Source: an uncultured Candidatus Saccharibacteria bacterium
GTDB taxonomy: Bacteria > Patescibacteriota > Minisyncoccia > Phycocordibacterales > Phycocordibacteraceae
Assembly: GCA_964607655.1 (NCBI GenBank)
Contig: CAZSKX010000003.1
Span: forward strand, 4,160 to 68,159
Direction of reading: 5' to 3'
Length of the DNA: 64,000 nt
The notes beneath the pieces are model-generated. The model was not told the origin of the DNA. It was given only the letters and a program-made list of their open reading frames with translations, and did no database searches. The position numbers were made by a program, and so were the translations under genes. The number at the start of each line of letters is the position of its first letter. The first letter of the stretch is position 1. Shown one piece after another: positions 1 to 64,000 of the stretch.

Positions 1-217
1 CACCCTCCTCGGGTGCTTTTGTGTTATACGAAAAAGATATTATATGCTGTTTTGTTCCGCCTATTCCGCTCCCATTTGAAAGCTCACGTGTGGCTTTCAA
101 ACGACCATCGGGTTACGTTATCCGACTTCCGAGTACCGTTTTGAGACGAGTACTATCTCTCTTTCTTCGCAAGAAGAAAATCGACATGATGCGCCTTTCG
201 GGCTACATCGGTTCCAA

Positions 218-1680
<1,463 letters not shown>

Positions 1681-1866
1681 AAGAATAGGCGGAACAAAAC
1701 AATTCATAACATCTTTCTTCCCTGTCGCGAACGACAGGGACTCGTATTTCGAACGTATTTCGTTGTCAAAAAACAGCGTAAAAAACACCCCTCCCGCCTA
1801 AGCGGGAGACTTGCCTATCCTACAGGAAGGCCCTGGGCGGGTCAAGTCCAACATGAAAGCCGGCTT

Positions 1867-2181
1867 TTAAGGGCCGGCTTTCTCGAGCCGAACGAGGACT
1901 CCTTCCTTCGTAAGTTCGATATGGGCACCAGGGATGATCTCACCCGTTACTAAGCAGGGGTAGTACCGAACCGGTTCGAGGAATCCCCCCGTCTGACGAA
2001 ACCATTCGACTCGGTGCCAGAGACCGTTATTGAATCCGGTCGTGCCGATCATCTCGGCGACCTGTTCCGCCGTCGCTAAAATCATCGCGCGCCCTCCTTC
2101 TGGTTTTATGAAATACCCTGCCAACCGCATTGTCAACATTGCAGGGGCAGTGGGAGAGGGTATGATATACGCAGCCGTCAC
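1867..2181 (-). CDS. small hypothetical protein; true start probably internal (e.g. Met near 2085)
   Basis: The ORF ends next to a hairpin terminator (about 1855-1885). It lies only 2 bp divergent from the start of the 2184 gene, so the N-terminus is likely over-called. I recognise no family. Confidence 0.3.
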   Translation of the reverse strand: MTAAYIIPSPTAPAMLTMRLAGYFIKPEGGRAMILATAEQVAEMIGTTGFNNGLWHRVEWFRQTGGFLEPVRYYPCLVTGEIIPGAHIELTKEGVLVRLEKAGP

Positions 2182-2183
2182 CC

Positions 2184-2885
2184 TTGCCTTTACTCATGCA
2201 AAACACGCACGAGCGAATTATCGTCTCTCTGGGCGGATCACTTATGGTCCCCGATCAGATCGATGTCGACTTCCTCAACCAGTTTCGTGATGTTGTCGTA
2301 AAAAAGATCAATGAGGGTTTCTCCTTTTGTGTCATTGTCGGCGGTGGGAAAACTGCGCGCCGTTATCAAGACGCTGCGAAGAATGCCGGCGAGCTCTCTC
2401 CGGCCGATCTGGACTGGCTCGGTATCCACGCGACACGCTTAAACGCACACCTTCTGCGCGTCCTCTTTAACGACGCTGCCTACCCACACGTGATCAAGAA
2501 TCCGGAGGCAGACATCGACATATCGAAGCCCCTCATCGTCGCGGCTGGCTGGCAGCCGGGATGTTCGACAGACTATGACGCGGTGTTGATCGCGAAGAAT
2601 ATCGGCTCACACCGCCTCGTTAATCTCTCGAATATTGACCACGTCTACGACAAAGACCCAAAGAGACACGGAAACGCAAAAAAGTTTGAAAAAATGTCGT
2701 GGCCAGAATTCCGCGCGATCATACCCGATCATTGGGACCCTGGCCTTTCCTCCCCTTTTGACCCCGTTGCTGCTAAAGAGGCCGAGACACTCGACCTTGA
2801 AGTCGCGATAATGAACGGCGCTCACCTCGACCGCTTCGAGGCCTATCTCGACGGTAAACCGTTCGTAGGAACAGTTATTTCTTAA
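2184..2885 (+). CDS. amino-acid-kinase family protein, UMP kinase-like (archaeal-type PyrH / isopentenyl phosphate kinase-like)
   Basis: N-terminal 'RIIVSLGGSLM' glycine loop and an overall AAK-fold pattern ('VIVGGGKTARRY'). 233 aa. Confidence 0.55.
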   Translation: MPLLMQNTHERIIVSLGGSLMVPDQIDVDFLNQFRDVVVKKINEGFSFCVIVGGGKTARRYQDAAKNAGELSPADLDWLGIHATRLNAHLLRVLFNDAAYPHVIKNPEADIDISKPLIVAAGWQPGCSTDYDAVLIAKNIGSHRLVNLSNIDHVYDKDPKRHGNAKKFEKMSWPEFRAIIPDHWDPGLSSPFDPVAAKEAETLDLEVAIMNGAHLDRFEAYLDGKPFVGTVIS

Positions 2886-3795
2886 CGTACCAGCGCGCGA
2901 GCGGGATGAGGAGTGGTGCGGCGAGAAGCACCGAAGAGTAGGTCCCTGCGACAACTCCCACGAGCATCACGAGAGCAAAGTCGCGTGTCGCCGCAGCTCC
3001 AAAGAGCGCGACCGCAGTAAGTCCAAGCGCTGTCGTCAGCGACGTGTTGATCGAGCGAGTGAAGGTCTCGCTGATACTCTTACCCACAGTCGTCTCAAAG
3101 GCCTCTTTATGATTGTTTTTCTCATTGTGTGCCAGGTGCTCGCGGACACGGTCGAAGACAACGATAGTGTCGTTGACTGAGTACCCAAGGAGGGCGAGTA
3201 GCGCTGTGACAAACAGTGCGTCAACTGATGCGCCCGTAAAGTATGCGAGGATGGCATAGAAGCCAGCCGGGATGATGAGGTCATGCACTAGCATTCCGAT
3301 GACGATAATCCCGTAGATCCAGCTCGGCACGGGACGCGACACCTTGCGGAAGGCGAAGGCGACATACAGAGTGATAGCGAGTGCCACGGCGAGAATAGCC
3401 CAGAGCGCCTTAACGGCAAACTGGTTACCAAATGCTGGTCCGACAGACGTGTAGGAAAGCTCCGTAGTTGAGGCACTTTTGCCGAGAGCGACAAGAACAG
3501 CAGAATGCTCCTCAGGAGTAAGCGAACGAGTACGAATATTCACCGCCTGTTCCCCTGCCTCACGCACTGAAACATCGCCGAGCGAAAGGGTATCGATCTC
3601 GGTCTTGATCGCATTCAGTTCTGGACGACCATTCGGATACTCAACCTGAATCAACGAGCCGCCAGTAAAATCGATACCGAGAGGCAGGCCCAGGTATCCG
3701 ATAGCCGCCATGGCGCCAAGGAGAATGACGCCCGTTATGATAAAGAGGAACTTCCGATATTTTACGATAGTCATATTAGATATTTTTGATGCCAC
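2875..3795 (-). CDS. secF: protein translocase subunit SecF
   Basis: 'LPLGIDFTGGSLIQVEY' SecF signature and a C-terminal multi-TM region. It overlaps secD by 20 nt. Confidence 0.85.
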   Translation of the reverse strand: MASKISNMTIVKYRKFLFIITGVILLGAMAAIGYLGLPLGIDFTGGSLIQVEYPNGRPELNAIKTEIDTLSLGDVSVREAGEQAVNIRTRSLTPEEHSAVLVALGKSASTTELSYTSVGPAFGNQFAVKALWAILAVALAITLYVAFAFRKVSRPVPSWIYGIIVIGMLVHDLIIPAGFYAILAYFTGASVDALFVTALLALLGYSVNDTIVVFDRVREHLAHNEKNNHKEAFETTVGKSISETFTRSINTSLTTALGLTAVALFGAAATRDFALVMLVGVVAGTYSSVLLAAPLLIPLARWYVKK

Positions 3796-5089
3796 TCCCT
3801 AGCAAGAAGTGCCAACGACCCTTCCCTTCTTCAGGCACGATCGCGAGCAGGTAAAGGCGTGAGATCGAGACCGCCGAAACAAATGAGGCGAGTGTGCCGA
3901 GCACGAACACCAGTGCGAAGCCCTTCACAATGCTCGAGCCGAGCCAGAAGAGAATGATGCCCGAGATAATCATGGTGAAGTGGCCATCACGAATCGCAGT
4001 CCATGCCCGTGCGAAGCCGAGATGCACCGCCTCCCGAGGAGCCTTACCATCACGAAGCTCTTCTTTGGTGCGTTCGAAGATGAGCACATTGGCGTCAACC
4101 GCCATACCCAGCGTGATAATGAGGCCCGCGATCCCCGACGCAGTGAGCGTAACGGGTATAAATTTAATGATTGCGAGCATAAACACGAGGTACTGAGCGA
4201 GGGCAACGACTGCAACAAGACCCGGCAAGCGATACCAGACAATCATAAAGAGACCAATCATCACGAAGCCAATGATGCCAGCTTTAACACTTGCATCGAT
4301 AGCGACCGCGCCGAGGGTTGGGCCGATAGCTGAACTACTTTCGAGCTCAATAGGTACCGGGAGCGCGCCAAAGTTTAAATTGTTTACCAAATCGCGCGCC
4401 TCAGCAGCGGTGAACTGACCATTGATGCTCGCTTGTCCTCCAGTGATGGGCTCTTGGATCACTGGTGCCGAGATCGGTTGGCCGTCGAGGAAGATCGCGA
4501 GCTGTTCTCCCACGTGCTCGGTCGTGATCTTAGCGAAGAGATCCGCGCCCTCCTGATTGAAGTTAAGGAGCACCTGTGGTGCCGAGAGCCCAGCAGTCGC
4601 GCCCGAACCGAACTGGAGTACTGCGTTTGAAAGATAGCGCCCAGTGAGTCCCGTAGATATAAACACTGCTTGAGTGGTCGTGCTGGTCTGCGTCGTAGTC
4701 GCGAGTTTGAACTCTAGCGTTGGCGTCTTACCGAGGGCGGCAACGGCAGCCTTGATATCAGTCACCCCTGGGAGTGCAACGATGAGTCGGTCCTCCCTCG
4801 TGCCCGACAACGCACTCGCCTGCTCAATCTGTACCAGAGGCTCCGCAACGCCAAAGAGGTTGACGCGGCGGTCGATCACGCCGTGAAGGGCTTCAAGAGC
4901 TTCAGCACGCTCCTCGAGAGGCGTCGCGCTCGTGTCAGCACGATAGACGAGCTCAGTACCACCGGCCAGGTCGAGACCAAGCTTAAAGGCATACCGGCTA
5001 TTTGGATTAGCCTGAGTCGACCAGACGAAATAAGCGAGTAAAAGCCCTGCAACAAGGGCAATGAGGGAAAGCACCCGATAGCGAGTCAT
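3776..5089 (-). CDS. secD: protein translocase subunit SecD
   Basis: N-terminal TM helix, a periplasmic domain, and a C-terminal 6-TM 'DANVLIFERTKEE' SecD/SecF-family motif. Confidence 0.85.
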   Translation of the reverse strand: MTRYRVLSLIALVAGLLLAYFVWSTQANPNSRYAFKLGLDLAGGTELVYRADTSATPLEERAEALEALHGVIDRRVNLFGVAEPLVQIEQASALSGTREDRLIVALPGVTDIKAAVAALGKTPTLEFKLATTTQTSTTTQAVFISTGLTGRYLSNAVLQFGSGATAGLSAPQVLLNFNQEGADLFAKITTEHVGEQLAIFLDGQPISAPVIQEPITGGQASINGQFTAAEARDLVNNLNFGALPVPIELESSSAIGPTLGAVAIDASVKAGIIGFVMIGLFMIVWYRLPGLVAVVALAQYLVFMLAIIKFIPVTLTASGIAGLIITLGMAVDANVLIFERTKEELRDGKAPREAVHLGFARAWTAIRDGHFTMIISGIILFWLGSSIVKGFALVFVLGTLASFVSAVSISRLYLLAIVPEEGKGRWHFLLGSGIKNI

Positions 5090-5106
5090 ACGGCAGAGTA
5101 TACCGG

Positions 5107-5901
5107 CTACCTAGTGCTTTGCAACTCGCTTTTTTCGCAGAGAACAAGCACATTCTCGAAGAGACATGCCACCGCAATGGGACCGACGCCGCCTGGGACA
5201 GGGGTGAAGATTGAGCATTTTGAAGCACAGGCGGGGTCGGCGTCGCCGACGATTACGCCATTCGATTCGCTCGTGGAAGCGTCGATGAGCACAACCCCCT
5301 CTTGAATCATGTCGGGCCTAATGAGGCCCGGAACCCCGGCTCCGGCGATGATGATGTCGGCTTCCTTGAGCGCCTGCGTGAGGTCTGTCTCGCGAGTCGC
5401 CACAGTCACTCGCGCGCCTTGTTCGGCAAGCCATGTTGCCGCAGGGGCGCCCACGAGAAATCCTGATCCGATCACTACCGCCTTCTTCCCCGCCACGCTC
5501 ACCTCTCCTCGTTCCAGAATCTCTTTTATCGCTCCGACTACGGGTGGCAAGAGAGCTCTTTGTTCGCCCTGCTCAAACTTCGCCCGCGCCGCCCGCGAGA
5601 GGACGTCAGCATCTTTGCCGAGTGGGATCGCGTTGCAGGCCGCCTGTGCATCGACCCCGTCAGGGAGCGGTAACTGAACAATGACGGCATCCGCGTCATC
5701 GTAGTCAGAAGGATACGCCCGCACTTCAAAGTCGCAACCTGCAAGCTCAGCACGAGCAGCTTTAATCTTTAAATACGATTTCGTCGCCCCGGTCTCCTCG
5801 CCCACAAGAGCAACAACCTTCGGACGTCGCTGCAGTTTCTCTGCACGCCCTTTGGCGCGAGCAAGCACCTCTGCCGCAATCGATTTGCCATCTATAATCA
5901 T
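5107..5901 (-). CDS. folD: bifunctional methylenetetrahydrofolate dehydrogenase/cyclohydrolase FolD
   Basis: 'MIIDGKSIAAEV...' FolD N-terminus and the Rossmann motif 'VVIGSGFLVGAPAA'. Confidence 0.85.
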   Translation of the reverse strand: MIIDGKSIAAEVLARAKGRAEKLQRRPKVVALVGEETGATKSYLKIKAARAELAGCDFEVRAYPSDYDDADAVIVQLPLPDGVDAQAACNAIPLGKDADVLSRAARAKFEQGEQRALLPPVVGAIKEILERGEVSVAGKKAVVIGSGFLVGAPAATWLAEQGARVTVATRETDLTQALKEADIIIAGAGVPGLIRPDMIQEGVVLIDASTSESNGVIVGDADPACASKCSIFTPVPGGVGPIAVACLFENVLVLCEKSELQSTR

Positions 5902-5906
5902 GGTTC

Positions 5907-7244
5907 TTATGTGCCCGAGAAAGCGAGTAGAGCCCGCAGTGATTTCATCGCGACCGCAAGATCGAGCCCAAATGAGCGGTGTTTCAAATAGTAGAGGTCG
6001 AACGAGACCTTCCGTCGAGTGCGCTCGACGTCAGCAGGCCCGCGAGGCGCATCGTAGTCGTGAATCTGTGCCCACCCCGAAAGACCTGGCACTATCAGAT
6101 GCCGCATGTGATAGTGCGGAATTTCTCGTTCGTAGACTTCGACGATCTTAGGCAGTTCGGGGCGCGGCCCGATAAACGAGAGCTCACCTTTCAGGACGTT
6201 CCAGAGCTGCGGCAGCTCGTCGATACGTGTCTTGCGCAAGAAGCGTCCGAAGGATGTGATGCGATTTTTTGCATGGAGTGCTGGGTCGCCCTTATCATCG
6301 AAGAGCATCGTGCGGAGCTTCAAGAGACGAAATGCCTTCCCTCCCTTCCCTACTCGCTCTGCACGAATAAGCGGCGCTCCGCCTTGTGGCGCAAGTGCCG
6401 CCATCGCCACAAACACAAAAGGTAGAGCCACTATGCCTACCAAGAGCGCGAGCACGATATCGAATATGCGCTTCGTAGCGTCGTAGATCATCTGTCGCTG
6501 CGGCAGCGACTCGATTACCCGCGAAGGGTCAAGATGATCGAGTGGCACACGATCAAAGATCTCTTCGTAGAGGCTCGAGAATTCTATAAACATGACCCCG
6601 TCAATCATCCGACTATAGAGAATCGGCAAGTCTCCGGCGACGCGCTGATCTGACACATCAAGCACAACGGCGCGAGCGTCGTGCTTAAGCGCTTCTATCA
6701 CACGCTTAGCCACATCTCCTTCAATACAATCCTTCGTGCTGATCGCTTCGGTGAAGTGCATCAGGTAGCGGGGATTCTCGCTCACCTCGTCATACAGCTC
6801 TTGCACTGCGGCCCCTTCTCCGACAAGGACGGCTGGAGTGCGTTTCTCGGTAGCGAGCTCACGGCGCATGCGGTAAAAGCGCCATACTACTTCGGCAATA
6901 ACCGACACTACAAGATAGAGCGCCAGGATCGTCTTGGGTGCGATGTTGAGCGGAAGGACGAAGAAGAGAATGGCCGCGATCGCGACGTTGGTCGCCTGTG
7001 CCCCGAGGATGCGGACCCCCATCACGCGCCGTATCGGACGGGTTTGCTTCTCGTAGAGACCCGCGATATAGAAGATAACCAGCGAAAGCACGAACATAGG
7101 CAAGAACGGCCCGAAGTTGACCTGAAAGTAACCGAGGCTTGGTAACTCGAGGTTACGAAGAGTAAGCGCAACCGCAAGAGACAGGACCAATATGAGAAAG
7201 TCCCCGATGACAAGGGTGATGGTTTCGCGCCGATTAAATGCCAT
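5907..7244 (-). CDS. polyprenyl-phosphate sugar phosphotransferase (WbaP/bacterial sugar transferase family)
   Basis: C-terminal bacterial sugar transferase domain: 'RIFDIVLALLVGIVALP...KGGKAFRLLKLRTM...DELPQLWNVLKGELSFIGPRP'. Confidence 0.8.
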   Translation of the reverse strand: MAFNRRETITLVIGDFLILVLSLAVALTLRNLELPSLGYFQVNFGPFLPMFVLSLVIFYIAGLYEKQTRPIRRVMGVRILGAQATNVAIAAILFFVLPLNIAPKTILALYLVVSVIAEVVWRFYRMRRELATEKRTPAVLVGEGAAVQELYDEVSENPRYLMHFTEAISTKDCIEGDVAKRVIEALKHDARAVVLDVSDQRVAGDLPILYSRMIDGVMFIEFSSLYEEIFDRVPLDHLDPSRVIESLPQRQMIYDATKRIFDIVLALLVGIVALPFVFVAMAALAPQGGAPLIRAERVGKGGKAFRLLKLRTMLFDDKGDPALHAKNRITSFGRFLRKTRIDELPQLWNVLKGELSFIGPRPELPKIVEVYEREIPHYHMRHLIVPGLSGWAQIHDYDAPRGPADVERTRRKVSFDLYYLKHRSFGLDLAVAMKSLRALLAFSGT

Positions 7245-7289
7245 GAATACGCATACTATAACGTAAAAAGGTGCGGTAGAGTTACTGAT

Positions 7290-8444
7290 ATGGCAGACCC
7301 CAAAAAACCGAAGATTTTATACCTGATTACCAAGAGCAACTGGGGTGGCGCCCAGGCGTACGTCTACACACTGGCAACCGAGTTTAAGAAGGCGGGAAAC
7401 GAGGTCGTTGTAGCCCTCGGCGGGACGGGAGAGAAAGGAGCTGCCACGGGGCGCCTTGCCGACGAGCTCGCGAACGCAGGGGTACGGACCGTGCCGGTGC
7501 CATCCTTCACGCGAGACGTAGGGTTCGGCCGAGAGATTACGACCTTGCGCGAAGTCTACCGCATTATCAAAACTGAACGGCCCGACGTGATCCATCTCAA
7601 CAGCTCTAAGGCTGGCGGTATCGGCGCGCTCGCCGGCCGCCTCGCCGGAGTTAAGAACATTGTATTCACCTCGCACGGCCTCGCCTACGACGAGGACCGC
7701 AACGCGATTACCCGTGCCCTTATCTGGCTCTCCACCTGGGCAACCTTCTTGCTCTGCCACAGCGTGATTGTGATTTCGAGCGATACGTATCGTCGCGCTC
7801 GCGCGCTCCCCTTCTGTGCTTCAAAAATTCAGTTGGTCTATAACGGCATCGCTCCCGCAACATCACTCACTCGACTAGAGGCTCGTGACGAGCTCTTACC
7901 TGGAGCGCACGAGATCGACTCCGTATGGATCGGGACCATCGCCGAACTCACGCACAACAAAGATCTTGCATCGCTAGTGCGCGCAGCCGCGCTGCTCAAA
8001 AAAAAGAACCACTCTTTCACCCTCGGCATCATTGGCGTGGGCGAGGAGAGGGCAAATCTTGAAGCCCTTATCGCTAAGCACGAGCTCGCGCCGCACGTCC
8101 ACCTCCTCGGCTTTGTCGCTAATGCTCGAGAATATCTCACGGCGTTTGATATCTTTACCCTGACTTCAACAAAAGAAGGTCTCCCTTACGTACTCCTCGA
8201 GGCGGCCGAGGCTTCCTGCGCCGTGGTAGCTACCCGCATCCCAGGCACGACCGACATCATCGACGAGTCTACCGGTCTTCTCGTGACACCTAAAGACGCT
8301 CAGGGAATTGCGAACGCTCTGGAGACGCTCCTCACGAGTCCAGAAAAGCGCGCTGCGCTTAGCTCGGCACTCCAGAGAAAGATCCGTGAACGGTTTTCTA
8401 TCGAAAAGATGCTCGCGGCCATTGCCCACGTATACGAAAACTAG
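7290..8444 (+). CDS. glycosyltransferase family 1 (GT4-like)
   Basis: GT-B fold pattern and C-terminal 'TSTKEGLPYVLLEAAEASCAVVATRIPG' (the EX7E region). Confidence 0.8.
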   Translation: MADPKKPKILYLITKSNWGGAQAYVYTLATEFKKAGNEVVVALGGTGEKGAATGRLADELANAGVRTVPVPSFTRDVGFGREITTLREVYRIIKTERPDVIHLNSSKAGGIGALAGRLAGVKNIVFTSHGLAYDEDRNAITRALIWLSTWATFLLCHSVIVISSDTYRRARALPFCASKIQLVYNGIAPATSLTRLEARDELLPGAHEIDSVWIGTIAELTHNKDLASLVRAAALLKKKNHSFTLGIIGVGEERANLEALIAKHELAPHVHLLGFVANAREYLTAFDIFTLTSTKEGLPYVLLEAAEASCAVVATRIPGTTDIIDESTGLLVTPKDAQGIANALETLLTSPEKRAALSSALQRKIRERFSIEKMLAAIAHVYEN

Positions 8445-9574
8445 CCCCCGAAATACTCGTTGCCCCCTCGCTCGCGTGTGGCCCCACGCCCATGCCGAGC
8501 GAGCGACGCCACGACCCCGAGCGCTCCGAACTCAAGAACCAAATGGGAACCCCCCGAGCTCATGAACGGAATCGTGGTCCCCGTCACTGGCAGGAGCCCG
8601 AGACTGATCCCTGCGTGGATCGTTAGATGTGCAGAGAAGAGGATCAGCACACCGAGCGTAAAGAAGGTGTCGAAGTTGGTCGCGGCGGCTCGCGCGATCT
8701 GAGCCAGACGTGCCAACAGTAAGCCATAAATGGAGAGCAACAATGTAACGCCCACAAAGCCCCACTCTTCAGAAAAGGCGGCGAAGATGAAGTCCGTCTG
8801 ATACTCCGGCAAGAAGCGGAGCTTACTCTGTGTGCCATAGCCGATCCCTTTACCAAACCATTGTCCCGAGCCTACAGCGATCTGTGCCTGATACGCGTTA
8901 TAGCCCGCGCCATGGATATCATGCGCAGGATTGACGAAGGATATAATGCGCTGACGCTGGTATTCCTTAAGCCCCCCAAACCAGAGTGCTGTCGCGGCGA
9001 TAAGCGCGATGAGCCCAAGGGCCGCAAGATGCTTTTTTGAAATCCCTGATACCAACATCATCCCGAGCCACAGCGTCGAGAAAATGATCGCATTACCCAT
9101 ATCAGGCTCAACAACGATAAGACCGATGAAAACGAGGGCATATAGACCCGAGACAATAATGTGCCGAATGTCTCCGATCTCTACGTGACGCCGCGAGAGA
9201 TACTTCGCTAAGAGCATGATAAGCGAGAGCTTCGCTAGGTCTGCCGGCTGAAAGGAGAACCATCCAAAAGAGAACCACGCGCGCGCGCCCATGACAGGAT
9301 CAGCAAACAACAGGAGCCCAATGAGGAGCGCGGTCGACACGAGGTACAACGTCATAATGACCGGTGTCCGCCGGATAAACCGGACGTCGATATTCGCACA
9401 CGCTAGGTAGAGGCCGACCGCCACAAAAAGCCAAACGAGCTGTCGGGAGGCGAGCGATGCGCCCTGACCGAAAGTGTTCATGGTGACGACCCCGATCAAG
9501 GTGAGCACCACGGCTGGCAGGACCAAAGTCCAGTCCCCGAGCCACGTTACGAGACGACGATTTTCAAGACTCAC
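8441..9574 (-). CDS. SEDS-family peptidoglycan polymerase FtsW/RodA
   Basis: 10-TM protein with FtsW/RodA/SpoVE motifs: 'GAGYNAYQAQIAVGSGQWFGKG' and 'SKLRFLPEYQTDFIFAAFSEEWG'. Confidence 0.8.
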   Translation of the reverse strand: MSLENRRLVTWLGDWTLVLPAVVLTLIGVVTMNTFGQGASLASRQLVWLFVAVGLYLACANIDVRFIRRTPVIMTLYLVSTALLIGLLLFADPVMGARAWFSFGWFSFQPADLAKLSLIMLLAKYLSRRHVEIGDIRHIIVSGLYALVFIGLIVVEPDMGNAIIFSTLWLGMMLVSGISKKHLAALGLIALIAATALWFGGLKEYQRQRIISFVNPAHDIHGAGYNAYQAQIAVGSGQWFGKGIGYGTQSKLRFLPEYQTDFIFAAFSEEWGFVGVTLLLSIYGLLLARLAQIARAAATNFDTFFTLGVLILFSAHLTIHAGISLGLLPVTGTTIPFMSSGGSHLVLEFGALGVVASLARHGRGATRERGGNEYFGG

Positions 9575-10338
9575 GGCAGCGGCACGACGGGCGTCACTTC
9601 AACCCGCACACTCGAGGTCGCGAAGGGCTCGTTCCAGGTAAAGATCGCTGTCGCACTCTTCTGAGGATCAATGCGCGAGACGATCGTGCGAGAAGCGGCG
9701 ATCACATTTCCCGTACTTGAGTCACGAACAAACACGACAACGGGGAGCCCCAAGATCGGTACGAGACTCGAGTTAGTTAAAAGCGCGCTTACTCGCGGAG
9801 CTTCAGGAACACCGCCGATAGGAGCTACGACAACCTTCGGCAAAATGCGTGGGTCAGAAGGCGTGGCAACCCAGCGCGGCGAGGACGCGTCTACGGTAAG
9901 AAATGCACGCGCAATCCCTTCCCCTTCGGTCGCTACACCTGGAATAAAAATCGGCACCACCGTATGCGGCGGTAGATCGAGAGACCCCGAGAATTCACGC
10001 ACCTTCTCTCCTGTAGTCGAGTGGAGCGTTACGCGAAATGGAACATTTTTCGCAGATGCTTCACCATTTTTATTTTCTACTGACGAAATGAGATCCACTC
10101 GTCCGGTCTTGTTACGCACCAGACTAGTGAAAATAGTGGTGGGCGCTGCCGCAGTAGAGGTGCACACTGCTGAGCAAGGCCCTCCGCAGTCGATCCCCTG
10201 CTCTTCTTGATTCCGCTTCCCGTCCTGACAGGTCGGCGCGGCGTAGAGATTGGTGAAGTAGAAAATAACTACGCCAATAAGCGCCGCCAATATAAGCACC
10301 CCGATTACCGCAAACCTCATCCGTGTTGCCCAATGCAT
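9571..10338 (-). CDS. hypothetical membrane-anchored/secreted protein (N-terminus trimmed to Met before the TM anchor)
   Basis: The ORF-track N-terminus (to 10587) runs through the two tRNA-like genes. An internal Met followed by a hydrophobic anchor 'MRFAVIGVLILAALIGVVIFYF' is the plausible start. Confidence 0.45.
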   Translation of the reverse strand: MHWATRMRFAVIGVLILAALIGVVIFYFTNLYAAPTCQDGKRNQEEQGIDCGGPCSAVCTSTAAAPTTIFTSLVRNKTGRVDLISSVENKNGEASAKNVPFRVTLHSTTGEKVREFSGSLDLPPHTVVPIFIPGVATEGEGIARAFLTVDASSPRWVATPSDPRILPKVVVAPIGGVPEAPRVSALLTNSSLVPILGLPVVVFVRDSSTGNVIAASRTIVSRIDPQKSATAIFTWNEPFATSSVRVEVTPVVPLP

Positions 10339-10397
10339 GGGGTAAGTATACCAAAATGAAACGCCGCCGAGATCCCTAAGGATCCGGCGGCAAGACA

Positions 10398-10526
10398 TGG
10401 TGGGAGTAGACGGATTTGAACCATCGACCTCACGTTTGACCCATCGGCGCTCACTGTTGTTATGGCCACTTACAACAACGAACTTAATCGACGGACGTGC
10501 GCTCTGACCAACTGAGCTATACCCCC
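10398..10526 (-). tRNA. tRNA-like gene with an ~52-59-nt intervening sequence in the anticodon arm (possible anticodon GUC)
   Basis: Reverse complement: GGGGGTA-TA-GCTCAGTTGGTCAGAGC-G-CACGT[59 nt]ACGTG-AGGTC-GATGGTTCAAATCCGTC-TACTCCC-A-CCA. It has canonical acceptor, D and T arms and an encoded CCA. The two anticodon-stem halves (CACGT/ACGTG) are separated by 59 nt. Confidence 0.45.
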
Positions 10527-10533
10527 ACAACAT

Positions 10534-10643
10534 GGTCGGGATGGCGGGGTTTGAACCTGCTGAACCGTTCGATACTATGTTCCCCATTCGCGGCTGCAGT
10601 AGAAGAACGGCGTATACGGCGACATCGATGATGTCTCACCCCG
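10534..10643 (-). tRNA. tRNA-like gene, atypical (D-loop without GG; ~40-nt insertion between the anticodon-stem halves)
   Basis: Reverse complement: CGGGGTG...GCCGT[47 nt]ACGGT...GCAGGTTCAAACCCCGC-CATCCCG-A-CCA. The acceptor and T arm are recognisable, but the gene is 110 nt long. Confidence 0.3.
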
Positions 10644-10690
10644 ATAGCGAAATACCTGAACTGCGCGTACCCTATCACTTCTGTAAAAGA

Positions 10691-10730
10691 AACGCAAAAC
10701 CCCGCGCTTTAGGGCGCGGGGTTTTGCGTT
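10691..10730. terminator. perfect 17-bp hairpin (bidirectional terminator) between 5S and the tRNA-like genes
   Basis: 'aacgcaaaaccccgcgc ttta gggcgcggggttttgcgtt'. Confidence 0.7.
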
Positions 10731-10740
10731 CAAGTGCTCA

Positions 10741-10856
10741 GTTCTGGCGGCTAGCTACTCTCCCTGCCGGTAAAGGCAAGTACCATCGCCGCTAGTGGGC
10801 TTAACTTCCGAGTTCGGAAAGGGATCGGGTGTGACCCCACCGCCAAGCCACCAGAA
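10741..10856 (-). rRNA. rrf: 5S ribosomal RNA
   Basis: The reverse complement 'TTCTGGTGGC...CCCGATCCCTTTCCGAACTCGGAAGTTAAGC...GAGAGTAGC...GCCGCCAGAAC' matches the bacterial 5S consensus and its helix 1 pairing. Confidence 0.85.
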
Positions 10857-11253
10857 CCGAACACTCGAAAGTGTTTCGGTTTTGATCTACGAATATATGC
10901 AAAGGTAATTATTTCAAAGCACAGACAACAACTGTCTGATATACAGAGTTCCGCACAAGAGACTGGACATATTAGTACACCTCGACTCCACGCCTCGCGG
11001 CGCTTCCATCTGGTGCCTATCAACGTAATCATCTCTTACGAGTCTCATAACGATTCCTAATCTTGGAGCACGCTTCCCGCTTATATGCTTTCAGCGGTTA
11101 TCGCAACCCGACATAGCTACCCAGCAGTGCTCTTGGCAGAACAGCTGGTAGACCAGAGGTCAGTTCATCCCGGTCCTCTCGTACTAGGGACAACCCTCCT
11201 CAAGAATCAACGCCTGTAGTAGATAGGAGACCAACCTGTCTCACGCATTTTGT

Positions 11254-11672
11254 TTTAGCCCACATTACTGTGGGGATCGGACTGTAACTTACTCCGGTCT
11301 GGAGCATCAACATTCAGTCTCTACGGGCTTGTCATCGTGAACTTCGCGAAGGGCTCGAGAGTAATCTCGAGCAAAAGAACGTCGATCCGGTGACGGATCA
11401 GGTGCGCACTGATCCGTCACCGGGAAGAGAGGCGCTGTACAGCGCGGCCCTTCGCGAAGTTCACGATTAGATTCCCTCGGTATTACCCACGTGGGGCTCT
11501 ACCGATATCAGTTGATTTGTTCATACGCATTCCTGCGTATGACCGCCGTGATTATTTGTTGGCTTCTACTTTCTCTTTCATAGACGAAAAAACATTTCTG
11601 ATTTGACAACAATCTTCGATGAGGATTCAGACGGTGCGAGTGTCGACACAGGAGTGTCAACAGCCGCACGGT
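11254..11672 (-). other. ~420-nt intervening sequence in 23S domain V (E. coli ~2590-2596 equivalent), no ORF
   Basis: The exon homology 'GGTACGCGAGCTGGGTTCAGA' / 'GCGTGAGACAGGTTGGTCTCCTATCTAC' is interrupted. The insert contains a nested inverted repeat (11336-11465). Confidence 0.5.
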
Positions 11673-12323
11673 CTGAACCCAGCTCGCGTACCTTTTTAAA
11701 TGGCGAACAGCCATACGCTTGGGACCTTCTCCAGCCCCGCGCTAAGGTGAGCCGACATCGAGGTGCCGAACTCCGCCGTCGCTATGGACGCTTGGGCGGA
11801 ACTAGCCTGTTATCCCCAGGGTAACTTATATCCGTTAATCTCTGGCCGCATCTAAGGCGTACCATCGGTTCACTAGACTCTGCTTTCGCATCTGCTTGGG
11901 ATGTCCCCCTCGCAGTTAAGCCCGCTTGTGCTCTTACACTATCGCCACGGTTTCCATTCGCGGCTAGCGGACCTTAATAGACTCCTCCGTTACTCTTTAG
12001 GAGGATAGCGCCCCACCAAAACTACCCGTCACGCACGGTCCCCATGTGGATCCCACATAGGTTAGGCACTGTACATTGCAAGAACGGTATTTCACTGACG
12101 ACTCCACGCCACCCGAAAGCGACGCTTCAAAGTCTCCCGTCTATTCTACGCATGCAACACGCAGGGCCAATACGAAACTGTAGTAAAGCTCCTGGGGTCT
12201 TTTCGTCTAACTACAGGTATCCGGCATCTTCACCGGAAGTGCATTTTCACCGAGCAAGTCCTCGAGACAGTTTCCCAGTCATTACACCATTCGTGCACGT
12301 CGGAACTTACCCGACAAGGAATT

Positions 12324-12523
12324 ACGCTCTTCGATTCCTTTTAGCACGCGAAGGACCATATCTTATCCCTTCTTGGCGAAGGGTTTTGACGTATGGCCTC
12401 TCATTTGAGTCAAGTTGGACGACGTACGGATTACTCCATACGCAGGTAACTTGGCGTATTTTTATTCTGTTTACTCCTACAATCGTCCTAGTCCTTCCGG
12501 ACGCGACTCGCGTCGTGTCCGGA
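12324..12523 (-). other. ~200-nt intervening sequence in 23S domain IV (E. coli ~1917-1925 equivalent)
   Basis: The conserved 'AACTATAATCGTCCTAAGGT' / 'ATTCCTTGTCGGGTAAGTTCCGAC' is interrupted. The insert contains the long hairpin 'ccggacgcgactcgcgtcgtgtccgg'. Confidence 0.45.
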
Positions 12524-13347
12524 ACCTTAGGACGATTATAGTTATCGCCGACATTCACCGGGGCTTACACAGTCCAGCATCACACCGAAGTATGGTACCG
12601 CCCGTGGTTGACCTTCCGGCATTGGTCAGGTGTCACCCCCTATACATCCTCTTACGAGTTCGCAGGGAGCTGTGTTTTTGGTAAACAGTTGCCAGGAAAA
12701 CTTTCGCTGCGGCCGCTCTTGCGAGCGGCAGGCCTTATCCCTAAGTTACGGCCGCTTTTTTGCCGAGTTCCTTGAGGACCTCTTACTCGTTCATCTAGGT
12801 CTTCTCGACCAGACCACCTGTGTCGGTTTGCGGTACGGTCGCACCTATGGTTAATGCTTAGAAGTTTTTCTTGAAACCGCGCTCTCTGCTCTTTCTCCCT
12901 CCGTAGAAGGAAATTGTACCGACGCTCGGGATAATGCGTACCGGATTTGCCTAGTACACGCCCTCACGCAAGTAACTCCAATCCAATAAGAAGCAGCAGA
13001 TACAGCCGTTCGTCACTCCATAGCCCATAAATACGGTCAGGGAATATTAACCCTGTGTCCATCGGGTGCGGCTCTCGCCATCCCCTTAGGCCCGACTAAC
13101 CCTCAGTTGATCACCATAGCTGAGGAAACCTCGGTCTTTCGATGTGCGGGGTTCTCACCCGCATTGTGGTTACTTGTACCGACATTCTCACTTCTGTACG
13201 CTCCACGCTGGGTTACCCCTTACGCTTCAGTGCGAACAGAACGCTCTCCTACCGCGTGCATTCCAGCGAAGGAATGCACACCCGCAATTTCGGCACGACA
13301 TTTAACCCCGATCATCTTCGGCGCAAGGACTCTCGATTAGTGAGCTG

Positions 13348-13390
<43 letters not shown>

Positions 13391-13966
13391 AACTGTCTGT
13401 GAGTCCTCACTTCCTTGTGATGTACTTAATGTCGATTTTGGGGCCTTAATTGGCGATCCGGGCTCTTCCCCTCTCGATCGATGGAGCTTCGCCCCCACCT
13501 TCTAACTGCCACTCGGGCAATGGGTATTCGGAGTTTGATAGGAACCACGAGATTGCTCCCTGTTGGTCCCTTCCAGTGCTCTACCCCCCATTACACTTAA
13601 TAGTGACGCCAGCCCAAAAGCTGTTTCGGAGAGAACCAGCTATTCCCAGGTTCGATTAGCTTTTCACTCCTTACCACAAGTCATCCCAACGCGTTGTACG
13701 ACGAACGGGTTCGGGCCTCCATCTGTCTTTCGACAAACTTCACCCTGCTCATGGTAAGCTCACCTGGCTTCGGGTCGTATATATCCTACCAACGCGCTAT
13801 TAACACTCGGTTTCCCTACAGCTCCGCCCCGGAAGGGCTTAGCTACGCAAGATATATCCACTCGTCGGCTCATTCTTCAATAGGCATGCCGTCACGGATG
13901 CAAGCATCCGCTCCGACCCCTTGTAAGTACACGGTTTCAGTTCTATTTCACTCCCCTCTCGGGGTG

Positions 13967-14007
<41 letters not shown>

Positions 14008-14851
14008 TAGGATGTATTTAGCCTTACCGGTTAGTTCCGGCAGATTCACTCGAGCTATTCATGTCTCGAGCTACTCAAGAATACGAACAAGAGTCGTCAT
14101 GCATTTCGCATACGGGGCCATTACCCTCTAGGGCGCTGCTTCCCAACAGCTTCTGCTATACAGACGATTGGTAACTCTTTCCATACAAGTATGGTGTTCG
14201 CATCTTACAACCCCGCTATCCGAAGATAGCGGTTTGGGCTTTTCCCTTTTCGCTCGCCGCTACTTGGGGTATCACGAGAGTCGCTTTCAATGTGCACAAA
14301 CATAATGCGCACACTGAAAGCAACTCGTATTGTTCTCTTTTCCTCTCGGTACTGAGATGTTTCACTTCCCGAGGTTCGCTCCACACAGGCGTTACCCCGT
14401 GGGTTCCAGTTCAAGCTGGAGGGTTTCCCCATTCGGACATCTACGGATCACAGGCTACAAACCGCCTCCCCGAAGCTTTTCGCAGGTTAGTCACGTCCTT
14501 CATCGCCATCCTAAGCCTAGGCATCCACCGTGCACTCTTAATTGTCTCTCATGCGGAGACCTATATACCACAATCATTATTTGCACTTTGATTACCCCGT
14601 CGCTTTCGCAACGAGGCTTTCATTTACCTTTGCTACCCAGCCTTGCTGGCTCACCAACAAGACTGGGCTATTCGTATGTCAAATGTCACGTGTCCCCTCG
14701 AAACGAAAACCGCCCCCTCGGGGCGGTTCGCGTTTACAAACGCGCGGCATTTCTGCCTATCCCCGGATTAGGTTGGTTTGTAATTTCGTAGACACGTAGA
14801 ACCGAGTATATAGGAGGCGCTAAACCCTGTCAACTTAACCCCTCATCTAAC

Positions 14852-14878
14852 GGAAAACCGCCCCTTGCGGGGCGGTTT
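14852..14878. terminator. rho-independent terminator hairpin (repeat family AAAACCGCCCCTTGCGGGGCGGTTTT)
   Basis: 'aaaaccgccccttgcggggcggttttc' immediately after the stop of the 14899 gene. A variant copy lies at 14702-14728 and a near-identical copy at 19708-19735. Confidence 0.65.
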
Positions 14879-14898
14879 TCTTTTAGACGAGCCGAAGC

Positions 14899-15582
14899 TT
14901 AGTCCTTGATCTCTGCTGAGAGATGATCGATGTAGCGAGCGGCTGCATTCTGGCCACCGAGGCCAAAGGCGAGACCGAGCGCGAGTGAGAGTGCAATAAC
15001 CACACCCGTGAAGAGGGTCTGGACGAATACTGTCGCGACCTGAAGCTGTGCGAGCGCTGCAAGAATCGCGAAGATCCAGATAGCGTAGCGGGTTACCTTG
15101 CCGATGAGTCCTGCCTGACCAATCTTTGCGGCACGGGCTGAGCCCGAGATCACACGCTCCGCTGCCTCGGCGAGTACCGCGGCGACGATGAGAATAAGAG
15201 CTGCGACAATTACCTGCGGGAGGTAGCCGAGTACCACTTCGGTGAGGAAGAGGTTCACCGTATCGAGGCCAAGCACGTTAAGCGAGGCCACCAAGAAGAC
15301 GATGATAAAGAACCACTCGACAAGCGACCCGAGGAACTTACCCGCTGAAAGTTGGAATCCGGCACGAGAGAGCACACGCTCGAGGCCGGTGGCGCGGAGC
15401 GCGTGGTCGACGCGGAGCGCGTCAACCACCTGCTTCACAACACGCCCGACCCCAACGCCGATGAGCCATCCTACGATGAAGATGACAATGGCTACGATTA
15501 AGTTCGGGATGAACGCAACCACTCCGTAGAACAAATTGTTGAAGGATTGGCTGAGGACATCCGCCCAGGTATTGAACACCAT
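14899..15582 (-). CDS. membrane protein with conserved TM-helix repeats (PF05552-like)
   Basis: Four TM segments with a repeated '...VDALRVDHALRATGLERVL...' pattern. Confidence 0.55.
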   Translation of the reverse strand: MVFNTWADVLSQSFNNLFYGVVAFIPNLIVAIVIFIVGWLIGVGVGRVVKQVVDALRVDHALRATGLERVLSRAGFQLSAGKFLGSLVEWFFIIVFLVASLNVLGLDTVNLFLTEVVLGYLPQVIVAALILIVAAVLAEAAERVISGSARAAKIGQAGLIGKVTRYAIWIFAILAALAQLQVATVFVQTLFTGVVIALSLALGLAFGLGGQNAAARYIDHLSAEIKD

Positions 15583-15658
15583 AGTAAATACAGCTTTTTA
15601 TTATGCGATTAAGTACTCGTCTAAGGGGCACGAGTATCTGCCCATCAGTATACCATTT

Positions 15659-16228
15659 CTAGAGCCCTATTTTATCGATCAGGATGCGGTGTGGATAGTC
15701 AAAAACGTCCCGAAGTAGGCGGTCATAGACTCCGAGCCGATAGCGAAAGTCAGGGGTAGTAAAGAAGGCAAAACGCAGTTCCCTGCCGAGCTCCGCTTCG
15801 AGTGAGTGCACAGAGTTCAGGAGGACGCGTTCATCAAGAGAATCCCCTACGACAAGTAAGTCTATTTGTGGTTCGAGAATGCCGGAGAACAGGCCAGAAA
15901 GCGCGACCAGCTTGAGCGTTCCTGCTCGTCGCAGGGTTGCGATAATGTCCTGCGGTCGGACGTTGGTAGTCTCGCGAATAAAGGTCTCAAGCGCTCCAAA
16001 GTGTTCGAAGCTTGTATTTATCTGATAGCGCGCTGGACTCTGGCTCCCCTTCTTTCGCAGGAGTTTGATCGAGGTCAGGTCGGCAAGTTCTTTGCGGGCT
16101 GCGTCTTTAGAGATTTTCGTCCTCTGCGCCACCTCGACCGCTGAGAATGCCGTGTCTTTATTGAAGAGAAAGAGGCGGATGGTCTTCAGGCGGGCTGGAG
16201 AGCCGAAGAGCTTTGCGAGCGGTTCCAT
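15659..16228 (-). CDS. hypothetical protein with N-terminal winged-helix DNA-binding-like domain
   Basis: 'ARLKTIRLFLFNKDTAFSAVEVAQRTKISKDAARKELADL' HTH-like N-terminus. I recognise no family. Confidence 0.45.
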   Translation of the reverse strand: MEPLAKLFGSPARLKTIRLFLFNKDTAFSAVEVAQRTKISKDAARKELADLTSIKLLRKKGSQSPARYQINTSFEHFGALETFIRETTNVRPQDIIATLRRAGTLKLVALSGLFSGILEPQIDLLVVGDSLDERVLLNSVHSLEAELGRELRFAFFTTPDFRYRLGVYDRLLRDVFDYPHRILIDKIGL

Positions 16229-16261
16229 ACTATTCTGCCTAGTGTACGGGGTTGTGGGACA

Positions 16262-16292
16262 AAACGCAAAACGCCCCGAAAGGGGCGTTTTG
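16262..16292. terminator. terminator hairpin
   Basis: 'aaaacgccccgaaaggggcgttttgtcc'. Confidence 0.6.
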
Positions 16293-16402
16293 TCCTTTAT
16301 TGTCCTTGAGTAGCTTACTTAAGCGTAACCTTGTCACGCATAAATCTCTGCTGAGATTTTGCGCGACCCCACCTCGGCGCCGTCGCGCCTGCGGTTCAAA
16401 GG

Positions 16403-16768
16403 TTACTTAAGCGTAACCTTTGCCCCAGCGTCCGTAAGCTTCTTAGAAAGCTCGGCAGCATCTTCCTTCTTCATGCCGGTCTTGAGCATTGAAGGTACTC
16501 CGTCAACGAGATCCTTCGCCTCCTTGAGTCCGAGCGCGAGAGCCTCCTTGACCACCTTGATCACCGCGATCTTGGTAGCACCTGAGTCCGTAAGCTCGAG
16601 GTCAACGGTCGACTTTCCTTCCTCTTCTGCAGCCCCTGCTGCAGCTGGGCCAGCGGCTGCGACCGCCGTCGCCGAGACGCCCCACTTCTCTTCGATGGCC
16701 TTCACGAGCGTGTTGAGCTCGAGAACGGTCATCTTCTCTACTGCATCAATAATCTGTTCCTGAGTCAT
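16403..16768 (-). CDS. rplL: 50S ribosomal protein L7/L12
   Basis: '[31 protein letters not shown]', an Ala-rich hinge, and C-terminal '...AKVTLK'. An AAAGGA SD lies 7 nt upstream. Confidence 0.9.
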
Positions 16769-16842
16769 AATTATCCTTTAATTTTTGCCATCCCAGTACC
16801 ACAAACTTGCTATCGCTCGTTTGGCTACGGGACAAGCCTCAC

Positions 16843-17337
16843 CTACGCTGTCTTCGTCTTTGCTACTTCACTGAGTGCAAGAGCGAAACGCTGTCGTGGC
16901 GAGTTAATAATATTTGCGAACATGCCGCGGAGTGCTGGAAGCGGAGGAATCGTCGCGACGGCAGTAATACCTGCCTTGTCAGCAAACGTTCCGTCGAAGA
17001 CGCCTCCGAGGAGCGCGACTGCACCCTTCAGCTTCTTGCCGTATTCGTGCACCAAGCGAGCCGGCGCTGTTACGTCGTCTGTTGTCCACGCGACGGCAAC
17101 TTCTCCTGGGAGTTCTGGAACCGTGCCCTCATATCCTCGACCGCCAAGCGCCTTCTTGATCAAGGTCTTCTTCGCGACGAAGTACTGTACTCCGCTCTTA
17201 CGGAGATCGTCACGCATCTTTGATACGTCCGCAACCGTAAGCTTGTTGAACCCCACAAACGCTACCGACGACGCCTCCTTAAAGGCACCCTCGAGCTTCG
17301 TGAGAATTTCAGTCTTTTTGTTTTTGGTAATTGCCAT
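16843..17337 (-). CDS. rplJ: 50S ribosomal protein L10
   Basis: 'FVGFNKLTVADVSKMRDDLRKSGVQYFVAKKTLIKKAL' L10 signature. Confidence 0.9.
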   Translation of the reverse strand: MAITKNKKTEILTKLEGAFKEASSVAFVGFNKLTVADVSKMRDDLRKSGVQYFVAKKTLIKKALGGRGYEGTVPELPGEVAVAWTTDDVTAPARLVHEYGKKLKGAVALLGGVFDGTFADKAGITAVATIPPLPALRGMFANIINSPRQRFALALSEVAKTKTA

Positions 17338-17677
17338 GCTGTGTATATGCCGAAAATTAATTCGGTTTTGTACGAACGAACGAAAAAGGAGATTTCGACC
17401 TATTATGGTCTCCCTGCGCCGGACTTATGCGCGTATCGCGCAGCCAACGGTCTTTGGTTCGTACCGCCCCACTCTACCAAACAACCTCTCAGCGGGCAAC
17501 CATTACCCCATCGCACTCGTGAGACGGAGCGCGAAGAGTGCGAGCGCGATGATGGTCGCGAAGCCGGTCGTAAACTTAACGAATTCGACGAAAAACGGGA
17601 TCATCCTCCGCTCCTTCTCCTGTCGTGACTCCCCTTTCCCTACTGGTAGTGCCATACCTCTAGTATACTGCTCCGTC
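17338..17677 (-). promoter_or_regulatory. 340-nt leader upstream of rplJ (candidate L10-leader autoregulatory RNA)
   Basis: A long untranslated leader precedes the rplJ-rplL operon, the classical site of L10(L12)4 feedback. No motif was verified. Confidence 0.25.
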
Positions 17678-19681
17678 CTAGATCTGCCGGAAGAAGTACA
17701 TGCTAATTTCCGGAAAGTCTTTCTTCGACTGTTCTACATACTTCAAAATATGCTGGCTCGTCTCGACGCCAGGATTAAGGTCTAGGCCGTCTGTTGCTAC
17801 CGCACGCGCTTCGGCAAACTTACCTTCATATACGTAACTTACGGCCTTCATCCAGTACGGCGCGGGATGCTGCGGGACCAGAGCGACAGCTTTGTCTAGC
17901 ACTGCGCGTGCCTCCACAAAGTCCTCCTTACCGAGAATCGCCTGGTACATAAGAATATCTGCGAGACCTAAGTGTGCCCGAAAGTTTGTGGGATTTGCTT
18001 GAACATATGCTCGATATTCTGCCGTGTAGAGCTCTGCTTCTTGCGCCAGAGCCACAACTTTCGTCTGGTCACTGAGCACGCTCGGCTTCTCCGCAATACC
18101 GCGCTGAAAATCAACAACTGTGCGCCAGAGGAACGTCTGTTTGTCGAGGGGCGAGTTAAAAAGATCGGGATACAGTGGCAACCGCCTCTCTGCCGAACCA
18201 ACTGTGCGGATCGCCTCGTTTGCAATCTGTGCTTTCGTGAAAGGCACAACACCTACTAGTAGCGACCAGACCAGAAAGACGCTCAACGTCCCTGCGGCAG
18301 CGTAGACTGCCGCTGGAGGGACCGCAACCGTAGCCACACCAGGATTTTTATCTTGCCACGCTTTTTGTGTCACCACCCCCGCAAGAACAAACACGAGTGC
18401 GAGCATCGGGTATGAGATTGAGGTGTCAAAAGCGGTTTGCAGCTCGGCAAGATGGAGTGGAAAATAGACGATCAGCACGCCCGCAAGGTAGCGATCGCCA
18501 CGCGATGTGGTATTGAGCAGCGCGTACAGTAGACCAACAGCGACCAGGAGGTATACCAAGAGGTATAGGACAAGACCCACCCTACCGTTATCGAGCATCT
18601 GGTCGATGTAGACATTGTGGGCACGGTCAAACCACGCTTCGTTACCGTTGTCTTTTTGCAAGAGCCGGCTGTCAAAATTCTTTTCAAACACACGCTCGAA
18701 GTTGTCCGCGCCCCAGCCGAAGGCCGGCCGCTGGCTGATCGCCTTTTCAGATATCTCCCACACCAAAGGGCGCGCCTGTGTTCCTTGGCTTAAGTAAAGC
18801 TCGCGTACATAGCCGTTTGGCGAGAGCAACGAGAGAGACGCTGCTCCGGCCACACACACTCCGAACGCGAAGAGTCCCCACGCCGCCTTCGCTCGAACTT
18901 CTCTCTGCCTGATCTTCGACATCACCCAGATTCCAAAAATAAACACGAGCGACAAACCAAGCGCCAAGGTTGACGCTCTTGCCGCACCTATAATCTGCCC
19001 GGAAAAGTCGCCCCTGAGGATCTGTACGTTTAGAAAGGCCGGATTCACCACCAGGAGCACGGGCAACAGATACATCCACCACATGCGTTTTGGCGCACTC
19101 GCTAGGTAATAGAGTGCTAGCAGAAACGCTCCGAAGAGGTACATGCCGGCGAAAGTGCTGTTACCGAAGGTAAATGCATCGAGCGAATACGAAGGGAAAA
19201 TCAGCCCAAGACCACGGGCACTGAACAGATACAAAACTGAGTAGAGCGCGGTCGAGACCGTCACCACGAGCACGAGGCGACGGCGCACCTGCTCACGCTC
19301 AAGGAGACCCCACAGTGGAAGCATAAAAACGCCCAGCGAGAGTAAGTACCACGCACCGGTCATGCGTGTAGAAACTGACCAAAAAGTAGTCCCCCAATTT
19401 TCACCCAACAACCCAGAAAGAACGAGACTCCCTAGATAGATCAAAAGCGCACCAAGAGCGGGCGCCATTGCCGTGTGGATCCCCTTCCCTCTCGCCGAGA
19501 CCGACCAGACGGCGCAAGCAATACCGATGATGGCACTAAATATGATCAAATTGAGCGAGCGCGTTGAGCTCGGACCGTACAGAAAACCGTTATAGACGAT
19601 AAAAGGAAACGTGGCAAAAAAGAGATAGTATGCCCACTCTACCGAGCGCCAAAATGCGCCCCGCATGTCATCTATATGCAT
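17678..19681 (-). CDS. O-antigen ligase/Wzy-like polytopic membrane protein with C-terminal TPR repeats
   Basis: About 12 TM helices and a periplasmic loop, followed by TPR-like 'AHLGLADILMYQAILGKEDFVEARAVLDKAVALVP'. Confidence 0.55.
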   Translation of the reverse strand: MHIDDMRGAFWRSVEWAYYLFFATFPFIVYNGFLYGPSSTRSLNLIIFSAIIGIACAVWSVSARGKGIHTAMAPALGALLIYLGSLVLSGLLGENWGTTFWSVSTRMTGAWYLLSLGVFMLPLWGLLEREQVRRRLVLVVTVSTALYSVLYLFSARGLGLIFPSYSLDAFTFGNSTFAGMYLFGAFLLALYYLASAPKRMWWMYLLPVLLVVNPAFLNVQILRGDFSGQIIGAARASTLALGLSLVFIFGIWVMSKIRQREVRAKAAWGLFAFGVCVAGAASLSLLSPNGYVRELYLSQGTQARPLVWEISEKAISQRPAFGWGADNFERVFEKNFDSRLLQKDNGNEAWFDRAHNVYIDQMLDNGRVGLVLYLLVYLLVAVGLLYALLNTTSRGDRYLAGVLIVYFPLHLAELQTAFDTSISYPMLALVFVLAGVVTQKAWQDKNPGVATVAVPPAAVYAAAGTLSVFLVWSLLVGVVPFTKAQIANEAIRTVGSAERRLPLYPDLFNSPLDKQTFLWRTVVDFQRGIAEKPSVLSDQTKVVALAQEAELYTAEYRAYVQANPTNFRAHLGLADILMYQAILGKEDFVEARAVLDKAVALVPQHPAPYWMKAVSYVYEGKFAEARAVATDGLDLNPGVETSQHILKYVEQSKKDFPEISMYFFRQI

Positions 19682-19707
19682 ATTTCCAAGTATACCAAAT
19701 ACAAAAC

Positions 19708-19735
19708 CGCCCCTTGCGGGGCGGTTTTGTATTGC
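19708..19735. terminator. terminator hairpin (same repeat family as 14852)
   Basis: 'aaaaccgccccttgcggggcggttttg'. Confidence 0.65.
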
Positions 19736-19785
19736 TAGGCCATTATCCTAGCCGGACAGAGCTTTCGCTATCTGTAGACGATTCC

Positions 19786-21723
19786 TTAGTTAAGACCTGT
19801 GTATGAGGTCTTGAAGGAGTCGAGACTTGAGTTGTAGACATTGTTCGGAGTTGCATCCGTTCCATCGGTCGTCCATGAGACTCCAGAGAGTGACACACGG
19901 AACTGACCTGCTGCGCCAGCAGCTGGGAGCTGAACCGTCGTCGTGATTTCGAAAGTCTCAGAATCACCCTCTTCGATCTGGTAGAGGCCAGCCGTGTTCT
20001 TAGTGGTGTCAGTGAGGTTCGCAATCGTGACTGAGGTTCCGCCAATAGTCGCCGTACCTGCGCGGTCAACCAAGACTGACGTCTTGCCGGTGGTTACACC
20101 AGAAAGCATTGCATCAGCGAGGCTCGACACGTATATCGTGTCACCAATCGCAGTTACCTTGAACTTGATGCGGAAGGTAGCCTGGTCATCGCTTGCTCCG
20201 TTGCCAGCAGCAATCGAGACGCTAGGAGAACCATCGAGCGTAAGACCAATGCCGTTTACACGGAACTCTTGGTACTTACCCGTTGCGGTGCCTGACTTCA
20301 CGCCTGAGGCGAGCTGGTCACCTTGTGCGTTCTCAATATCGATGTACTGGCGGTTGGTGCCGGTAACATCTGCCTTAAGAACACTGCCTGCTGCGAAGCC
20401 AGTGCCGATCTTGTTGATATCAGCAAGTACTTCGAAGTTGACGGTGTCTCCTGCCTCGAGGTCGAGGTCGAGACGATCAAACGTGACTGTCGCCGCGCTT
20501 GCGCTTGAGCTAACAGACTCCGTGTAGGTCTTGCCGTCAATCTTCAGCTTGACTGATCCCGTGACAGCAACAACGCCGCCAGAAGCATCAGTCGTGAAGG
20601 TTACTGGGAGCTCGTTGAGGAGCACGTCTTCTGTGCCACCGACCTTCATGCGGCCCTTCAAGAGGGTCACATTGTTGGTCTTCACCGTCTCGCTGACTAC
20701 AACAATACCCTGAGCTGGTGAGCTTGAGTCTGTTGAGATCTTGAGATCAGTGTTTGCAGCTGTACCGAAGTCAACGAAGTTGATACCTACCTCATTACCT
20801 ATCTCGAAGTCTGAGGTCGTGGTGTAAACACCTGAACCGTCAATGTAGCGGACGCTAGTTACCGCGACCGTCCAGGAGTCACCAGAGATGTCGCCTGAGT
20901 CAATCGTCGTTGCTGCATCCACTGCTACGTAAAGCGTAGCAGTCTCATCAGCCTCGATGGTAGTGTCGCCACTGAGCGAAATAGTCTTTGAGTAGACCGT
21001 GCCGCTCTTGCTGAACTCGTCTACATCTGCTGAGCCGATCTTCTTGCTTCCAAGGTAGACCGAGACGCTCTTGATGTAGCGGTTGAGGCGAGTAGAACCA
21101 CTGGTGTCTGCATAATCGAAGGCCACACGAACTGACTTGAGCGCGACGTCTCCGTCAGTCGAGGTCTCAATGTCTGCACCGAGCACCTGTACGTTCTTAC
21201 CACCTTCTGCAACCTCCTCGTTGCTCAAAGAGCCGAGAAGTGTGAAGCCCTCAATGGTACCGTCGGTACCCTTGAGCGTGCCAGTTGAATCCGGCGTGGT
21301 CGTGCTTACGCAAGGAAGACCCGTGTTCGGATCAAACTTGGTTGCGCAGGTTGAGCTGCCCGGTGTACCAGGAGCTGCAGTGAAAGCTGCGCGCGAGATA
21401 GGACCGAAGTAGCCAACTGCAGGAGCAATGTTGTTTGCTGACTGCCACTTAGCTACTGCTGACTGGGTAAGAGGACCGAAGTATCCCATCGATACGCCAA
21501 CTGGCATAACGAGGTATCCCTTCGCGACAAGTGCTGCCTGGAGGCAGATAACTTGTGCACCGGTTGAACCAATCGTCAAGTCAGACGTGATGGTGCAGGT
21601 AGCCCCTGCATCAGGTGTCTGCGCGTGTACTGCAGGAACAAACGAGAGCATCGCTGATGCCATCGCAAGTGACGCAGCCACAGCAGCAACCTTTGCGGAT
21701 GCCTTTGTAGTTACAATTTGCAT
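19786..21723 (-). CDS. secreted cell-surface (S-layer-like) protein with two peptidoglycan-binding-like domains and a Thr/Ser/Gly-rich beta-rich region
   Basis: Signal peptide 'MQIVTTKASAKVAAVAASLAMASAMLSFVPAVHA'. Two 'GSTGAQVICLQAALVAKGYLV...' PG_binding_1-like repeats are followed by about 450 aa of low-complexity T/S/G/V-rich sequence. Confidence 0.55.
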   Translation of the reverse strand: MQIVTTKASAKVAAVAASLAMASAMLSFVPAVHAQTPDAGATCTITSDLTIGSTGAQVICLQAALVAKGYLVMPVGVSMGYFGPLTQSAVAKWQSANNIAPAVGYFGPISRAAFTAAPGTPGSSTCATKFDPNTGLPCVSTTTPDSTGTLKGTDGTIEGFTLLGSLSNEEVAEGGKNVQVLGADIETSTDGDVALKSVRVAFDYADTSGSTRLNRYIKSVSVYLGSKKIGSADVDEFSKSGTVYSKTISLSGDTTIEADETATLYVAVDAATTIDSGDISGDSWTVAVTSVRYIDGSGVYTTTSDFEIGNEVGINFVDFGTAANTDLKISTDSSSPAQGIVVVSETVKTNNVTLLKGRMKVGGTEDVLLNELPVTFTTDASGGVVAVTGSVKLKIDGKTYTESVSSSASAATVTFDRLDLDLEAGDTVNFEVLADINKIGTGFAAGSVLKADVTGTNRQYIDIENAQGDQLASGVKSGTATGKYQEFRVNGIGLTLDGSPSVSIAAGNGASDDQATFRIKFKVTAIGDTIYVSSLADAMLSGVTTGKTSVLVDRAGTATIGGTSVTIANLTDTTKNTAGLYQIEEGDSETFEITTTVQLPAAGAAGQFRVSLSGVSWTTDGTDATPNNVYNSSLDSFKTSYTGLN

Positions 21724-22192
21724 AATTTACTAATTTATTTTAGGGAGCACATTTAATAATCAAGTTGAAGCGCACATATACACACGGGTACTCCCATTGT
21801 CTACGCTCAATTACGAGCAAGAAAAATGGTCGCACACGGAATCGCACTTTCATTTCACACTACCCCACAGCGCGCAGTTTCGACCAACGCGCCATGGGTT
21901 AGTTAGCAAGAGTAACGTGATCCATTGCTAGATCACATATTCAGTTTTCAAAGTACGTCCCAGCAAAGCGCCCCTGCTAAGGACTGCTGTTCAGTATAGC
22001 AGTGGGCCTTTTCTCTGAGCGACCGCGTGTGGATAACAACCGGATTACAAGAACGCAAAAAGACCAAGTATCCGCAGGGCGGATTGGTCTTGGTTACGCC
22101 CTATATTTCCTGGTCCCTACCACGGCGGTCATAATAACACAGACGGGCTAGGACAGCAAACCTTTCATCAGCCATTACAGGCGACCTTAATC

Positions 22193-22945
22193 TTAGGCTA
22201 AGGAGTACGTACTCCAGCGTCGTTCACCGCGTTTTACCACCTTTCCCTGCTCTGTGAGGGAGACCAGCTCCCGCTGGATCGTCTTCTCAGAAACTCCTCG
22301 TATGAGATGCGAGATGTCCTTTATGTTTACCTGACCCTTATTTTTTATAATGGACAGTATCGCTTCTTCTCTGTCTTTTATCTGTCCTTTAGGACTTTCT
22401 TCTGCCTTGCGTGGCTGGCTTACCGGCAGTGCTGGCGCCGGCCGTTGTCGCTCTTCCTTTGGAGCTGCCTTATCCATCGCTGCTAAGGTCGGCAGTTCGT
22501 CGAGAATGACCCGTGGTTCTTCATAAGCCGCTATTTCTTGGAGGAGGTACTGAGCTTCCTTGCTGATAAGGTCAGCATTCATCCGAGAAAGCAGAGCGCT
22601 CGTCCGCGCCACGGTGAGCATACTCACAAGCGAGAGGAGTTCCCGCGGAAGCTTTTCCCTCATCTCGACCAGAGGAAGAAGTGCCGTGTCCACGAGTGAC
22701 ACGGCACTCATTTCGAGCCTGGCTTTAAGACTTACTGCTCCGGCGAACGCAGGGCTCACCGCCGACAACGCCTTGGCAAGGCGCTCGGCCTTTTTATAGA
22801 TGAAGACTCTTCGTATGTCTTTTTCAAAAACGTTATTAAATATATCTTTTTGAAGGACAAAATCGTCCGGATGCTCGTATTTGTTGGGCTGACTTTTATT
22901 GGACAATGGATGCTCTTGTCCGATATGTCTTATTTCTTGTCCCAT
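22193..22945 (-). CDS. hypothetical protein with C-terminal winged HTH (N-terminus uncertain)
   Basis: C-terminal 'EEAILSIIKNKGQVNIKDISHLIRGVSEKTIQRELVSLTEQGKVVKRGERRWSTYSL' wHTH. The ORF-track start at 22999 sits 22 bp from the ftsK start, and the N-terminal ~200 nt is AT-rich, so the start was trimmed to an internal Met. Confidence 0.4.
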   Translation of the reverse strand: MGQEIRHIGQEHPLSNKSQPNKYEHPDDFVLQKDIFNNVFEKDIRRVFIYKKAERLAKALSAVSPAFAGAVSLKARLEMSAVSLVDTALLPLVEMREKLPRELLSLVSMLTVARTSALLSRMNADLISKEAQYLLQEIAAYEEPRVILDELPTLAAMDKAAPKEERQRPAPALPVSQPRKAEESPKGQIKDREEAILSIIKNKGQVNIKDISHLIRGVSEKTIQRELVSLTEQGKVVKRGERRWSTYSLA

Positions 22946-23021
22946 ATCTTTATCTGTAGTATACGCCTGTCCTTTTGCTCTGCAAGAAGTTTCCGCCACT
23001 CCTAAAAAGTTCCCTTAGGCG

Positions 23022-25262
23022 GTGCTACAATACACAGTATCTATGAGCCGGAGAAACAAGAGTGCAGCTCGGCGTGACCGTCGACGTGAGGAAGCGGTCG
23101 CTGAGTACGACACGCTCATCCGCTACACCTCGGCCGTTGTCACGCTTGCTGCAGGAGTCCTCTCCGCCCTAGCCATATTCGGCGCCGCAGGACCTGTCGG
23201 TAGCGCCATCTTCAACACGAGCTACGCCATCGTTGGTGTTGGCGCCTTTGTCCTCCCTATCGCCCTTATCCTCGTGGGTGTGTACGCAGGGTTCGGTAAG
23301 GCCTTTTTAGCCCCGCTCACCACCTCAGGCCTCGTGCTCGTGCTCGTCTCGGTCTTGGCCTTTGCGGGCATCTTCCCTGAAGCACAGTTTGGCGGCATCG
23401 CTGGGACGTCGCTTGGCGGCGCGCTCGCCGGCTTCTTTGGTTTCTGGGGTGCGGTCGTGCTCCTTATCGCAGCACTCGCGATAGGCCTGGCACTCATTGT
23501 CGATCTAGAAATGATTGGGTCGTTCCTTGGTGAACAGGCGTATAGAGTGTACGAACGCTGGCACGCTCCTGCGAACGAAGATGATTTTGAGGAGTTCGAC
23601 GGATCACCGAGCACCGTTCGTGCAGAAGCTGAGGAAGAGGCTTCGGATGCGGACAGTTCATCGCGACCCTTGCCTGAACGCGAACCGATCGTGACCATGT
23701 TTAACCGACCACTCGACGCTCCTGCCTCCTCTGCTGCTTCGACGGGTATCGCCAACTTCGACGCCGAATACACCGCCCCCTCTCTCTCGATCCTTGGCGC
23801 CGATCGAGGCCGTCCAGGAGTCGGCGACATCAAGGCAAACGCCAACATCATCAAGCGCACCTTCCAAAACTTCGGCATCCAGCTCGAGATGGACGAGGTG
23901 TCCGTGGGCCCCACAGTCACCCGCTACGCCGTGAAGCCGGCCGAAGGAGTACGCCTCTCGAAGATCGTCTCGCTCGCTGGCAATCTCGAACTCGCGCTCG
24001 CCGCTCACCCGGTACGCATTGAGGCACCGATACCTGGAAAATCGCTCGTGGGCATCGAGGTGCCAAATACGACCAAGGCTATGGTTGGGCTCGGTGGCCT
24101 ACTCTCTTCGCCTGAGTGGAACGAGAGCAACAAGCCCCTACTCGCAGCCGTTGGCCGCGACATCACTGGCACTCCACACTACGTGAACATCGCAAAGATG
24201 CCCCATGGTCTCGTTGCTGGCGCGACCGGCTCAGGTAAGTCAGTCGCGATCCACGCGATCATCACCTCCCTGCTCTACCGCAACGGTCCAAACCAACTCC
24301 GCTTTATCATGATCGACCCTAAGCGCGTCGAGCTCACCGGATATAACGGAATCCCCCACCTCCTCACCCCCGTGATCACCGACCCAAAGAAAACCATTCT
24401 CTCCCTCAAGTGGGCTGCGAAGGAGATGGAACGTCGGTATAACATCCTCGAAAACTCTCGCGTCCGTGACATTGATTCGTACCACGCAACGATCTATGAG
24501 CCCGCTAAGGCAAAACATACGGGCGACGACGCCGACCTGCCTGAGGCTATGCCGTTTATCGTGATCGTGATCGATGAATTAGCTGACATCATGCAGTCGT
24601 ATCCACGCGAGCTCGAAGCATCGATCGTCCGCCTCGCGCAAATGTCACGCGCGGTCGGTATTCACCTCCTTCTCTCGACCCAACGCCCCTCAGTAAACGT
24701 CATCACTGGCCTGATTAAGGCTAACGTCCCGACTCGTATGGCGCTCCAGGTGGCGAGTCAGATCGACTCCCGTACGATCCTCGACGCTTCAGGTGCTGAG
24801 ACGCTCCTCGGTGCTGGCGACATGCTCTACCAAGGAAGCGATATGCAAAAGCCCGTCCGCCTCCAGACGGCCTACATCAGCGAGCAGGAGATGAAAAAGG
24901 TGGTTGACTATATTAAGAAGAACAACGCCGGCGACCTCTCCTCTATCGACCTAGGCGGCAACGGGGTCTCGGTAAGCGACGCTGGTGACGTAATCGGACT
25001 TGCAAACGGATCTTTCGATGACAGCGAAGACGTGGATGACGACCTGTACGACGAAGCGCGTCGTGCGGTAGAAGAAGCCGGGAGGGCCTCAACGAGCTAC
25101 CTGCAGCGCAAGCTTAAGATCGGCTATTCTCGCGCCGCGCGCCTGATGGATGTTCTCGAGGCCAAGGGTGTCATTGGCCCCGCTGACGGCTCAAAACCAC
25201 GCGAGGTGCTTACCGGCGCCCGCGCTGGAGCCCCAGCTGAAGAGGCTGAGGAGGTGTTCTGA
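23022..25262 (+). CDS. ftsK: DNA translocase FtsK/SpoIIIE
   Basis: N-terminal TM helices, linker, Walker A 'GATGSGKSVAIHAIITSL', Walker B 'IVIVIDELADIM', and a C-terminal gamma wHTH. Confidence 0.85.
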   Translation: MLQYTVSMSRRNKSAARRDRRREEAVAEYDTLIRYTSAVVTLAAGVLSALAIFGAAGPVGSAIFNTSYAIVGVGAFVLPIALILVGVYAGFGKAFLAPLTTSGLVLVLVSVLAFAGIFPEAQFGGIAGTSLGGALAGFFGFWGAVVLLIAALAIGLALIVDLEMIGSFLGEQAYRVYERWHAPANEDDFEEFDGSPSTVRAEAEEEASDADSSSRPLPEREPIVTMFNRPLDAPASSAASTGIANFDAEYTAPSLSILGADRGRPGVGDIKANANIIKRTFQNFGIQLEMDEVSVGPTVTRYAVKPAEGVRLSKIVSLAGNLELALAAHPVRIEAPIPGKSLVGIEVPNTTKAMVGLGGLLSSPEWNESNKPLLAAVGRDITGTPHYVNIAKMPHGLVAGATGSGKSVAIHAIITSLLYRNGPNQLRFIMIDPKRVELTGYNGIPHLLTPVITDPKKTILSLKWAAKEMERRYNILENSRVRDIDSYHATIYEPAKAKHTGDDADLPEAMPFIVIVIDELADIMQSYPRELEASIVRLAQMSRAVGIHLLLSTQRPSVNVITGLIKANVPTRMALQVASQIDSRTILDASGAETLLGAGDMLYQGSDMQKPVRLQTAYISEQEMKKVVDYIKKNNAGDLSSIDLGGNGVSVSDAGDVIGLANGSFDDSEDVDDDLYDEARRAVEEAGRASTSYLQRKLKIGYSRAARLMDVLEAKGVIGPADGSKPREVLTGARAGAPAEEAEEVF

Positions 25263-25585
25263 TGACCAAGCAACTCCTTCTTGCCCTTCTTGCCCTTCTT
25301 CTCTTCTACGGCGCTATTGAGGCCTGGCCGCTCATCCGCGGGCCGCGCCTCATGGTCACCACCCCAGTGGACAATGCTTCTATCGAAGGTGGTGTTGTGA
25401 AAATAGGCGGCAACACCGCCCACGTGTCTGTGTTGACGCTAAACGGCGCTCCCCTGCTGTATGACCAGAACGGGGACTTTTCGTCAACGATGGCCTTCTC
25501 TAGAGGAAGTTCTATACTTACCTTTACGGCGGCTGATCGGTTTGGACGAACAACTACCATAACGCGTACAATTTTTGTACCTTAA
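25262..25585 (+). CDS. small secreted hypothetical protein
   Basis: Signal peptide '[17 protein letters not shown]'. It is translationally coupled to ftsK through an ATGA overlap. Confidence 0.4.
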
Positions 25586-25602
25586 TTATTAACATTCCAT
25601 CT

Positions 25603-26652
25603 ATGGCATTCGGTAAACCAAAAAAAGAAAAAGTGCTCAAGACCGTTACGGCCGCAACGAAGGATAAGGATGAGCGGCAGCAATCAATTGAACGTGCGTT
25701 GAAAGAAATTCGCACCAAATTTGGTGACGAAGCAATCACTACCTACGGCGCGGGAAAGGTAGAAAAAATCCCGGCTATTTCAACCGGCTCGATCGGCCTC
25801 GACGCTGCGCTCGGGATCGGCGGTGTCCCCCGCGGACGCATCATTGAGATCTTTGGTCCTGAGAGTAGCGGTAAGACTACCCTCGCCCTCCACATTATCG
25901 CCGAAGCACAGAAAGCGGGCGGCATCGCTGCATTCGTCGACGCTGAGCACGCGCTCGACCCTGAGTACGCCAAGCACATCGGCGTTAAGCTCCCTGAGCT
26001 CCTTATCTCTCAGCCAGATACCGGCGAGCAAGCGCTCGATATCGTTGAGTCTCTCGTACGCAGCGGCAACGTCGACGTGATCGTCGTCGACTCTGTAGCT
26101 GCCCTTACGCCTAAGGACGAGATCGAAGGAGAGATGGGCCAGCAGCACGTCGGCAAGCAGGCGCGCCTCATGAGCCAGGCTCTGCGTAAGCTCACCGCCA
26201 TCGTCTCACGATCTAAGACCATCGTAGTCTTCATCAACCAGATTCGTATGCAGATCGGGGTAATGTTTGGTAATCCCGAGACAACCCCGGGCGGCAAGGC
26301 ACTTAAGTTCTATACTTCAGTGCGCCTCGATATCCGTCGCATCGCCAGCATCAAAAAGGGCGAAGAGGTAGTCGGCGGCCGCACACGTGTGAAGGTGGTA
26401 AAAAATAAAGTGGCGGCCCCCTTCAAGACAACAGAGTTCGACATCATTTACGGCGAAGGCATTAACCGTGAAGGCGAACTCCTCGCCCTCGGTGAAAAGC
26501 ATGGCCTTATCGAGAAGAGTGGCGCAACATACAAACTCAACGGCGAGAAGCTCGCTGTCGGCTATGACGCTTCACGCACCTACCTACGCGAGAACAAGTC
26601 GGTCTCCAGCGATCTCTTGAAGCAGATCAAAGCGAAACTCGCCGAGAACTAA
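25603..26652 (+). CDS. recA: recombinase RecA
   Basis: '[39 protein letters not shown]' and the remaining RecA core motifs. Confidence 0.95.
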
Positions 26653-26984
26653 GCCGCGTGCGCCAAGCGCGGAGCCACGATAAGTCGTGCTATCTCACGC
26701 GCAAGATATACGACCGCCCCTACGACAAGCAGGGTTAAGATCTGCACGCCAAGCTGTGTATTGAGGAATGCGTATTCAAGATACAGCAGACGCCCCATGA
26801 GATCCTGAGGCCCATTTGAGAAAACTTTTGCCACCCACACTTCCCTACCTATGCCGTAGAGGGACAAGCCGAGTACGAGCGCTGACGCGCTTACGCGATT
26901 TACCACAAGACGCAATGCTCGTATGGCGTGCACGCGACGCATCACTACACGCTCAATCTCTGATCGGTTATCGTTGTTTGTCAT
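26649..26984 (-). CDS. small hypothetical membrane protein
   Basis: Two predicted TM helices. It overlaps the recA stop and the sigma-factor gene. Weak. Confidence 0.3.
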
Positions 26985-27585
26985 ATACCTTTTTAAATAA
27001 TTTCTTAGCTCGATGCACTCGTGTCTTTACCGCCGGGATCGAGAGGTCTTCTGACTCGGCAATCTCTTCTTGAGTCTTTCCCTCAATAAACTGTAACCGT
27101 AGGATCCGCGCCGCGGTTTCAGGTAGCTTGGCGAGCACGGCAAATACCTCATTGCGAATCGACAGGTCTTCAAAAAACTCCGCCTGCTCGTCAGGAAGCG
27201 CCTCATAGTGTTCGGGCTCGAGCTCGGCTCGATAACTGCGCGCCTTACGTGCGGCGGTGTACTTGGTATACGCCACGCGGTTTAATATCGTGTACGCCCA
27301 CGAAGCAAACGTGGCCCCCTCTTGCGGAGCATAGCGGTCAGCATAGAGGTAGATCTTGGTGAAAGTGTCCTGTACTATCTCTTCGGCATCTTCAGGCGAG
27401 AAGACAATCGCGCGGGCACGACGCAAGAACGCCGCTTCGTAGCGACGGACCAGGATCGCAAAAAGGTCTGGCTCTCGCTTCGAACGCACCAGTATCTGCG
27501 CGTCAGAGAGCGCAGAGAGATCCTCGCCAGTGCTTGAAAAAGCCATGATGTCTGTTAGCATACACGAATCGCCCTTGCTGGGCAC
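26968..27585 (-). CDS. ECF-type RNA polymerase sigma-70 factor
   Basis: Region 2 'FLRRARAIVFSPEDAEEIVQDTFTKIY...FASWAYTILNRVAYT' and region 4 'EEIAESEDLSIPAVKTRVHRAKKLFKK'. Confidence 0.8.
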   Translation of the reverse strand: MPSKGDSCMLTDIMAFSSTGEDLSALSDAQILVRSKREPDLFAILVRRYEAAFLRRARAIVFSPEDAEEIVQDTFTKIYLYADRYAPQEGATFASWAYTILNRVAYTKYTAARKARSYRAELEPEHYEALPDEQAEFFEDLSIRNEVFAVLAKLPETAARILRLQFIEGKTQEEIAESEDLSIPAVKTRVHRAKKLFKKVYDKQR

Positions 27586-27620
27586 TTTTTATAACTCATT
27601 CGTAGAACCAAAAGTTTCTT

Positions 27621-28196
27621 ATGGCAATCCTCGCATACAACGAAATCCTCTCGAAAACGATCATCACTTACAACGGTGAGCCGTACGAAGTGCTCTCTGC
27701 GCACATCTTCCGCATGCAGCAGAGGAAGCCGGTTAATCAGACAAAACTCCGCCACCTCATCACCGGCAAGGTCACTGAGATCTCCTTCCACCAGAACGAG
27801 TCGGTCCCTGAGGCAGAAGTCGGCCGCATGAACGCGAAGTACCTCTATACGAGCCGTGGGGAGAGCTGGTTTGCCGAGGAGAATAATCCAAAGAACCGTT
27901 TTAAGTTCGCTGAGGAGGCAGTACACGACCAGATCAAGTGGCTTGCGCCCAACACGAGCGTCGAAGTTGTGACCATCGAGGACAAACCGGTCACGCTTAA
28001 GATCCCCGTCAAGGTGGATCTCGAAGTAACCGAGGCGCCGCCCACGATCAAGGGCAACACCGCCACAGGTGGCAACAAGCTCGTCACCCTCTCGACCGGC
28101 GCTACCGTAAACGCTCCTCTCTTTATCAATGCGGGCGATGTGCTCCGCATTAACACCGATACGGGCGAATACGTCGAGCGTGTAGACAAGGCGTAG
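27621..28196 (+). CDS. efp: elongation factor P
   Basis: Three-domain EF-P pattern and the KOW region 'GKVTEISFHQNESVPEAEV'. Confidence 0.9.
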   Translation: MAILAYNEILSKTIITYNGEPYEVLSAHIFRMQQRKPVNQTKLRHLITGKVTEISFHQNESVPEAEVGRMNAKYLYTSRGESWFAEENNPKNRFKFAEEAVHDQIKWLAPNTSVEVVTIEDKPVTLKIPVKVDLEVTEAPPTIKGNTATGGNKLVTLSTGATVNAPLFINAGDVLRINTDTGEYVERVDKA

Positions 28197-28199
28197 GTG

Positions 28200-28440
28200 G
28201 TCGGGTATTCTTCTCGAAGAGGTTGGGTCGCGGGGCGATTCGAAGGGTCTGCAGGAAGTGGCCAAGACGGGAATCCTTTAGCGCCGTGGTAACACGGCCA
28301 GAAGAACAGTGTTTGGGCCCCGAGATGCCGGACTGACCTGAACACCCGATCCCGCCAACAAGGGAACTACCTGATAACGGAGACCCCTTGTTGCCTGCAA
28401 ATGCCCGGGGAGCGTACTCGATCCTCCCCGGGCATTTATT
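28200..28440 (+). ncRNA. candidate structured non-coding RNA (unassigned family)
   Basis: About 240 nt with no ORF. A long-range pairing, 5' 'GGTCGGGT' with 'ACCCGATCC' (~28340), encloses a GNRA-capped hairpin 'ccgtg-gtaa-cacgg'. Further hairpins follow: 'acaaggg...cccttgt' and 'aaatgcccgggga...tccccgggcattt'. The strand is uncertain. Confidence 0.25.
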
Positions 28441-28480
28441 TTTATATACAAAACATCGCGGCCCCTTTTGGGGCCGCGAT
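28441..28480. terminator. bidirectional terminator hairpin
   Basis: 'aaaacatcgcggcccc tttt ggggccgcgatgttttgtttt'. Confidence 0.7.
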
Positions 28481-28499
28481 GTTTTGTTTTCCTGAATGA

Positions 28500-28706
28500 T
28501 TACGGAGCAACGTACGGAAGGAGCCCCATATAGCGAGCACGTTTAATCGCCTGAGCGATCTCACGCTGCTTGTTCGCCGGGACGCCCGTGCGCTTCTTCC
28601 CAAGGATTTTCGCATGCGCGGTCGTGAACTGCTTCAGATACACCACATCCTTGTAGTCGATGTGCTTCTTAATCTCAATTTCTTCTCGTTCTGCTTGATA
28701 TGCCAT
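28500..28706 (-). CDS. rpsR: 30S ribosomal protein S18
   Basis: '[48 protein letters not shown]'. Confidence 0.9.
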
Positions 28707-28730
28707 GATAGTAAACGTTACGGTTCTAAT

Positions 28731-29177
28731 TTAGAAAGGAATATCTTCTGGGTTGATCTCCTCATCGGGATACTGGATCTCGTCGCCCTTCGGCGCTGGC
28801 TGTTCTTCAGTCATGCTCGGGCCGCCGCTACTCTGCCCTGCGCCCTTGCCTCCGTCCGCGCCAAACTGGAAGTTCTCGACGACGATTTCTGTGCGGTAGT
28901 TCTTCTTGCCATCCTGCCCATCCCACGAACGCGTGGTGATACGTCCTTCGACGAAGATCGGCCGACCTTTCTTGCAGTATTGAGCAATGACCTCGGCAGT
29001 GCGCCCGAACGCAACGATATTGTGGAACTCTGTCGCCTCTTGTTTACCACCGTTCTTGTCCTTATACGTACGGTTGGTCGCAAGACCGAAGTTTACTACC
29101 TGGCCGCCTGACGGAAGAGCCTTGAGCTCTGGGTCACGCGTGAGGTTGCCGTAGAGGAATACTTTGTTGAGGTACAT
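28731..29177 (-). CDS. ssb: single-stranded DNA-binding protein
   Basis: OB fold 'LNKVFLYGNLTRDPELK...' and an acidic C-terminal tail '...DIPF'. Confidence 0.9.
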   Translation of the reverse strand: MYLNKVFLYGNLTRDPELKALPSGGQVVNFGLATNRTYKDKNGGKQEATEFHNIVAFGRTAEVIAQYCKKGRPIFVEGRITTRSWDGQDGKKNYRTEIVVENFQFGADGGKGAGQSSGGPSMTEEQPAPKGDEIQYPDEEINPEDIPF

Positions 29178-29179
29178 GG

Positions 29180-29680
29180 TTAGAGTGTAGCACTCTGAAG
29201 CGCCGCATCGAGCTCAGCATCTGGCGTCACCTCTACTTCTTCGGCCGCCGTCTCTTCAGGAGCCGTCTTATTAGATGCCGCGGCAAACTCGCGGATCTCT
29301 ACCGCATGACGTGCCGCCTCTTTGGTCGTCACAAGATCGATGAAACGAACGAACGACTTGTTTGCACTCGCAGCAGCCACCACTTCAGCATGAGCCTCAG
29401 GAGTCGCTTCATACGCGATCCAAGAGAAATACGCGCTGTTAAAGTCTCGACGTCCGGCGGTCTCCTGACGCGAGATGGTGTATGCCAGCTGAATCATCTG
29501 CGGCTCACCCTCTGCGACAAGCGTACCGTTAGCACTAATAATATCCCGAACTGCCTCGTAGGCCTTCTTAATGCCTTCGGTTGGAAGCTCTGGATCGAGG
29601 TGGAATCCGAGCTCGTATATACGAACTTCAGACTCTCCATCGAGCTCCATCTCTGGAGCAACATCCTTATTTTTAGCCAT
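29180..29680 (-). CDS. rpsF: 30S ribosomal protein S6 (with acidic C-terminal extension)
   Basis: 'VRIYELGFHLDPELP...' S6 fold. It sits in the conserved rpsF-ssb-rpsR arrangement. Confidence 0.85.
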   Translation of the reverse strand: MAKNKDVAPEMELDGESEVRIYELGFHLDPELPTEGIKKAYEAVRDIISANGTLVAEGEPQMIQLAYTISRQETAGRRDFNSAYFSWIAYEATPEAHAEVVAAASANKSFVRFIDLVTTKEAARHAVEIREFAAASNKTAPEETAAEEVEVTPDAELDAALQSATL

Positions 29681-29730
29681 AATTCCCGCATCGTACCACC
29701 GTTTCAGCGGGCTCGCAAGAACGGCCAGCC

Positions 29731-30522
29731 CTAGAGCGCAAAGAGTCTTTGGGCGTTTGCGAGAAGGGTCTGTCGGACAGTCTCTGTGTTTTCTTGGCGG
29801 ATCTCGGCGATCTTCTCCACCACGTCGACTACCGAGAGCGGGTCGTTGCGCTGACCACGCCGGGAGGAGGGGGCGACGTAGGGAGCATCGGTCTCGGCGA
29901 GAATGCTGTCGAGAGGAACGTGTTTAATCACCTCGTCGTAGTCGCGAGCAAAAGTAACCACTGCCGTGAAGGAAAGCGTAAATCCGAGTGCAACGAGAGC
30001 GTCCGCTTCTTTGATCCCGCCGACAAAGAAATGAATGTCACCACGAAGGTTTGAGTTCGCGCTTTTTGCCTCATGCAAAATCTCGATCAGATCTTGATAC
30101 GCATCTTGAGTCCCCTTACTCGGACGCGCGTGGATGATGAGCGGCTTATCGAACTCTGCGGCGAGTGCAATGTGTTTTTTAAACAATTCTTTCTGTTTGG
30201 CTTTGACACCATCGTTCACCTCGAGCGGTCGAAAATAATCGAGCCCACACTCCCCCACTGCCACCACACGCGGATTTCTCAGAAGCCCGCGGAGCGTCGC
30301 CTCATCAAAAGGCTCATCGTGATTAGGGTGCTGTCCTACTGAGGCGTAGAGATGCCCGTGCTGCTCCGCATGCATCACTGCCTTTGTCGAAGATTCTGCG
30401 TCGACACCGACGACAATTCCCGCCACCTGCTCGTCTCGCATCTTCTCGATCAGCGCGTCGCGATCAAGGTCGTATTGGTCGAACTGCACATGGCAGTGCG
30501 CGTCGAAATACTTAGGCGTCAT
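29731..30522 (-). CDS. TatD-family metal-dependent DNase/hydrolase
   Basis: 'YFDAHCHVQFDQY' and downstream His/Asp motifs of the TatD family. Confidence 0.8.
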   Translation of the reverse strand: MTPKYFDAHCHVQFDQYDLDRDALIEKMRDEQVAGIVVGVDAESSTKAVMHAEQHGHLYASVGQHPNHDEPFDEATLRGLLRNPRVVAVGECGLDYFRPLEVNDGVKAKQKELFKKHIALAAEFDKPLIIHARPSKGTQDAYQDLIEILHEAKSANSNLRGDIHFFVGGIKEADALVALGFTLSFTAVVTFARDYDEVIKHVPLDSILAETDAPYVAPSSRRGQRNDPLSVVDVVEKIAEIRQENTETVRQTLLANAQRLFAL

Positions 30523-31955
30523 GCAAGGCGTGGAAAGAGATTCTCGGGCTTTTTGTTCGCTTTAACCGCCTCGAGGATCTTGTCCGCCGTCGTGGGCATG
30601 GCGACCTTTAGATGGACCGCGATTTTCGCGAGGTGCCGGACGAGTTTTTCAAGGTCAGCCCTTGCCTCCTCCTGTTCGGCGGGGTCGGCACTCTTGATCT
30701 TCTTATAGGGCGCATGCTCAGTCATGTACGCATCCCCCTTAGCGACGTGTTCGAAGATAAGGTCCATGGCCTCGTTGAACCTAAACTGTGTAATGAGCTC
30801 GAGGAAGGGCTCTTCGACCGACTCATCTTCGGTCCTCAGCGTGACGGGGCCCGGGAGATGCTCCTCGGCGAGCTTCATCACGCGCGCCACAAGATTGCCT
30901 ATACCGTTCGTTAGATGTGCGGTGTAGTGATCATGAATCGCCTCTTTGGTGAGATCAGAATCTTCAAAAGGATTCATGTGGCGCAGAAGAATGTAGCGCG
31001 TCGCATCTACGCCATATTTCTCGACAAGGTCGAGTGGGTTTATCACATTCCCGAGTGACTTGCTCATCTTCTGTCCCCCGCTCGTAATGAAGCCGTGGAT
31101 AAAAATCTCTCTCGACGGAGCAAGGCCGGCCGACATAAGCATCGCCTGCCACATCGCTGATTGCTGACGTAGGTTGTCCTTTCCCGCAAACTGCGTGACC
31201 GGCCACCAGTGCTCGAACGTGGCGACGTCATCGGGCCATCCAATAACCGAGATGTAATTGACGAGTGCGTCGAACCACACGTACATCACATGCTCGTCAT
31301 CACCTGGCACGGGAATGCCCCACGCAAGTTTTTCTTTGCGCCGTGAAATACTGAAGTCTTTAAGACCCGCAGAAACAAACGAGCGAATCTCACCTAGGCG
31401 CTCTTTCGGTATGACAAACTCAGCCTGCTCAGCGTACAGCTCAAGGAGTGGTTGCTGATATTTTGAAAACCGAAAATAATAATTCTCCTCCGTACGAATC
31501 TCGAGATCTTGGTTGGGATGGAGCGGACAACGACCATCAACCAGTTCTGACCCGGTCTTCTCGAGCTCGCAGCCTGTGCAATATTTCACCTCGTAAGTCG
31601 CTTTATAAATGTCCCCCGCATCGGCGCACTTCTGCCAAAACGCCTGAGCTGCCTTTATGTGGCGGGGGTCGGTAGTACGAGTAAACGCATCAAAAGATAT
31701 GTTTAGTTTCTCGGCAAAGTCTTTAAAATAGCCTGCGAATTCATCGGTATATGCTTCGAGGCTCTTCCCCTCGGCCTCAGCCTTCTTGGCGATTTTGGCC
31801 CCGTGCTCGTCGGTACCTATGTTAAGAAACACCTCCTCTCCCTTAAGTCGCAGGGCGCGCACGTAGCAATCAGCTTCTACAAACTCGAGCGCGTGCCCGA
31901 GATGGGGCCGGTCGTTCACGTACGGAAGCGTGGTGGTAATGTAGCGCGCACTCAT
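30519..31955 (-). CDS. metG: methionyl-tRNA synthetase
   Basis: 'PYVNDRPHLGHALEF' HIGH-region and 'KMSKSLGNVI'. Confidence 0.9.
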   Translation of the reverse strand: MSARYITTTLPYVNDRPHLGHALEFVEADCYVRALRLKGEEVFLNIGTDEHGAKIAKKAEAEGKSLEAYTDEFAGYFKDFAEKLNISFDAFTRTTDPRHIKAAQAFWQKCADAGDIYKATYEVKYCTGCELEKTGSELVDGRCPLHPNQDLEIRTEENYYFRFSKYQQPLLELYAEQAEFVIPKERLGEIRSFVSAGLKDFSISRRKEKLAWGIPVPGDDEHVMYVWFDALVNYISVIGWPDDVATFEHWWPVTQFAGKDNLRQQSAMWQAMLMSAGLAPSREIFIHGFITSGGQKMSKSLGNVINPLDLVEKYGVDATRYILLRHMNPFEDSDLTKEAIHDHYTAHLTNGIGNLVARVMKLAEEHLPGPVTLRTEDESVEEPFLELITQFRFNEAMDLIFEHVAKGDAYMTEHAPYKKIKSADPAEQEEARADLEKLVRHLAKIAVHLKVAMPTTADKILEAVKANKKPENLFPRLA

Positions 31956-31961
31956 ACTTCT

Positions 31962-33023
31962 CTACTTCGCGTGTGTGTGCACACGACGCTTGCGCTTGTC
32001 GTAGTCGGAGAGGAGCTCGAGTAGGGCTGCCGCCACCGGCACCGAGAGCAACACGCCCAAGAAACCGACGAGTGTGTACCCGGCAATAAGTGCAACAATA
32101 ACCAAGAGTGGCGGTAGGCCAACCACCTTCTTTACAATAAGCGGATAGATCAGGTTTGATTCAAACTGGTTCACTACTATATAGAGCCCAGCGACGATGA
32201 GCGCTAGGGTAACGCCGTCATGCGAGTAGGCCACCGTTATCGCGAGGAGCCCGGCCACAAGACCGCCAAAGATCGGAATGATCTCTGCAAATGCGGTAAA
32301 AACAGCGAGCAATAGCGCATACGGCACGCCGAAAATAACGAGACCAAGGTATATGAGCATCCCAACAATGACCGACAAGAGAAGCTGTCCCTGCATCCAC
32401 AGACCGATCTTCTTCTGCGCTCGTCTCCAGAGGTCGACTGCATAGTCCTCGTGGCGCACCGGGACGACCAGGCGCAAAAAGTCGTCAACGCCCGTATCCT
32501 GTAACGCGAAGTAGAACGAGAGGACCACCACGAGAACAAAAGAAAGGATCCCGCCGAAAAAGGCAATGACGAGGTGCGTCGCGCCGCTGCTGCTAGTGCT
32601 AAAGGCGTACTGGAGAGAGAAGAGGGAGCGCACAAGATCCTGCAACTCTTGGCCGCTACCGAGAAGATCGGTAGCGCTGGAAAGATTGCTGATCGAGGCC
32701 GGTATATTAAGGGTATTAACATACTGCGGAATAACCGAAAGGAAGTCGAGTGCGTCAGCGACGATCGGCGGGAAGAAGAGATATAGCAGTATAAAAACAG
32801 ACGCAAACGTAAACACATAAATCAGCAGCACGCTCAAGAATCTCGGCATCTTCCGTCGCACAAAAAAGAGCACTCCCGGCTCGATCGCTGACGCGATCAC
32901 GATCGCCGTCACCACAAGGAGCGCCAGATCCCGAAGCACCCAAAAGATATAGGCCCCCGCAACGATTGCGACAGCCTTTACGATAGTACCTGCGGTGATG
33001 GAGACGTTAAGCTCGCGGTCCAT
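31962..33023 (-). CDS. AI-2E family transporter (PF01594-like permease)
   Basis: 8-TM topology with the conserved mid-protein loop typical of the UPF0118/AI-2E family. Confidence 0.6.
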   Translation of the reverse strand: MDRELNVSITAGTIVKAVAIVAGAYIFWVLRDLALLVVTAIVIASAIEPGVLFFVRRKMPRFLSVLLIYVFTFASVFILLYLFFPPIVADALDFLSVIPQYVNTLNIPASISNLSSATDLLGSGQELQDLVRSLFSLQYAFSTSSSGATHLVIAFFGGILSFVLVVVLSFYFALQDTGVDDFLRLVVPVRHEDYAVDLWRRAQKKIGLWMQGQLLLSVIVGMLIYLGLVIFGVPYALLLAVFTAFAEIIPIFGGLVAGLLAITVAYSHDGVTLALIVAGLYIVVNQFESNLIYPLIVKKVVGLPPLLVIVALIAGYTLVGFLGVLLSVPVAAALLELLSDYDKRKRRVHTHAK

Positions 33024-33044
33024 ACGAGCATCCTAGCATATTAG

Positions 33045-34373
33045 CTATATATTGAGGGCGGTTCGTAGTCGGTCAGCCGCCTGATCAACCGTGAGACGCT
33101 CCTGCTCGCCCGTGTCACGATGGCGTAGCGTGACGGTATCTTTGAGCTCTGGATTCTCGCCGAGCGTATCGAAGTCGATCGTGATGCAGAACGGTGTACC
33201 GATCTCATCTTGGCGACGGTAGCGCTTGCCAATATTGCCGTTATCATCCCAGGCAATAGCCGGATGTACCTTCTGGAGCGCCTGCCGCACTTCCCTCGCC
33301 TTCTCGACAAGCTCGGGTTTATTTTTCAAGAGCGGCGAGACCATTGCCTTAACCGGCGCCACCTCCGGCGCGAGCGCGAGATACACACGCGATTCGTCTC
33401 CCATCGTATCTTCTCGATACGCACTCGCGAGTACTGCGAGTACGGTACGCTCGACACCGAAGGACGGCTCGATCACGTGCGGGACAAAACGTTCCTTCGT
33501 CTCTTCGTCGAGGTACGAGAGATCGACACCCGAGGTCTCGGCATGGCGAGAGAGGTCGAAGTCGGTGCGGTACGCCAAGCCCCAGAGCTCCTTGCGCCCT
33601 TGTGGGAAGTCAAATTCGAAATCGATCGTACGCTTCGAGTAGTGTGCGAGATCTTCGGGCGCGATCTCGAGCTCGTGCACACTCGCTTCGGGAAGGCCGA
33701 TACGTGTGGCGTACTCGTGCATCAGCACACGCCATTCTTCAAACGCGCGCTCCCAGTCACTCGGCTTTACGAAATACTCGATCTCCATCTGCTTCAGCTC
33801 ACGCAAGCGGAAGATGAAGTCGCGCGGCGCGATCTCGTTACGAAAAGCCTTCCCTACCTGTGCGAGACCAAACGGAATCTTCGGGTGCATCGAGTCGAGC
33901 ACGTTTTTATAGTTCACGAACATACCACCCGCAGTCTCGGGGCGCAGGTACACCACCGACGACTCGTCCTCCATCGCCCCCGCGTGCGTCTTGAACATCA
34001 TATTGAAAGCACGTGGCTCGCCGAGCTTCCCGCCACACTCCGGACAGGTGGTCTGATCCTCGAGATGATCCGCACGGAAGCGACGCTTACACTTCTCACA
34101 TTCAACTAGGGGGTCGGCAAAGCCAGAGACGTGGCCCGACGCCTCCCACGCCTTTGGGTTCATCAGGATCGCCGCGTCGAGCGGGTACATGTCGTCACGA
34201 TGGTTAACCAGGAGGTCAAACCATATCTGCTTAATATTCTCTTGGAGCAGGACGCCAAGCGGGCCGTAGTCGTAAGTGCCCGCGAGCCCGCCGTATATCT
34301 CCGAGCCCGGGAATATAAACCCGCGGCGTTTACAGAGCGAGACGATCTTCTCCATCAAGGTGAGCTCAGCCAT
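33045..34373 (-). CDS. glycyl-tRNA synthetase (alpha2 dimeric, archaeal/eukaryote-like type)
   Basis: 'GFIFPGSEIYGGLAGTYDYGPLG', class II motifs, and 'FDFPQGRKELWGLAYRTDFDL'. Confidence 0.85.
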   Translation of the reverse strand: MAELTLMEKIVSLCKRRGFIFPGSEIYGGLAGTYDYGPLGVLLQENIKQIWFDLLVNHRDDMYPLDAAILMNPKAWEASGHVSGFADPLVECEKCKRRFRADHLEDQTTCPECGGKLGEPRAFNMMFKTHAGAMEDESSVVYLRPETAGGMFVNYKNVLDSMHPKIPFGLAQVGKAFRNEIAPRDFIFRLRELKQMEIEYFVKPSDWERAFEEWRVLMHEYATRIGLPEASVHELEIAPEDLAHYSKRTIDFEFDFPQGRKELWGLAYRTDFDLSRHAETSGVDLSYLDEETKERFVPHVIEPSFGVERTVLAVLASAYREDTMGDESRVYLALAPEVAPVKAMVSPLLKNKPELVEKAREVRQALQKVHPAIAWDDNGNIGKRYRRQDEIGTPFCITIDFDTLGENPELKDTVTLRHRDTGEQERLTVDQAADRLRTALNI

Positions 34374-34384
34374 AGAAAGCCTGA

Positions 34385-36280
34385 TTATCGCACAGTTCCG
34401 TTCCCTGCAATATACCCTGCCTCAGTTGAGGTTTCGGTATTCACCGGAGCGGCTGCCGCCTGGATCGTGATGCCCGCAAATCGATCGTGACCACTAAAAC
34501 TCATCAGGTTGGTAAGGAGCGGCGCTCCTCCGATCTGCGACGTAGAAGGAAGAAGTGAGACCTGGAAATACCCCTTGGCACTTCCCCCTTGAGGCAAGTC
34601 TCCAGTCTTCCAAGTAACTTTCCGCACAGTTGGATCATAAGAAAAAGTGCCCGTCCCTCCTGTTTTCGCCGTGTACGTGACGTACCCAGGCAAAACAGTA
34701 GTCACTGACCCATCGGCGATCGCACTTCCTGGATTTCGCGCCGTCCATTCTATAGTGTAGGTCGTGGGCTGATCTGGCCTTGGCGGGACGGGGCCTGAGT
34801 TTGGAAATGGCCCGGTTTTATGAAGCGTCGCGGCAGCGAGCGTAACGCCGGTCACCACCTTTGCTGTACGGGTGAGCGACGACTGTACTTCCTCAGGCAC
34901 GTTGCGCTGCCCTTGACGTATGCCTGCGATCGAAACGGTAAGCACCACCGTAGGAGAACTTCCTGCACTCGGAAGTGTCTTGAAGGAGAAGCTTCCCAAT
35001 CCCGACGCGCCCGGCGCAAAGCTTGCAAGTGAGGGGTCTGCGTCCTGACTGAAAATAACCGTGCGATCACTCGAACGATAGAAACCTTGTGTGCTTGTAA
35101 TACTGCTGTAGTCGACAGCACTGCCTGAAAGCGTGACTGCAACTGAGAGATTGTTCACTGCGGTAGATAGTGTGTTGGCATAGGAGATCGTGACGTTTTG
35201 AGAAGCGCCAGCCTTTAAGATCGGACTTGCTGACGAATCTCCGTTTATGACGAGATTGGTGGTGATAAAGGGTGCCGTAATAGCAACCGCGGCCTCCTGG
35301 CTCATATAGGTAACCGCGAGCGCCGTATCGGTAGCGCTTTTAGCAGTCCCGACGTTGAAGTGGAAAACTCTCTCTTCTTGCTCCTGCCCGTTCAGCACTC
35401 CCGTGAGCGTGATGGTCTTACTCGACCCCGGAGCCATAGTGCCGAGAAGGAAGCTGGTCCCCGTGAGCGGCACCGAAGAATTTGTCACCGAGAAGCCAAA
35501 GGGAAAGTCGCCTGCAAGAACAACGTTTTCGAGCGGGAGGGTGGCGTTTGAGCGCACCGTGAGCGCAAAGGTGATCGGCTTTCCTGACACGGTCTCTGAG
35601 AGCGTGTTCAGGGAGAGCTCGAGTGGGGTGGTCGAGATGCCGAGCGTATATGACGTTTTCTTTTTAAAGTTCGCGTTTGTCCCGCTTGTTGTGTAAGAGA
35701 GCGACGCAGGAAGTGTGACTGTCTGCCCTGCCCCACCAAAGAGCACGGCGCGCAGGGAGCGTGTGACCGTCTCCCCGCTCTCTATGCGCCCCACGTTTTC
35801 TGTATACCGAGGATATGCTTCGAGCGTATTGCTTGCATTACGCGTGCTCTCAGGAAAATCTATTTCAACAATCGCGTTCTCGATAGCAACCGCATTTTTG
35901 TTGGTGATGATAAGTTGCAGCGGGACAGTATCTCCACCCGCAATCGTGGTCGGGCCCTGGATCGTGAGGTCTATTTTGTCACTCGATACGGAATTGCTGC
36001 CAAAGTAGAAAAAGTATCCCGCTACTCCCAAGGAGATAAGAAAGAAGATGACCGCAAAGCTAAAGAAGTTGCTGGCCCACCGCGTCGGCTGGGCGGTCGC
36101 TCCAGAGGCCTGGGCCAAAACAGCCACGTCTTCCCAAGCGTGCGGAAGTTTCGGATCTCCAGAGACTGACAGCGGCTGACGTTCGACAGTCGGCGTCTCA
36201 TCGGTCTTATAGAGCTTGTGGCGCGCTTCTTCGAGCGCGCCCGTAGTGTCCTTGTCGGGTATTGGAAGCGTCTCAGGCAT
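34385..36280 (-). CDS. large membrane-anchored extracellular hypothetical protein (Thr/Ser-rich, Ig-like repeats)
   Basis: A single N-terminal TM anchor 'FFSFAVIFFLISLGVAGYFFYF' is followed by repetitive beta-rich sequence. The likely start is 'MPETLP'. Confidence 0.45.
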   Translation of the reverse strand: MPETLPIPDKDTTGALEEARHKLYKTDETPTVERQPLSVSGDPKLPHAWEDVAVLAQASGATAQPTRWASNFFSFAVIFFLISLGVAGYFFYFGSNSVSSDKIDLTIQGPTTIAGGDTVPLQLIITNKNAVAIENAIVEIDFPESTRNASNTLEAYPRYTENVGRIESGETVTRSLRAVLFGGAGQTVTLPASLSYTTSGTNANFKKKTSYTLGISTTPLELSLNTLSETVSGKPITFALTVRSNATLPLENVVLAGDFPFGFSVTNSSVPLTGTSFLLGTMAPGSSKTITLTGVLNGQEQEERVFHFNVGTAKSATDTALAVTYMSQEAAVAITAPFITTNLVINGDSSASPILKAGASQNVTISYANTLSTAVNNLSVAVTLSGSAVDYSSITSTQGFYRSSDRTVIFSQDADPSLASFAPGASGLGSFSFKTLPSAGSSPTVVLTVSIAGIRQGQRNVPEEVQSSLTRTAKVVTGVTLAAATLHKTGPFPNSGPVPPRPDQPTTYTIEWTARNPGSAIADGSVTTVLPGYVTYTAKTGGTGTFSYDPTVRKVTWKTGDLPQGGSAKGYFQVSLLPSTSQIGGAPLLTNLMSFSGHDRFAGITIQAAAAPVNTETSTEAGYIAGNGTVR

Positions 36281-36300
36281 CCCCTTCAGTATACACGGGG

Positions 36301-36864
36301 TCAAAGCTCTGAGGCACTAATGCCTTGATTAATTCTTTGTATGTATGCAGCCCGCTCCTTGAGAACCTGCTGTAAAAACGATTCTTCGTATCCATTTGGG
36401 TTTACCGCATCTCCCGCATCAAGGCCAAGCAGGCCGAGCAGTCTCAAGACTGCCAGAAGCTCGATTGCTTCATGAAGTTCGACTGGTCGGTCACGCAATG
36501 CGGCAAGGAATCCCCTGACCACCTCGAACACACGTTCGTCACGCGCCTCGTCCGCAACGAGCCTCAAGAGCAGGCCGGTCACGCGCGCAACACGCTCACG
36601 CCCCGGGTGAGGTAGCACTTTGGCCCATTGTTCTTCCAGCACTGCCCCGACGACTCGCCATCCCTCCTTTCCTTGCACGAGCATCACCTCACTTTCAGAA
36701 AGCGTCGTCAGGCCATGAGCAAGTTTCGCCCCTGGCTTTCTGATCCCCTGGGCTCGTGCACGCACCAGTCCGACCGTCGGTGTAAGTAGCGTAACAAGTG
36801 AGTTGGCTTCGCCGAGCGAGGTACGCGCAAGAACAATCCCTCGCGTATCGTATTTATGCCGCAT
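36301..36864 (-). CDS. recO: DNA repair protein RecO (short form)
   Basis: N-terminal OB fold '[36 protein letters not shown]'. Confidence 0.55.
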
Positions 36865-39800
36865 CGCGTACGAGGTTAAACCGTTTCTCTCCCGTCGAGA
36901 GTGTTACCCCGTACTTCCCTCCTTCGACCACTTCCGTACGTACTTTGTCGGTAGGAGCCAGCTGCTCTTGCTTACGCGCGTCTGCAATCGCACGGGCGAA
37001 CTCTCGCTCATCGCCCTCTTGTACAAGCTCGGGGGTAAGCACCGTGTCGAGCGAAAGCGTCTCGCCCACGCTTACCTGCTTCACATTGATCTCCTCGGCG
37101 AGCACCGCAGCGAGCTCGAGCGGAAGTCCTCCATTGATGGTGACGCTCGCGAGCGGCTGGCGCACCTTGATCCCTGCCTTCTGGCGCAGCTGGAGCGCTT
37201 CTGAGGCAAGTGCCCGAACGCGAGCCATCTCGCCGACAAGATCGACCTTCGGTGCTGTTTTGAAAAGTTTCGTGAGCGTAAACGCCTCCCGCTTAGGCTC
37301 TGGCCACGCAGCTAAGTGCACACTGATCGGATCGCTCTCTTCACGCACCGAGCGGAAGATCTCTTCGGCGAGGAAAGGTGAGAAGGGGGCGAGTAGAAGC
37401 GCGCATGTCCGAAGCGTCGTGCGAAGGGTCTCGAGCGCCGCACTATCACCCTCTCGAGCTCGATCGCGCACTCGCCGCACATACCACTGCGACAAGTCTT
37501 CGGCGAGTGCTGCCACTCCTCGCGACGCTTCAAAGAGCTGATAGTGGTCGAGAGCCTCCGTCACTTCGTAGACGGCCTTCTCTAACCGCGCCTCCATCCA
37601 CTGGTCAAGGATCGTAGGGGTTGCTTCGACACGTGGAACCTCCTTAAAGAGGTCGTAAAACTTTGTACTGTTGTCGAGCCACGAGAGCACCTTCGCGGCC
37701 TCCTTCACCGTCTTCGGGTCAAAGTTCTTCGAGTCACCCGCCTGGCTCACGCTGTACATCCAGAAGCGGAGCGCATCGACACCGTACCGGTCGATCTCAT
37801 CCATCGGGTCAGTCACGTTCCCTTTCGACTTACTCATCTTCTGACCGTTCGCGTCGAGGAGATGGCCGAGACAAATCACGTTTTTAAATGGCGCTCCGCG
37901 TCCAGCGAGTACGCCGACGGCAAGGAGCGTGTAGAACCACCCACGCGTCTGGTCGATCGCTTCAGAGATAAAATCCGCAGGATACGCTACCTGCTTCATA
38001 TACTGCTCGAGCGTTTGCTCCCCGCGCTCTTTCGCCGCCTGAGCGAAGGGCATCGCGCCGGAGTCAAACCATACGTCCATCACCTCTTTAACTCGGCGGA
38101 GCTCAGTCCCCTTCTCGCTCACGAGCACCACGTCGTCGATATACGGCCGGTGCAGATCAAGCTCATAATTTTCATTGTGTGGCAGCGGAACGAAGTCAAA
38201 CTCGGCGACTTCTGCGAATTTAGCGCTACTAATGACCTTATTTAGGATCTCATTTGCCGCAATTGCGTCAGCTCCTTCAACGAGGACCGCGAACGACTCA
38301 AAGGCCACGCCGTGCGTAACGATAAGCACCTTTTCGTTCTTCGTCTTCTCCTCTAGTTCGTATACAAAAGATCCCAATCGGTTTTTGGCGTCTGCGTAAC
38401 TCTCTTCACCCCCCGGAACTAGATCGAGGTAGCCGTGAGTCTTCTTCCACGCCCAAAAAGCCTCGTGGGCACCCGGCTTGTTCTCTCCATCAAACTCTCC
38501 GAAATCAAACTCCCGTAGCCGGTCATCGTACGCGATCGCTTCTTTAGGGAAACCGAGACTCGTCGCAACCATCTCTGCCGTCTCTTTGGTGCGCAGGAGC
38601 GGCGAAGCGTAGATCTTTGTGATGCCCATCGTTTTAAGTTCTTCGATACTTGCCCTCACCTGCTCCTTCCCTTTTTCAGTCAAACCATTTGGCGTGCCGA
38701 TCTTCGAATCAAAAAACTTCTTTGCGTTCCCTTCGGCTTCGCCGTGACGCATTAGGAAGTACTGGTTGCCCGATTTCTTTGTGTGCTTCTTAAGTTCGTC
38801 GATTGAACCAGCAAGCGCCTGTTCGCTCCCGTCAGCACTCATCCAGACCGGAAGCGGTGTCCCCCAGTACCGCTCGCGACTGATCGCCCACTCCTTTGCG
38901 TTCGTGAGCCACTCGCCCATGCGCCCGTCGCGAATATGTTCTGGTTCCCAGTTGACCTTCTTGTTTTCTGCCACGAGCGTTCCTCGCAGGTCGTGAATGC
39001 GGATATACCACGAGTCCCGTGCGTAGTAGATGAGGCGAGTCTTGCAACGCCAGCAGAAGGGGTAGGTGTGCGTGTACGATTCTTTTTTAAATAAAATGCC
39101 CTGAGTCTGGAGATTCTTAAGGATCTCGACCGCCGTACTTTCTTCGATCACCGCACGCCCGGTAAGGAAGTCGGTTCCTTCGACATACTTCCCTTCAGGA
39201 TTTACCAAGTGAACCTTCGGTAGGCCGCGATCGCTGCCGAGGTCGAAGTCTTCTTGGCCATACATCGGCGCGATGTGCACGATGCCCGTACCCTCGTCAG
39301 TCGTGACGAAATCAGCATCATATACCGCATACGCGTGCTTAAACTTCGCGCGTTCTTCTTCGCGCGCGACCTCCTGGGCAAAGGCATAGACCGGCTTGTA
39401 GCGCTTCCCGATGAGCGCCTCCGCGAGCACATCCCCTGTGCGCTTCCACTCGGCTCCGAGCACCGCCTCAGCGCGTGCATCTGCGAGGATGACGTGCGTG
39501 CCGTCCTTCTCGTATTTACCGTATGAAATATTCTTTCCGATCGCGAGCGCGACGTTCCCGGGAAGCGTCCACGGCGTCGTGGTCCAGGCGAGCAAGAAGG
39601 TGCCCGGCTCACCCATGAGCTCAAACTTCACCATCACGGTGATGTCCTTCACCTCCTCGTAGCCCTGCGCGAGCTCGTGCGACGAGAGTGAGGTTCCACA
39701 GCGCGAACACCACGGCACCACGCGGTAGTCCTTATAGAGCCGGCCCTCCTTCGCGATATGCGCCATGATGCGCCACACCACCTCGATGTACGAGTTGTCG

Positions 39801-40249
39801 TAGGTGAAGTAGGCGTTCTTTGCGTCGACCCAGTAGCCGATGCGTCGCGTTACGTTCGCCCACAGGTCGATATAGGTCGCTGCCGTCTCACGACACTTTT
39901 TATTAAATGCGGCGATGCCGTACTTCTCGATATCTGGCTTACCGGAAAACCCAAGCTCCTTCTCAACCTGTAGCTCGACCGGGAGTCCGTGCGTATCCCA
40001 GCCCGCGCGACGGGGGACGTGATACCCACGCATCGTCTTATAGCGTGGAATCGCATCCTTGAAAGCGCGCGTCTCGAAGTGGCCCATGTGCGGCTTACCG
40101 TTTGCACCCGGCGGACCTTCGTAGAAAACAAACTCGCCCATGGGCGACGGCTTCTCGAGTGACTTCTCGAAGATCCTCTCACGCTCCCAAAACTCAAGCA
40201 CCGCCTCTTCGCGCTTGGCTGTTTCTGACTTCTCGGGCGCGTCGGCCAT
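36854..40249 (-). CDS. ileS: isoleucyl-tRNA synthetase carrying an inserted histidine-phosphatase (PGAM-family) domain
   Basis: HIGH region '[13 protein letters not shown]', editing-domain '[11 protein letters not shown]', '[14 protein letters not shown]', and 'KMSKSKGN'. Between '[13 protein letters not shown]' and 'HRPYIDD' lies a roughly 190-aa segment '[11 protein letters not shown]...[11 protein letters not shown]...LIVTHG', a His-phosphatase fold. Confidence 0.9.
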
Positions 40250-40289
40250 ATCTCACTATCGTAGCGTTTATGCGACAAAAAAGAAACGG

Positions 40290-40330
40290 GGCCACGCGGA
40301 TGTCTCCGCGTGGCCCCATATTTTGTTGTG
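40290..40330. terminator. terminator hairpin
   Basis: 'aaacggggccacgcgg atgtct ccgcgtggccccatattttgttg'. Confidence 0.65.
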
Positions 40331-40343
40331 GTCGTGGCCTTGG

Positions 40344-40589
40344 TCAGATGTGAATGAGCAGCTCCCGCGAGCGCTGGGTCCGGCTCATCTCCTGGGCGAA
40401 GGCCATCACCGCCGGGTGGACGGGAGCGAGCTCCCTGCCCTTCTTCGGATCAGAGAGCTTCGTGCGGATCTTCTCGAGCTCCGCAGTGGCGTCGATCTCC
40501 GCGCCGCTCTTCTGGACGTGCTCGACCAGCTTCTCGAGCGGAACCTTGGCCCGCTTCGCTTCATCCCTCACCAATTGGGCATCCTTCAT
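40344..40589 (-). CDS. small hypothetical protein (81 aa)
   Basis: Stand-alone ORF with its own downstream terminator, lying between argS and ileS. I recognise no family. Confidence 0.35.
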   Translation of the reverse strand: MKDAQLVRDEAKRAKVPLEKLVEHVQKSGAEIDATAELEKIRTKLSDPKKGRELAPVHPAVMAFAQEMSRTQRSRELLIHI

Positions 40590-40677
40590 GCGTTAGTACG
40601 CTCCTTGTGGCTGCACGTGTGCCGCACAGTCCAAGGAGGACTCTACAACACTAGGAGGTTGGGCGCAAGGCCTTAAA

Positions 40678-42363
40678 TCACATCCTGTCCGGTGTCGGGA
40701 TGCCGAGCAGCGTGAGGCCATTCGTCATCGTGTTGGCGAAGGCCTGTGCGACGCGCTGTTTGTACGCTTCTTCAGGGCTCCCGAGCACTTGTTCGTTTGC
40801 ATAAAAAGCGTTCCAGGTAGAAGCGAGCTCAGTGAGATACGTGAGCAAGTAGTTGGGCGCGAGCTCTCGCGCTGCGCGCGCGACCACCTCGGGGTAGTGC
40901 AGGAGCGCGCGCTCGATCGCGTATGGCTCTGCCGGCTCCTCGCCCCCCTTCTCGCCGTTGGTCGCGTAGGTGAGGATCTTCTTCGCGCGCACGAGTGCGT
41001 ACTGCAGGTACGGCCCTGAGTCGCCCTCAAGCGAGAGCGACTTCTCTGGGTCGAAAATAATGTCTGACCCCGGCGACTGCCGCAGCACCATATATTTAAT
41101 CGCGCCGATCGCGACCTGTTCAGCGATGAGCGGATCCTCATTCTTCTCACTCGCCTTCTTTACAATATCTTCGATAAACCCAGCGGCAGTGATCACATTC
41201 CCCTCGCGCGAGGACATCTTACCGGTGGTTAGTCGCAAGAAGCCGTGCGGCACGTGGATGGTCTTCGCCGCGAGGAGCGGCGCGACCTCCTTCATCGCGG
41301 CAAAGATAACCTTGAAATATTCACTCTGCTCTGCGGCCGTGAGGATAATGCTCTCGTCTGACGGCCATCGCTCCTCCTTTAAGAACGCGAGGCCGAGATC
41401 CTTCGCCTCGTAGAGCGGCGTCCCGCGGCTCGTGATAAATACCCGAGTGTGGAGCCCGACCTTCTCGCCCTTATACACCACCGCGCCCTCGCTCTGTTCG
41501 AAAATGCCTTTGGCAAGCCCGTCATGTACTACCTGGATACCGCGCGGCGCCGCGTCACTATCGAAGAAGAAGAAATCAAACTTGGTGTCGAGCAGCTTCC
41601 AGATCCGCGTAAACGCCTCCATCGAGACATCGCGCCCCTTACGCCAGAGCTCCATGAGCGCGTGATCCACACCCTCGTACAGCGCCGTATTAAGCGCGTC
41701 GATCTCGGCCTTCGCCGCCTCGTCCTCTTCATAGGCCTTATTGCCCTCCGCATACGCTGTGCCGATCTGCTCAGCACTCTCTGGCTCAGCGACTCCTTTC
41801 TTCTGCAATTCCCAGATCGCCTTCGCTACGTGCGGTCCAACGTCTCCCCCGTAGGTATCGCGCGCCATCGTCGCGCCCGCATTCTCTACCAGCCGGGAGA
41901 CCGCCTCGCCGATGATCGTGCTCATCAGGTGCCCGATGTGCATCGGCTTAAAGGCGTTTGGATTCGAGTATTCGATAATCACCCGCTTACCCTCCTTCGA
42001 CTTACCCTTACCCCAGTCGCTCCCCTGTGCTACCGCCTCGGCCACTGCAAATGCCACTTGCTCGCGCGCGAGGGTGATATTGATAAACCCCGGGCCGGCC
42101 ACTTCAACTTTCGACACTTTATCGCTCAGCTTCTTCTGAATCTTCTGTGCTAGCTCCTCGGCAAGCTCTCGAGGATTCTTTCCCAGCGCCTTAGCCGCGG
42201 CCATCGCCGCGTTGGTCGTATAGTCGCCAAACTCCGCGCTCGCCGGGCGCTCCACGGCAAAAGAAACTCCTTCTCCCACCTCGCCGAGAACGGCCTTGTG
42301 TATCAGCTCCTCCATTAAGCCGAGTGTACCAGATTCGCCTGAATTATTTGAACATCTGCGCAA
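40678..42363 (-). CDS. argS: arginyl-tRNA synthetase
   Basis: Class I 'PMHIGHLMSTIIGEAV' and a C-terminal DALR anticodon-binding region. Confidence 0.9.
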   Translation of the reverse strand: MRRCSNNSGESGTLGLMEELIHKAVLGEVGEGVSFAVERPASAEFGDYTTNAAMAAAKALGKNPRELAEELAQKIQKKLSDKVSKVEVAGPGFINITLAREQVAFAVAEAVAQGSDWGKGKSKEGKRVIIEYSNPNAFKPMHIGHLMSTIIGEAVSRLVENAGATMARDTYGGDVGPHVAKAIWELQKKGVAEPESAEQIGTAYAEGNKAYEEDEAAKAEIDALNTALYEGVDHALMELWRKGRDVSMEAFTRIWKLLDTKFDFFFFDSDAAPRGIQVVHDGLAKGIFEQSEGAVVYKGEKVGLHTRVFITSRGTPLYEAKDLGLAFLKEERWPSDESIILTAAEQSEYFKVIFAAMKEVAPLLAAKTIHVPHGFLRLTTGKMSSREGNVITAAGFIEDIVKKASEKNEDPLIAEQVAIGAIKYMVLRQSPGSDIIFDPEKSLSLEGDSGPYLQYALVRAKKILTYATNGEKGGEEPAEPYAIERALLHYPEVVARAARELAPNYLLTYLTELASTWNAFYANEQVLGSPEEAYKQRVAQAFANTMTNGLTLLGIPTPDRM

Positions 42364-42402
42364 CCACCGGACGGTCTACGCCGAGGACCTCGGCAATTGC
42401 GC

Positions 42403-42561
42403 CTAGCTCGCCTTAAGTCGCACCTGTTCGATCAGCTTCTGCTGGTCGGCGCTCGCCTTACGCGCCACGTCTAGGTACACCTTCTTTTTCTCCCGCGAAG
42501 AGGCCTCCCGGAAGAAACGCGAAAACTCTCCGGAAGTACGGACCGGGGTCTTTTTCTTCAT
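42403..42561 (-). CDS. small basic ORF (52 aa) immediately downstream of the zeta-like kinase gene (not in ORF track, <60 aa)
   Basis: Manual translation from the ATG (complement of 42559-42561) gives 'MKKKTPVRTSGEFSRFFREASSREKKKVYLDVARKASADQQKLIEQVRLKAS*'. It starts 17 nt after the zeta stop. Confidence 0.25.
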   Translation of the reverse strand: MKKKTPVRTSGEFSRFFREASSREKKKVYLDVARKASADQQKLIEQVRLKAS

Positions 42562-42578
42562 TAAGAAAGCAAGGAATT

Positions 42579-43307
42579 TCATGGGTTTTTGAGTGCTGCT
42601 TGCAATGTATCCTTACTGTAACGCTCGGGCACATACCCGTCAATCGAGCGTATGTTTGCTTCATAACGCAGGTCACTCCCATCAATATTCTTAACGATCA
42701 GATCGACTGTGATTCGATCCCCAAACTCCGATTTGAGCTTGTTAACATTTTCTCGTGCTTGAAAGTATTGTTCGACAAACGAATCTCTCGGTATCACCCG
42801 ACCCTCTCGCTGCTCACGTGCCTGAGCGAACTTCCAAGCCTGCAACGGGTCTTGATACACATAGAGGATCTGTACGAGCCGCTCCTTCTCTAGACTTCGC
42901 TCGATGTTCTCTCGAGCTCGCTCAAGGTTGGAGAGTGTCCCATCAAAGACGTAGCTCTGATGATTATGGAGGGCCAGGTCCTGCATCTTATCGGCAAGAA
43001 TAGACGTCGCACCCTGAAAGAGGCGTGAATTCGATCCGTTATATTCTTTGAACTCCTCTCGCAACTCATCTGCGTCTATCCGCAATACGGCATCCCTCCG
43101 CCCTGCGAGCCGCTCAATAAGCCGGAATGATGACTCGGTTTTACCCGCCCCTGGCGATCCCGCCATAAAGACCGAGACCGGCTGGGCGTCGGGCGGAAAG
43201 AGATTGATATCGGTGCGCCTCTTGGCAATAGCTACTTTATTTTTGTTCGCCTTTGCAAAAGCCAGCGCTTCTTCTTGGATCCGCCGGTCCTCTTCGGTCA
43301 TGCTCAC
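42579..43307 (-). CDS. zeta-toxin-like P-loop kinase (PF06414-like)
   Basis: Walker A 'FMAGSPGAGKTE' in a roughly 240-aa zeta/PezT-like architecture. Confidence 0.6.
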   Translation of the reverse strand: MSMTEEDRRIQEEALAFAKANKNKVAIAKRRTDINLFPPDAQPVSVFMAGSPGAGKTESSFRLIERLAGRRDAVLRIDADELREEFKEYNGSNSRLFQGATSILADKMQDLALHNHQSYVFDGTLSNLERARENIERSLEKERLVQILYVYQDPLQAWKFAQAREQREGRVIPRDSFVEQYFQARENVNKLKSEFGDRITVDLIVKNIDGSDLRYEANIRSIDGYVPERYSKDTLQAALKNP

Positions 43308-43384
43308 ATTCTACTCCAGGCCCCACCACTTTCCCGCCCCGTCTTCCACCTCCAGACTGTGCTCTTAGTCTTAAGGGTCATAAG

Positions 43385-43972
43385 TCATTTTGTCACTATA
43401 ACCGTCCCCACAAGCTCCACGTGTTTGTTCAGCAAATAATTTGCTACCCGCGGCAATTCATCATAGATATCAATCGATCCATTCGTAATGATCTGCTTTG
43501 GCTTTCTTTTGCCGTCAACTTTGTCTATTACGTAGCGGTACCTCACACCAATCGAGATCACCGAGATGATGCCTTGGGCGTCAACCGAGACAGAAACTCC
43601 TGATCTGCCTCGATGGGCTATGTACTGTCTCATGGCCTCTAAAATTGAAAACTCGGAAGAATGATCAATTTGCTCCCAAAACAAAAAAAGATTCCTTGAA
43701 TTTTGCTCAAGCTCCTTCTTGAAAGAAGGATTCCAAGAGACTTGATAAGGCGCTCTGTTAAGGCCTGATTGGATGTTGATAATCTGCAACATCATTTGGG
43801 AAGCCGCGTGCAATTCAAATATGCACGCATCCAAAAAATAATAGAATTCATTCTGTATTGAGGTTCTCTTCCGAGGATCGAATTCTTTGCTTCGCAACTT
43901 TTCAAAAAAGAAACGGGCTGCATCAATTTTAGTATTGAAAGCTTCAGACAAAGATTCCACTGTCTCGACCAT
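43385..43972 (-). CDS. hypothetical protein (195 aa), AT-rich, upstream partner of zeta-like kinase
   Basis: I recognise no motifs. Its codon composition resembles the foreign island. Confidence 0.4.
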   Translation of the reverse strand: MVETVESLSEAFNTKIDAARFFFEKLRSKEFDPRKRTSIQNEFYYFLDACIFELHAASQMMLQIINIQSGLNRAPYQVSWNPSFKKELEQNSRNLFLFWEQIDHSSEFSILEAMRQYIAHRGRSGVSVSVDAQGIISVISIGVRYRYVIDKVDGKRKPKQIITNGSIDIYDELPRVANYLLNKHVELVGTVIVTK

Positions 43973-44016
43973 ATATCTAGTCTCTAGACTTTTTAAGTCA
44001 CATCCAGAAAGTCCCT

Positions 44017-45180
44017 CTATCGGTTCCCCTTTGCTCGATTATGCGTTTTGCAAAGCATCTGGCAGTTTGCCGCATCTGTCGCCCCGCCCTTACTCCAGGC
44101 CGCCACGTGATCAGCGTCCATGTCGGCCAGACCCCAGATCTTTTCTTTATTGGCGTCGTGTCCCATTGCACACAGCGGGCAATTTGATTCTCCCTTCTCC
44201 TTGGTCGCTGCAGTCTGCGCCTCATAGACTGAGCGCTTGGTCGCCTCGTCAAACATGCGCACGTCCAGCAGCTTGGTATCCACTTCACCACCCAATACGT
44301 ACTCAAAAATCCCTTTTCGACTCTTGACGTGCGCATCTCCATAGAGGCGTTGAACCGCTGCGGAAACTTTCGCAGGATCGTATGATTGCTTGTGATACGT
44401 CTTATATAGTCGATTCCACTCGAGTCCCTTCATTTCACTCTCAACGTCGATAAACGTCGTCGATACCCAATTTATCACCGTATCGAAATGTTTCTTCAGG
44501 CCAGTAATATCAGCATCTTGTCGGTGCTGGCTCATATAGCTATCAATCGCTCCATCAGAAACCCAGTCGAGGGCTTGCTCGAGATAAGCCTGGCGCTTCA
44601 CCTCACCTGAAATATAGGCACTCCACTTCTGGACGTTCGCATTCTGGCTGTTACTGAACTCCTCGCGCGCACGTGTCACAAACGGACCAGAGTACACGGC
44701 ATTCAATATCTCTTGCTCCGTTAGAGGGACTCCGGCAATATTGATCGTCCTGAACCAGTCTTTGATTTCAGGCTCTTCGCCCTCGCATATATATATGAGC
44801 AATTTCGTATTCAAGATCATCTCTCGTTGTACATCGGCCATGCCAGTGTAGTATTGCTCGTGCCCATTTTGATCCTTCACAGCAAACTTTCCAGTTACAA
44901 ACCGGCCAATACTGGTAATGCGCTGCTGTCCGTCGAGAACCTCGAGCTTCTTCTCGCCGGTCCGATTGAAATACATCACACCAATTGGATAGCCTTTTAC
45001 AATAGAATCGACCACTCCCACGTCACGCTTGCCATCGGCGTAGATGTAGTTGCGCTGGTACTCAGGCTGGATCGTGAGCGTGCCCGATAGACCAAAGAGC
45101 CCCTTGCCTTCTAGCTCATTGTACTCAAAGCCATCGACGACTTCTCGAATTGTAATGTCTGTTTTCAGTGCAGTATTCAT
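44017..45180 (-). CDS. DUF262 (ParB-like, DGQQR motif) + C-terminal HNH nuclease; GmrSD-like/type IV-like restriction endonuclease, short form
   Basis: 'LEVLDGQQRITSI' DUF262 signature and a C-terminal HNH 'CPLCAMGHD...DHVAAWSKGG...NCQMLCKTHNRAKGN'. Confidence 0.7.
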   Translation of the reverse strand: MNTALKTDITIREVVDGFEYNELEGKGLFGLSGTLTIQPEYQRNYIYADGKRDVGVVDSIVKGYPIGVMYFNRTGEKKLEVLDGQQRITSIGRFVTGKFAVKDQNGHEQYYTGMADVQREMILNTKLLIYICEGEEPEIKDWFRTINIAGVPLTEQEILNAVYSGPFVTRAREEFSNSQNANVQKWSAYISGEVKRQAYLEQALDWVSDGAIDSYMSQHRQDADITGLKKHFDTVINWVSTTFIDVESEMKGLEWNRLYKTYHKQSYDPAKVSAAVQRLYGDAHVKSRKGIFEYVLGGEVDTKLLDVRMFDEATKRSVYEAQTAATKEKGESNCPLCAMGHDANKEKIWGLADMDADHVAAWSKGGATDAANCQMLCKTHNRAKGNR

Positions 45181-46286
45181 GTCGTAGTTCTTCTATGTTT
45201 AACAAACAATCTCTTAAATGTCTCCTTGCCGTTTACATAGGTGCTTCTGCCGTAAACGCCCTCAGCATCTTGACTTACGCCTCGGTTGGCGCCAACGATC
45301 TCAAATTGGCTTGGTGAATACTTGTCGAGGAAATTTATCGGTACGCCCATAACGCCCTGGTAATCCTTGGGTATCGCTGCAATATAAGGTACGTCGATGG
45401 CATCATAGTTGTCATATCTGTCGTAAGCTGACTTTCCTCTCATTTTTTTATTAAATTTCAAATTCTCCTCGAGACTCATCAGGTCTAATGGCAAGTGTCG
45501 ACGCCCATGATCGAGATTCGTATACCACCTGACGCCCATTACTCGCTGATAATACTTTCCTTCCCGAACCTCGCCGGTGAATTTAGACATGTCTACAGTT
45601 GTTTTTGGCACTTCAAACTCCCTATCCCCACTCGAAATACTTGGTCCAAGCCACATCAAATTCGATTTAATGAGCGGAAAAATCTCTGTATATGTAATAG
45701 CGTTTATATGCCCGATAATTAAATATTGTTTATCAAAATTTATCAGTTGTGCCACATAGGGACGAAACAGGCTAAATGGAGGGTTCGTGACAACAATGTC
45801 GGATTCTTTAAGCAATTCGATGCATTCCCGACTTCGGAAGTCGCCGTCGCCCTCTAGCGGCGACCATTCATTGTTTTTATTTGCTTTCAATTGCTGCGCG
45901 ATATCCTGCAAAGTGAAAGACCCATCACCATCCACATCGCCGACTTCGTTGATAATGAACTTATTGGCGGTAATTTTTGGTCGGCCTTTGACGGGTTCGA
46001 GCGTCACGTCATCTCCAAATAGTCCGAGCTGTGTATTCGCAACAGGCGACGGTTTGTAGCTCGTTGTAATAAGCCGCTTTAGCCCAAGGCGTTTGAAATT
46101 AAGTACGAAGTAGCGAAAGAAATTGCTCTCGAAAGGGTCGTCGCAGTTGCAGTAGATAACCTTATCCTTAAAGGTGCTGGAATCGAACTCGAGATATGCC
46201 TCGATCTCTTTTTGAATATCGCTGTACTGCGTATAGAACTCGTCATTCTTTACCTTTTTGGCATTGGTGAGGTTACTGTTGGCCAT
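45177..46286 (-). CDS. N6-adenine DNA methyltransferase, EcoRI-methylase-like family
   Basis: 'IVVTNPPFSL' motif IV (NPPF) and an N-terminal 'DEFYTQYSDI' region. A 4-nt overlap with the downstream nuclease gene suggests an operon. Confidence 0.6.
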   Translation of the reverse strand: MANSNLTNAKKVKNDEFYTQYSDIQKEIEAYLEFDSSTFKDKVIYCNCDDPFESNFFRYFVLNFKRLGLKRLITTSYKPSPVANTQLGLFGDDVTLEPVKGRPKITANKFIINEVGDVDGDGSFTLQDIAQQLKANKNNEWSPLEGDGDFRSRECIELLKESDIVVTNPPFSLFRPYVAQLINFDKQYLIIGHINAITYTEIFPLIKSNLMWLGPSISSGDREFEVPKTTVDMSKFTGEVREGKYYQRVMGVRWYTNLDHGRRHLPLDLMSLEENLKFNKKMRGKSAYDRYDNYDAIDVPYIAAIPKDYQGVMGVPINFLDKYSPSQFEIVGANRGVSQDAEGVYGRSTYVNGKETFKRLFVKHRRTTT

Positions 46287-46516
46287 ACCTAATAGCCAAA
46301 TGATCCCACAATTTCTTCATTTTTGGAATGCGGCTGAGCTCGGTAGTCTCGGCAAGCCCGAATCCCCAGCTCATTGATTTTTCATCCGAAGGGGTATACC
46401 ACCTTTGTATTTCTATTGAAGGGCACCTCCGTGGGTTTCGTCCCCGGGCGGTGCTTTTCTTTTATACTCGAGCTTGGCCGTCAGAACGGCGATAGTGGAG
46501 CCGATCGCGAACACAT

Positions 46517-47161
46517 CTATACGCTGAAGATGTTAATTCTTCGGGCTGCCCGCAAGGTGTAGTCATTCTTTTTCAAAAAATCTTCTATCCCCGCAATCGC
46601 CTTCTTGGGTGCCATGGTTGTCATAAAGTCGTCGAGGGATTCGAAGCGAAATATCGTCTCGTCCGGTATCTCAGCAATTTCTGCATAGCCTTGGTGGGTT
46701 TTCAGAGCATTGTAGGCAGCTCGCTTCTCTTGTCTCTCGTCACCGTCGCATGCGTCAAAGGCAATCTCCGCATCAAAAAAGGTTCCTTCTTCGGCTGGTT
46801 CGAGAAAAATGATATGGCCACCTTTTTTCGTGACGCGAATCGCTTCGTCAATCGCCCTCGGCATTTCTTCAATCGGCACATGGTGCAAGGAAAGAGTAAA
46901 TAAAACCGCATCGAACTGCTCGTCCGGAAAGCCAAGCCTTTCTGCTTTACCAAGTACGTAAGTGATGTTTTGAGCTGCATTGTGCGTCCTGGCCCAATCA
47001 AGGAGCGCAGTATCTGGCTCCATTGCGGTCAGCCAGGCACACTTCTTCGCTATCTCAACCGAACGTGAGCCATTCCCACACCCGATTTCGAGAATAGACT
47101 TCCCGAACAACGGCATCACCGTTTCGATACTGCTCAAATAGTCGTCCTTCAACCTTTTCAT
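46517..47161 (-). CDS. class I SAM-dependent methyltransferase (small-molecule type)
   Basis: Motif I 'ILEIGCGNGSRS' and motif II/III spacing. Confidence 0.7.
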   Translation of the reverse strand: MKRLKDDYLSSIETVMPLFGKSILEIGCGNGSRSVEIAKKCAWLTAMEPDTALLDWARTHNAAQNITYVLGKAERLGFPDEQFDAVLFTLSLHHVPIEEMPRAIDEAIRVTKKGGHIIFLEPAEEGTFFDAEIAFDACDGDERQEKRAAYNALKTHQGYAEIAEIPDETIFRFESLDDFMTTMAPKKAIAGIEDFLKKNDYTLRAARRINIFSV

Positions 47162-47285
47162 ACGCGAACTATAGCAAACGGGCCGATAAGGGTCCTTAGA
47201 TTATTTGCCGTTGCAACAAACGCCTAACAGGAGTAGCCTGTTCGGAGATCATCAGTTCACTCACGCTCAGCAAAGAGGAGGTTCT

Positions 47286-47738
47286 ATGGAATCTGTCCGG
47301 CTACAAGAATTGTCAGTTGCAGGTTTTGGGGGCTCGCCCTATCAAACGGGTCGCGTGACCATTCACGACGACATCATCACGTACTTGATCTACGACAGCG
47401 ACGGGGGCTCTCATCTCGACGAGATGCTCACCTTACGAGACGTCGAGAACATCAGCGCCCGGATGGGCCGGTTAGGTACCTGCTATCTTATCTTCGGGGG
47501 AGTCTCGGCGATTGCATCGCTCGTGTTGTGGAATCCGCTCCTCGCCTTCGGCGCGTGGAGTTTTTTCACGATCGCCCAAGGGGTTATGGTGGACCTCGTG
47601 ATCGAGACCAAGCGCGGCACTAGGCTCGTGTGGGCAACACGAGAGTGGCGGGATACGGAACACTTCAGCCAATACGTACAACGGGCCTTGGTCGAATGGC
47701 GCACGCGCCACTGTTCGGCGGGACACCCCGTCCTCTGA
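47286..47738 (+). CDS. hypothetical membrane protein
   Basis: Two TM helices and a following hairpin terminator. The ORF-track start at 47205 may be over-called. Confidence 0.3.
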   Translation: MESVRLQELSVAGFGGSPYQTGRVTIHDDIITYLIYDSDGGSHLDEMLTLRDVENISARMGRLGTCYLIFGGVSAIASLVLWNPLLAFGAWSFFTIAQGVMVDLVIETKRGTRLVWATREWRDTEHFSQYVQRALVEWRTRHCSAGHPVL

Positions 47739-47743
47739 CTGGA

Positions 47744-47775
47744 GGCCGTTTGCGATACTTGTATCGCAAACGGCC
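47744..47775. terminator. terminator hairpin
   Basis: 'ggccgtttgcgatac ttgt atcgcaaacggcc'. Confidence 0.6.
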
Positions 47776-47841
47776 TTTCTTTTTATACAAACGACTCGGG
47801 AATAAAAGGCCTGAGAAAAATGCACATGCTACGATGCCTCC

Positions 47842-48312
47842 ATGGCACTAATCTACGAAACCCATAACTTCACTATTCAGTCTACCGATCGGCCCTTCGT
47901 CGACCGAACCGAAGGCGGACACCTCCGGATATACCCCAAAGTCCCTGTGCGAGATCGGACTAAACTTACTCCTGCCCTGGCAACCGAATACATGAAGTTG
48001 TCGATGGTTGTGGGAGAGGCACTCGTCACCGTCATGAGAGCCCAAGGCGTCGAGATAGGCATCGTTAATTATCAGGACATGGGAAATTGGGGTGTTTTTA
48101 AGCCAGAAGGACCCACACTCCACATGCAAATCTTCGGTCGAGCCGTTAACGCCACCATCCAAAAGTATGGCGAAGCGGTTTTGCTACCTCAGCGAGAGAC
48201 AGGGTTTTATGATAATTTCCAACCACTCACCGATGAAGATCGCGATCTGTTAAAAGCAGAAATCGACAACCTCCTCAATACAGAGAAATATTCAACTCGC
48301 TGGTCTGAGTAA
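47842..48312 (+). CDS. hypothetical protein, possibly HIT-like superfamily
   Basis: 'GGHLRIYPK' and 'TLHMQIFGR' (HxHxQ-like). Weak. Confidence 0.3.
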   Translation: MALIYETHNFTIQSTDRPFVDRTEGGHLRIYPKVPVRDRTKLTPALATEYMKLSMVVGEALVTVMRAQGVEIGIVNYQDMGNWGVFKPEGPTLHMQIFGRAVNATIQKYGEAVLLPQRETGFYDNFQPLTDEDRDLLKAEIDNLLNTEKYSTRWSE

Positions 48313-48382
48313 CTTCCCTGTCTAAAACGACTCGGGGGTGGGTGCGTGAGGGCAATTTTTACTACTTCTGACTTTGCAGCTG

Positions 48383-49537
48383 TTATCTCAACTTTATTTG
48401 GTCCTTTGGTATCTCTACTAGAGAGTCGACGATTTTCAGAATGTCTGCATCAGTCACTATGGTGCTGTCCTCTTCCCAGGTTTGATTGATGTTTATGGGA
48501 TTAAAGCCAACGAGAGTACCGCCAACCCGTACGAACCAAAAATCTGATCCTAGAGCAGCTTGGGGATGTCTCACTCCGTACACACGATCTCCTTTGGAGG
48601 TAGTGCCCACCGAGAAACATACCCCCGCTAAGAATGGCTTGTCCTGTGTAAAACTGAAACAGTCGTCAGGGCAGCGTGCACCATCGCCAGCGATAAGGTC
48701 TTCCCGACCGGTCTGACACAACTCTAACGCCTCATGCAGGCCGTCATATGGGCTCCTACCTACGATCTCCGCATAGAGGACTAGGTCATCGGGTGATGTG
48801 TAGTATTCGTTATAAAATTTCCCATCGTAGGTCATGCCCTCGGGTATCCACGTCGGCTGTAACACCGTGTAGCCCACCTGCGCTGCGATGCTCCTCGTCT
48901 CGCTTTTATAAACCATGTTGCTCATAAGCACTTGGATTATCGGCCCCGCTATAACGTAGATAAGCACCAGCGCTGTAAACAGTGTACCTCTAGCGACTTT
49001 GTGTCCAGCCATTACCCTCATGCCAGAACGGTACGTGCTCGAGATATTTAGCAGCATATCCACAATCCAGAACGTTATGACGAAGATGGCCGCACTTAGA
49101 ACAAGGGAGATAACAATATCCCCCTTAACCACCAGTTCCCCGATCCCGGCAACGGTAACCGCGATAGTGAGTGCTACAACAGCAAGGAGCGTCCCATCGA
49201 ATGGCTCCCTCTTCAAACGATAAAGCCATACCGCAGCAATCACAGCAAGGAAAAACTGGCCGGCCACAAGCAGGTTACCTAACACCAGCGCGAGCGCGAG
49301 TCCGGAGAAACCTGAAGAATCTTTCAAAAGCGTCTGAATCAGGAGAAACCCTAATCCGTATCGAGCGCCGTAGTATACGAGCGTCGCGAGGAGCGGCACG
49401 AAGATGAGCGAGTAGATAGTATTGCGGGCAGCTTGCTCGGGCGGCATAGGCTGAGCTTCTGGTGGCATATCGAAATGATAGCACTCGTTTTTAATGGAAA
49501 TTAAAAAGAGGCCCGCTGCAGGATGCAGCGGGCCCAA
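48383..49537 (-). CDS. hypothetical polytopic membrane protein with extracellular C-terminal domain
   Basis: About 6 TM helices, then a soluble domain. I recognise no family. Confidence 0.4.
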   Translation of the reverse strand: MGPLHPAAGLFLISIKNECYHFDMPPEAQPMPPEQAARNTIYSLIFVPLLATLVYYGARYGLGFLLIQTLLKDSSGFSGLALALVLGNLLVAGQFFLAVIAAVWLYRLKREPFDGTLLAVVALTIAVTVAGIGELVVKGDIVISLVLSAAIFVITFWIVDMLLNISSTYRSGMRVMAGHKVARGTLFTALVLIYVIAGPIIQVLMSNMVYKSETRSIAAQVGYTVLQPTWIPEGMTYDGKFYNEYYTSPDDLVLYAEIVGRSPYDGLHEALELCQTGREDLIAGDGARCPDDCFSFTQDKPFLAGVCFSVGTTSKGDRVYGVRHPQAALGSDFWFVRVGGTLVGFNPININQTWEEDSTIVTDADILKIVDSLVEIPKDQIKLR

Positions 49538-49561
49538 GGTGCTACGTGTACGACAAATGAG

Positions 49562-50821
49562 CTAGTTGAACGATTCGGGGATCGGATGTGCGACCGCGAG
49601 CTCGCGTACCTGTGCCTTGGCAGCCTCCGGTGCCAGGCGCTTCTTGAGTACGTCGAGCATGATGCTCGCGACCTCGCAACTGTCGGCAGCCGAGAAGCCG
49701 CGGGTCGTGATAGCAGGCGTCCCGAAGCGGATCCCTGATGGATCCATCGGCTTCCTCGGGTCGTCAGCGATCACGTTCTTATTGACCGTGATCCCCGCCT
49801 CGTCGAGAAGCTTCTCCGCCACAGCACCCGTGATGCCAAAGGAGCCGAACACGTCCGCCAGGATGAGGTGGTTGCTCGTCCCGCCGGTGATCAAGCGCAC
49901 TCCGCCCTCTTTGAACACCTCGGCCATCGCCCTGGCGTTCTCGAGAACCTGCTTCGCATACACCTTGAACGACGGCTGCAGAGCCTCGTTAAAGGCGATC
50001 GCCTTGGCTGCGATCTGGTGCATGTGAGGCCCGCCCTGGAGCCCCGGGAAGACCGACTTGTCGATCGCCTTCGCGATCGCCTCGCTCTCCCGCGTGAGGA
50101 TCATCCCGCCGCGCGGACCCCGCAGGGTCTTGTGCGTCGTGGTGGTCATCACGTCGAAGCCGTAGTCGAAGGGGTTCGCTACGGCCCCGCCGGCGATGAG
50201 GCCAGCGATGTGTGCGATGTCCATCACCGCGACAGCGCCGACTTCGCGCGCGATCTCGACAATCTTCGCGTAGTCGAGCTCGCGCGGATACGCCGAGAAG
50301 CCCGCGAGGATCATCTTCGGCTGCACGCGCTTGGCCGTCTCGAGCATCGCCTCGTAGTCGATCTCACCCGTCTCGACATCCTTCATCCCGTAACGGACGA
50401 AGTTGTAGATCTTGGCGAGCTGCGTCACCGGGTGACCATGCGTGAGATGCCCACCATGGCTGAGCTCCATCCCGAGGATGGTGTCCCCGGGCTTCAGGAG
50501 CGCGTTGTACATCGCGGCGTTCGCGTTCGCGCCACCCAAGGGCTGCACGTTCGCGAAGGCAGCGCCGAAGAGCTTCTTCGCGCGCTCGATCGCGATCGTC
50601 TCGATCTGGTCCATGAACTCCTGGCCGCCGTAGTAGCGCGCTCCAGGATACCCTTCGGAGTACTTGTTGGTCGCTGAGGAGGCCATCGCCTCCATCACTG
50701 CCGCCGAGACGTGGTTCTCGCTCGGGATAAGCTCCAGGCCCTTGGCCTGGCGCTGGTCTTCGCCAATGAGCGCATCGTAGATGCGCTCGTCCTCTTGTTT
50801 GATATGCCTGTAGTCACGCAT
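49562..50821 (-). CDS. glyA: serine hydroxymethyltransferase (start trimmed to 'MRDYRHIKQEDERIYDAL')
   Basis: 'LELIPSENHVSAAVMEAMAS...NKYSEGYPGARYYGG' and the PLP-lysine region 'TTTTHKTLRGPRGG'. The ORF-track start at 51001 would overlap tmk. Confidence 0.9.
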   Translation of the reverse strand: MRDYRHIKQEDERIYDALIGEDQRQAKGLELIPSENHVSAAVMEAMASSATNKYSEGYPGARYYGGQEFMDQIETIAIERAKKLFGAAFANVQPLGGANANAAMYNALLKPGDTILGMELSHGGHLTHGHPVTQLAKIYNFVRYGMKDVETGEIDYEAMLETAKRVQPKMILAGFSAYPRELDYAKIVEIAREVGAVAVMDIAHIAGLIAGGAVANPFDYGFDVMTTTTHKTLRGPRGGMILTRESEAIAKAIDKSVFPGLQGGPHMHQIAAKAIAFNEALQPSFKVYAKQVLENARAMAEVFKEGGVRLITGGTSNHLILADVFGSFGITGAVAEKLLDEAGITVNKNVIADDPRKPMDPSGIRFGTPAITTRGFSAADSCEVASIMLDVLKKRLAPEAAKAQVRELAVAHPIPESFN

Positions 50822-50852
50822 GAGCGCAGTGTACCCCGGTAGACGGCTTCGC

Positions 50853-51557
50853 TCAACGCGCGGGCTCTCTCGAGAGCAGAGACTCCACAGTCGTACGAAC
50901 CTCTTCGTGGATATCCTCGATTGAACGCATTTCTTCCCCTTGCACACAGTCGATAATGCTCCAGTTCGGCTGTCTCTCTGCGAGCCAGTTTGCTGTCGCA
51001 TGACTTTGTTCGAGATAGGTTCGATCTTCCTCTACCGTATCCTTCACTCCCGCACCGAGGAGCTGGTTCTTTGCCGCACGCTTCTTTTGCAAAAGTTCTA
51101 GACTTGTTTCGACCGGCACGCGCAGATAAATGATGTGATCAGGCTTGGGGACATGGAGCACTTCGTGCTCCATGCGATCAAGCCACTTGAGGAACGTTTC
51201 TCTTTCTTTTTCGTCTGCTATCTTCCCCCCTTGGTGGATCTGATTGGAGCTAGCGAATCGATCTGCAATCACCACCTTTCCCTCTTCTAGAGCTTTCTGT
51301 ATGTCTGGAGACGCTTCGAGCCTATCAAGCGCATAGAGTGGCGAAGAAATCTTTGGGCTTGTATGCAAAAAATCCCCCTCTTTACCTGCCAAACACTCTG
51401 CCAAAAGAGCCCCAAAAAAACTCTCGCTGTACCTTGGGAAAGAGATCGTCATCGACTCGACCCCGTCTGCGCTAAGCATCTCCGCAAGCAACCGTGACTG
51501 GGTCGCCTTGCCGGACCCGTCGTTACCGTCGAGCACGATAAATACCCCTTTGCGCAT
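50853..51557 (-). CDS. tmk: thymidylate kinase
   Basis: 'GVFIVLDGNDGSGKATQ' P-loop and the LID region. Confidence 0.85.
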   Translation of the reverse strand: MRKGVFIVLDGNDGSGKATQSRLLAEMLSADGVESMTISFPRYSESFFGALLAECLAGKEGDFLHTSPKISSPLYALDRLEASPDIQKALEEGKVVIADRFASSNQIHQGGKIADEKERETFLKWLDRMEHEVLHVPKPDHIIYLRVPVETSLELLQKKRAAKNQLLGAGVKDTVEEDRTYLEQSHATANWLAERQPNWSIIDCVQGEEMRSIEDIHEEVRTTVESLLSREPAR

Positions 51558-51577
51558 GTGCCTAGTATACTGGACCC

Positions 51578-52408
51578 ATGGAACGCGCCTACCTCGACGC
51601 CCTTAAGAACATTCTTACGACCGGGGTCGATCGAACGGGACGCAATGGAGACACGCGGGCGAAATTCGCCATCCAACTGAGGCATGATTTTAAAGACGGA
51701 TTCCCGGCACTCACCACCAAAAAGCTTGCCTTTAAGGCGGTCAAAAGTGAATTGATTTGGTTCATTGAAGGTTCTCAGGACGAGAATCGACTTAAAGAAC
51801 TGAACGGCACCGATCGCACTATCTGGACTGCAAACGCTGAAGCTGACTATTGGAGCTCCAAAGCAGAATTCCCTGGAGATCTGGGGCGCATTTATGGTGT
51901 CCAATGGCGCCGGTGGCAGCGTAGCGACGGCAGCACGCTTGATCAGCTCGCCCGCGTGATAGACAAGATTAAAAACGATCCCGCTGATCGGCGCCTCATC
52001 GTCTCGGCATGGAACCCTGGAGAACTCGAACAAATGGCGCTACCGCCCTGTCATATGTTCTTCCAGTTCTTTGTCTCTGATGATCAGCTGTCACTGCACA
52101 TGGTCCAGCGTTCCTGCGACATGTTCCTGGGTGTTCCCTTTAACATTGCCTCGTATGCGCTCCTGCTCGCGATGGTCGCGCAAGTGACGGGCAAAGTCCC
52201 TCACGAGCTTGTACTGACTCTGAATGACGCTCATATCTACCACGATCATTTTGATGCCGTCGAAGAACAGCTTTCCCGCGAGCCGCTTCCATTCCCTAAG
52301 CTCTGGCTCAATCCTGACGTTCAGGATATCGACCGGTTTACTATGGAGGACATCCGGCTTGAGGACTATCGTTCTCACGAAGCGATCAAGGCCGCGATGG
52401 CTGTATAA
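51578..52408 (+). CDS. thyA: thymidylate synthase (ThyA type)
   Basis: 'DRTGRNGDTRAKFAIQLRHD', 'ALPPCHMFFQFFV' (catalytic Cys), and C-terminal '...AAMAV'. Confidence 0.9.
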   Translation: MERAYLDALKNILTTGVDRTGRNGDTRAKFAIQLRHDFKDGFPALTTKKLAFKAVKSELIWFIEGSQDENRLKELNGTDRTIWTANAEADYWSSKAEFPGDLGRIYGVQWRRWQRSDGSTLDQLARVIDKIKNDPADRRLIVSAWNPGELEQMALPPCHMFFQFFVSDDQLSLHMVQRSCDMFLGVPFNIASYALLLAMVAQVTGKVPHELVLTLNDAHIYHDHFDAVEEQLSREPLPFPKLWLNPDVQDIDRFTMEDIRLEDYRSHEAIKAAMAV

Positions 52409-52419
52409 CAAATAACCCT

Positions 52420-53142
52420 ATGGCTCTCTCTGATAGACGAATACTCGAAGAAATGAAAAAGGGCGCGATCATTATCGCCCCCTTTGAGCGCGATCATTTA
52501 GCGACGAGCAGTTATGACGTTACCCTGGGTGAATATTTCTATCGCGAACAACCACCCAAGTCTAATCACAGTCTCTACAATATTTGGAGTCATTCGCAGA
52601 TGGAGCACGTCTGGGGCGCCAACCAGAAGGCGGAGCGAGCGATGAGCGCAAAAGAGGCCTTCAAAGAATTCAACTTTGATTTTAACGATGGCATCCACGC
52701 TGACGACAAGGTGATCATACTTCGCCCGGGCGAAACAATACTCGCCCATACCCAAGAGTTTATCGGTGGAAAGGACCACATCACCACAATGATGAAGGCG
52801 CGCTCGTCGACCGGGCGAAACTTTATCGAGGTATGCAAGTGCGCGGGATGGGGCGACGTAGGATACACGAATCGATGGACGATGGAGATCACCAACAATT
52901 CTCGTAACTACATCATCCCGCTCGTCGTGGGGAGGCGCATTGCACAAATTATTTTCTTTGAGACCGGTCCTATTCTCGCCAAAGACTACACGGCAAGTGG
53001 TAAGTATGCGGGGTCAACGAATCTGAGCGTACTTAAAAAGTCCTGGCGTCCTGAAATGATGCTTCCCCGTCTTTGGGCAGATCGCGACATAAAGAAGAAG
53101 CAGCCTTGGCATAAGAAATCTCGTAAGCCGAAGCATGCTTAG
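52420..53142 (+). CDS. dcd: dCTP deaminase (possibly bifunctional dCTP deaminase/dUTPase-like)
   Basis: 'ALSDRRILEEMKKGAIIIAPFERDHL' Dcd N-terminus and a jelly-roll dUTPase-like fold. Confidence 0.7.
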   Translation: MALSDRRILEEMKKGAIIIAPFERDHLATSSYDVTLGEYFYREQPPKSNHSLYNIWSHSQMEHVWGANQKAERAMSAKEAFKEFNFDFNDGIHADDKVIILRPGETILAHTQEFIGGKDHITTMMKARSSTGRNFIEVCKCAGWGDVGYTNRWTMEITNNSRNYIIPLVVGRRIAQIIFFETGPILAKDYTASGKYAGSTNLSVLKKSWRPEMMLPRLWADRDIKKKQPWHKKSRKPKHA

Positions 53143-53620
53143 TATTATCGCCGCTATCGGAAAGAACCGTGAGCTTGGTTTAGAGGGAAATCTCTTGTGG
53201 CACCTGCCTGATGATCTAAAACGGTTTAAGGCCCTCACCACGGGCCATCCCGTTATCATGGGCCGCAAAACTTGGGGGAGTCTCCCCGATCGAGCACGTC
53301 CCCTCCCCAACCGGACTAACATTGTCGTGACTCGACAGGCTGCGTTCGAAGCTCCGGGCGCTGTAGTCGTTAATTCATTCGAGGAAGCGCGCGCCGCTGC
53401 GGCGCGCGCAGAAGGCGCAGAGGAAGTGTTTGTGATTGGTGGCGGCGAACTCTACGCGGTAGCACTTCCTTCCACCGATCGCCTCTATCTCACTCTCATT
53501 GACGCCTCCGCTCCAGCCGATACTTTCTTCCCTCCCTATGATCAATTTTCAAAAGTTATCAACGACGAGAGTGTAGAGGGCGATCCGCCTCACAGATTCG
53601 TTACCTTAGAGAAACAATAA
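53135..53620 (+). CDS. folA: dihydrofolate reductase
   Basis: 'MLSIIAAIGKNRELGLEGNLLWHLPDDLKRFKALTTGHPVIMGRKTWGSLP'. Confidence 0.85.
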   Translation: MLSIIAAIGKNRELGLEGNLLWHLPDDLKRFKALTTGHPVIMGRKTWGSLPDRARPLPNRTNIVVTRQAAFEAPGAVVVNSFEEARAAAARAEGAEEVFVIGGGELYAVALPSTDRLYLTLIDASAPADTFFPPYDQFSKVINDESVEGDPPHRFVTLEKQ

Positions 53621-53621
53621 A

Positions 53622-53650
53622 AGCGCCTAAGGCGCCTTTATTGTTTCTTC
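53622..53650. terminator. terminator hairpin (bidirectional, between folA and rplK)
   Basis: 'aaaagcgcc ttag gcgccttta'. Confidence 0.55.
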
Positions 53651-53661
53651 TTTTGGAAAAG

Positions 53662-54084
53662 TTATTTGATCACTTCGACGCCCATTGATCGCGCGGTACC
53701 CGCGATCGTGCGAGCCGCAGCTTCTGCTGAAGCAGCGTTCATGTCGGGGCTCTTCTCCTTCACAATCTCTTCGATCTGAGCCATCGTGATCTTGCCCACC
53801 TTCTGAAGAGGAGCCTTGCCCGAACCCTTCTCCACACCGATCGCCTTCAAGATGAGGCGTGAAGCGGGTGGGTTCTTAAGGATAAAGGTGAACGTGCGGT
53901 CATCCATGACCGAGAGCTCAACCGGGATGATCATCCCGCGCTTGTCCTTAGTCGCCTCGTTGAACTGGGTCACAAACTGACCAATGTTCACGCCGGCTGG
54001 GCCGAGCGCTGTACCTACCGGAGGCGCAGGGGTTGCTGCCCCGCCCGGGATCTGGAGTTTAATTTTCTTTGTTACCGTTGCCAT
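53662..54084 (-). CDS. rplK: 50S ribosomal protein L11
   Basis: '[34 protein letters not shown]'. Confidence 0.9.
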
Positions 54085-54124
54085 AGACTGTGTGAGAATA
54101 CCTTAGTATCGATAAATTGCCAAA

Positions 54125-54808
54125 TCAGAGCTTGCGCACCTGAAGGAAGTCGAGCTCCACGGGGGTCTCACGACCGAACATCGAGACCATCACTTTCACC
54201 TTGCCGCGATCCTCGTCGATCTCACCCACCTTGCCCTCGAGATCCTTAAACGGCCCGTCAACGATCGCGACCGGGTCATCTTTCATAAGATCGATGCGGT
54301 GCTTCGGCGCGTCAGCGTTCATGCGCTTGGTGAGGGTTGCCACCTCGCTCTCCTCCATCGGCACCGGCGTGTTACCTGCGCCGACGAATCCAGTTACGCG
54401 CGGCGTGTTACGCACCACGAACCACGAATCGTCGTCGACGATCATGCGCACGAGGATGTACCCAGGATAAATCTTCTCCTCCTCGACGATGCGCTTCCCT
54501 GCCTTCACACGGATCTTCTTCTCGGTCGGTACGACCACATCGAAGATCTTGTTCTCCATGCCGAGCGACTCGATGCGCTGCTTTAAGTTACGCTCCACTG
54601 CGTTCTCGTACCCCGCATAGGTGTGGATCGTGTACCAACGAGCATCCTCCTTGTTGGGAGCAGTCTGATCGATAATCTCTTTCTTCACGCCTGGAGCGAT
54701 GTCGGCCATAGCCGGCTCATCGTCGGCAAAGTCGTCCGACAACTCAAATCCTGGTATTGCTGGCTTGTTCTCTTGGTCGTCCATGGTGAGAAAGTTAGGC
54801 TCCGACAA
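54125..54808 (-). CDS. nusG: transcription termination/antitermination factor NusG (with N-terminal extension)
   Basis: NGN domain 'RWYTIHTYAGYENAV' and KOW 'VAIVDGPFKDLEGKVGEID'. Confidence 0.9.
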   Translation of the reverse strand: MSEPNFLTMDDQENKPAIPGFELSDDFADDEPAMADIAPGVKKEIIDQTAPNKEDARWYTIHTYAGYENAVERNLKQRIESLGMENKIFDVVVPTEKKIRVKAGKRIVEEEKIYPGYILVRMIVDDDSWFVVRNTPRVTGFVGAGNTPVPMEESEVATLTKRMNADAPKHRIDLMKDDPVAIVDGPFKDLEGKVGEIDEDRGKVKVMVSMFGRETPVELDFLQVRKL

Positions 54809-54980
54809 GACCGCTCACCACACCTCCAAGGAGGTAGTCGGCAGCGGCCACCAAAAGAGTGATCAGGATCGCAATGACGATAACAACGAGGGTGTGTCCG
54901 ATCGCCTTACGACGCGTCGGCCACACAATGTGCTTAAACTCTTCGCGAACGTGATGGAAGTAGGTGGTCAGTGAGCTCAT
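54795..54980 (-). CDS. secE: preprotein translocase subunit SecE
   Basis: 61 aa, 'FKHIVWPTRRKAIGHTLVVIVIAILITL'. It sits in the conserved secE-nusG-rplK order. Confidence 0.8.
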   Translation of the reverse strand: MSSLTTYFHHVREEFKHIVWPTRRKAIGHTLVVIVIAILITLLVAAADYLLGGVVSGLVGA

Positions 54981-55029
54981 GGTGAGGATGGTCTACTAAA
55001 TAAAAAAGCCCTGCGGGCCTTTAATACCT

Positions 55030-55078
55030 GCAAGATACCAAAAGACCCCGGCCGCGTCAAGCGGCCGGGGTCTTTTCC
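55030..55078. terminator. terminator hairpin
   Basis: 'aaaagaccccggccgc gtcaa gcggccggggtcttttcc'. Confidence 0.65.
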
Positions 55079-55084
55079 TCTAAC

Positions 55085-55873
55085 TTAGCGTATCTCGTAG
55101 GTGATCGAGACCGTCGCGTTGTAGGTATTCTGCCCTGTTGGGATAGCTGGCGCGACTGACTTCATGTCCAGACTGCGCTCTGCAGACCCGAGACCGTACA
55201 TCATAGGGTATGGGCCCCCTGAAGACTCTGAGAAGTTTACGATCTTGCCGAGGCGCACGCCGAGCTGTCGAGACAGCGCCTTGGCCTGTGCCTTAGCCTT
55301 CTCGATAGCGTCTGCGCGTGCCGCGTCATAGCCAGCCGTAGCATCGTCGAGCGCGAAGTTTGGCCCCGAAATACCCTGCACTTCGAGCTTCCCGAGACCA
55401 GCGAGGAGATCGCCCACGATCTTCAAGTCACGCACAGTGACCTGAACCGTCTGTGACACTTCGTACCCGGTCACCCGTGGCGTACCTGGACAGTACACGC
55501 CAGGAACACAGTTCGAATAGGCGTACTGTGGGGTAATGTTGTAGGCGAGCGTCTTAATATCTTTCTCTTCCACTCCCTGCCCCTTCACGTAGTCGATCGC
55601 TGCGTTTGTCTGCTTTGTCGTCTTGTCTTGTGCGTCAGAGACTGCGGGTGCTGAGTTCTGCACCGTAAACGAGATGCGCGCAACGTCCGGAGCCTTCGTA
55701 GCCTGGCCTTCGGCGCTCACGGTGATCGTGTCAGTGGCCGGGCGACCCGCGCGACCCATATCTTTCAGCGTGCCGATCGTTGATGCCAAAAGGAATACGG
55801 CAAGCAATACCAGCACGGCTGTCAGGCTGTTTCGAATCCGGTTATTTGAGAGTTGTATCAAAAAGTCATTCAT
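55085..55873 (-). CDS. SIMPL-domain (DUF541) periplasmic protein
   Basis: N-terminal anchor, then 'ITVSAEGQATKAPDVARISFTVQ...AIDYVKGQGVEEKDIKT'. Confidence 0.7.
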   Translation of the reverse strand: MNDFLIQLSNNRIRNSLTAVLVLLAVFLLASTIGTLKDMGRAGRPATDTITVSAEGQATKAPDVARISFTVQNSAPAVSDAQDKTTKQTNAAIDYVKGQGVEEKDIKTLAYNITPQYAYSNCVPGVYCPGTPRVTGYEVSQTVQVTVRDLKIVGDLLAGLGKLEVQGISGPNFALDDATAGYDAARADAIEKAKAQAKALSRQLGVRLGKIVNFSESSGGPYPMMYGLGSAERSLDMKSVAPAIPTGQNTYNATVSITYEIR

Positions 55874-55903
55874 AGGATTAAGGATTACGAGGCTAGTGTA
55901 CCA

Positions 55904-56554
55904 CTAGCGAGACTGGAGCGTCGAGAGCATCCCGCGGAGCCCCTGCTGCGCCGGAAGCGCGGTGACGTCTAGGCTTGGCTCCATCCAGTCGACCACACCC
56001 CGATCCGTCGCGTCGAAACGAAGCACGTCGCCAGGGCGCGTGAGGTAGTACGCCACCTGCACCACCGCTTCGAAACGCTCGATCGGCACGACCGTAAACG
56101 TGCGCCCGCCAAGGGTAACCGAAGAGAACTGCGCCGGACTCACCGGGAGCCCCGAGGCGCCGCCAATCGCTGTTTCTTGAATTATCGCGAGCGGGGTCGT
56201 TGAGGCGGTGAGCGGATATTTACGGATCTCCACACTCTTCGGCTCGAGCGCGCTTTGTCCTGGCGCCTCATAGCGCGCGACTATCTCCTCAGTCGCTCCA
56301 ACCGCGCCAAACCCACTCGGGAGCACAAAGGTAAGGCCAAGGTCGTCGAGCGTCACGTTTGGTGGTGGACAAGCCGCAAACGCACACGAAAGCGGCACGG
56401 GCGAGAGCTCGGTCCCATCAGGACAGACGAGACGCTCGATCGGGCAATTAATCTGTCGGTCCTTATACTCGATCGCATTACGATAAAAGAACCCGCCAAA
56501 GCCGATAAAGATAATAAACACTATACCGAGAAGAAGTCGTCGCATGGTGAGCAT
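55904..56554 (-). CDS. hypothetical membrane-anchored protein
   Basis: N-terminal TM helix and a Cys-containing periplasmic region. Confidence 0.35.
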   Translation of the reverse strand: MLTMRRLLLGIVFIIFIGFGGFFYRNAIEYKDRQINCPIERLVCPDGTELSPVPLSCAFAACPPPNVTLDDLGLTFVLPSGFGAVGATEEIVARYEAPGQSALEPKSVEIRKYPLTASTTPLAIIQETAIGGASGLPVSPAQFSSVTLGGRTFTVVPIERFEAVVQVAYYLTRPGDVLRFDATDRGVVDWMEPSLDVTALPAQQGLRGMLSTLQSR

Positions 56555-56563
56555 GATACCACC

Positions 56564-57016
56564 CTACCCCGCGAGGCTCCTGCGAGGCTCGACATGCGAC
56601 GCGATGTGGATCGCGAGCGCGATAAGGGCGAGGTTTTTAATAATGTACTGCCCCTCAAGTGTGGGCACCATGAAGCTGGTCCAGATCTCGGCTGGGAGGA
56701 GTACGAGCGGGCCTGACGTCATGATCATGTGCGCCAACATGACCGGTATCACCACGCGCTCAGCACCCCGCATCAAGAACAGAATGCCGATCAAACATTC
56801 GAAAACACCAAAGGCGATCAGAAACGGCCCGAAGGTGACAAACGACGCGAGGCTCTCATTAAAGAGCCGCTCCACTACCCCGCTCGCCGGCGAGAGGCCA
56901 ATGATCTTCAGAAACCCAAACCAGAAATACACGACGAACAGCGCGAACCGCGCGAACGGTAACGACACGCGCCTAAAAAACTGTATTGCTCGGGCATCAA
57001 ATTCTTGAAACGTCAT
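56564..57016 (-). CDS. DoxX-like small membrane protein
   Basis: Four TM helices, about 150 aa. Confidence 0.4.
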   Translation of the reverse strand: MTFQEFDARAIQFFRRVSLPFARFALFVVYFWFGFLKIIGLSPASGVVERLFNESLASFVTFGPFLIAFGVFECLIGILFLMRGAERVVIPVMLAHMIMTSGPLVLLPAEIWTSFMVPTLEGQYIIKNLALIALAIHIASHVEPRRSLAG

Positions 57017-57060
57017 TTGTCTAGTATACCCCTTTGCTGATTACTCTCTGCTCGTTTCGG

Positions 57061-57100
57061 GGCGACTATCGGGAATCGAACCTGAATTGCATATTGTGTC
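57061..57100 (-). pseudogene. orphan tRNA 3' fragment (T-arm + acceptor 3' strand, no 5' half)
   Basis: RNA sense '...TTCAGGTTCGATTCCCGATAGTCGCC': a canonical T-loop TTCGATT and acceptor strand, but no matching 5' half upstream. Confidence 0.35.
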
Positions 57101-57103
57101 TAT

Positions 57104-57180
57104 TGGGGTGGTCGATGGGGCACGATCCCACAACCTTCGGTACCACAAACCGATGCTCTACCAATTGAGCTACGACCACC
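57104..57180 (-). tRNA. tRNA-His (GUG)
   Basis: Reverse complement: G(-1)GTGGTCG-TA-GCTCAATTGGTAGAGC-A-TCGGT-TTGTGGT-ACCGA-AGGTT-GTGGGATCGTGCCCCAT-CGACCAC-C-CCA. The G-1:C73 pair is diagnostic of tRNA-His. Anticodon GTG. Confidence 0.85.
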
Positions 57181-57183
57181 ATA

Positions 57184-57675
57184 TTACTCACATTTTAAGA
57201 ATCTCGCGCGCTCCTCTTCGTAGTGATGCACCAGGAAATGGCAGTTATTACAAAGCCAAGCGAGGTTCTCCAGCGTGTTATTTTTCCGGTTCTTATCGAT
57301 GTGATGCACCGCCAAAACCCGGTAATCCTCAGTCTTACATAAACGACAGATTTTTGGAACCTTGTACCGCTCCATGGTCGCTCGATAGACAAACTCCCCC
57401 GTCTTAAAATTTTTATGCGCCGAACCGATGTAGAGCTGATTACGCCACTGTGTCTGACAACTTTTTGAGCAGAAATACTTGCCACTTTTTGATCCTTTGA
57501 GTCCCTTCTGCGTTTTGTAGGTCAACTTTTCGCACACAGCACACTTCACCTGTTCACCATTACGCATGCTCAAATGATGGCATTCTGCTGAGCAGAATTT
57601 ACCATTACCCGCCTTGAGCCAAGATGGTTTAGCATAGAAAGATTTACCGCATCGGCCGCATTTCACCTCTGCCAT
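57184..57675 (-). CDS. free-standing HNH endonuclease with N-terminal Cys-rich zinc-finger region
   Basis: 'VLAVHHIDKNRKNNTLENLAWLCNNCHFLVHH' HNH motif and Cys pairs 'CGRCGK...CSAECHH', 'CAVCEK...CSKSC'. Local GC is lower than its surroundings. Confidence 0.65.
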   Translation of the reverse strand: MAEVKCGRCGKSFYAKPSWLKAGNGKFCSAECHHLSMRNGEQVKCAVCEKLTYKTQKGLKGSKSGKYFCSKSCQTQWRNQLYIGSAHKNFKTGEFVYRATMERYKVPKICRLCKTEDYRVLAVHHIDKNRKNNTLENLAWLCNNCHFLVHHYEEERARFLKCE

Positions 57676-57747
57676 CAGTCCATTTTACGGCAAACCATGC
57701 AGAGGTAAAAGGTACGAGTTGTGGATATATAGATGCTGGCTCTCTCC

Positions 57748-58278
57748 CTAATACTTCGGATTCTCCTCCGGCACTCCCGCGAGGTGGTTCGCGAGGCGCG
57801 CGAGCGCGAAGAGGAGTGAGGAGAGACGGTTCATGTACGCGCGCGTTTCGGGCGTAAGCTCACGCAGCCCGCCCTCGACCACCGCTACGGTACGCCTCTC
57901 AGCGCGGCGCGAGAGGGTCCGCGCGACGTCGAGGAGCGCGGAGAGCTCGGTGCCGCCCGCCACCGAGAAACCTTTGAGGGGTGGAATCTCTTTTTCAATC
58001 CCGTTTACGATCTCTTCTACCGCCTTCACGTCCTCTTCCCCGAGGTGCTTGTCGGCCCCCGCCACCTCAGCCTGAACGATAAATAATTTCTCCTGAACAT
58101 CCCGCAATGTTTCGCGAATGCGCGGCTCATCTGTCTGCGTACGGACATATCCAATGAACGCATTCAGTTCATCGAGTGAACCGAGCGCTTCGGGTAATTC
58201 TGAGGCTTTAGAAATGCGGGGCTGATCAGTCCCAAACGTTTTGGTGGTACCTCCATCGCCTTTGCCTGTGTAGAGCAT
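57748..58278 (-). CDS. ATP:cob(I)alamin adenosyltransferase, PduO type
   Basis: 'MLYTGKGDGGTTKTFG...LGSLDELNAFIG' PduO/MMAB N-terminal signature. Confidence 0.75.
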   Translation of the reverse strand: MLYTGKGDGGTTKTFGTDQPRISKASELPEALGSLDELNAFIGYVRTQTDEPRIRETLRDVQEKLFIVQAEVAGADKHLGEEDVKAVEEIVNGIEKEIPPLKGFSVAGGTELSALLDVARTLSRRAERRTVAVVEGGLRELTPETRAYMNRLSSLLFALARLANHLAGVPEENPKY

Positions 58279-58300
58279 AGATAGGTCTATTGTACATAAG

Positions 58301-58330
58301 TTGACAGCAAGTCCTACCCCTCTCTAAGAT
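58301..58330 (+). promoter_or_regulatory. candidate sigma-70 promoter for the dnaA-like gene
   Basis: TTGACA (58301-58306), an 18-nt spacer, then TAAGAT (58325-58330), about 60 nt upstream of the ATG at 58393. Confidence 0.35.
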
Positions 58331-58392
58331 GCGGGTAGACCGCGAACCTTGAATGAACGAGTAATCACTGTTTACAACCAGAGGGGAGACGA

Positions 58393-59763
58393 ATGAGCAG
58401 TCACGTGGCTGAAGCTCTGTGGGCAACCGCCTGCGGAGAGATCGAAAGCAGACTTTCTGAGAAAGATTTCCACACGTGGATCTTGGCACTCGAAGCAAGA
58501 TCCTTCGATGGCCAAACGCTGGTCCTGGGAGCGCCTTTCGGGCTCTTCCGTGACCGCGTGAAGCAGTCGTTCCTTCCCGTCATCGAGACCTGCGTCTCGG
58601 TGGCGGCCAAGTGCGCCTGCGAGGTCACGATCGAGATCGGCCAGCTGAAGAACCTTTCAGCGACGCGACGAGAACGTCCTCTTCGGTGGACGCCGTCACC
58701 AAAGCGCGCGGGAGTTCCCACTTCTGCCAAAGTCAGATCGCTCCACGAGAAGACGTTCGACGGCTTCCTCGTCGGCGAGAGCAATCGGCTCGCCTATCTG
58801 GGCGCACGACAGCTCGCAGAAGCAACCGCTCCCGAGGGCAACAATCTGTTGTTTCTCTATGGCGGCGCGGGTCTCGGGAAAGCGCACCTGCTGCTCGCGA
58901 CCGCGCATGCTCTGCGCAGCCGCGGGAAGAAGGCGCTCTACTATCGAAGCGGGGACTTTGTCCGTCACGCGACCGCCTCGCTCGAGAGCGGACGGACGGA
59001 CGTGTTCCACGCCGAGATTCGGACCTGCGATGCCCTTCTCCTGAGCAAGGTGCAGCTTCTCTCCGGCAAGCAACAGGTCCAACAGGAGCTGTGTCGTGCC
59101 ATGAGTCTGTTGCACCAGGATGGAAAGCTGGTCGTGATCACGAGTGATCGATCGCCCGCCGAACTCGACGACTTCGATCCGGAGCTACAGAGACAGTTCG
59201 CGAGCGCTCCGTTCCTTGAAGTTGGCCCTCTCGACCAAGAGCTTCGGCTGCGCATCCTGCGCACCAAGCTCACCGAGAAGGGGCTTCGCCTCGAGGAGCA
59301 TGTTCTCGAGCGCCTGGCGACCCAGCTCCAGGGCAGCGTCCGCGAGATCGAAGGGTTGGCTTCGCATTTGCAGGCGGCGAATGGTCAAGAGCTGCTTGCC
59401 ACTGACGGAGAGCAGCTTGAAACCCTGATTCTGCCACACCTGGCGAGGCGAGGACCCGTCGATCTCGATGTCATCATCGACAACGTGGCGTGGATGCACG
59501 GCCTCACGCGGGATGAACTCCTGTCACGAGACCGTTCTCGCCGCATCGCGTGGCCCCGGCACAACGCCGCCTACCTGTGCCGAAAGCTTACCAAAGCTTC
59601 CCTCCCCGAGATCGGCGTCGCGCTTGGCGGGAGGAACCACACCTCGATCCTGCGCGCCGTACGATCGGTTACCGAGCGCCAGCTGAATGACTCGAGTTTC
59701 GCCAGCAAACTGCAGCAGCTGGAGAAGGCGATCGGGTCGGTGCCAGCGCTACGTGTTGCGTAA
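58393..59763 (+). CDS. DnaA-family protein with degenerate Walker A (GKA) and Walker B (SK for DD)
   Basis: All four DnaA domains are present: N-terminal domain I-like, AAA+ 'LFLYGGAGLGKAHLL', 'DALLLSKVQLL', sensor 'VVITSDRSP', 'SVREIEGL', and a C-terminal DNA-binding 'GGRNHTSILRAV'. Confidence 0.75.
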   Translation: MSSHVAEALWATACGEIESRLSEKDFHTWILALEARSFDGQTLVLGAPFGLFRDRVKQSFLPVIETCVSVAAKCACEVTIEIGQLKNLSATRRERPLRWTPSPKRAGVPTSAKVRSLHEKTFDGFLVGESNRLAYLGARQLAEATAPEGNNLLFLYGGAGLGKAHLLLATAHALRSRGKKALYYRSGDFVRHATASLESGRTDVFHAEIRTCDALLLSKVQLLSGKQQVQQELCRAMSLLHQDGKLVVITSDRSPAELDDFDPELQRQFASAPFLEVGPLDQELRLRILRTKLTEKGLRLEEHVLERLATQLQGSVREIEGLASHLQAANGQELLATDGEQLETLILPHLARRGPVDLDVIIDNVAWMHGLTRDELLSRDRSRRIAWPRHNAAYLCRKLTKASLPEIGVALGGRNHTSILRAVRSVTERQLNDSSFASKLQQLEKAIGSVPALRVA

Positions 59764-59826
59764 CACCAAATACTGAAGGGCGGTCCTTGGAGGAGGACCG
59801 CCCTTTCCTTTTGTCGCTTTCTTATA

Positions 59827-60531
59827 TTATCTATCAACCTTGCGTACGATACAGAGCGGTGTTTGTTCTGACGATTGGCCGAGCGGATTATCCCGGAACA
59901 CTTCCCTACAAAAGTCATCGGTGATAGCGGGCGACGACTTCCCGAGAATCGCCACGCCAAGATCGTTCGCGTCGATTATCACCACTTCGTGCTGCAGTAA
60001 CTTGGCGAGCTCGCGGGCCACATTGTCCGGATCCTTTGGGCCCAGTTTTGCGTAGTGGTTAAATGGTGGAAGCGTATAGTCACAAGGACCATCAATGGCA
60101 TTGATGTTATTCCCTACTACCTTATAGAAAACTCCACGCACCCCAAAAGGTTTGGTAAGTGCTGAGGCAAGCGCCGCAAAGAGCATGCGTGGTGCACCCG
60201 CCTCACGGAGCGCGAGCTCCATCGTCCACGGGCTTCCAAGTCCGATCCCGTGTGGAGACTTGTGCACAAACTTCACCAACAGCTTAGCGAGCCAGGAGGG
60301 CGCAATCTCGGCGATCGGGTACGCCCTTCCCTGACTGATCGCCACCACCCGCTCACTGATAAAGAGCATGTCGCCGGGGCGTAGGTGCGCTGTCGCGTAC
60401 TTCTTACAGACCTCTTTAATGTCGTCTTTGTCGGTAATGACATGCGTCTTGATCGGGAGGCGTGCGTAGGACGCACCCAAAACATCTATAATTAATTTCT
60501 TTCCTGCGTTTGGGACGAGATCTGATGGCAT
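59827..60531 (-). CDS. CofE-like protein (F420-0:gamma-glutamyl ligase family)
   Basis: 'MLFISERVVAISQGRAYPI' and overall CofE-like length and pattern. Confidence 0.45.
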   Translation of the reverse strand: MPSDLVPNAGKKLIIDVLGASYARLPIKTHVITDKDDIKEVCKKYATAHLRPGDMLFISERVVAISQGRAYPIAEIAPSWLAKLLVKFVHKSPHGIGLGSPWTMELALREAGAPRMLFAALASALTKPFGVRGVFYKVVGNNINAIDGPCDYTLPPFNHYAKLGPKDPDNVARELAKLLQHEVVIIDANDLGVAILGKSSPAITDDFCREVFRDNPLGQSSEQTPLCIVRKVDR

Positions 60532-60534
60532 GTC

Positions 60535-61962
60535 TCAAATATGCGCGCTCTGGTCGCGGGGGTCAAATATCGAAGGCGCAAGCTTCTCCCCTTTGAGGAT
60601 CGCGGCGATCCGCTGACTGCCATAGATTGAGGGAAGGATCCCTACTCCGTTACATCCGAGGTTGTAGAGCAGGCTCTCGTTGAGCGGTTCGACTCCCACG
60701 CGACGCACCCCGTTTGGGGTGTAGCCCATAAGTCCGTGCCAGCAGAACACATAGGACGGGTCTTCTTCCGGATACGTCGCGTAGTTGCTCTTCATGAAGT
60801 CATCAATCTTCTCTCGCATTGACTCGTCACAGGAATGCCCCCGTGAATACGTTGCCCCATTCGGCAACACCTTCTCTGGCCCGCCGGTACAAACAAGGTT
60901 GTACGAGCTCTGCCCTTCGTGCTCGTGTGGTCTACGTGTTAGGTAGAAGTAGGTTTCGCCGGTTGGATCGCCGTTGCGCTCGCGCGACGACGAGAAGTAA
61001 CTGATCGCGATCGGCGCACGATTAAGTGGCTCGAGGTAGCCTGACATGTAGCCGATCCTCCCCGCAACCGTATGGTGAAAGCTCGTGTCGATGTCCGGCC
61101 CGCTCGTGTTCTCGATGGTAAATCCCTCAAAGCCATTCGTCGCGAGGACGACGCGCGCTGCCCGCACCTTATGCTCCCGTATCTCGAGCATCGCTCCAGC
61201 AGCGTTAAGACTCACTGCACGCACAGGACTGCCCTCAAAAAAGCGAAACCGCTCTGGGTAGCGCACCGAGAGATAGCCGAGCAACTCTTCGGTAAAGAGA
61301 GCACTGTTGGTGCAACCTTTTTGATAGGCGAGCGCTGCGATGTACTCCGTATTGGTGGTCTCGAGTAAGTTGCGCAGGTCTGCCTCCGGTATAAGTTTGT
61401 AAAGGTCGCCGTATTCCTCGTTAATCGACCCGCGCTCAGTCCACTCTTCGGCGATAAGAACGCCTTCGGCCGGCAAGCCGCCCATAACACGATAGCGATT
61501 ATTCTGGAGATGCTGGTCTACCTGCGCAAGACTGGTGAGACCCGCGTAGCCCGTGAAGCGGTATACCGGCGTCTGTAGCGACGCTTCAGCGACAATCTCG
61601 TCGAGCAGCATCCACCCCGACTCAACCGCTTTCTGTCCATCAATAGCGAGTTCGAGACCAAACTCGTCGACGAGCTCGGTAAGCGGTCGTTCGAAGTAGC
61701 TCGTGATCTGCCCGGCGTTGTACCCTGTGGCGCCATGCGCAATCTTATCCGCCTCGATAAGCACGACTCGCTTGTCGGTATCGCGTAATGTAAAAAAGGC
61801 CGTCGTCACACCCGCGATCCCTCCCCCGACCACCACGACGTCGGTGTCGACATCTTCGGTAAGCGGCGTCACGGGACGAGTACGATTTAACTGCTTAATC
61901 CAAGGAGAATGGTTGGGGATCATGCCCTGCCATTTTACCGCATCCAGACTATGCACAGGCAT
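60535..61962 (-). CDS. FAD-dependent oxidoreductase (DAO family)
   Basis: N-terminal 'DVVVVGGGIAGVTTAF' dinucleotide-binding motif. Confidence 0.6.
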   Translation of the reverse strand: MPVHSLDAVKWQGMIPNHSPWIKQLNRTRPVTPLTEDVDTDVVVVGGGIAGVTTAFFTLRDTDKRVVLIEADKIAHGATGYNAGQITSYFERPLTELVDEFGLELAIDGQKAVESGWMLLDEIVAEASLQTPVYRFTGYAGLTSLAQVDQHLQNNRYRVMGGLPAEGVLIAEEWTERGSINEEYGDLYKLIPEADLRNLLETTNTEYIAALAYQKGCTNSALFTEELLGYLSVRYPERFRFFEGSPVRAVSLNAAGAMLEIREHKVRAARVVLATNGFEGFTIENTSGPDIDTSFHHTVAGRIGYMSGYLEPLNRAPIAISYFSSSRERNGDPTGETYFYLTRRPHEHEGQSSYNLVCTGGPEKVLPNGATYSRGHSCDESMREKIDDFMKSNYATYPEEDPSYVFCWHGLMGYTPNGVRRVGVEPLNESLLYNLGCNGVGILPSIYGSQRIAAILKGEKLAPSIFDPRDQSAHI

Positions 61963-62019
61963 CGAGCGATTTGAGAATTTCGGTGCAATTGCGTATAGTG
62001 TGCATACCCTTCGGGGAAT

Positions 62020-62104
62020 GCCCAGGTGGCGAAATTGGTAGACGTACTACCTTGAGGTGGTAGCGCCCGTTAAGGGCATGGAGGTTCGAGTCCTCTCCTG
62101 GGCA
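62020..62104 (+). tRNA. tRNA-Leu (GAG)
   Basis: GCCCAGG-TG-GCGAAATTGGTAGACGT-A-CTACC-TTGAGGT-GGTAG-[long variable arm CGCCCGTTAAGGGCAT]-GGAGGTTCGAGTCCTCT-CCTGGGC-A. Confidence 0.85.
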
Positions 62105-62107
62105 CCG

Positions 62108-62146
62108 CGCAAACAAAAAAGACCCAACGAATGTTGGGTCTTTTTT
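62108..62146. terminator. terminator hairpin after tRNA-Leu / before rplS stop (bidirectional)
   Basis: 'aaacaaaaaagacccaac gaat gttgggtcttttttgtttgg'. Confidence 0.7.
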
Positions 62147-62161
62147 GTTTGGAGTCGCTTT

Positions 62162-62650
62162 TTATGCAGCGACGACCTCCTCAGCCTTCTCCTCTACGGG
62201 CGTCTCCTCCGCCACGACTTCTGCCTCCTCCGTCGGGAGGGTCTCGTCGCTCTTCACATTCATCATGCGGGCGTTACGGAGCTGGCGACGCATCGCCTTG
62301 GCGGCCTTCTCGCGGATAAAGTAGAGCTTGGCACGGCGGACCTTCGAGCGCTTAACGATCTCGATCGAGTCGATCAAGGGAGAGTAGAGCGGGAAGATCT
62401 TTTCCACACCCACACCCGAGAGCGTAGCGCGCACCGTGAAAGTGCCGCCCGCCTCCTTGCCGTGCTTCACGGCGATCACAAGCCCTTCAAAGACCTGCTT
62501 ACGCGCATTCTTAATAGTCTTTTCCTTTTTATCAGCACCGCGGCCCTTCTTGAGCTCGATGATGTTCTGAGTGACACGCACCGTATCGCCCGGGCGAACA
62601 CCCAGTGCGGCGCGACCCTCAGCGTTAACAGGGGTAAGTACTTTCTGCAT
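62162..62650 (-). CDS. rplS: 50S ribosomal protein L19 (with acidic C-terminal extension)
   Basis: '[12 protein letters not shown]...[11 protein letters not shown]'. Confidence 0.9.
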
Positions 62651-62674
62651 GATTGGCGCACTGTACCATGCTGC

Positions 62675-63379
62675 TTAGATCGAAGCAAATTCCCCGGCCG
62701 CGCCCGGGAAGCGGCTGAGGCCCTGCGTAAGGTCTCCTGCAAGGGGGGCTGTAATAGTGAGTCGATCTCCTCCGATTCGAGGCACGTCGATCATATAAGC
62801 ATGGAGCGCGAGGCGCGCGAGCCCCAGGGCCGGAGCGTGGTTCGGCGAATACAACGTATCCCCCACGATCGGGTGATGGATTGCCTTCAGGTGCACGCGT
62901 ATCTGGTGGGTACGACCTGTCTCTGGCATGACCTTAAGCAGCGCGTACGACTTCCCTTCCTCTTCGGCGACGCCAACGACCTCATAGCGAGTAAGCGCCT
63001 CACGCAAGCGACCCTTCGCTTTTGGTTGCGCACTCCTGAGGCGGAAATCGCTGCGCGATCTCCCAATATCAAAGTCAATCATGCCCTTCCTTGCCTTAGG
63101 TGCGCCGTGCACGACGGCGAGATAGATCTTCTGGACCTCTCGATCATGAAAAGCCTTACGCAGAAACTCATACGCCGTCTTGCTCTTCGCGAAGAGGAGC
63201 AGGCCGGACGTGTCACGATCGAGGCGATGCACGTAGCCCCCACCACTGTCCGGATACTTCTCGTTGAACCAATCTTCGGCAGTTGGCTCTTCCGTCCGCC
63301 CGTCGCTGTGTGTGATCAACCCCGCGGGCTTATTGATCGCCACAATGTCTGAATCCTCGTAGAGAATGGGGAGCTCCAT
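62675..63379 (-). CDS. RluA-family pseudouridine synthase
   Basis: 'HRLDRDTSGLLLFAKS' catalytic-Asp motif. Confidence 0.8.
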   Translation of the reverse strand: MELPILYEDSDIVAINKPAGLITHSDGRTEEPTAEDWFNEKYPDSGGGYVHRLDRDTSGLLLFAKSKTAYEFLRKAFHDREVQKIYLAVVHGAPKARKGMIDFDIGRSRSDFRLRSAQPKAKGRLREALTRYEVVGVAEEEGKSYALLKVMPETGRTHQIRVHLKAIHHPIVGDTLYSPNHAPALGLARLALHAYMIDVPRIGGDRLTITAPLAGDLTQGLSRFPGAAGEFASI

Positions 63380-63496
63380 ATTTCGACAATAACAGGTTTT
63401 TGTTTTGGGTCACACTAGTGGTCACCAATAATTTGCTCGTCGACACTCGCAAATTTTTGCGACCCCGCCTCGCGGTTTTGTCTGCTGACAAAACAT

Positions 63497-63550
63497 CGCT
63501 GCGGCCCGCACCAAACACAAAGACACTGCGCAGGCAGTGTCTTTGTGTTT
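63497..63550. terminator. long (21-bp stem) terminator hairpin downstream of tRNA-Val
   Basis: 'gcaccaaacacaaagacactg cgcagg cagtgtctttgtgtttggtgc'. Confidence 0.65.
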
Positions 63551-63552
63551 GG

Positions 63553-63625
63553 TGCGCCCTGAGGGACTTGAACCCCCGACCTTCTCAGTGTAAATGAGTT
63601 GCTCTACCAACTGAGCTAAGGGCGC
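63553..63625 (-). tRNA. tRNA-Val (UAC)
   Basis: Reverse complement: GCGCCCT-TA-GCTCAGTTGGTAGAGC-A-ACTCA-TTTACAC-TGAGA-AGGTC-GGGGGTTCAAGTCCCTC-AGGGCGC-A. Confidence 0.8.
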
Positions 63626-63665
63626 ATACCAAAACTCTACACCATTACTTGCTTTCGTCCATTGA

Positions 63666-63980
63666 TCATACATTAAAACTGCGATGTACGGCGCTTCGCC
63701 TTATCCGGAAAGCGTCTGAGGTATGCACTGGACTATACGATCCGTCGAACTCCCGTTTCGCGACGGTGACCGTGTAGGTTCCATCAGGCACTAGCGCATA
63801 GTACCGACCAAACTCGTCTGTTATCGTGCGTTTTACTTCTTCCCCGCTGAGTGCCTCGTGTATTGTTACGAGAGCATACGCAAACGGCTTCCCCGTGGCC
63901 GTCTCCACAATTTTTCCATATGGACGCGGCCCAAACCCTGCATAACGCAGGAACCCGATCACCGCAAAGGCGAGTAGCAC
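63666..63980 (-). CDS. hypothetical protein with carboxypeptidase-regulatory-like (CarbopepD_reg) beta-sandwich pattern; may extend beyond window
   Basis: 'GKIVETATGKPFAYALVTIHE...TDEFGRYYALVPDGTYTVTV'. Confidence 0.35.
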   Translation of the reverse strand: MLLAFAVIGFLRYAGFGPRPYGKIVETATGKPFAYALVTIHEALSGEEVKRTITDEFGRYYALVPDGTYTVTVAKREFDGSYSPVHTSDAFRIRRSAVHRSFNV

Positions 63981-64000
63981 GCCAATGCTCTGCCATGCAG

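Follow-up and report, generated by a model that had tools for sequence, protein, structure and literature searches.

Two adjacent tRNA-like genes whose anticodon-stem halves are separated by short insertions raise the question of whether their RNAs are spliced into decoding tRNAs or are used, unspliced, in some other way. We analysed these genes, TL1 and TL2, at 10398-10643 of a 64,000-nucleotide stretch of DNA (hereafter, the window). The original prediction had placed both genes and their inserts there, as we confirmed for the minus strand, and had offered two readings: either the inserts are short introns that are processed in a new way, or the genes are tRNA-like elements of a non-canonical kind. 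The latter reading was supported by our analysis, whereas the former was left mostly unsupported. With a probability of about 0.5, we propose that TL1 and TL2 are unspliced, non-decoding tRNA-like RNAs with an extended anticodon arm, released by tRNA-processing enzymes.

Layout and structure of the TL1-TL2 cassette

TL1 and TL2 form a two-gene cassette of 246 bases at the 3' end of a 23S-5S rRNA unit, in a Patescibacterium that resembles Kaiserbacteria. The features of the locus, in the order of transcription, are as follows.

14551..10954, minus strand: 23S rRNA (Rfam LSU_rRNA_bacteria, 2311.9 bits)
10742..10855, minus strand: 5S rRNA, last gene of the 23S-5S unit (Rfam 5S_rRNA, 82.5 bits)
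10692..10730, minus strand: G+C-rich hairpin AAAACCCCGCGCC..GGCGCGGGGUUUU with a U-run, between the 5S gene and the cassette
10669..10677, minus strand: candidate extended -10 element TGATAGGGT (TGnTAnnnT), recognised by conserved sequence
10643..10533, minus strand: TL2, tRNA-like gene of 111 nt (sequence, fold and homologs)
10615..10569, minus strand: TL2 insert, 47 nt between the stem halves GCCGU and ACGGU
10526..10398, minus strand: TL1, tRNA-like gene of 129 nt (sequence and Rfam tRNA model)
10494..10436, minus strand: TL1 insert, an irregular hairpin of exactly 59 nt between the stem halves CACGU and ACGUG
10459..10470, minus strand: motif AGUGGCCAUAAC of the apical loop of the TL1 insert, unchanged in the distant relative L005
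10353..10391, minus strand: hairpin GCCGCCGGAUCC-UUAG-GGAUCUCGGCGGC with a U-run (sequence and relatives)
9571..10338, minus strand: downstream 255-aa membrane protein with the motif CxDGxxNxxExGxDCGGxC, outside the RNA cassette

The 23S gene of the window is about 670 nt longer than the model and contains hairpin-rich insertions. The hairpin 3' of the 5S gene resembles an intrinsic terminator; it was listed as terminator-like by a terminator scan, is visible in alignments, and is near-invariant in the window and in the related loci L001 and L002. L005 and L013 lack this hairpin, and there the cassette lies directly 3' of the 5S gene. The element TGATAGGGT may be an extended -10 promoter of the cassette: the window, L001 and L002 share a longer, conserved form of it, TGnTA(G/T)GGTAC, and a strict two-hexamer promoter scan reported none at this site. 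The hairpin at 10353..10391 is probably the terminator of the cassette. A nearly identical hairpin is found 3' of the cassette in L001 and L005, and a simple terminator scan did not include the site among those it listed. It is followed by TATACT and then by the ATG of the next gene. The 255-aa membrane protein, which has no Pfam family, served us as the anchor for retrieving syntenic loci. Among the window, L001 and L002, the cargo varies within near-invariant flanks, namely the upstream hairpin, TGnTAnGGTAC and the probable terminator.

TL1 derives from an ordinary class I tRNA gene. Its acceptor stem (GGGGGUA/UACUCCC), D arm (GCUC-AGUUGGUCA-GAGC, with GG in the loop) and T arm (GAUGG-UUCAAAU-CCGUC) are accompanied by a 5-nt variable loop, discriminator A73 and an encoded CCA. 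These arms had been described as perfect; 'fully paired' is the better term, because wobble pairs (G4.U69 in the acceptor stem, one U.G in the T arm) are present. TL1 matched the Rfam tRNA model from end to end with 53.7 bits (E = 9.6e-9 for the window; gathering score, 29) and passed a canonical cloverleaf test based on the gathering score and four arms. In the Rfam alignment, a local insertion of 58 nt is confined to the anticodon loop. The predicted distance of 59 nt between CACGT and ACGTG and the encoded CCA proved exact.

The minimum-free-energy fold of TL1 kept the cloverleaf and placed the insert coaxially with the anticodon stem. A 6-bp helix (CCGUCG/CGAUGG) stacks on that stem, with GUCAA as a 5-nt 3' bulge; beyond the internal loop AUUAA/GC comes a 12-bp helix that ends in a loop of 11 nt. 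Helices of 5+6+12 bp, though interrupted, make up a near-continuous helix of about 23 bp. Within the apical motif AGUGGCCAUAAC lies a palindrome, UGGCCA, and some proteobacterial tRNA-Ser genes have a D loop identical to the motif. Scans of viral contigs yielded tRNA-Ser D arms and one unrelated match, and the insert motif gave only chance matches in coding DNA. A nested or permuted second tRNA within the insert, as the D-loop-like motif had suggested, was rejected, for no acceptor or anticodon arms could be drawn. Pairing of the TL1 loop with 5S rRNA was rejected as well, since the 10/12 match in the window is not conserved in L005 and lies at chance level.

An arm of this kind could belong to an intervening sequence like those of rRNA, with RNase III cutting the helices and no ligation, so that each molecule would consist of two pieces kept in contact by the acceptor stem and whatever helices remain. 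The near-continuous helix of TL1, the oversized and hairpin-rich 23S gene of the same genome, and the relative L003, in which two tRNA genes lie within a 23S insertion bracketed by a long stem, are in keeping with that possibility. However, the helices are broken by the bulge and the internal loop, and the invariant apical loop suggests that the tip of the hairpin is used, not discarded. We regard cleavage by RNase III as quite unlikely.

TL2 is further removed from a canonical tRNA. It has a 7-bp acceptor stem (CGGGGUG/CAUCCCG, C1-G72) with one G.U pair, followed by A73 and CCA, and a T arm (GCAGG-UUCAAAC-CCCGC) with one A.C mismatch. A 6-bp hairpin with a 3-nt loop replaces the D arm, so the fold consists of the acceptor stem, two hairpins and the T arm. 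The absence of GG from the D loop and the 47-nt spacing of GCCGT and ACGGT agree with the original prediction. The TL2 insert contains a 4-bp helix (AUAC/GUAU) with CGA as a 3-nt 3' bulge, then a 3x3 internal loop and, farther out, a 7-bp helix and an apical hairpin. TL2 had no Rfam match at E <= 10 and no ARAGORN call; we nevertheless consider it real, because L001, L005/L006 and L013 have homologs at the same place that share its acceptor stem, T arm and ACCA. Four lineages in all retain these parts, and pair 6:67 shows a compensated change; the D and anticodon regions vary freely. The L001 homolog has no insert and only a 4-nt loop (GCCG-UCAA-CGGU), the L005 homolog has no anticodon arm, and the L013 copy carries two indels.

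A metagenome scan with the pattern of the TL2 3' half (GCAGGTYCRAAYCCYGCCRYCCCGACCA) identified ordinary bacterial tRNA-Pro genes in 105 of the 123 matches listed. The other 18 had no full tRNA-Pro call, being att-site-type fragments or genes cut by contig ends, and no new TL2 homolog appeared among the matches listed. As judged from sequence, TL2 descends from a tRNA-Pro gene. The 3' halves of tRNA-Pro genes are common attachment sites, and the cassette might be a scar of mobile-element integration, that is, integrase debris at such a 3' half. Some of the 18 matches look like 3' fragments at island ends, and the cassette content turns over while the flanking hairpin is common to distant lineages. 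On the other hand, each acceptor stem has kept its two strands, which pair; no integrase, transposase or insert repeat was found in the window, where the inserts are single-copy; and blastn revealed no phage similarity. An origin as integration debris appears very improbable. A mobile repeat or MITE was rejected on the grounds of the single-copy inserts, which showed only chance-level short matches in the window.

Both genes thus keep the 'top half' of a tRNA, namely the acceptor stem, T arm, A73 and encoded CCA, and TL1 also keeps a normal D arm. Where the anticodon loop would be, both carry a structured extension that prolongs the anticodon stem.

Splicing and decoding

Inserts of 47-59 nt are too short for group I or group II introns. 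As the criterion for group I, we used a catalytic core (P3-P9) and a length of roughly 180 nt or more, and the inserts fall short of it. No group I, group II or small-ribozyme Rfam match was found in 10300-10760 at E <= 10, nor, at the same threshold, did small self-cleaving ribozymes or other Rfam families appear in the region. In Patescibacteria, group I introns interrupt tRNA-Asp and tRNA-Asn at 35/36 (Nakagawa et al., mSystems 2026, PMC13011429). Those of tRNA-Asp are 184-256 nt long, have a core that matches or resembles that of group I, were shown to self-splice, and leave the loop CUGUCAC (U33, C38) together with G73 (PMC13011429, Table S3). TL1 and TL2 come from the same phylum, are likewise interrupted in the anticodon loop and missed by standard finders, and ARAGORN in intron mode suggests Asp(GUC) for TL1; they differ in the length of the inserts, the lack of a match to RF00028 and a residual loop that would be non-canonical.

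ARAGORN missed TL1 in the default mode; in the intron mode, it called TL1 a tRNA-Asp(GUC) with a 52-nt intron and the loop CCGUCAA but left TL2 uncalled. The GUC...GUC repeat of TL1 permits several boundaries, and none of those giving CCGUCAA has both U at -1 and a terminal G. TL1 had been predicted to be Asp-like with an unusual C33. GUC and C33 indeed recur at every splice choice (loop CCGUCAA or CCGUCGA), but A38 and A73 would remain after excision, and of the Asp identity set (G73, G34-U35-C36, C38) only GUC would be present. For the TL1 ortholog of L005, ARAGORN called AUA (loop UCAUAAA), and excision at 37/38 would produce CCACGGA (ACG) versus CCGUCGA in the window. The predicted anticodon is apparently not shared between the orthologs: GUC in the window, AUA or ACG in L005, depending on the boundary. 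Excision at 37/38 would give TL2 a 7-nt loop, AUACGCA, with U33 and C37. Removal of the TL2 insert would restore no decoder, to judge by the homologs without it: that of L001 has a 4-nt loop, and that of L005 lacks an anticodon arm. Across all homologs found, the anticodon region is non-canonical or missing.

In archaea and eukaryotes, tRNA introns with a bulge-helix-bulge motif are cut by EndA/TSEN and the exons are joined by RtcB. The inserts of TL1 and TL2 are similar to these introns in size, lie at or near 37/38 and pair with the anticodon; they differ in that the motif is incomplete in both genes and the spliced products would be abnormal tRNAs. We defined the motif as two 3-nt bulges on opposite strands, a 4-bp helix apart, at the exon-intron junctions, and the full motif is absent from both inserts. 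TL1 instead combines a 6-bp helix with a bulge of 5 nt and an internal loop of 5x2. TL2 shows the 3-nt 3' bulge and the 4-bp helix exactly at 37/38, a point in favour of the intron reading of the original prediction; this is only half of the motif, because a 3x3 internal loop stands in place of the second bulge, and such a half motif has a chance of 1.9% per element, with four elements inspected. The search for an RNA-splicing endonuclease or RtcB, proposed along with that reading, detected neither domain (Pfam) among the scanned ORFs of at least 90 aa in the 64-kb window. In the literature, no bulge-helix-bulge tRNA introns have been reported in bacteria.

If the inserts were nonetheless introns of a new, short kind, a relaxed bulge-helix-bulge endonuclease and an RtcB-type ligase would cut at or near 37/38, TL1 losing about 52 nt and TL2 about 46 nt, and the anticodons would be GUC and ACG. 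The stem halves would be joined as ...CACGUCCGUCAAACGUG... or ...CCGUCGAACGUG..., and the products would be about 77 nt (TL1) and 64 nt (TL2) long. The ARAGORN call, the pairing of an anticodon-loop insert with anticodon nucleotides as in archaeal introns, and the half motif and U33-containing loop of TL2 agree with splicing. So do two observations outside the locus: other Patescibacterial tRNAs with canonical anticodon loops have D-loop inserts of 40-55 nt, and some relatives of the clade reportedly live on archaea (PMC12281837). The abnormal helix and bulges of TL1, its spliced form with C33, A38 and A73 but without Asp identity, the different anticodon, or a 6-nt loop, of the L005 ortholog, the missing D loop and C37 of spliced TL2, and the outcome of the domain search all argue against it. 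Splicing by such machinery is, in our view, unlikely.

Conservation and turnover of the cassette

The TL1 ortholog is present in L005/L006, and L005, though a distant relative, retains the insert. TL1 of the window and L005 are 72% identical (insert, 69.5%; tRNA body, 74.6%), as compared with 87.7% for the 5S gene and 47% for the neighbouring protein. In an N-padded structural alignment of the two sequences, 97.4% of the pair cells were paired versus 32-57% in slid controls. Thirty-six of the 38 pairs are kept, and six of them have changed on both sides; when an equal number of substitutions was placed at random, at least 36/38 pairs were kept in 0/20,000 runs. Within the insert, 15/17 pairs are kept, 3 by changes on both sides (at least 15/17 by random placement, P = 0.013). 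Since the insert is known from only two independent lineages, the support from covariation in the insert by itself is modest (P about 0.01). The extension of TL1 is conserved in a distant relative, and its stems are maintained.

As the mark of a non-decoding tRNA-like RNA, we took selection on a tRNA-like acceptor/T-arm module together with an anticodon region unfit for decoding, and the comparisons among homologs point to both.

A TL1 covariance model (R1) run against 393 kb of Patescibacterial loci retrieved no further full-length homolog. A scan of the genome collection via the neighbouring protein gave 80 syntenic loci, among which only L013 has a TL2-like gene after the 5S gene. The cassette is absent from most relatives (L218, L003/L004, L007/L008, L212-L214 and most of L009-L088), and its content differs completely among genomes whose neighbouring proteins are 88-91% identical. 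Because of this absence and complete turnover, the cassette must be regarded as dispensable and unstable.

Oddly built tRNA-like genes recur within the rRNA operons of related bacteria. Non-canonical ones lie between 23S and 5S in L019, L020, L050, L069, L074 and L075, all from related Parcubacteria. The tRNAs with D-loop inserts mentioned above belong to L050, L069 and L074, a hint that the phylum may remove or tolerate such inserts.

These distributions bear on the possibility that TL1 and TL2 are decaying pseudogenes, former distal tRNAs of the rRNA operon (tRNA-Pro and another) that acquired neutral insertions in the anticodon loop and are being lost. The patchy distribution with losses in close relatives, the content turnover beside a well-conserved protein, the A.C mismatch in the T stem of TL2, the indels of the L013 copy and the many other tRNA-like genes found in a degenerate state in the clade's rRNA operons would all be consistent with decay. 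Against it stand the TL1 insert, about as conserved as the tRNA body where the flanking protein is only 47% identical; the retention of TL1 pairs, including the six double changes, beyond all random runs; the acceptor stem, T arm and ACCA of TL2, kept in four lineages with a compensated change; and the near-invariant putative expression signals around the cassette. Patescibacterial genomes are streamlined, and we also counted this against decay. We judge the pseudogene explanation rather unlikely.

A proposed non-decoding role and its parallels

We return to the reading that TL1 and TL2 are non-decoding RNAs. Where the candidate extended -10 promoter is present (window, L001 and L002), they would be transcribed from it, and the layout of L005 and L013 suggests transcription together with the rRNA operon. 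RNase P would release the 5' end and the usual tRNA 3'-end enzymes the 3' end. We infer such release because the parts retained by the two genes are those that these enzymes recognise; RNase P needs as its substrate no more than a minihelix made up of acceptor stem, T arm and RCCA. The RNAs would be neither spliced nor used to read codons. The tRNA body may act as a scaffold for processing and stability and as punctuation for the rRNA transcript, and the extended arm with its invariant loop may be offered to a putative partner.

In bacterial rrn operons, with their spacer and distal tRNAs, and in the punctuation model of mitochondria, tRNAs serve as punctuation in polycistronic rRNA transcripts; such classical punctuation tRNAs are also working tRNAs. 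TL1 and TL2 are similarly situated in or at the end of an rRNA unit and keep the features read by RNase P and the 3'-end enzymes, but they have lost the anticodon loop and gained extensions, and in the window a terminator-like hairpin separates them from the 5S gene.

The pseudo-tRNA tRNAOther of Bacillus cereus has a normal tRNA size and an ordinary anticodon arm. The gene, tRNA-shaped like TL1 and TL2, reportedly has no function in translation, as proposed for these two, and flanks a genomic island (Rogers et al. 2012, PMC3399842). TL1 and TL2 differ from it by their structured insertion and show no sequence relationship to it.

TL1 and TL2 also resemble YrlA and other bacterial Y RNAs and the tRNA-like domain of tmRNA as non-decoding mimics of the acceptor/T-arm elbow. 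They belong to neither group by the tests applied. The YrlA model (RF02553) scored 14.8 bits (E = 3.4) against a gathering score of 69; the tRNA-like module of YrlA is circularly arranged and has its ends at the anticodon side. The marks of a tmRNA would be a tRNA-Ala-like domain with G3:U70 and a tag reading frame within the RNA. ARAGORN made no tmRNA call by default and a spurious one only at the -ps60 setting, and the G3:U70 pair is absent, the G.U pairs being at 4:69 in TL1 and 5:68 in TL2.

An artificial parallel is the tRNA scaffold, reportedly engineered by Ponchon and Dardel for expressing recombinant RNAs. There, as in TL1 and TL2, a hairpin replaces the anticodon loop of a tRNA body; in the scaffold, this serves to have the RNA processed and stabilised by the cell like a tRNA. 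To our knowledge, no natural counterpart of the scaffold has been described. A follow-up paper on the scaffold has been published (PMC3753655).

A broader version of the intron hypothesis is that Patescibacteria have a class of structured, non-group-I tRNA insertions of about 40-60 nt that are removed by protein machinery, for example a relaxed bulge-helix-bulge endonuclease and a ligase. TL1 and TL2 would then contain tRNA introns of a kind known from archaea and eukaryotes and be the first such case in bacteria. We find this hypothesis unlikely. Members of such a class would be situated in the anticodon loop (TL1, TL2, L005, L075) or the D loop (L050, L069, L074). If the hypothesis were true, bacteria could no longer be said to have self-splicing introns only.

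On the non-decoding reading, elements of this kind are missed by tRNA finders or mislabelled in intron mode as intron-bearing tRNAs, and estimates of the tRNA complement of the phylum are therefore distorted. The position of tRNA and tRNA-like genes of the clade between 23S and 5S, and inside 23S, suggests that tRNA-processing enzymes help to mature its insertion-rich rRNA transcripts. If TL1 and TL2 are non-decoding RNAs as proposed, streamlined Patescibacteria retain tRNA-shaped modules in their rRNA operons for a purpose other than decoding, and the two genes would be a natural counterpart of the engineered tRNA scaffold.

Gene order and folds of the cassette

Downstream of the 23S-5S rRNA genes, two adjacent tRNA-like genes, TL2 and TL1, form a cassette in the following order.

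14551..10954, minus strand: 23S rRNA gene (Rfam)
10855..10742, minus strand: 5S rRNA gene (Rfam)
about 10730..10692, minus strand: G+C-rich hairpin with a U-run, between 5S and TL2
10643..10533, minus strand: TL2, followed by a 6-nt spacer and TL1
10526..10398, minus strand: TL1 (Rfam tRNA match)
10391..10353, minus strand: second hairpin with a U-run, 3' of TL1; likely terminator of the cassette
9571-10338, minus strand: gene for a 255-aa membrane protein, 3' of the second hairpin and followed by ftsW

TL1 folds into a full cloverleaf, with the acceptor stem GGGGGUA/UACUCCC (including G4.U69), GG in the D arm, the variable loop AGGUC, the T arm GAUGG-UUCAAAU-CCGUC, and A73 followed by an encoded CCA. 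Its anticodon-stem halves, CACGU/ACGUG, are exactly 59 nt apart. The Rfam tRNA model matched TL1 end to end (53.7 bits) with a 58-nt insertion within the anticodon loop. ARAGORN did not call TL1 in default mode; in intron mode, as suggested with the original prediction, it reported tRNA-Asp(GUC) with a 52-nt intron and the loop CCGUCAA. TL2 has a 7-bp acceptor stem (C1-G72), A73, CCA, a 6-bp/3-nt hairpin in place of the D arm, stem halves GCCGU/ACGGU 47 nt apart and one A.C mismatch in its T arm; it was called by neither the Rfam tRNA model nor ARAGORN, intron mode included. The original prediction had described two tRNA-like genes interrupted in this way, and the 59-nt and 47-nt gaps, the arms and the CCA were confirmed on the sequence.

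The 255-aa protein belongs to a conserved Parcubacterial membrane-protein family, with no Pfam family, that shares the invariant motif CxDGxxNxxExGxDCGGxC (among 120 homologs listed). In the homologs listed, its gene always has ftsW as a neighbour, and in many genomes it lies directly 3' of the rRNA operon. Because homologs of the neighbouring proteins bear Parcubacteria, Paceibacteria or Kaiserbacteria names, the organism is placed among the Patescibacteria, in the Parcubacteria/Paceibacteria group and near Candidatus Kaiserbacteria. The 16S gene (218-1683) is unlinked from 23S-5S (10742-14551): it shares their strand, but nine protein genes and ~9 kb separate it from them on the downstream side. 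Such separation is reported to be common in Patescibacteria (bioRxiv 10.1101/705046). Elsewhere in the window, the minus strand encodes a 1131-aa class I aminoacyl-tRNA synthetase of the Ile/Leu/Val/Met type (36854-40249) with a His_Phos_1 (histidine-phosphatase) insertion at residues 498-661; a small defence/toxin cluster (42579-46286) of a zeta toxin, a Cthe_2314-like HEPN protein, a GmrSD + HNH domain protein and an EcoRI-like adenine methyltransferase; and a 163-aa ORF (57184-57675) with a weak HNH_3 endonuclease match, directly upstream of tRNA-His (57104-57179). dnaA is located at 58393-59763.

The slot in related bacteria and the ancestry of TL2

Employing homologs of the 255-aa protein, we fetched syntenic loci (L numbers) and compared the slot between 5S and the protein gene.

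Contents of the slot (identity of the 255-aa protein in parentheses)
Window: TL2 and TL1, both insert-bearing
L001 (91%): insert-less TL2 of 63 nt (GCCG-UCAA-CGGU) and a second, different tRNA-like gene, its 8-nt loop being AUUUAAAC
L002 (88%): one tRNA-like gene only; it has G4.U69, a stem of 6 bp and UGGAAAC as its loop (G33)
L005/L006 (47%): 57-nt TL2 with nothing but an acceptor stem, a single hairpin, a T arm and ACCA, then a clear TL1 ortholog, insert included
L013 (40%): TL2-like gene whose D arm is normal, with a hairpin of 7 bp and a 6-nt loop
L003/L004, L007/L008, L212-L214, L218, most of L009-L088: empty

The cargo is wholly different in the window, L001 and L002, while its surroundings hardly vary: on one side the hairpin after 5S and a TGnTAnGGTAC element, on the other the terminator and the TATACT of the next gene. 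The TGnTAnGGTAC element looks like an extended -10 promoter, a candidate that a simple promoter scan did not list. L005 and L013 have no hairpin between 5S and the cassette, so in these two the rRNA operon appears to end with the cassette. A near-identical hairpin, GCCGCCGGAUCC..GGAUCUCGGCGGC, lies 3' of the cassette in the window (10353-10391), L001 (684-722) and L005 (1020-1058), in the last despite a flanking protein of just 47% identity. In L218, which is closer to L005 and lacks the cassette, the terminator differs. Cassette and hairpin seem to travel together. That the cassette represents integration scars is, in our estimate, very improbable. In L007 (300-760, between 23S and the membrane-protein gene), sequences like the 5' and 3' ends of 5S distantly flank the Rfam 5S match (477-590), which suggests insertions in, or partial duplication of, that 5S gene.

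A degenerate pattern of the TL2 T arm, 3' acceptor strand and ACCA was searched against metagenomes; among the matches listed, 105 of 123 were ordinary tRNA-Pro genes. C1-G72 with A73 is the signature of bacterial tRNA-Pro. At the level of sequence, these results established that TL2 is derived from a tRNA-Pro gene. Four lineages of TL2 have kept the acceptor stem (U6-A67 changed to C6-G67), the T arm and ACCA, the parts that constitute the minimal substrate of RNase P, CCA and 3'-end enzymes, while the remainder varies freely. The replacement of U55 with C in L001 and L005 fits the loss of its D-loop partner.

tRNA-like genes and insertions in rRNA operons of the clade

Other Parcubacteria carry tRNA or tRNA-like genes between 23S and 5S, many of them non-canonical: loops with C33 or G33 (L050, L074, L020) and loops of 10-12 nt (L019, L020). 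A tRNA-like gene of L075 has an insert in the anticodon loop. Structured D-loop inserts of 40-55 nt occur in genes with canonical 7-nt anticodon loops at L050:486-617 (CAU), L069:272-391 (GAC) and L074:803-924 (GAU), and these genes were missed or mislabelled by standard finders. Should no other gene serve these anticodons, the inserts would have to be either tolerated or removed. Spacer arrays of one to four genes, many with C33/G33, oversized loops or shortened arms, were found at L019:870-1190, L020:1113-1294, L050:409-880, L074:704-924 and L075:1023-1120.

In Ca. Kaiserbacteria CG10 (L003), the 23S gene (2056-5714) contains a ~260-nt insertion (3414-3674), enclosed by a long stem, that harbours tRNA-Lys(CUU) (3455-3529) and, at 3547-3622, a tRNA-like gene whose 8-nt loop reads AUUUAGCC. 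This insertion is absent from the 23S gene of the window, which at 3598 nt (10954-14551) is ~670 nt longer than the 2925-nt model. The latter gene has hairpin-rich insertions of ~196 nt (~12328-12524) and ~340 nt (~11328-11668) at non-conserved sites, and shorter insertions too, for example one of 54 nt close to model position 229; not one of them matched group I or contained a tRNA-like element. From the non-canonical spacer genes and the 23S insertions of L003 and the window, tRNA-shaped modules in insertion-rich rRNA transcripts are therefore a feature of the clade. tRNA-like genes whose 8-nt anticodon loops begin AUUUA, or whose notional anticodon is UUA ('tRNA-Stop'), recur beside or within rRNA genes of Parcubacteria (L001:604-678, L003:3547-3622, L019:955-1027). 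Another Patescibacterium has a group I intron within its 23S gene (L075:392-594; Rfam 50.6 bits, just at threshold).

The inserts and the nature of TL1 and TL2

In the predicted fold, the TL1 insert prolongs the anticodon stem with a 6-bp helix, CCGUCG/CGAUGG, that includes the notional anticodon; GUCAA forms a 5-nt bulge on the 3' strand, and an internal loop (AUUAA/GC) then leads into a 12-bp helix with 11 nt in its loop. The predicted TL2 insert starts with a 4-bp helix and a 3-nt 3' bulge; a 3x3 internal loop separates these from a 7-bp helix, which is topped by a small apical hairpin. Both inserts are single-copy within the 64-kb window.

To compare two independent lineages bearing the TL1 insert, we aligned TL1 of the window and L005 by structure. 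Identity was 72% overall (insert 69.5%, tRNA body 74.6%); by comparison, the 5S genes are 87.7% and the flanking proteins 47% identical. Pairs formed in 97.4% of TL1 pair cells, versus 32-57% with slid partners; both sides had changed in six pairs (three within the insert), and two pairs were broken. When the observed number of substitutions was placed at random, at least 36 of 38 pairs were kept in 0 of 20,000 trials; for the insert alone, P = 0.013 (at least 15 of 17 kept). The covariation argues strongly for selection on the whole TL1 molecule and, with two independent lineages only, is suggestive of selection on the insert. The TL1 insert loop AGUGGCCAUAACA and the motif UUAAGUU are invariant between the two; this loop includes the palindrome UGGCCA and has the same sequence as the D loop of some proteobacterial tRNA-Ser genes. 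Against these conservation statistics, decay into pseudogenes is unlikely, even though patchiness, turnover and small defects would agree with it.

One reading raised by the original prediction was a novel kind of intron in an Asp-like tRNA. Rfam models of group I introns, group II introns and small ribozymes had no match in the cassette region, and neither insert contains a complete bulge-helix-bulge motif. The TL2 insert shows half of one exactly at 37/38, as do 1.9% of shuffled inserts, with four elements inspected. A new protein-dependent intron is favoured by this half motif, the insert position, the pairing of the anticodon with the insert and the tRNAs with D-loop inserts elsewhere, but its spliced products would be non-canonical and the anticodon is not conserved. 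Every excision leaves C33 in TL1, which also has A38 and A73; the loop is CUGUCAC, with G73, in those tRNA-Asp genes of Patescibacteria whose group I introns have been validated (PMC13011429 Table S3). Excision from the L005 ortholog would yield another anticodon or a 6-nt loop. Orthologs with common acceptor features (G4.U69, A73) but differing anticodons are, judged by sequence, unlike a decoder, and insert-less TL2 homologs are without an anticodon loop altogether. The Asp-like reading is thus not supported. We regard a protein-dependent intron as improbable, and rate the chance of a genuinely new class of intervening sequence in bacterial tRNAs just as low. The search for an RtcB or splicing-endonuclease domain, proposed for the genome, was run on ORFs of at least 90 aa in the 64-kb window and found none, weak evidence from part of a genome. 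An RNase III-type intervening sequence, cut out with no ligation, appears slightly less probable than the protein-dependent intron.

The other alternative of the original prediction, non-canonical tRNA-like elements, is borne out by the tRNA-like folds and their ancestry, by the loss of a usable anticodon loop and by structure-preserving evolution. The likeliest reading, with a probability of about 0.5, is that the cassette encodes two non-decoding tRNA-like RNAs. TL1 and TL2 would be transcribed together with the rRNA operon or just after it, be released by RNase P and the 3'-end machinery, and stay unspliced. They may act as processing and stability modules, and as scaffolds that display an extended arm whose conserved loop binds a putative partner. 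The nearest parallels are tRNA punctuation in rRNA operons and in mitochondria, the pseudo-tRNA of B. cereus (PMC3399842) and the tRNA scaffold engineered for other RNAs (PMC3753655). TL1 and TL2 would belong with known kinds, the pseudo-tRNAs and tRNA-like RNAs, as a variant of these.

Follow-up and report, generated by a model that had tools for sequence, protein, structure and literature searches.

We conclude that the 23S rRNA gene of this Kaiserbacteria-like CPR/Patescibacteria genome is very probably interrupted at site L2593 by an ORF-less group I intron, whose splicing is predicted from its sequence. In our Rfam scan of the 64-kb window (the whole stretch of DNA analysed) the gene occupies 14551..10954 of the minus strand (RF02541, 2311.9 bits) and is complete end to end, with 3598 nt relative to the 2925 positions of the bacterial LSU model. 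Its exons are 90-92% identical to those of one Ca. Kaiserbacteria MAG and two Parcubacteria MAGs. The covariance-model alignment of positions 11100-11800 gives the loop of helix 93 as ACCGU [428] ACAG (in full form, GGGUUCAGACCGU [428] ACAGGUUGGUC) versus aaCGU [6] ACAG in the consensus, i.e., six bases, so that 422 nt are inserted. The alignment puts the insertion point directly 3' of the equivalent of E. coli 23S U2593, an assignment obtained by numbering over the conserved stretch GGGUU(U/C)AGA(A/C)CGU-CGUGAGACAG, in which the hyphen marks the junction. The whole intron, delimited by the cmscan alignment and the sequence itself, occupies 11246..11667 on the minus strand: in RNA sense, the 5' exon ends in GGGUUCAGACCGU with its final U at 11668, the insert runs from 11667 to 11246 (GCGGCUG...CAAAAUG) and the 3' exon, CGUGAGACAGG, starts at 11245 and opens with CGUGAG. 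Intron position i is window position 11668 - i throughout. A preliminary description of this DNA had mapped the exons by eye and proposed an insertion at the LSU-2593 site between 11254 and 11672; the mapping and the insertion are borne out by the covariance model, whereas the limits were 5-8 nt off at each end. The site is one that we take to be the I-CreI (L2593) site and not the I-CeuI site, which we place near position 1923.

The insert contains what is expected of a group I intron, and all the helices we propose, including the P3/P7 pseudoknot, consist of standard pairs in the window sequence (all features that follow are on the minus strand). An internal guide, UCACG-GCGGU (nt 117-126; 11542..11551), is indicated by the pair listing, by covariation and by the P10 that RNAalifold predicts, and its ten bases (UCACGGCGGU) are complementary to the ligated junction ACCGU-CGUGA. 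[quoted passage not shown] Next comes the P2 hairpin with its GGAA tetraloop (nt 127-146; 11522..11541), and then the 5' strand of P3, AUCAAC (nt 152-157; 11511..11516), whose partner GUUGAU (nt 357-362; 11306..11311) begins 3 nt after P7. The P4-P5-P4' segment (nt 163-191; 11477..11505) has UCGGU and ACCGA (P4, nt 163-167/187-191) around CCC-ACGU-GGG (P5, nt 173-175/180-182), and P6 (nt 192-194/341-343) is formed by GGG at 11474-11476 and CCC at 11325-11327. The 5' strand of P7, G-A(bulge)-GACUG (nt 347-353; 11315..11321), pairs through nt 347 and 349-353 with nt 384-389 (11279-11284), leaving A348 bulged and G349-C388 as the predicted guanosine-binding pair. The remainder comprises the P8 hairpin (nt 363-377; 11291..11305), J8/7 with the 3' strand of P7, which together form the 'S' element AAGUUACAGUCC (nt 378-389; 11279..11290), the P9 hairpin with a GUAA tetraloop (nt 394-409; 11259..11274), and a terminal G (omega-G, nt 422; 11246) read directly from the sequence. 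Covariation and fold predictions agree on P2, P8 and P9, the fold predictions for P2 being independent ones, and the classical R and S elements (GUAGAGACUGAAUG and AAGUUACAGUCC) can be seen by eye in the insert's 3' third. Thus a P3-P9 core with its P3/P7 pseudoknot, a 5' splice site defined by U.G, a P10, a G-C pair beside the bulge in P7 and a terminal G are all present. The single-motif LAGLIDADG gene of the L2593 lineage is absent, as are P7.1 and P7.2, for which there is no room because P7 and P3' are only 3 nt apart.

These features predict a conventional course of splicing. The P3-P9 core would fold within the pre-23S rRNA, and nt 117-126 would pair with exon ACCGU, with U.G at the splice site, and afterward with the five bases that open the 3' exon. 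Cleavage after U2593 would be carried out by an external guanosine docked on the G349-C388 pair of P7, whereupon G422 would occupy the guanosine site and the exons would be ligated. Ligation would restore the normal CGUGAG loop of helix 93, which adjoins the peptidyl-transferase centre.

The proposed structure can be assessed against many relatives at the same site. A pattern consisting of the S element (including AGUCC), a spacer, the terminal G and the 3' exon, run over one genome per GTDB species, matched at least 120 loci. Among the matches listed, CPR/Patescibacteria MAGs account for nearly all, a few MAGs bear the labels Omnitrophica, Chloroflexota/Anaerolineae, Deltaproteobacteria, Gammaproteobacteria or Hyphomonadaceae, and one is a Thermosynechococcus MAG (L089) carrying the published L2593 intron. 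From the matches listed we extracted 110 introns of 213-1034 nt, all of them at the identical exon junction. The window intron aligns with its homologues over nt 75-197 and 340-422, and nt 198-339 have no counterpart. Covariation was evaluated in a MAFFT alignment of the window intron with 65 ORF-less relatives (alignment A2, 66 sequences), which is weak in the variable regions. Standard pairs occupy 93.1% of its 4159 cells, pseudoknots included, relative to 33-41% in slid controls, in which the 3' partners were moved by 1-3 columns; changes on both sides occur in 38 of 64 pairs, and none of 500 shuffles reached any of five pairing measures.

Compensatory pairs in the 66 sequences are found throughout P2 (6/6), P3 (6/6) and P8 (5/5), and in most of P9 (5/6) and P6 (2/3), while P4 is nearly invariant and P5 varies in length. 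In P7, G347-C389, bulged A348 and G349-C388 are the same in 66/66, and the rest is likewise invariant apart from the last pair, which covaries (AU in 47, GC in 18); the invariance of AGUCC, and of the terminal G, in the relatives is imposed by the scan pattern. In the wider family the guide tracks exon position -4, with AACGU accompanied by GCGUU and ACCGU by GCGGU. In addition, RNAalifold, given a separate alignment of 16 sequences and no structure, recovered P10, P2 and P4-P9, together with two 5' helices, H0 and an exon/anti-exon helix, that are considered below. Of the two explanations offered in the preliminary description, then, it is the ORF-less group I intron that agrees with the full core, the P1/P10 guide, at least 110 homologues at the same site and the covariation of the helices. 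Because structure and homology agree, we regard membership in group I as well supported.

Could the insert instead be an intervening sequence of the bacterial type, excised by RNase III without ligation to leave a fragmented 23S rRNA, as the preliminary description had also suggested? Such sequences occur in bacterial and probably in CPR 23S genes, according to the survey by Tsurumaki et al. (2024; PMC11270868), and the insert is rich in long perfect stems. However, no helix joins its two ends: the predicted fold engages the 5' end with the upstream exon and leaves most of the 3' end single-stranded. Known sites of such sequences are in helices 9, 25 and 45, whereas the insert is in helix 93, and this explanation would leave both the group I core and its covariation unaccounted for. 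We consider it extremely unlikely. A group II intron was rejected: neither RF00029 nor any other group II model had a match at E<=10 in 11100-11800, an insert of 422 nt is not long enough for one, and the full sequence is accounted for as group I. Similarly, GUGCG at the junction was discarded as a group II 5' end, since it presupposes the wrong exon junction, a domain V is lacking and nothing in the sequence is left over once it is folded as group I.

The standard test for a group I intron gave a different answer. The preliminary description had recommended an Infernal search with RF00028, yet that search would have misled, for there was no match on 11100-11800 at E<=10, a criterion that is operational and not biological. 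With the same model the Thermosynechococcus L2593 intron, a published one, reaches only 28.7 bits where the gathering score is 50, and because a known intron scores so poorly we attribute the miss to insensitivity to the L2593 lineage and not to absence of an intron. [quoted passage not shown]

The window intron and its subfamily are set apart from the classical L2593 introns by their 5' region, in which the guide is removed from the splice site by about 115 extra nucleotides that include a hairpin and an anti-exon of 13 nt. The 5'-terminal hairpin, H0 (nt 1-32; 11636..11667), is apparent as an inverted repeat and in the MFE fold, and its base covaries, with 4/4 basal pairs compensatory in the 66 sequences. 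It is followed by the anti-exon, ACCGUCUGAAUCC (nt 33-45; 11623..11635), which is complementary to exon -13..-1 apart from one C.C mismatch at -3 and in which U-1 faces A. H0 stacked on the exon/anti-exon helix makes a 27-bp hairpin across the 5' splice site. The rest of the expanded L1 (nt 46-116; 11552..11622) shows conserved blocks in the alignments and includes a U-rich motif, UUUUUUCGUCU, and AACAA, both common to many relatives. Among the matches listed, the guide begins 58-300 nt into the intron in about 80 of the 110 introns, and complementarity of at least 11/13 to the last 13 exon bases is likewise found in about 80 of 110. The anti-exon follows variants of the exon, CAGAC being accompanied by GUCUG, CAAAC by GUUUG and UUUAG by CUAAA; in the 66-sequence alignment the pair at -6 is GC in 46, AU in 18 and GU in 2, and that at -8 is CG in 63 and UA in 3. 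This helix is also rich in G.U pairs, with 48/66 and 44/66 at two of its positions, as would fit selection acting on the sense RNA and not homogenisation of a palindrome at the DNA level.

A hairpin that is continuous across the splice site, is conserved, covaries on both its exon and intron sides and sits at the usual place of P1, the intron's extreme 5' end, might itself be thought the catalytic P1. Exon -13..-1 and nt 1-14 would then pair with nt 19-45, and the ACGGCGG block would serve in aligning the exons for the second step or have another role. Against this, U-1 faces A in 58/66 sequences and G in only 7 in the hairpin, and position -3 is mismatched in 55/66, whereas ACGGCGG provides the splice-site U.G in 66/66, with adjoining guide pairs that are near-invariant. 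Moreover, the guide in ACGGCGG is complementary to both exons, and the classical L2593 introns, which do not have the hairpin, use a homologue of this block as their guide. With the homologues showing a guide about 120 nt downstream and an invariant U.G, the 27-bp hairpin was dropped as P1, a role in which we now find it very unlikely; the preliminary description had overlooked this distinction.

If P1 is formed by the downstream guide, what might the anti-exon do? Our reading is that the distal 8-9 bp of its helix would act as a second guide that tethers the 5' exon, and that the proximal 4-5 bp, in which the conserved mismatch at -3 weakens pairing, would yield to the true guide. The anti-exon helix and P1 would then make up a pseudoknot-like, bipartite exon-binding site; that keeping the distal helix and P1 together requires a pseudoknot counts against this reading. 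An alternative to a tether is that the anti-exon acts as a mask of the splice site that delays splicing. The Tetrahymena pre-rRNA has an alternative hairpin, P(-1), in which the final bases of the 5' exon are likewise drawn away from P1, the competitor there being exon sequence; unlike P(-1), the competitor in the window intron is encoded by the intron and covaries with the exon. The arrangement also resembles, in logic only and not through homology, that of engineered trans-splicing group I ribozymes, in which an antisense extension beyond P1 raises efficiency (PMC6155759). Both have an antisense duplex beside a short P1, parted from it by an internal loop or mismatch, but the engineered version is man-made, acts in trans and pairs 3' of the splice site, whereas the anti-exon is natural, in cis and directed at the 5' exon.

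No description of a natural anti-exon was found in the literature consulted on these introns, nor was one of the L1 expansion found in the parts of the CPR survey available to us (PMC11270868). We propose, tentatively and with somewhat less than even confidence, that L2593 introns of the CPR type, which make up about 70-80 of the 110 sampled and include the window intron, constitute an undescribed structural subclass of group I introns, in which an anti-exon of 9-13 nt within an expanded L1 pairs with the 5' exon both upstream of P1 and overlapping it, either as a natural bipartite guide or as a mask timing splicing during ribosome assembly, P7.1/P7.2 have been lost and the Rfam model finds no match. 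If so, part of the unclassified insertions in CPR rRNA genes would be ordinary self-splicing introns of the L2593 anti-exon type. Conserved and covarying with the exon, the anti-exon also offers a clean natural case in which to ask by what means a ribozyme whose P1 has 5 bp can retain or conceal its exon in a folding rRNA precursor. Some CPR introns with a short L1 have a shorter match to exon -13..-6, GAACC(C) or UUUUAACCC; the GAACC(C) matches are individually weak relative to shuffles (p = 0.004-0.44), and a short anti-exon in these introns is suggestive only.

The second distinctive region is a large extension on P6, P6a (nt 200-335; 11333..11468, minus strand), which corresponds to the nested inverted repeat of the preliminary description. 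The repeat was described accurately: the arms at 11336-11354 and 11447-11465 are a perfect 19-nt pair (none of 100 shuffles gave 2 matches), and P6a as a whole is a perfect 19-21-bp stem carrying three hairpins, one of about 5 bp, a perfect one of 15 bp and a perfect one of 8 bp. The region folds much more strongly than shuffled sequence does (z = -11.2). P6 is where the LAGLIDADG gene resides in ORF-bearing relatives (for instance L056, L062 and L036), and the P6 inserts of other relatives include a complete tRNA-Arg(TCT) gene in L077. The window intron has no such gene, as the preliminary description had recognised: the longest ORF touching the insert, 68 aa, enters from the exon, and tblastn with 23 LAGLIDADG proteins encoded by the introns of relatives, in search of a homing-endonuclease remnant, returned only noise. 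Because there is no endonuclease, the intron was probably inherited vertically or is immobile.

To judge from these comparisons, P6a probably represents a structural extension of P6 that is specific to its lineage. It could conceivably have arisen otherwise, through the insertion into the intron of a small palindromic mobile element of DNA and not as an evolved extension of the RNA. Its stems of 19, 15 and 8 bp are perfect, free of mismatches and G.U pairs, which hints that it arose recently at the DNA level, the sequence is absent from all 110 relatives compared among the matches listed, and P6 is a hot spot for foreign inserts, as the endonuclease genes and the tRNA gene show. Against this, no further copy occurs in the 64-kb window and none in the JGI metagenome collection, where 31 unrelated single matches share only the 19-mer with short extensions (<=28 nt). 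On balance, we think a mobile element rather unlikely and retain the structural extension as our reading of P6a.

A related question is whether the intron is still active. The absence of an endonuclease, the large P6 insertion and the failure of the Rfam model to recognise the intron could each be expected of a decaying or inactive relic, one dependent on a host protein or left in a non-functional copy of the 23S gene. The very stable hairpin over the 5' splice site, which competes with a P1 of only 5 bp, points the same way, and on account of this competition efficient self-splicing may need help or partial unfolding. Nevertheless, the core helices, the guide, the bulged A with its G-C site and the terminal G are all intact in the window, and in 65 relatives compensatory changes reveal constraint on those same sites. 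The surrounding 23S gene, moreover, scores 2311.9 bits end to end and would be the sole copy, given that CPR genomes usually have one rRNA copy, as stated by Tsurumaki et al. (PMC11270868). We thus judge a relic very unlikely and favour an intron that is predicted to splice.

How much of this is new? The survey by Tsurumaki et al. (2024; PMC11270868) reports insertions in 82% of CPR 23S genes, lists 2593 ('23IS12') among the recurrent sites, with LAGLIDADG_1 genes predominating there, puts the number of group I introns without an ORF in these 23S genes at 222 and indicates that the Rfam model recognised only 45% of the 23S insertions. Group I introns have also been found in about 40% of Patescibacteria genomes (Nakagawa et al., PMC13011429). 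The window intron is like those of the survey in host group, gene, site 2593, group I identity and lack of an ORF, and with no Rfam match it would have gone uncharacterised by the method they set out. Both the presence of ORF-less group I introns in the 23S genes of CPR bacteria and the use of site 2593 are, consequently, already published, the window intron is one more, and because CPR rRNA introns at 2593 are already documented its interest is modest; the anti-exon subclass and the invisibility to the standard model are the sole points that repay follow-up.

Beyond the CPR, L2593 introns have been described in Thermosynechococcus elongatus, Synechococcus C9 and S. lividus C1 (Haugen et al., 2007; PMC1995217). 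With these the window intron shares the identical site, a homologous guide, a P2 capped by a GNRA loop, P3-P4-P5, the elements CCCGUAGAGACU and AUAGUCC, P9 and a G as the last nucleotide. The cyanobacterial introns are longer (744-748 nt relative to 422 nt), however, and have a LAGLIDADG gene and a P7.1/P7.2 of about 65 nt resembling subgroup IA (PMC1995217), all of which the window intron is without. Their guide starts no more than 10 nt from the splice site, whereas that of the window intron is about 120 nt in, behind the hairpin and anti-exon. The Thermosynechococcus reference locus holds another intron as well.

A 5S rRNA gene is located downstream of the 23S gene at 10855..10742, followed by an odd tRNA-like gene, homologues of which were sought in the corresponding loci of relatives and not found. 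The 16S rRNA gene, at 1683..218, is unlinked and on the same strand as the 23S gene, and the neighbouring genes are ordinary bacterial housekeeping genes, namely those for FtsW/RodA, glycosyltransferases, FolD, SecD and SecF.

The standard Rfam group I intron model, RF00028, is blind to the lineage of L2593 introns to which the window intron belongs. Searched against window 11100-11800, it returned no match to the intron at E<=10, and its match to the published L2593 intron of Thermosynechococcus (L089:4233-4365) was limited to the 3' part of that intron and scored 28.7 bits against a gathering score of 50.

Two relatives retrieved by the pattern scan have unusual contents. In a Paceibacterota MAG (L077), ARAGORN calls a complete gene for tRNA-Arg(TCT) at L077:2644-2719 on the minus strand, which places it in the P6 loop of that MAG's homologous L2593 intron (L077:2505-2976). 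This is a double nesting, of a tRNA gene within a group I intron within a 23S gene. The "intron" extracted from a MAG labelled Gammaproteobacteria (L061) is 458 nt long, starts at its 5' end with CGTGAGACAG, contains the element GAAGATATAGTCC twice and includes a run of Ns; its arrangement may be tandem or nested, or the sequence may have been mis-assembled.

Even without its intron, the 23S gene of the window exceeds the Rfam model length by ~251 nt. Within this excess, the displayed part of the alignment has insertions of 54 nt (model position ~228) and 19 nt (model position ~310), both in the 5' domain (window ~14276-14329 and nearby). Short IVS-type insertions have been reported for CPR 23S genes, and the extra insertions found here may be of that type.

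The rRNA genes of the window are unlinked and unusual in their order (window 218-14551, minus strand): 23S-5S-tRNA (14551..10401) comes first and the 16S gene (1683..218) last, separated by ~9 kb of protein genes. Most of these are co-directional, including those for FtsW/RodA, a sugar transferase, FolD, SecD and SecF, while one, for a glycosyltransferase, lies on the plus strand.

The tRNA gene of this order, shortly downstream of 5S (window 10401-10526, minus strand), matches the Rfam tRNA model with 53.7 bits and encodes its CCA, and ARAGORN made no call on it. Its anticodon loop is interrupted by a 52-nt insertion, whose removal can restore a 7-nt loop of CCGUCAA or CCGUCGA and no other; either way the anticodon reads GUC, position 33 is C and the discriminator is A73. 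Group I introns at position 35/36 have been reported for tRNA-Asp/Asn of Patescibacteria (PMC13011429), but the insertion is far too short to be one of these, and in the predicted fold it lengthens the anticodon stem into a long extension. No homologue of this tRNA was found among the retrieved loci of L2593-intron relatives. Between 5S and this tRNA-like gene lies a GC-rich hairpin (window 10641-10730), which surfaced as weak Thr-leader-like matches on both strands; it has runs of A and of U on its flanks (AAAACCCCGCGC...GCGCGGGGUUUU) and looks like a bidirectional intrinsic terminator.

What the first reader, a model, noticed from the sequence alone, without database searches (positions are those of the whole stretch)
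38180..38770. Histidine-phosphatase (PGAM-like, RHG motif) domain inserted inside isoleucyl-tRNA synthetase
The IleRS ORF is continuous (1131 aa). It carries a roughly 190-aa segment '[11 protein letters not shown]...LLRTKETAE...VLIVTHG' between the conserved '[16 protein letters not shown]' and 'HRPYIDDV' catalytic-core elements. This is neither the CP1 editing domain nor an intein: there are no Cys/Ser...HN splice junctions. A phosphatase fold fused inside an aaRS catalytic domain is unusual. It could hydrolyse a nucleotide or alarmone, or mis-activated aminoacyl-adenylate.
Basis: seen in the sequence. Interest (0 to 1): 0.65.

Follow-up and report, generated by a model that had tools for sequence, protein, structure and literature searches.

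The report
Phosphatase domain nested inside isoleucyl-tRNA synthetase
The enzyme that loads isoleucine onto its tRNA in this bacterium carries a complete, apparently working phosphatase inside its catalytic body; hundreds of related ultra-small (CPR/Patescibacteria) bacteria share this design, no paper I could find describes it, and what the phosphatase acts on is unknown.

Summary
The ORF at 36854-40249 (-) is an uninterrupted 1131-aa type-2 IleRS (TIGR00392, 805 bits). Residues 492-693 (window 38171-38776) form a branch-1 histidine phosphatase (PF00300, E 8e-34). It sits at the tip of the variable CP3 subdomain, where solved IleRS2 has about 3 residues.

It is neither an artefact nor an intein. 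The argS-ileS-recO locus is syntenic in 67-78 of 80 related loci. All 120 closest homologues carry the insert, and so do at least 384 GTDB species (Paceibacteria). The catalytic set R501/H502/R553/E580/H646 is essentially invariant, while HIGH, KMSKS and the editing motifs are intact.

The pattern is wider than the finding. The same domain is nested at three different loops around the KMSKS region in IleRS and ValRS of other CPR classes, in 1-4 copies. One IleRS has a HAD phosphatase in its place, and some also carry GNAT, P-loop kinase or DUF559 domains.

The function is inferred. I read it as an active small-molecule phosphohydrolase, probably tied to the adenylation reaction (about 0.35). 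An autonomous 'hitch-hiking' enzyme (0.3) and a tRNA- or KMSKS-dephosphorylating module (0.17) remain open. No paper describing this was found. I class it as a new variant of a known kind, interest about 0.62.

The parts
36854..40249 (-). ileS: continuous 1131-aa type-2 isoleucyl-tRNA synthetase carrying the nested phosphatase
   Evidence: ORF. TIGR00392 scores 804.9 bits. The best PDB match is 8c8u IleRS2, E 3e-218. The full-length AF2 model has pLDDT 83.3 and TMt 0.77 to 8c8v.
40079..40090 (-). HIGH signature motif, here the canonical H54-M-G-H57
   Evidence: Translation. 115 of 120 homologues have the swapped G/AxHH form instead.
39050..39661 (-). CP1 editing domain (about aa 197-400), intact
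   Evidence: WTTTPWTL is present in 118 of 120 homologues and GTGIVH..YG..(E/D)DF is conserved. PDB editing-domain hits 1wk8 and 1wny cover aa 196-397. The model pLDDT is above 90 here.
38861..38890 (-). CP2-CP3 linker motif W454-AISRERYWG-463, an active-site-lining element in IleRS
   Evidence: Sequence. The homologous yeast segment 453-ARDWNVSRNRYWG-465 lines the tRNA-CCA/reveromycin pocket (PMC7955072).
38777..38860 (-). N-terminal arm of CP3 (aa 464-491); the ancestral Zn-knuckle CxxC has been lost ('SADG')
   Evidence: Alignment to 8c8u 'CEGC'. The motif WxSADGx is conserved in homologues. The CP3 definition and the Zn motif in Thermus IleRS come from PMC7191050.
38171..38776 (-). The insertion: a nested branch-1 histidine phosphatase lobe, aa 492-693
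   Evidence: Boundaries and translation. The Pfam core covers aa 498-661. The domain model has pLDDT 93.7 and pTM 0.91. Foldseek matches metabolite phosphatases 4ij5, 6s2q, 4qih and 1h2e with E 5e-12 to 1e-9 and TM about 0.7.
38765..38779 (-). N-terminal neck motif K491-K-S-G-N495 (S493 and N495 invariant)
38741..38749 (-). R501-H502-G503: the RHG motif, with H502 as the predicted phospho-accepting nucleophile
   Evidence: Invariant in 120 homologues. Retained in essentially all complete copies among 190 nested or standalone relatives.
38591..38593 (-). R553, the second phosphate-binding arginine (SPxxRxxxTA motif)
   Evidence: Invariant.
38510..38512 (-). E580, the predicted general acid (proton donor)
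   Evidence: At least 90-98% conserved, with E or D in relatives.
38312..38314 (-). H646, the second catalytic histidine (VTHG motif)
   Evidence: Invariant.
38174..38188 (-). C-terminal neck motif P688-L-P-H-N692, returning the chain to CP3
38078..38170 (-). C-terminal arm of CP3 (aa 694-724: [13 protein letters not shown]...); the second Cys pair of the Zn knuckle has been lost ('SEKG')
   Evidence: Alignment to 8c8u 'CPVC'.
37826..37840 (-). KMSKS loop (K804-S808)
   Evidence: Translation. Identical in 120 of 120 homologues.
37145..37606 (-). Anticodon-binding domain (aa 882-1035)
   Evidence: Pfam Anticodon_1, E 3e-25.

Best explanation
SHOWN: The gene is the resident housekeeping type-2 IleRS of a Paceibacteria-type (CPR/Patescibacteria) bacterium. 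A complete branch-1 histidine phosphatase domain of about 200 aa is nested at the tip of the peripheral CP3 subdomain, where an ancestral zinc knuckle has lost its cysteines. The synthetase keeps its HIGH, KMSKS, CP-core Zn and editing motifs. The phosphatase keeps the full catalytic set (R501, H502, N508, R553, E580, H646), which has been maintained across hundreds of species. So the protein is a bifunctional enzyme, not a decayed relic.

INFERRED (mechanism I commit to): The IleRS body charges tRNA-Ile normally. The phosphatase lobe is held on a conserved two-stranded neck (KKSGN / PLPHN). It removes a terminal phosphoryl group from a small molecule through a phospho-H502 intermediate, with E580 protonating the leaving group. 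Phosphatase domains have been nested repeatedly, and among the heterologous hosts seen only into IleRS and ValRS, at three loops that flank ATP-, adenylate- and KMSKS-lining elements. On one occasion the nested domain is a capped HAD phosphatase and not an HP. For these reasons I judge the substrate to be tied to the adenylation reaction: a by-product or ligand such as AMP or another adenine nucleotide, or the terminal phosphate of PPi, hydrolysed at the source.

Layered confidence: identity and architecture about 0.97; catalytically active phosphatase about 0.85; functionally coupled to the synthetase in any way about 0.55; this specific small-molecule, adenylation-linked reading about 0.35.
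For: The gene is not an artefact and is the housekeeping copy. All 120 best homologues (61-88% identical, drawn from NCBI, JGI, ENA and Logan) have PF00300. 384 GTDB species representatives match the junction peptides. The argS-ileS-recO-DUF11-class II aaRS synteny is present in 67-78 of 80 loci.

The phosphatase looks active. The catalytic residues are invariant although the insert overall is more variable than the core (47% against about 70% column identity). They are retained in essentially every complete copy among 190 related domains, including each copy of the 2x and 4x tandems. The fold is confidently predicted (pLDDT 93.7) and is closest to the 200-aa metabolite phosphatases PspA, GpgP, PhoE, CobC and the riboflavin HFP. 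All dPGM, CobC and PspA equivalog models score below cutoff.

Recurrence and host specificity point to coupling. ValRS carries the HP at the same CP3 Zn-knuckle site (P0252; TIGR00422 876 bits) and at a second site (P0274). The ValRS clade (Falkow-, Kuenen- and Uhrbacteria) is patchy, with close relatives lacking the insert. Gracilibacteria and Peregrinibacteria IleRS carry the HP at sites 2 and 3. P0464 has a COG0546-type capped HAD phosphatase at site 2 and no HP. Among the 150 most similar representative proteins, the only heterologous hosts are IleRS (102) and ValRS (7); the rest are standalone HPs, HP-HP tandems or fragments.

The sites lie next to active-site elements. Site 1 follows the WxISRxRYWG linker that lines the tRNA-A76 pocket (PMC7955072). 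Site 2 immediately precedes the (E)xxDQxRGWF helix; that this helix binds the adenylate ribose is from my own knowledge of Thermus IleRS structures. The neck motifs are invariant and the model pLDDT there is about 90 or higher.
Against: I therefore could not measure the distance or orientation of H502 relative to the synthetic site, the KMSKS loop or tRNA A76.

The HP 'lid' (aa 585-613), which normally shapes substrate specificity, is the least conserved part of the insert. Copy number varies from 1 to 4 and three different loops are used, so precise geometry cannot be essential.

CP3 is a peripheral subdomain with variable topology. In human IARS1 it serves as a protein-docking surface (PMC7191050; PMC13439101), which fits a merely permissive site. 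Unrelated enzymes are nested in the same loops in Gracilibacteria IleRS: GNAT, DUF559, P-loop kinase, even a Y1 transposase domain. This suggests general landing pads and not a phosphatase-specific need.

HP enzymes are not established pyrophosphatases or AMP-specific nucleotidases. The host bias is partly a consequence of seeding the search with an IleRS-borne domain.
Confidence: 0.38

Rival explanations
1. Autonomous 'hitch-hiking' enzyme. The phosphatase is an ordinary housekeeping metabolite phosphatase, beneficial to the cell in its own right. It became lodged in permissive surface loops of an essential, constitutively expressed gene in these streamlined genomes. It works independently of aminoacylation, and IleRS merely provides expression and a scaffold.
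For: The fold and sequence are those of generic 200-aa metabolite phosphatases. The closest non-nested relatives are standalone HPs from the same phylum, for example MDD5098287.1 'histidine phosphatase family protein [Ca. Paceibacterota]' at about 35% identity, and HP-HP tandems. The lid is hypervariable. Copy number and insertion site vary. CP3 is peripheral and variable. Other unrelated enzymes are nested in the same loops. The insert's pI (about 5.7-6.1) is like that of standalone relatives, with no sign of adaptation to RNA binding.
Against: Nested insertion is mechanistically much harder than terminal fusion, yet it happened at least five times: IleRS sites 1, 2 and 3, and ValRS sites 1 and 2. 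It occurred in two paralogous synthetases of three CPR classes. No other host protein appeared among the 150 closest representatives. The neck motifs are invariant, which suggests fixed docking and not a loose tether.
Confidence: 0.3
2. Macromolecular 'de-blocking' module. The phosphatase acts in cis on a phosphorylated macromolecule that blocks charging. One candidate is a 3'-phosphate or pyrophosphate on the tRNA CCA end, left by nucleases or added by toxSAS toxins. The other is a phospho-serine on the enzyme's own KMSKS loop, added by a HipA/HipT-type toxin kinase. On this reading the synthetase repairs its own substrate or itself.
For: Both precedents for the lesions are documented. [quoted passage not shown] The IleRS has K804-M-S-K-S808. 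All three insertion sites flank the KMSKS region in sequence. Tethering would make a conserved specificity lid unnecessary, which fits the variable lid. Some Gracilibacteria IleRS co-nest an AAA_33/Zeta-type P-loop kinase with the phosphatase. Its best PDB hit is the RNA-repair kinase Pnkp1 (4xrp), though weakly (E 7e-4), and the composition recalls kinase-phosphatase end-healing enzymes.
Against: No histidine-phosphatase-family RNA-end phosphatase is known to me. The insert is mildly acidic and no more basic than standalone relatives. The alternative nested phosphatase in P0464 is a capped COG0546-type HAD, a class that normally encloses small molecules. In the papers read, CP3 is not described as contacting tRNA. 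The Pnkp1 match is marginal, and kinases occur in only about 5 of 120 Gracilibacteria-type proteins and not in this window. Geometry could not be measured.
Confidence: 0.17
3. Non-catalytic role. The HP fold replaces the lost zinc knuckle as a structural brace, a dimerisation module (many HPs are dimers) or a phosphometabolite-sensing regulatory domain, without turnover.
For: The CP3 Zn ligands are lost exactly where the domain is inserted. HP-HP tandems and doubly inserted IleRS suggest the domain likes to pair. The neck is rigid and conserved.
Against: All five or six catalytic residues are invariant over divergences at which the rest of the domain has fallen to about 35% identity, and in every tandem copy. 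This includes the general-acid Glu, which binding alone would not require. ValRS P0252 keeps its Zn knuckle and still hosts the domain.
Confidence: 0.1
4. Artefact: a misassembly, a chimeric ORF joining two genes, or a pseudogene.
For: None, beyond a modest GC dip over the insert (0.50-0.53 against 0.57-0.62 in the rest of the gene).
Against: The ORF is uninterrupted. The same architecture appears in 120 clusters from four data sources, in 384 species genomes and with conserved synteny. A ValRS analogue was found on 24 or more independent contigs. The IleRS halves on either side are each incomplete without the other.
Confidence: 0.01

Closest known systems
Type-2 isoleucyl-tRNA synthetase (IleRS2), e.g. 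Priestia megaterium IleRS2 (PDB 8c8u/8c8v) and Thermus thermophilus IleRS (1ile)
   Same: Same enzyme family and domain order: Rossmann fold with HIGH and KMSKS, CP core Zn site, CP1 editing domain, CP2, CP3, anticodon-binding domain and a type-2 C-terminus. E 3e-218; the model superposes with TMt 0.77.
   Different: About 202 extra residues forming a histidine phosphatase are nested at the tip of CP3, where 8c8u has about 3 residues. The four CP3 zinc-knuckle cysteines (CEGC...CPVC in 8c8u) are replaced by SADG...SEKG.
Standalone branch-1 histidine phosphatases of about 200 aa: H. thermophilus phosphoserine phosphatase PspA (4ij5), B. stearothermophilus PhoE (1h2e), M. tuberculosis GpgP Rv2419c (4qih), CobC alpha-ribazole phosphatase
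   Same: Same fold (Foldseek E 5e-12 to 3e-9, TM about 0.65-0.75) and the same catalytic residues RHG / R / E / H.
   Different: Those are free, often dimeric enzymes with defined substrates. Here the domain is nested, matches only profile positions 2-162 of 194 (the C-terminal tail is replaced by the return strand to CP3), has a hypervariable lid, and scores below every NCBIfam equivalog cutoff (CobC 83 against 163; dPGM 78 against 225; PspA 58 against 350).
NCBIfam NF040702 'ileS_w_GNAT' (isoleucine--tRNA ligase, N-acetyltransferase domain-containing)
   Same: A curated precedent for a foreign enzyme domain nested inside IleRS. The Gracilibacteria and Peregrinibacteria proteins that carry the GNAT usually also carry the histidine phosphatase.
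   Different: The window protein has no GNAT and scores 317 bits against a 1999-bit cutoff. In those proteins the HP sits at sites 2 or 3, not in CP3.
Known bifunctional proteins containing a histidine-phosphatase domain: 6-phosphofructo-2-kinase/fructose-2,6-bisphosphatase (1tip) and the mycobacterial RNase H/acid phosphatase Rv2228c type (NF005567)
   Same: An HP domain is combined with a second catalytic activity in one polypeptide. NF005567 matches the insert at E 3e-22, and 1tip is among the fold hits.
   Different: Those are end-to-end fusions. Here the HP is inserted inside the partner's catalytic domain, and the partner is a translation enzyme.
Lineage-specific insertions in class Ia synthetase catalytic domains (variable CP3 of IleRS; the leucine-specific domain of LeuRS)
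   Same: The loops of the second half of the Rossmann fold are known to tolerate lineage-specific subdomains. CP3 differs in topology between Candida, Thermus and Staphylococcus IleRS (PMC7191050).
   Different: Known insertions are small (30-70 aa), non-enzymatic modules. Here the insert is a full enzyme with its own active site.

Membership tests
Isoleucyl-tRNA synthetase (TIGR00392; type 2 / IleRS2) | Whole-protein match above the curated equivalog cutoff | tested here: met
   804.9 bits against a 621.4 cutoff, in two stretches split by the insert. PDB IleRS2 8c8u, E 3e-218.
Isoleucyl-tRNA synthetase (TIGR00392; type 2 / IleRS2) | Class I signature motifs HIGH and KMSKS | tested here: met
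   HMGH at aa 54-57 and KMSKS at aa 804-808.
Isoleucyl-tRNA synthetase (TIGR00392; type 2 / IleRS2) | CP1 editing domain with the Thr-rich and GTGxVHxAPxxGxxD motifs | tested here: met
   WTTTPWTL at 222-229 and [16 protein letters not shown] at 320-335, conserved in homologues. Editing-domain PDB hits.
Isoleucyl-tRNA synthetase (TIGR00392; type 2 / IleRS2) | Type-2 C-terminal organisation (no C-terminal Zn-binding domain of IleRS1) | tested here: inconclusive
   The protein aligns to IleRS2 8c8u through residue about 979. DUF5915 scores 26.8 bits, just under the 27-bit cutoff. MupA and MupB (IleRS2-type) are the best non-ileS models.
Isoleucyl-tRNA synthetase (TIGR00392; type 2 / IleRS2) | Aminoacylation of tRNA-Ile, and being the cell's only IleRS | not testable with these tools
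   Only inferred, from intact motifs and the conserved argS-ileS-recO synteny. Whole genomes could not be scanned for a second ileS.
Histidine phosphatase superfamily, branch 1 (PF00300) | Profile match above the gathering threshold | tested here: met
   117.4 bits against 21.7, E 8e-34, aa 498-661.
Histidine phosphatase superfamily, branch 1 (PF00300) | Catalytic core: RHG nucleophile His, two Arg, second His, acidic proton donor | tested here: met
   R501, H502, G503, R553, E580 and H646 are present and invariant or near-invariant.
Histidine phosphatase superfamily, branch 1 (PF00300) | Alpha/beta fold of the superfamily | tested here: met
   AF2 domain model with pLDDT 93.7. Foldseek to 4ij5, 6s2q, 4qih and 1h2e with probability 1.00 and TM about 0.7. 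This is a predicted, not a solved, structure.
Histidine phosphatase superfamily, branch 1 (PF00300) | Phosphatase (or mutase) activity | not testable with these tools
   Needs an enzyme assay.
Cofactor-dependent phosphoglycerate mutase (dPGM) / CobC / PspA / SixA equivalogs | Score above the curated equivalog cutoff of the specific family | tested here: not met
   CobC TIGR03162 83.4 against 162.9; dPGM_arch 78.1 against 225; GpmB 61 against 261; PspA 58.4 against 350; PRK01295 54.8 against 316. No specific substrate family can be assigned.
Intein | Hint/splicing domain; Cys/Ser/Thr as first residue; His-Asn followed by Cys/Ser/Thr at the C-junction | tested here: not met
   Pfam finds no Hint or LAGLIDADG domain. 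The insert starts at K491/K492. The only HN (aa 691-692) is followed by Glu or Asp in all homologues. The whole insert is accounted for by an HP fold.
NF040702 ileS_w_GNAT | Score above cutoff, and presence of a GNAT domain | tested here: not met
   316.8 bits against 1999. Pfam finds no acetyltransferase.

The most novel reading that the evidence does not exclude
CPR class Ia synthetases (IleRS, ValRS) carry built-in 'self-defence or repair' enzymes. On this reading the nested phosphatase removes a blocking phosphate before charging. That phosphate could be a 3'-phosphate or pyrophosphate on the tRNA CCA end, left by nucleases or added by toxSAS. It could also be a phospho-serine placed on the KMSKS loop by HipA/HipT-like kinases. 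In some lineages the phosphatase is accompanied by a PNK-like kinase, a GNAT and a nuclease. This would be a synthetase-resident counter-measure to tRNA- and aaRS-targeting toxins, a function not known for any aminoacyl-tRNA synthetase.
Probability: 0.15. Interest if true: 0.9.

Novelty: new variant of a known kind. Interest (0 to 1): 0.62.

Why it matters
Aminoacyl-tRNA synthetases are among the most conserved and best-studied enzymes. Their known insertions are editing or RNA-binding modules, not independent metabolic enzymes. Here a catalytically intact phosphatase sits inside the catalytic domain of an essential synthetase across a whole class of bacteria. Parallel acquisitions are seen in ValRS and in other CPR classes, including one by an unrelated phosphatase fold.

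If the phosphatase is coupled to the synthetase, it would reveal a new layer of control or protection of tRNA charging, such as product removal or de-blocking of tRNA or enzyme. That would be in organisms with minimal genomes and host-dependent lifestyles.

If the phosphatase is autonomous, it is still a striking natural example of repeated domain nesting. It would also map three permissive loops useful for engineering class Ia synthetases. In either case the patchy ValRS clade gives a ready-made natural experiment, and the protein is straightforward to express and assay.

Tried and rejected
**Geometry.** The full-length AF2 model was obtained, but its coordinates are not exposed in /data. I could not measure distances from H502 to the synthetic site, KMSKS loop or tRNA. 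Foldseek on the whole model only returned IleRS structures.

**Domain tree.** A Biopython NJ tree of 185 HP domains timed out. I replaced it with nearest-neighbour identities, which do not resolve the number of independent captures, since everything lies at 35-45%.

**Literature.** Ten searches found no paper describing a phosphatase in IleRS or ValRS. Term searches of two recent IleRS evolution and structure papers (PMC10485003, bioRxiv 2026.02.03.703510) found neither 'phosphatase' nor 'Patescibacteria'.

**Neighbourhood test.** I looked for a standalone HP gene next to an HP-less ValRS (P0362) and found none, but only one locus was examined.

**Mobile-insertion signs.** There are no flanking direct or inverted repeats at the insert borders and no Rfam element, such as a T-box, within 36-43 kb.

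**Nucleic-acid-binding adaptation.** The insert's pI is about 5.7-6.1, the same as standalone relatives.

**Rejected readings.** These are an intein (junction residues and fold), the CP1 or an ordinary IleRS subdomain (absent from all solved IleRS), a dPGM mutase or specific CobC, PspA or SixA identity (all below cutoff), aminoacyl-adenylate hydrolysis (wrong chemistry for a phospho-His enzyme) and misassembly.

**Weak leads.** The GNAT of P0404 has only generic RimI-like PDB matches. The nested kinase of P0480 matches RNA-repair Pnkp1 only marginally. I treat both as leads, not evidence.


Full report
**1. Observation**

The window carries a single uninterrupted ORF at 36854..40249 on the minus strand, 1131 aa long.
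- Pfam splits tRNA-synt_1 into two stretches around a His_Phos_1 match at aa 498-661, E 8.2e-34.
- NCBIfam calls the whole protein ileS: TIGR00392 scores 804.9 bits against a cutoff of 621.4, and the next-best models are the IleRS2-type MupA and MupB.
- Against solved structures the best match is Priestia megaterium IleRS2 (8c8u, E 3e-218). Query 8-491 aligns to chain 8-479, and query 694-1122 aligns to chain 483-909.
- So about 202 residues (aa 492-693, window 38171-38776, verified by translation) replace roughly three residues of a loop.

**2. Where exactly the insert sits**

The insert follows the W454-AISRERYWG motif by about 30 residues and precedes [13 protein letters not shown]...DVWFDSG.
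- In yeast and Candida IleRS this interval is the CP3 subdomain (Sc 459-526). The WxxSRxRYWG linker lines the tRNA-CCA/reveromycin pocket (PMC7955072; PMC7191050).
- CP3 is peripheral and its topology differs between species. It carries a zinc motif in Thermus IleRS. In human IARS1 it is a protein-docking surface (PMC13439101).
- In 8c8u the two arms of CP3 carry CEGC and CPVC. In this protein and its homologues they read SADG and SEKG.
- The phosphatase is therefore nested at the tip of a CP3 hairpin that has lost its zinc knuckle.

**3. Is the gene real and functional?**

- All 120 best homologues (61-88% identity; NCBI, JGI, ENA and Logan assemblies) carry PF00300. Those with a name are labelled Paceibacteria, Kaiserbacteria, Parcubacteria or Minisyncoccia.
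- A scan of one genome per GTDB species with the two junction peptides found 384 species with a confirmed relative.
- In the 80 loci retrieved, the neighbours of the window gene are conserved: argS upstream in 67, recO in 73, a DUF11 protein in 78 and a class II aaRS in 64 downstream. This is the orthologous housekeeping ileS locus.
- KMSKS is identical in 120 of 120 homologues. The CP-core zinc cysteines and both editing motifs are conserved.
- The full-length AF2 model (pLDDT 83.3, pTM 0.72) superposes on IleRS2 with TMt 0.77. It predicts the insert as a confident separate unit, with pLDDT above 90 over aa 490-700.
- Misassembly, a chimeric ORF and a pseudogene are excluded.

**4. Is the phosphatase intact?**

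- R501, H502, G503, N508, R553, E580 and H646 make up the complete branch-1 catalytic set. All are invariant or at least 90% conserved in the 120 homologues. The insert as a whole is more variable than the core, at 47% against about 70% column identity.
- I scanned 1.84 billion cluster representatives with the insert and extracted 190 related domains. Essentially every complete copy keeps R-H...R-E/D-H. This holds in proteins whose IleRS core is only 34-45% identical to ours, and in every copy of doubly and quadruply inserted proteins.
- The isolated domain folds with pLDDT 93.7. It is closest to 200-aa metabolite phosphatases: PspA 4ij5, mycobacterial hydrolase 6s2q, GpgP 4qih, PhoE 1h2e, a riboflavin-pathway HFP 9mmh, and CobC.
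- Every specific equivalog model (CobC, dPGM, GpmB, PspA) scores far below its cutoff, so no substrate can be assigned by homology.
- The lid segment (aa 585-613) is the least conserved part of the insert.
- The two neck motifs (KKSGN at 491-495, PLPHN at 688-692) are among the most conserved parts.

**5. The phenomenon is much wider than the finding**

Among the representative hits, complete or partial ValRS proteins also carry the domain.
- In P0252 (TIGR00422, 876 bits) the domain lies inside a retained CP3 zinc knuckle (PAWYCRDC...[HP]...CKCG...DTLDTWFSSG). This is the site homologous to ours.
- In P0274 it lies in a second loop, between DTWFSSG...GWP and FHPTSVMETGYDILFFW.
- P0123 has four tandem copies.
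- The ValRS clade belongs to Falkow-, Kuenen- and Uhrbacteria and is patchy. About 25 of the 120 closest ValRS have the insert, while close relatives of about 880 aa lack it.

Gracilibacteria, Peregrinibacteria and Peribacteria IleRS almost all carry PF00300.
- It usually sits at a third site, between the post-KMSKS helix and the anticodon-binding domain (P0412).
- It is often also present at site 2 (P0148, P0404, P0465).
- Many of these proteins additionally nest a GNAT (the NCBIfam 'ileS_w_GNAT' type), a DUF559/Vsr-like nuclease domain or an AAA_33/Zeta-type P-loop kinase.
- One protein, P0464, has a COG0546-type capped HAD phosphatase at site 2 and no histidine phosphatase.

Among the 150 closest representatives, the only heterologous hosts are IleRS (102) and ValRS (7). 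The remainder are standalone proteins of about 200 aa, HP-HP tandems or fragments. One standalone example is annotated as a Paceibacterota histidine phosphatase.

**6. What it most likely does**

*Shown.* The protein is bifunctional: an intact IleRS plus an intact phosphatase active site, maintained by selection and inherited vertically in a large clade.

*Inferred.* The phosphatase turns over a terminal phosphoryl group via phospho-H502, with E580 as general acid. This is the established chemistry of the superfamily.

*Arguments for a link to the synthetase reaction:*
- There were at least five independent nestings, into two paralogous class Ia enzymes in three CPR classes.
- The three loops used border active-site elements. 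Site 1 follows the CCA-pocket linker. Site 2 directly precedes the xxDQxRGWF helix, which in Thermus IleRS contacts the adenylate; this point is from my own knowledge. Site 3 follows the KMSKS region.
- An unrelated phosphatase fold substitutes for the HP in one protein.
- The neck is invariant and confidently modelled.

The metabolite-type HP fold and the capped HAD both point to a small substrate. My committed guess is hydrolysis of an adenylation-linked small molecule: AMP or another adenine nucleotide, or the terminal phosphate of PPi. I give this about 0.35.

*Arguments against a link:*
- The lid is hypervariable.
- Copy number (1-4) and insertion site vary.
- CP3 is peripheral and variable.
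- Unrelated enzymes are nested in the same loops.

All of these fit an autonomous 'hitch-hiking' phosphatase at permissive landing pads (about 0.3).

*De-blocking rival (about 0.17).* The phosphatase would remove a 3'-phosphate or pyrophosphate from the tRNA CCA end, or a phospho-serine from the KMSKS loop.
- For: HipA and HipT phosphorylate the KMSKS serine of class I synthetases (PMC6581861). toxSAS enzymes pyrophosphorylate the CCA end. Some Gracilibacteria proteins co-nest PNK-like kinases, although the Pnkp1 match is weak (E 7e-4).
- Against: the domain's neutral-to-acidic charge and the capped HAD.

*Other rivals.* A purely structural or sensory role gets about 0.1, because the general-acid Glu and both His are invariant. 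An artefact gets about 0.01.

**7. Comparison with what is known**

- The host is a member of IleRS2. All testable defining features are met.
- The insert is a member of histidine-phosphatase branch 1: profile, catalytic residues and predicted fold are all met.
- It is not a member of the dPGM, CobC, PspA or SixA equivalog families, of inteins, or of ileS_w_GNAT.
- The closest precedents are NCBIfam's ileS_w_GNAT, the end-to-end HP fusions (PFK-2/FBPase-2 and the RNase H/acid phosphatase type), and the small lineage-specific CP3 and leucine-specific insertions of class Ia enzymes.
- Automated annotations already display the architecture. JGI uses 'isoleucyl-tRNA synthetase/phosphohistidine phosphatase SixA/...GNAT' and NCBI uses 'class I tRNA ligase family protein'.
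- Ten full-text searches found no description of it. Term searches of the two most relevant IleRS evolution and structure papers found neither 'phosphatase' nor 'Patescibacteria'.
- I class it as a new variant of a known kind.

**8. Limits**

- Whole genomes could not be scanned for a second ileS, a standalone HP, ppa or toxin kinases.
- The number of independent insertion events rests on site mapping, not on a resolved domain tree.
- The host-specificity argument is partly biased, because the search was seeded with an IleRS-borne domain.

Noticed in passing
window 40079-40090 (aa 54-57 of IleRS): The window protein and its 4 closest relatives have the canonical HIGH motif H-M-G-H. 115 of the 120 homologues have the swapped G/A-x-H-H form, which was shown experimentally to give IleRS2 mupirocin hyper-resistance (PMC10485003). 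The window lineage therefore looks like a natural reversion inside a 'hyper-resistant-motif' clade.
   Followed up: partly
window 42579-46286: A four-gene island lies next to argS: Zeta-toxin-family kinase, Cthe_2314-like HEPN, GmrSD plus HNH nuclease, and an EcoRI-type adenine methyltransferase. None of the four has a match in any of the 80 syntenic loci from related genomes, so it looks like a strain-specific defence or toxin island.
   Followed up: partly
window 30519-42363: Four aminoacyl-tRNA synthetase genes lie within 12 kb on one strand: MetRS 30519-31955, a class II aaRS with an HGTP anticodon domain 33045-34373, IleRS, and ArgRS 40678-42363. An AI-2E transporter, a 639-aa DUF11 protein and recO are interspersed. 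The argS-ileS-recO-DUF11-class II order is conserved in most of the 80 related loci.
   Followed up: partly
window 36854-36864: The ileS stop codon region and the recO start overlap by 11 nt, which suggests translational coupling or an operon.
   Followed up: no
window 38200-38800: GC content dips to 0.50-0.53 over the phosphatase insert, against 0.57-0.62 in the rest of ileS. This could reflect amino-acid composition or a remnant of foreign origin. There are no flanking repeats.
   Followed up: partly
window 40250-40677: The 428-nt spacer between argS and ileS has no Rfam match (no T-box or other leader) at gathering thresholds.
   Followed up: partly
related proteins P0404, P0415, P0416, P0464, P0465, P0480, P0486 (Gracilibacteria/Peregrinibacteria IleRS, 1370-1860 aa): These IleRS proteins are 'Christmas trees' of nested enzymes. 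They carry one to three histidine phosphatases plus a GNAT acetyltransferase, a DUF559/Vsr-like nuclease domain (once inside the CP1 region) or an AAA_33/Zeta-type P-loop kinase. One has a HAD phosphatase and no HP. Per the precomputed Pfam list, one even has a Y1 transposase domain.
   Followed up: partly
related proteins P0123, P0252, P0274, P0292 (ValRS of Falkow-/Kuenen-/Uhrbacteria): ValRS carries the same phosphatase at the homologous CP3 zinc-knuckle site or at a second loop. P0123 has four tandem copies, all with intact catalytic residues. Close ValRS relatives lack the insert, which gives a natural presence/absence contrast.
   Followed up: partly
related proteins P0181, P0186, P0190, P0191, P0205, P0206, P0237, P0247, P0265 (about 400-450 aa): Free-standing tandem HP-HP proteins are among the closest non-synthetase relatives of the insert. 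This hints that the domain tends to work as a pair, or pseudo-dimer.
   Followed up: no
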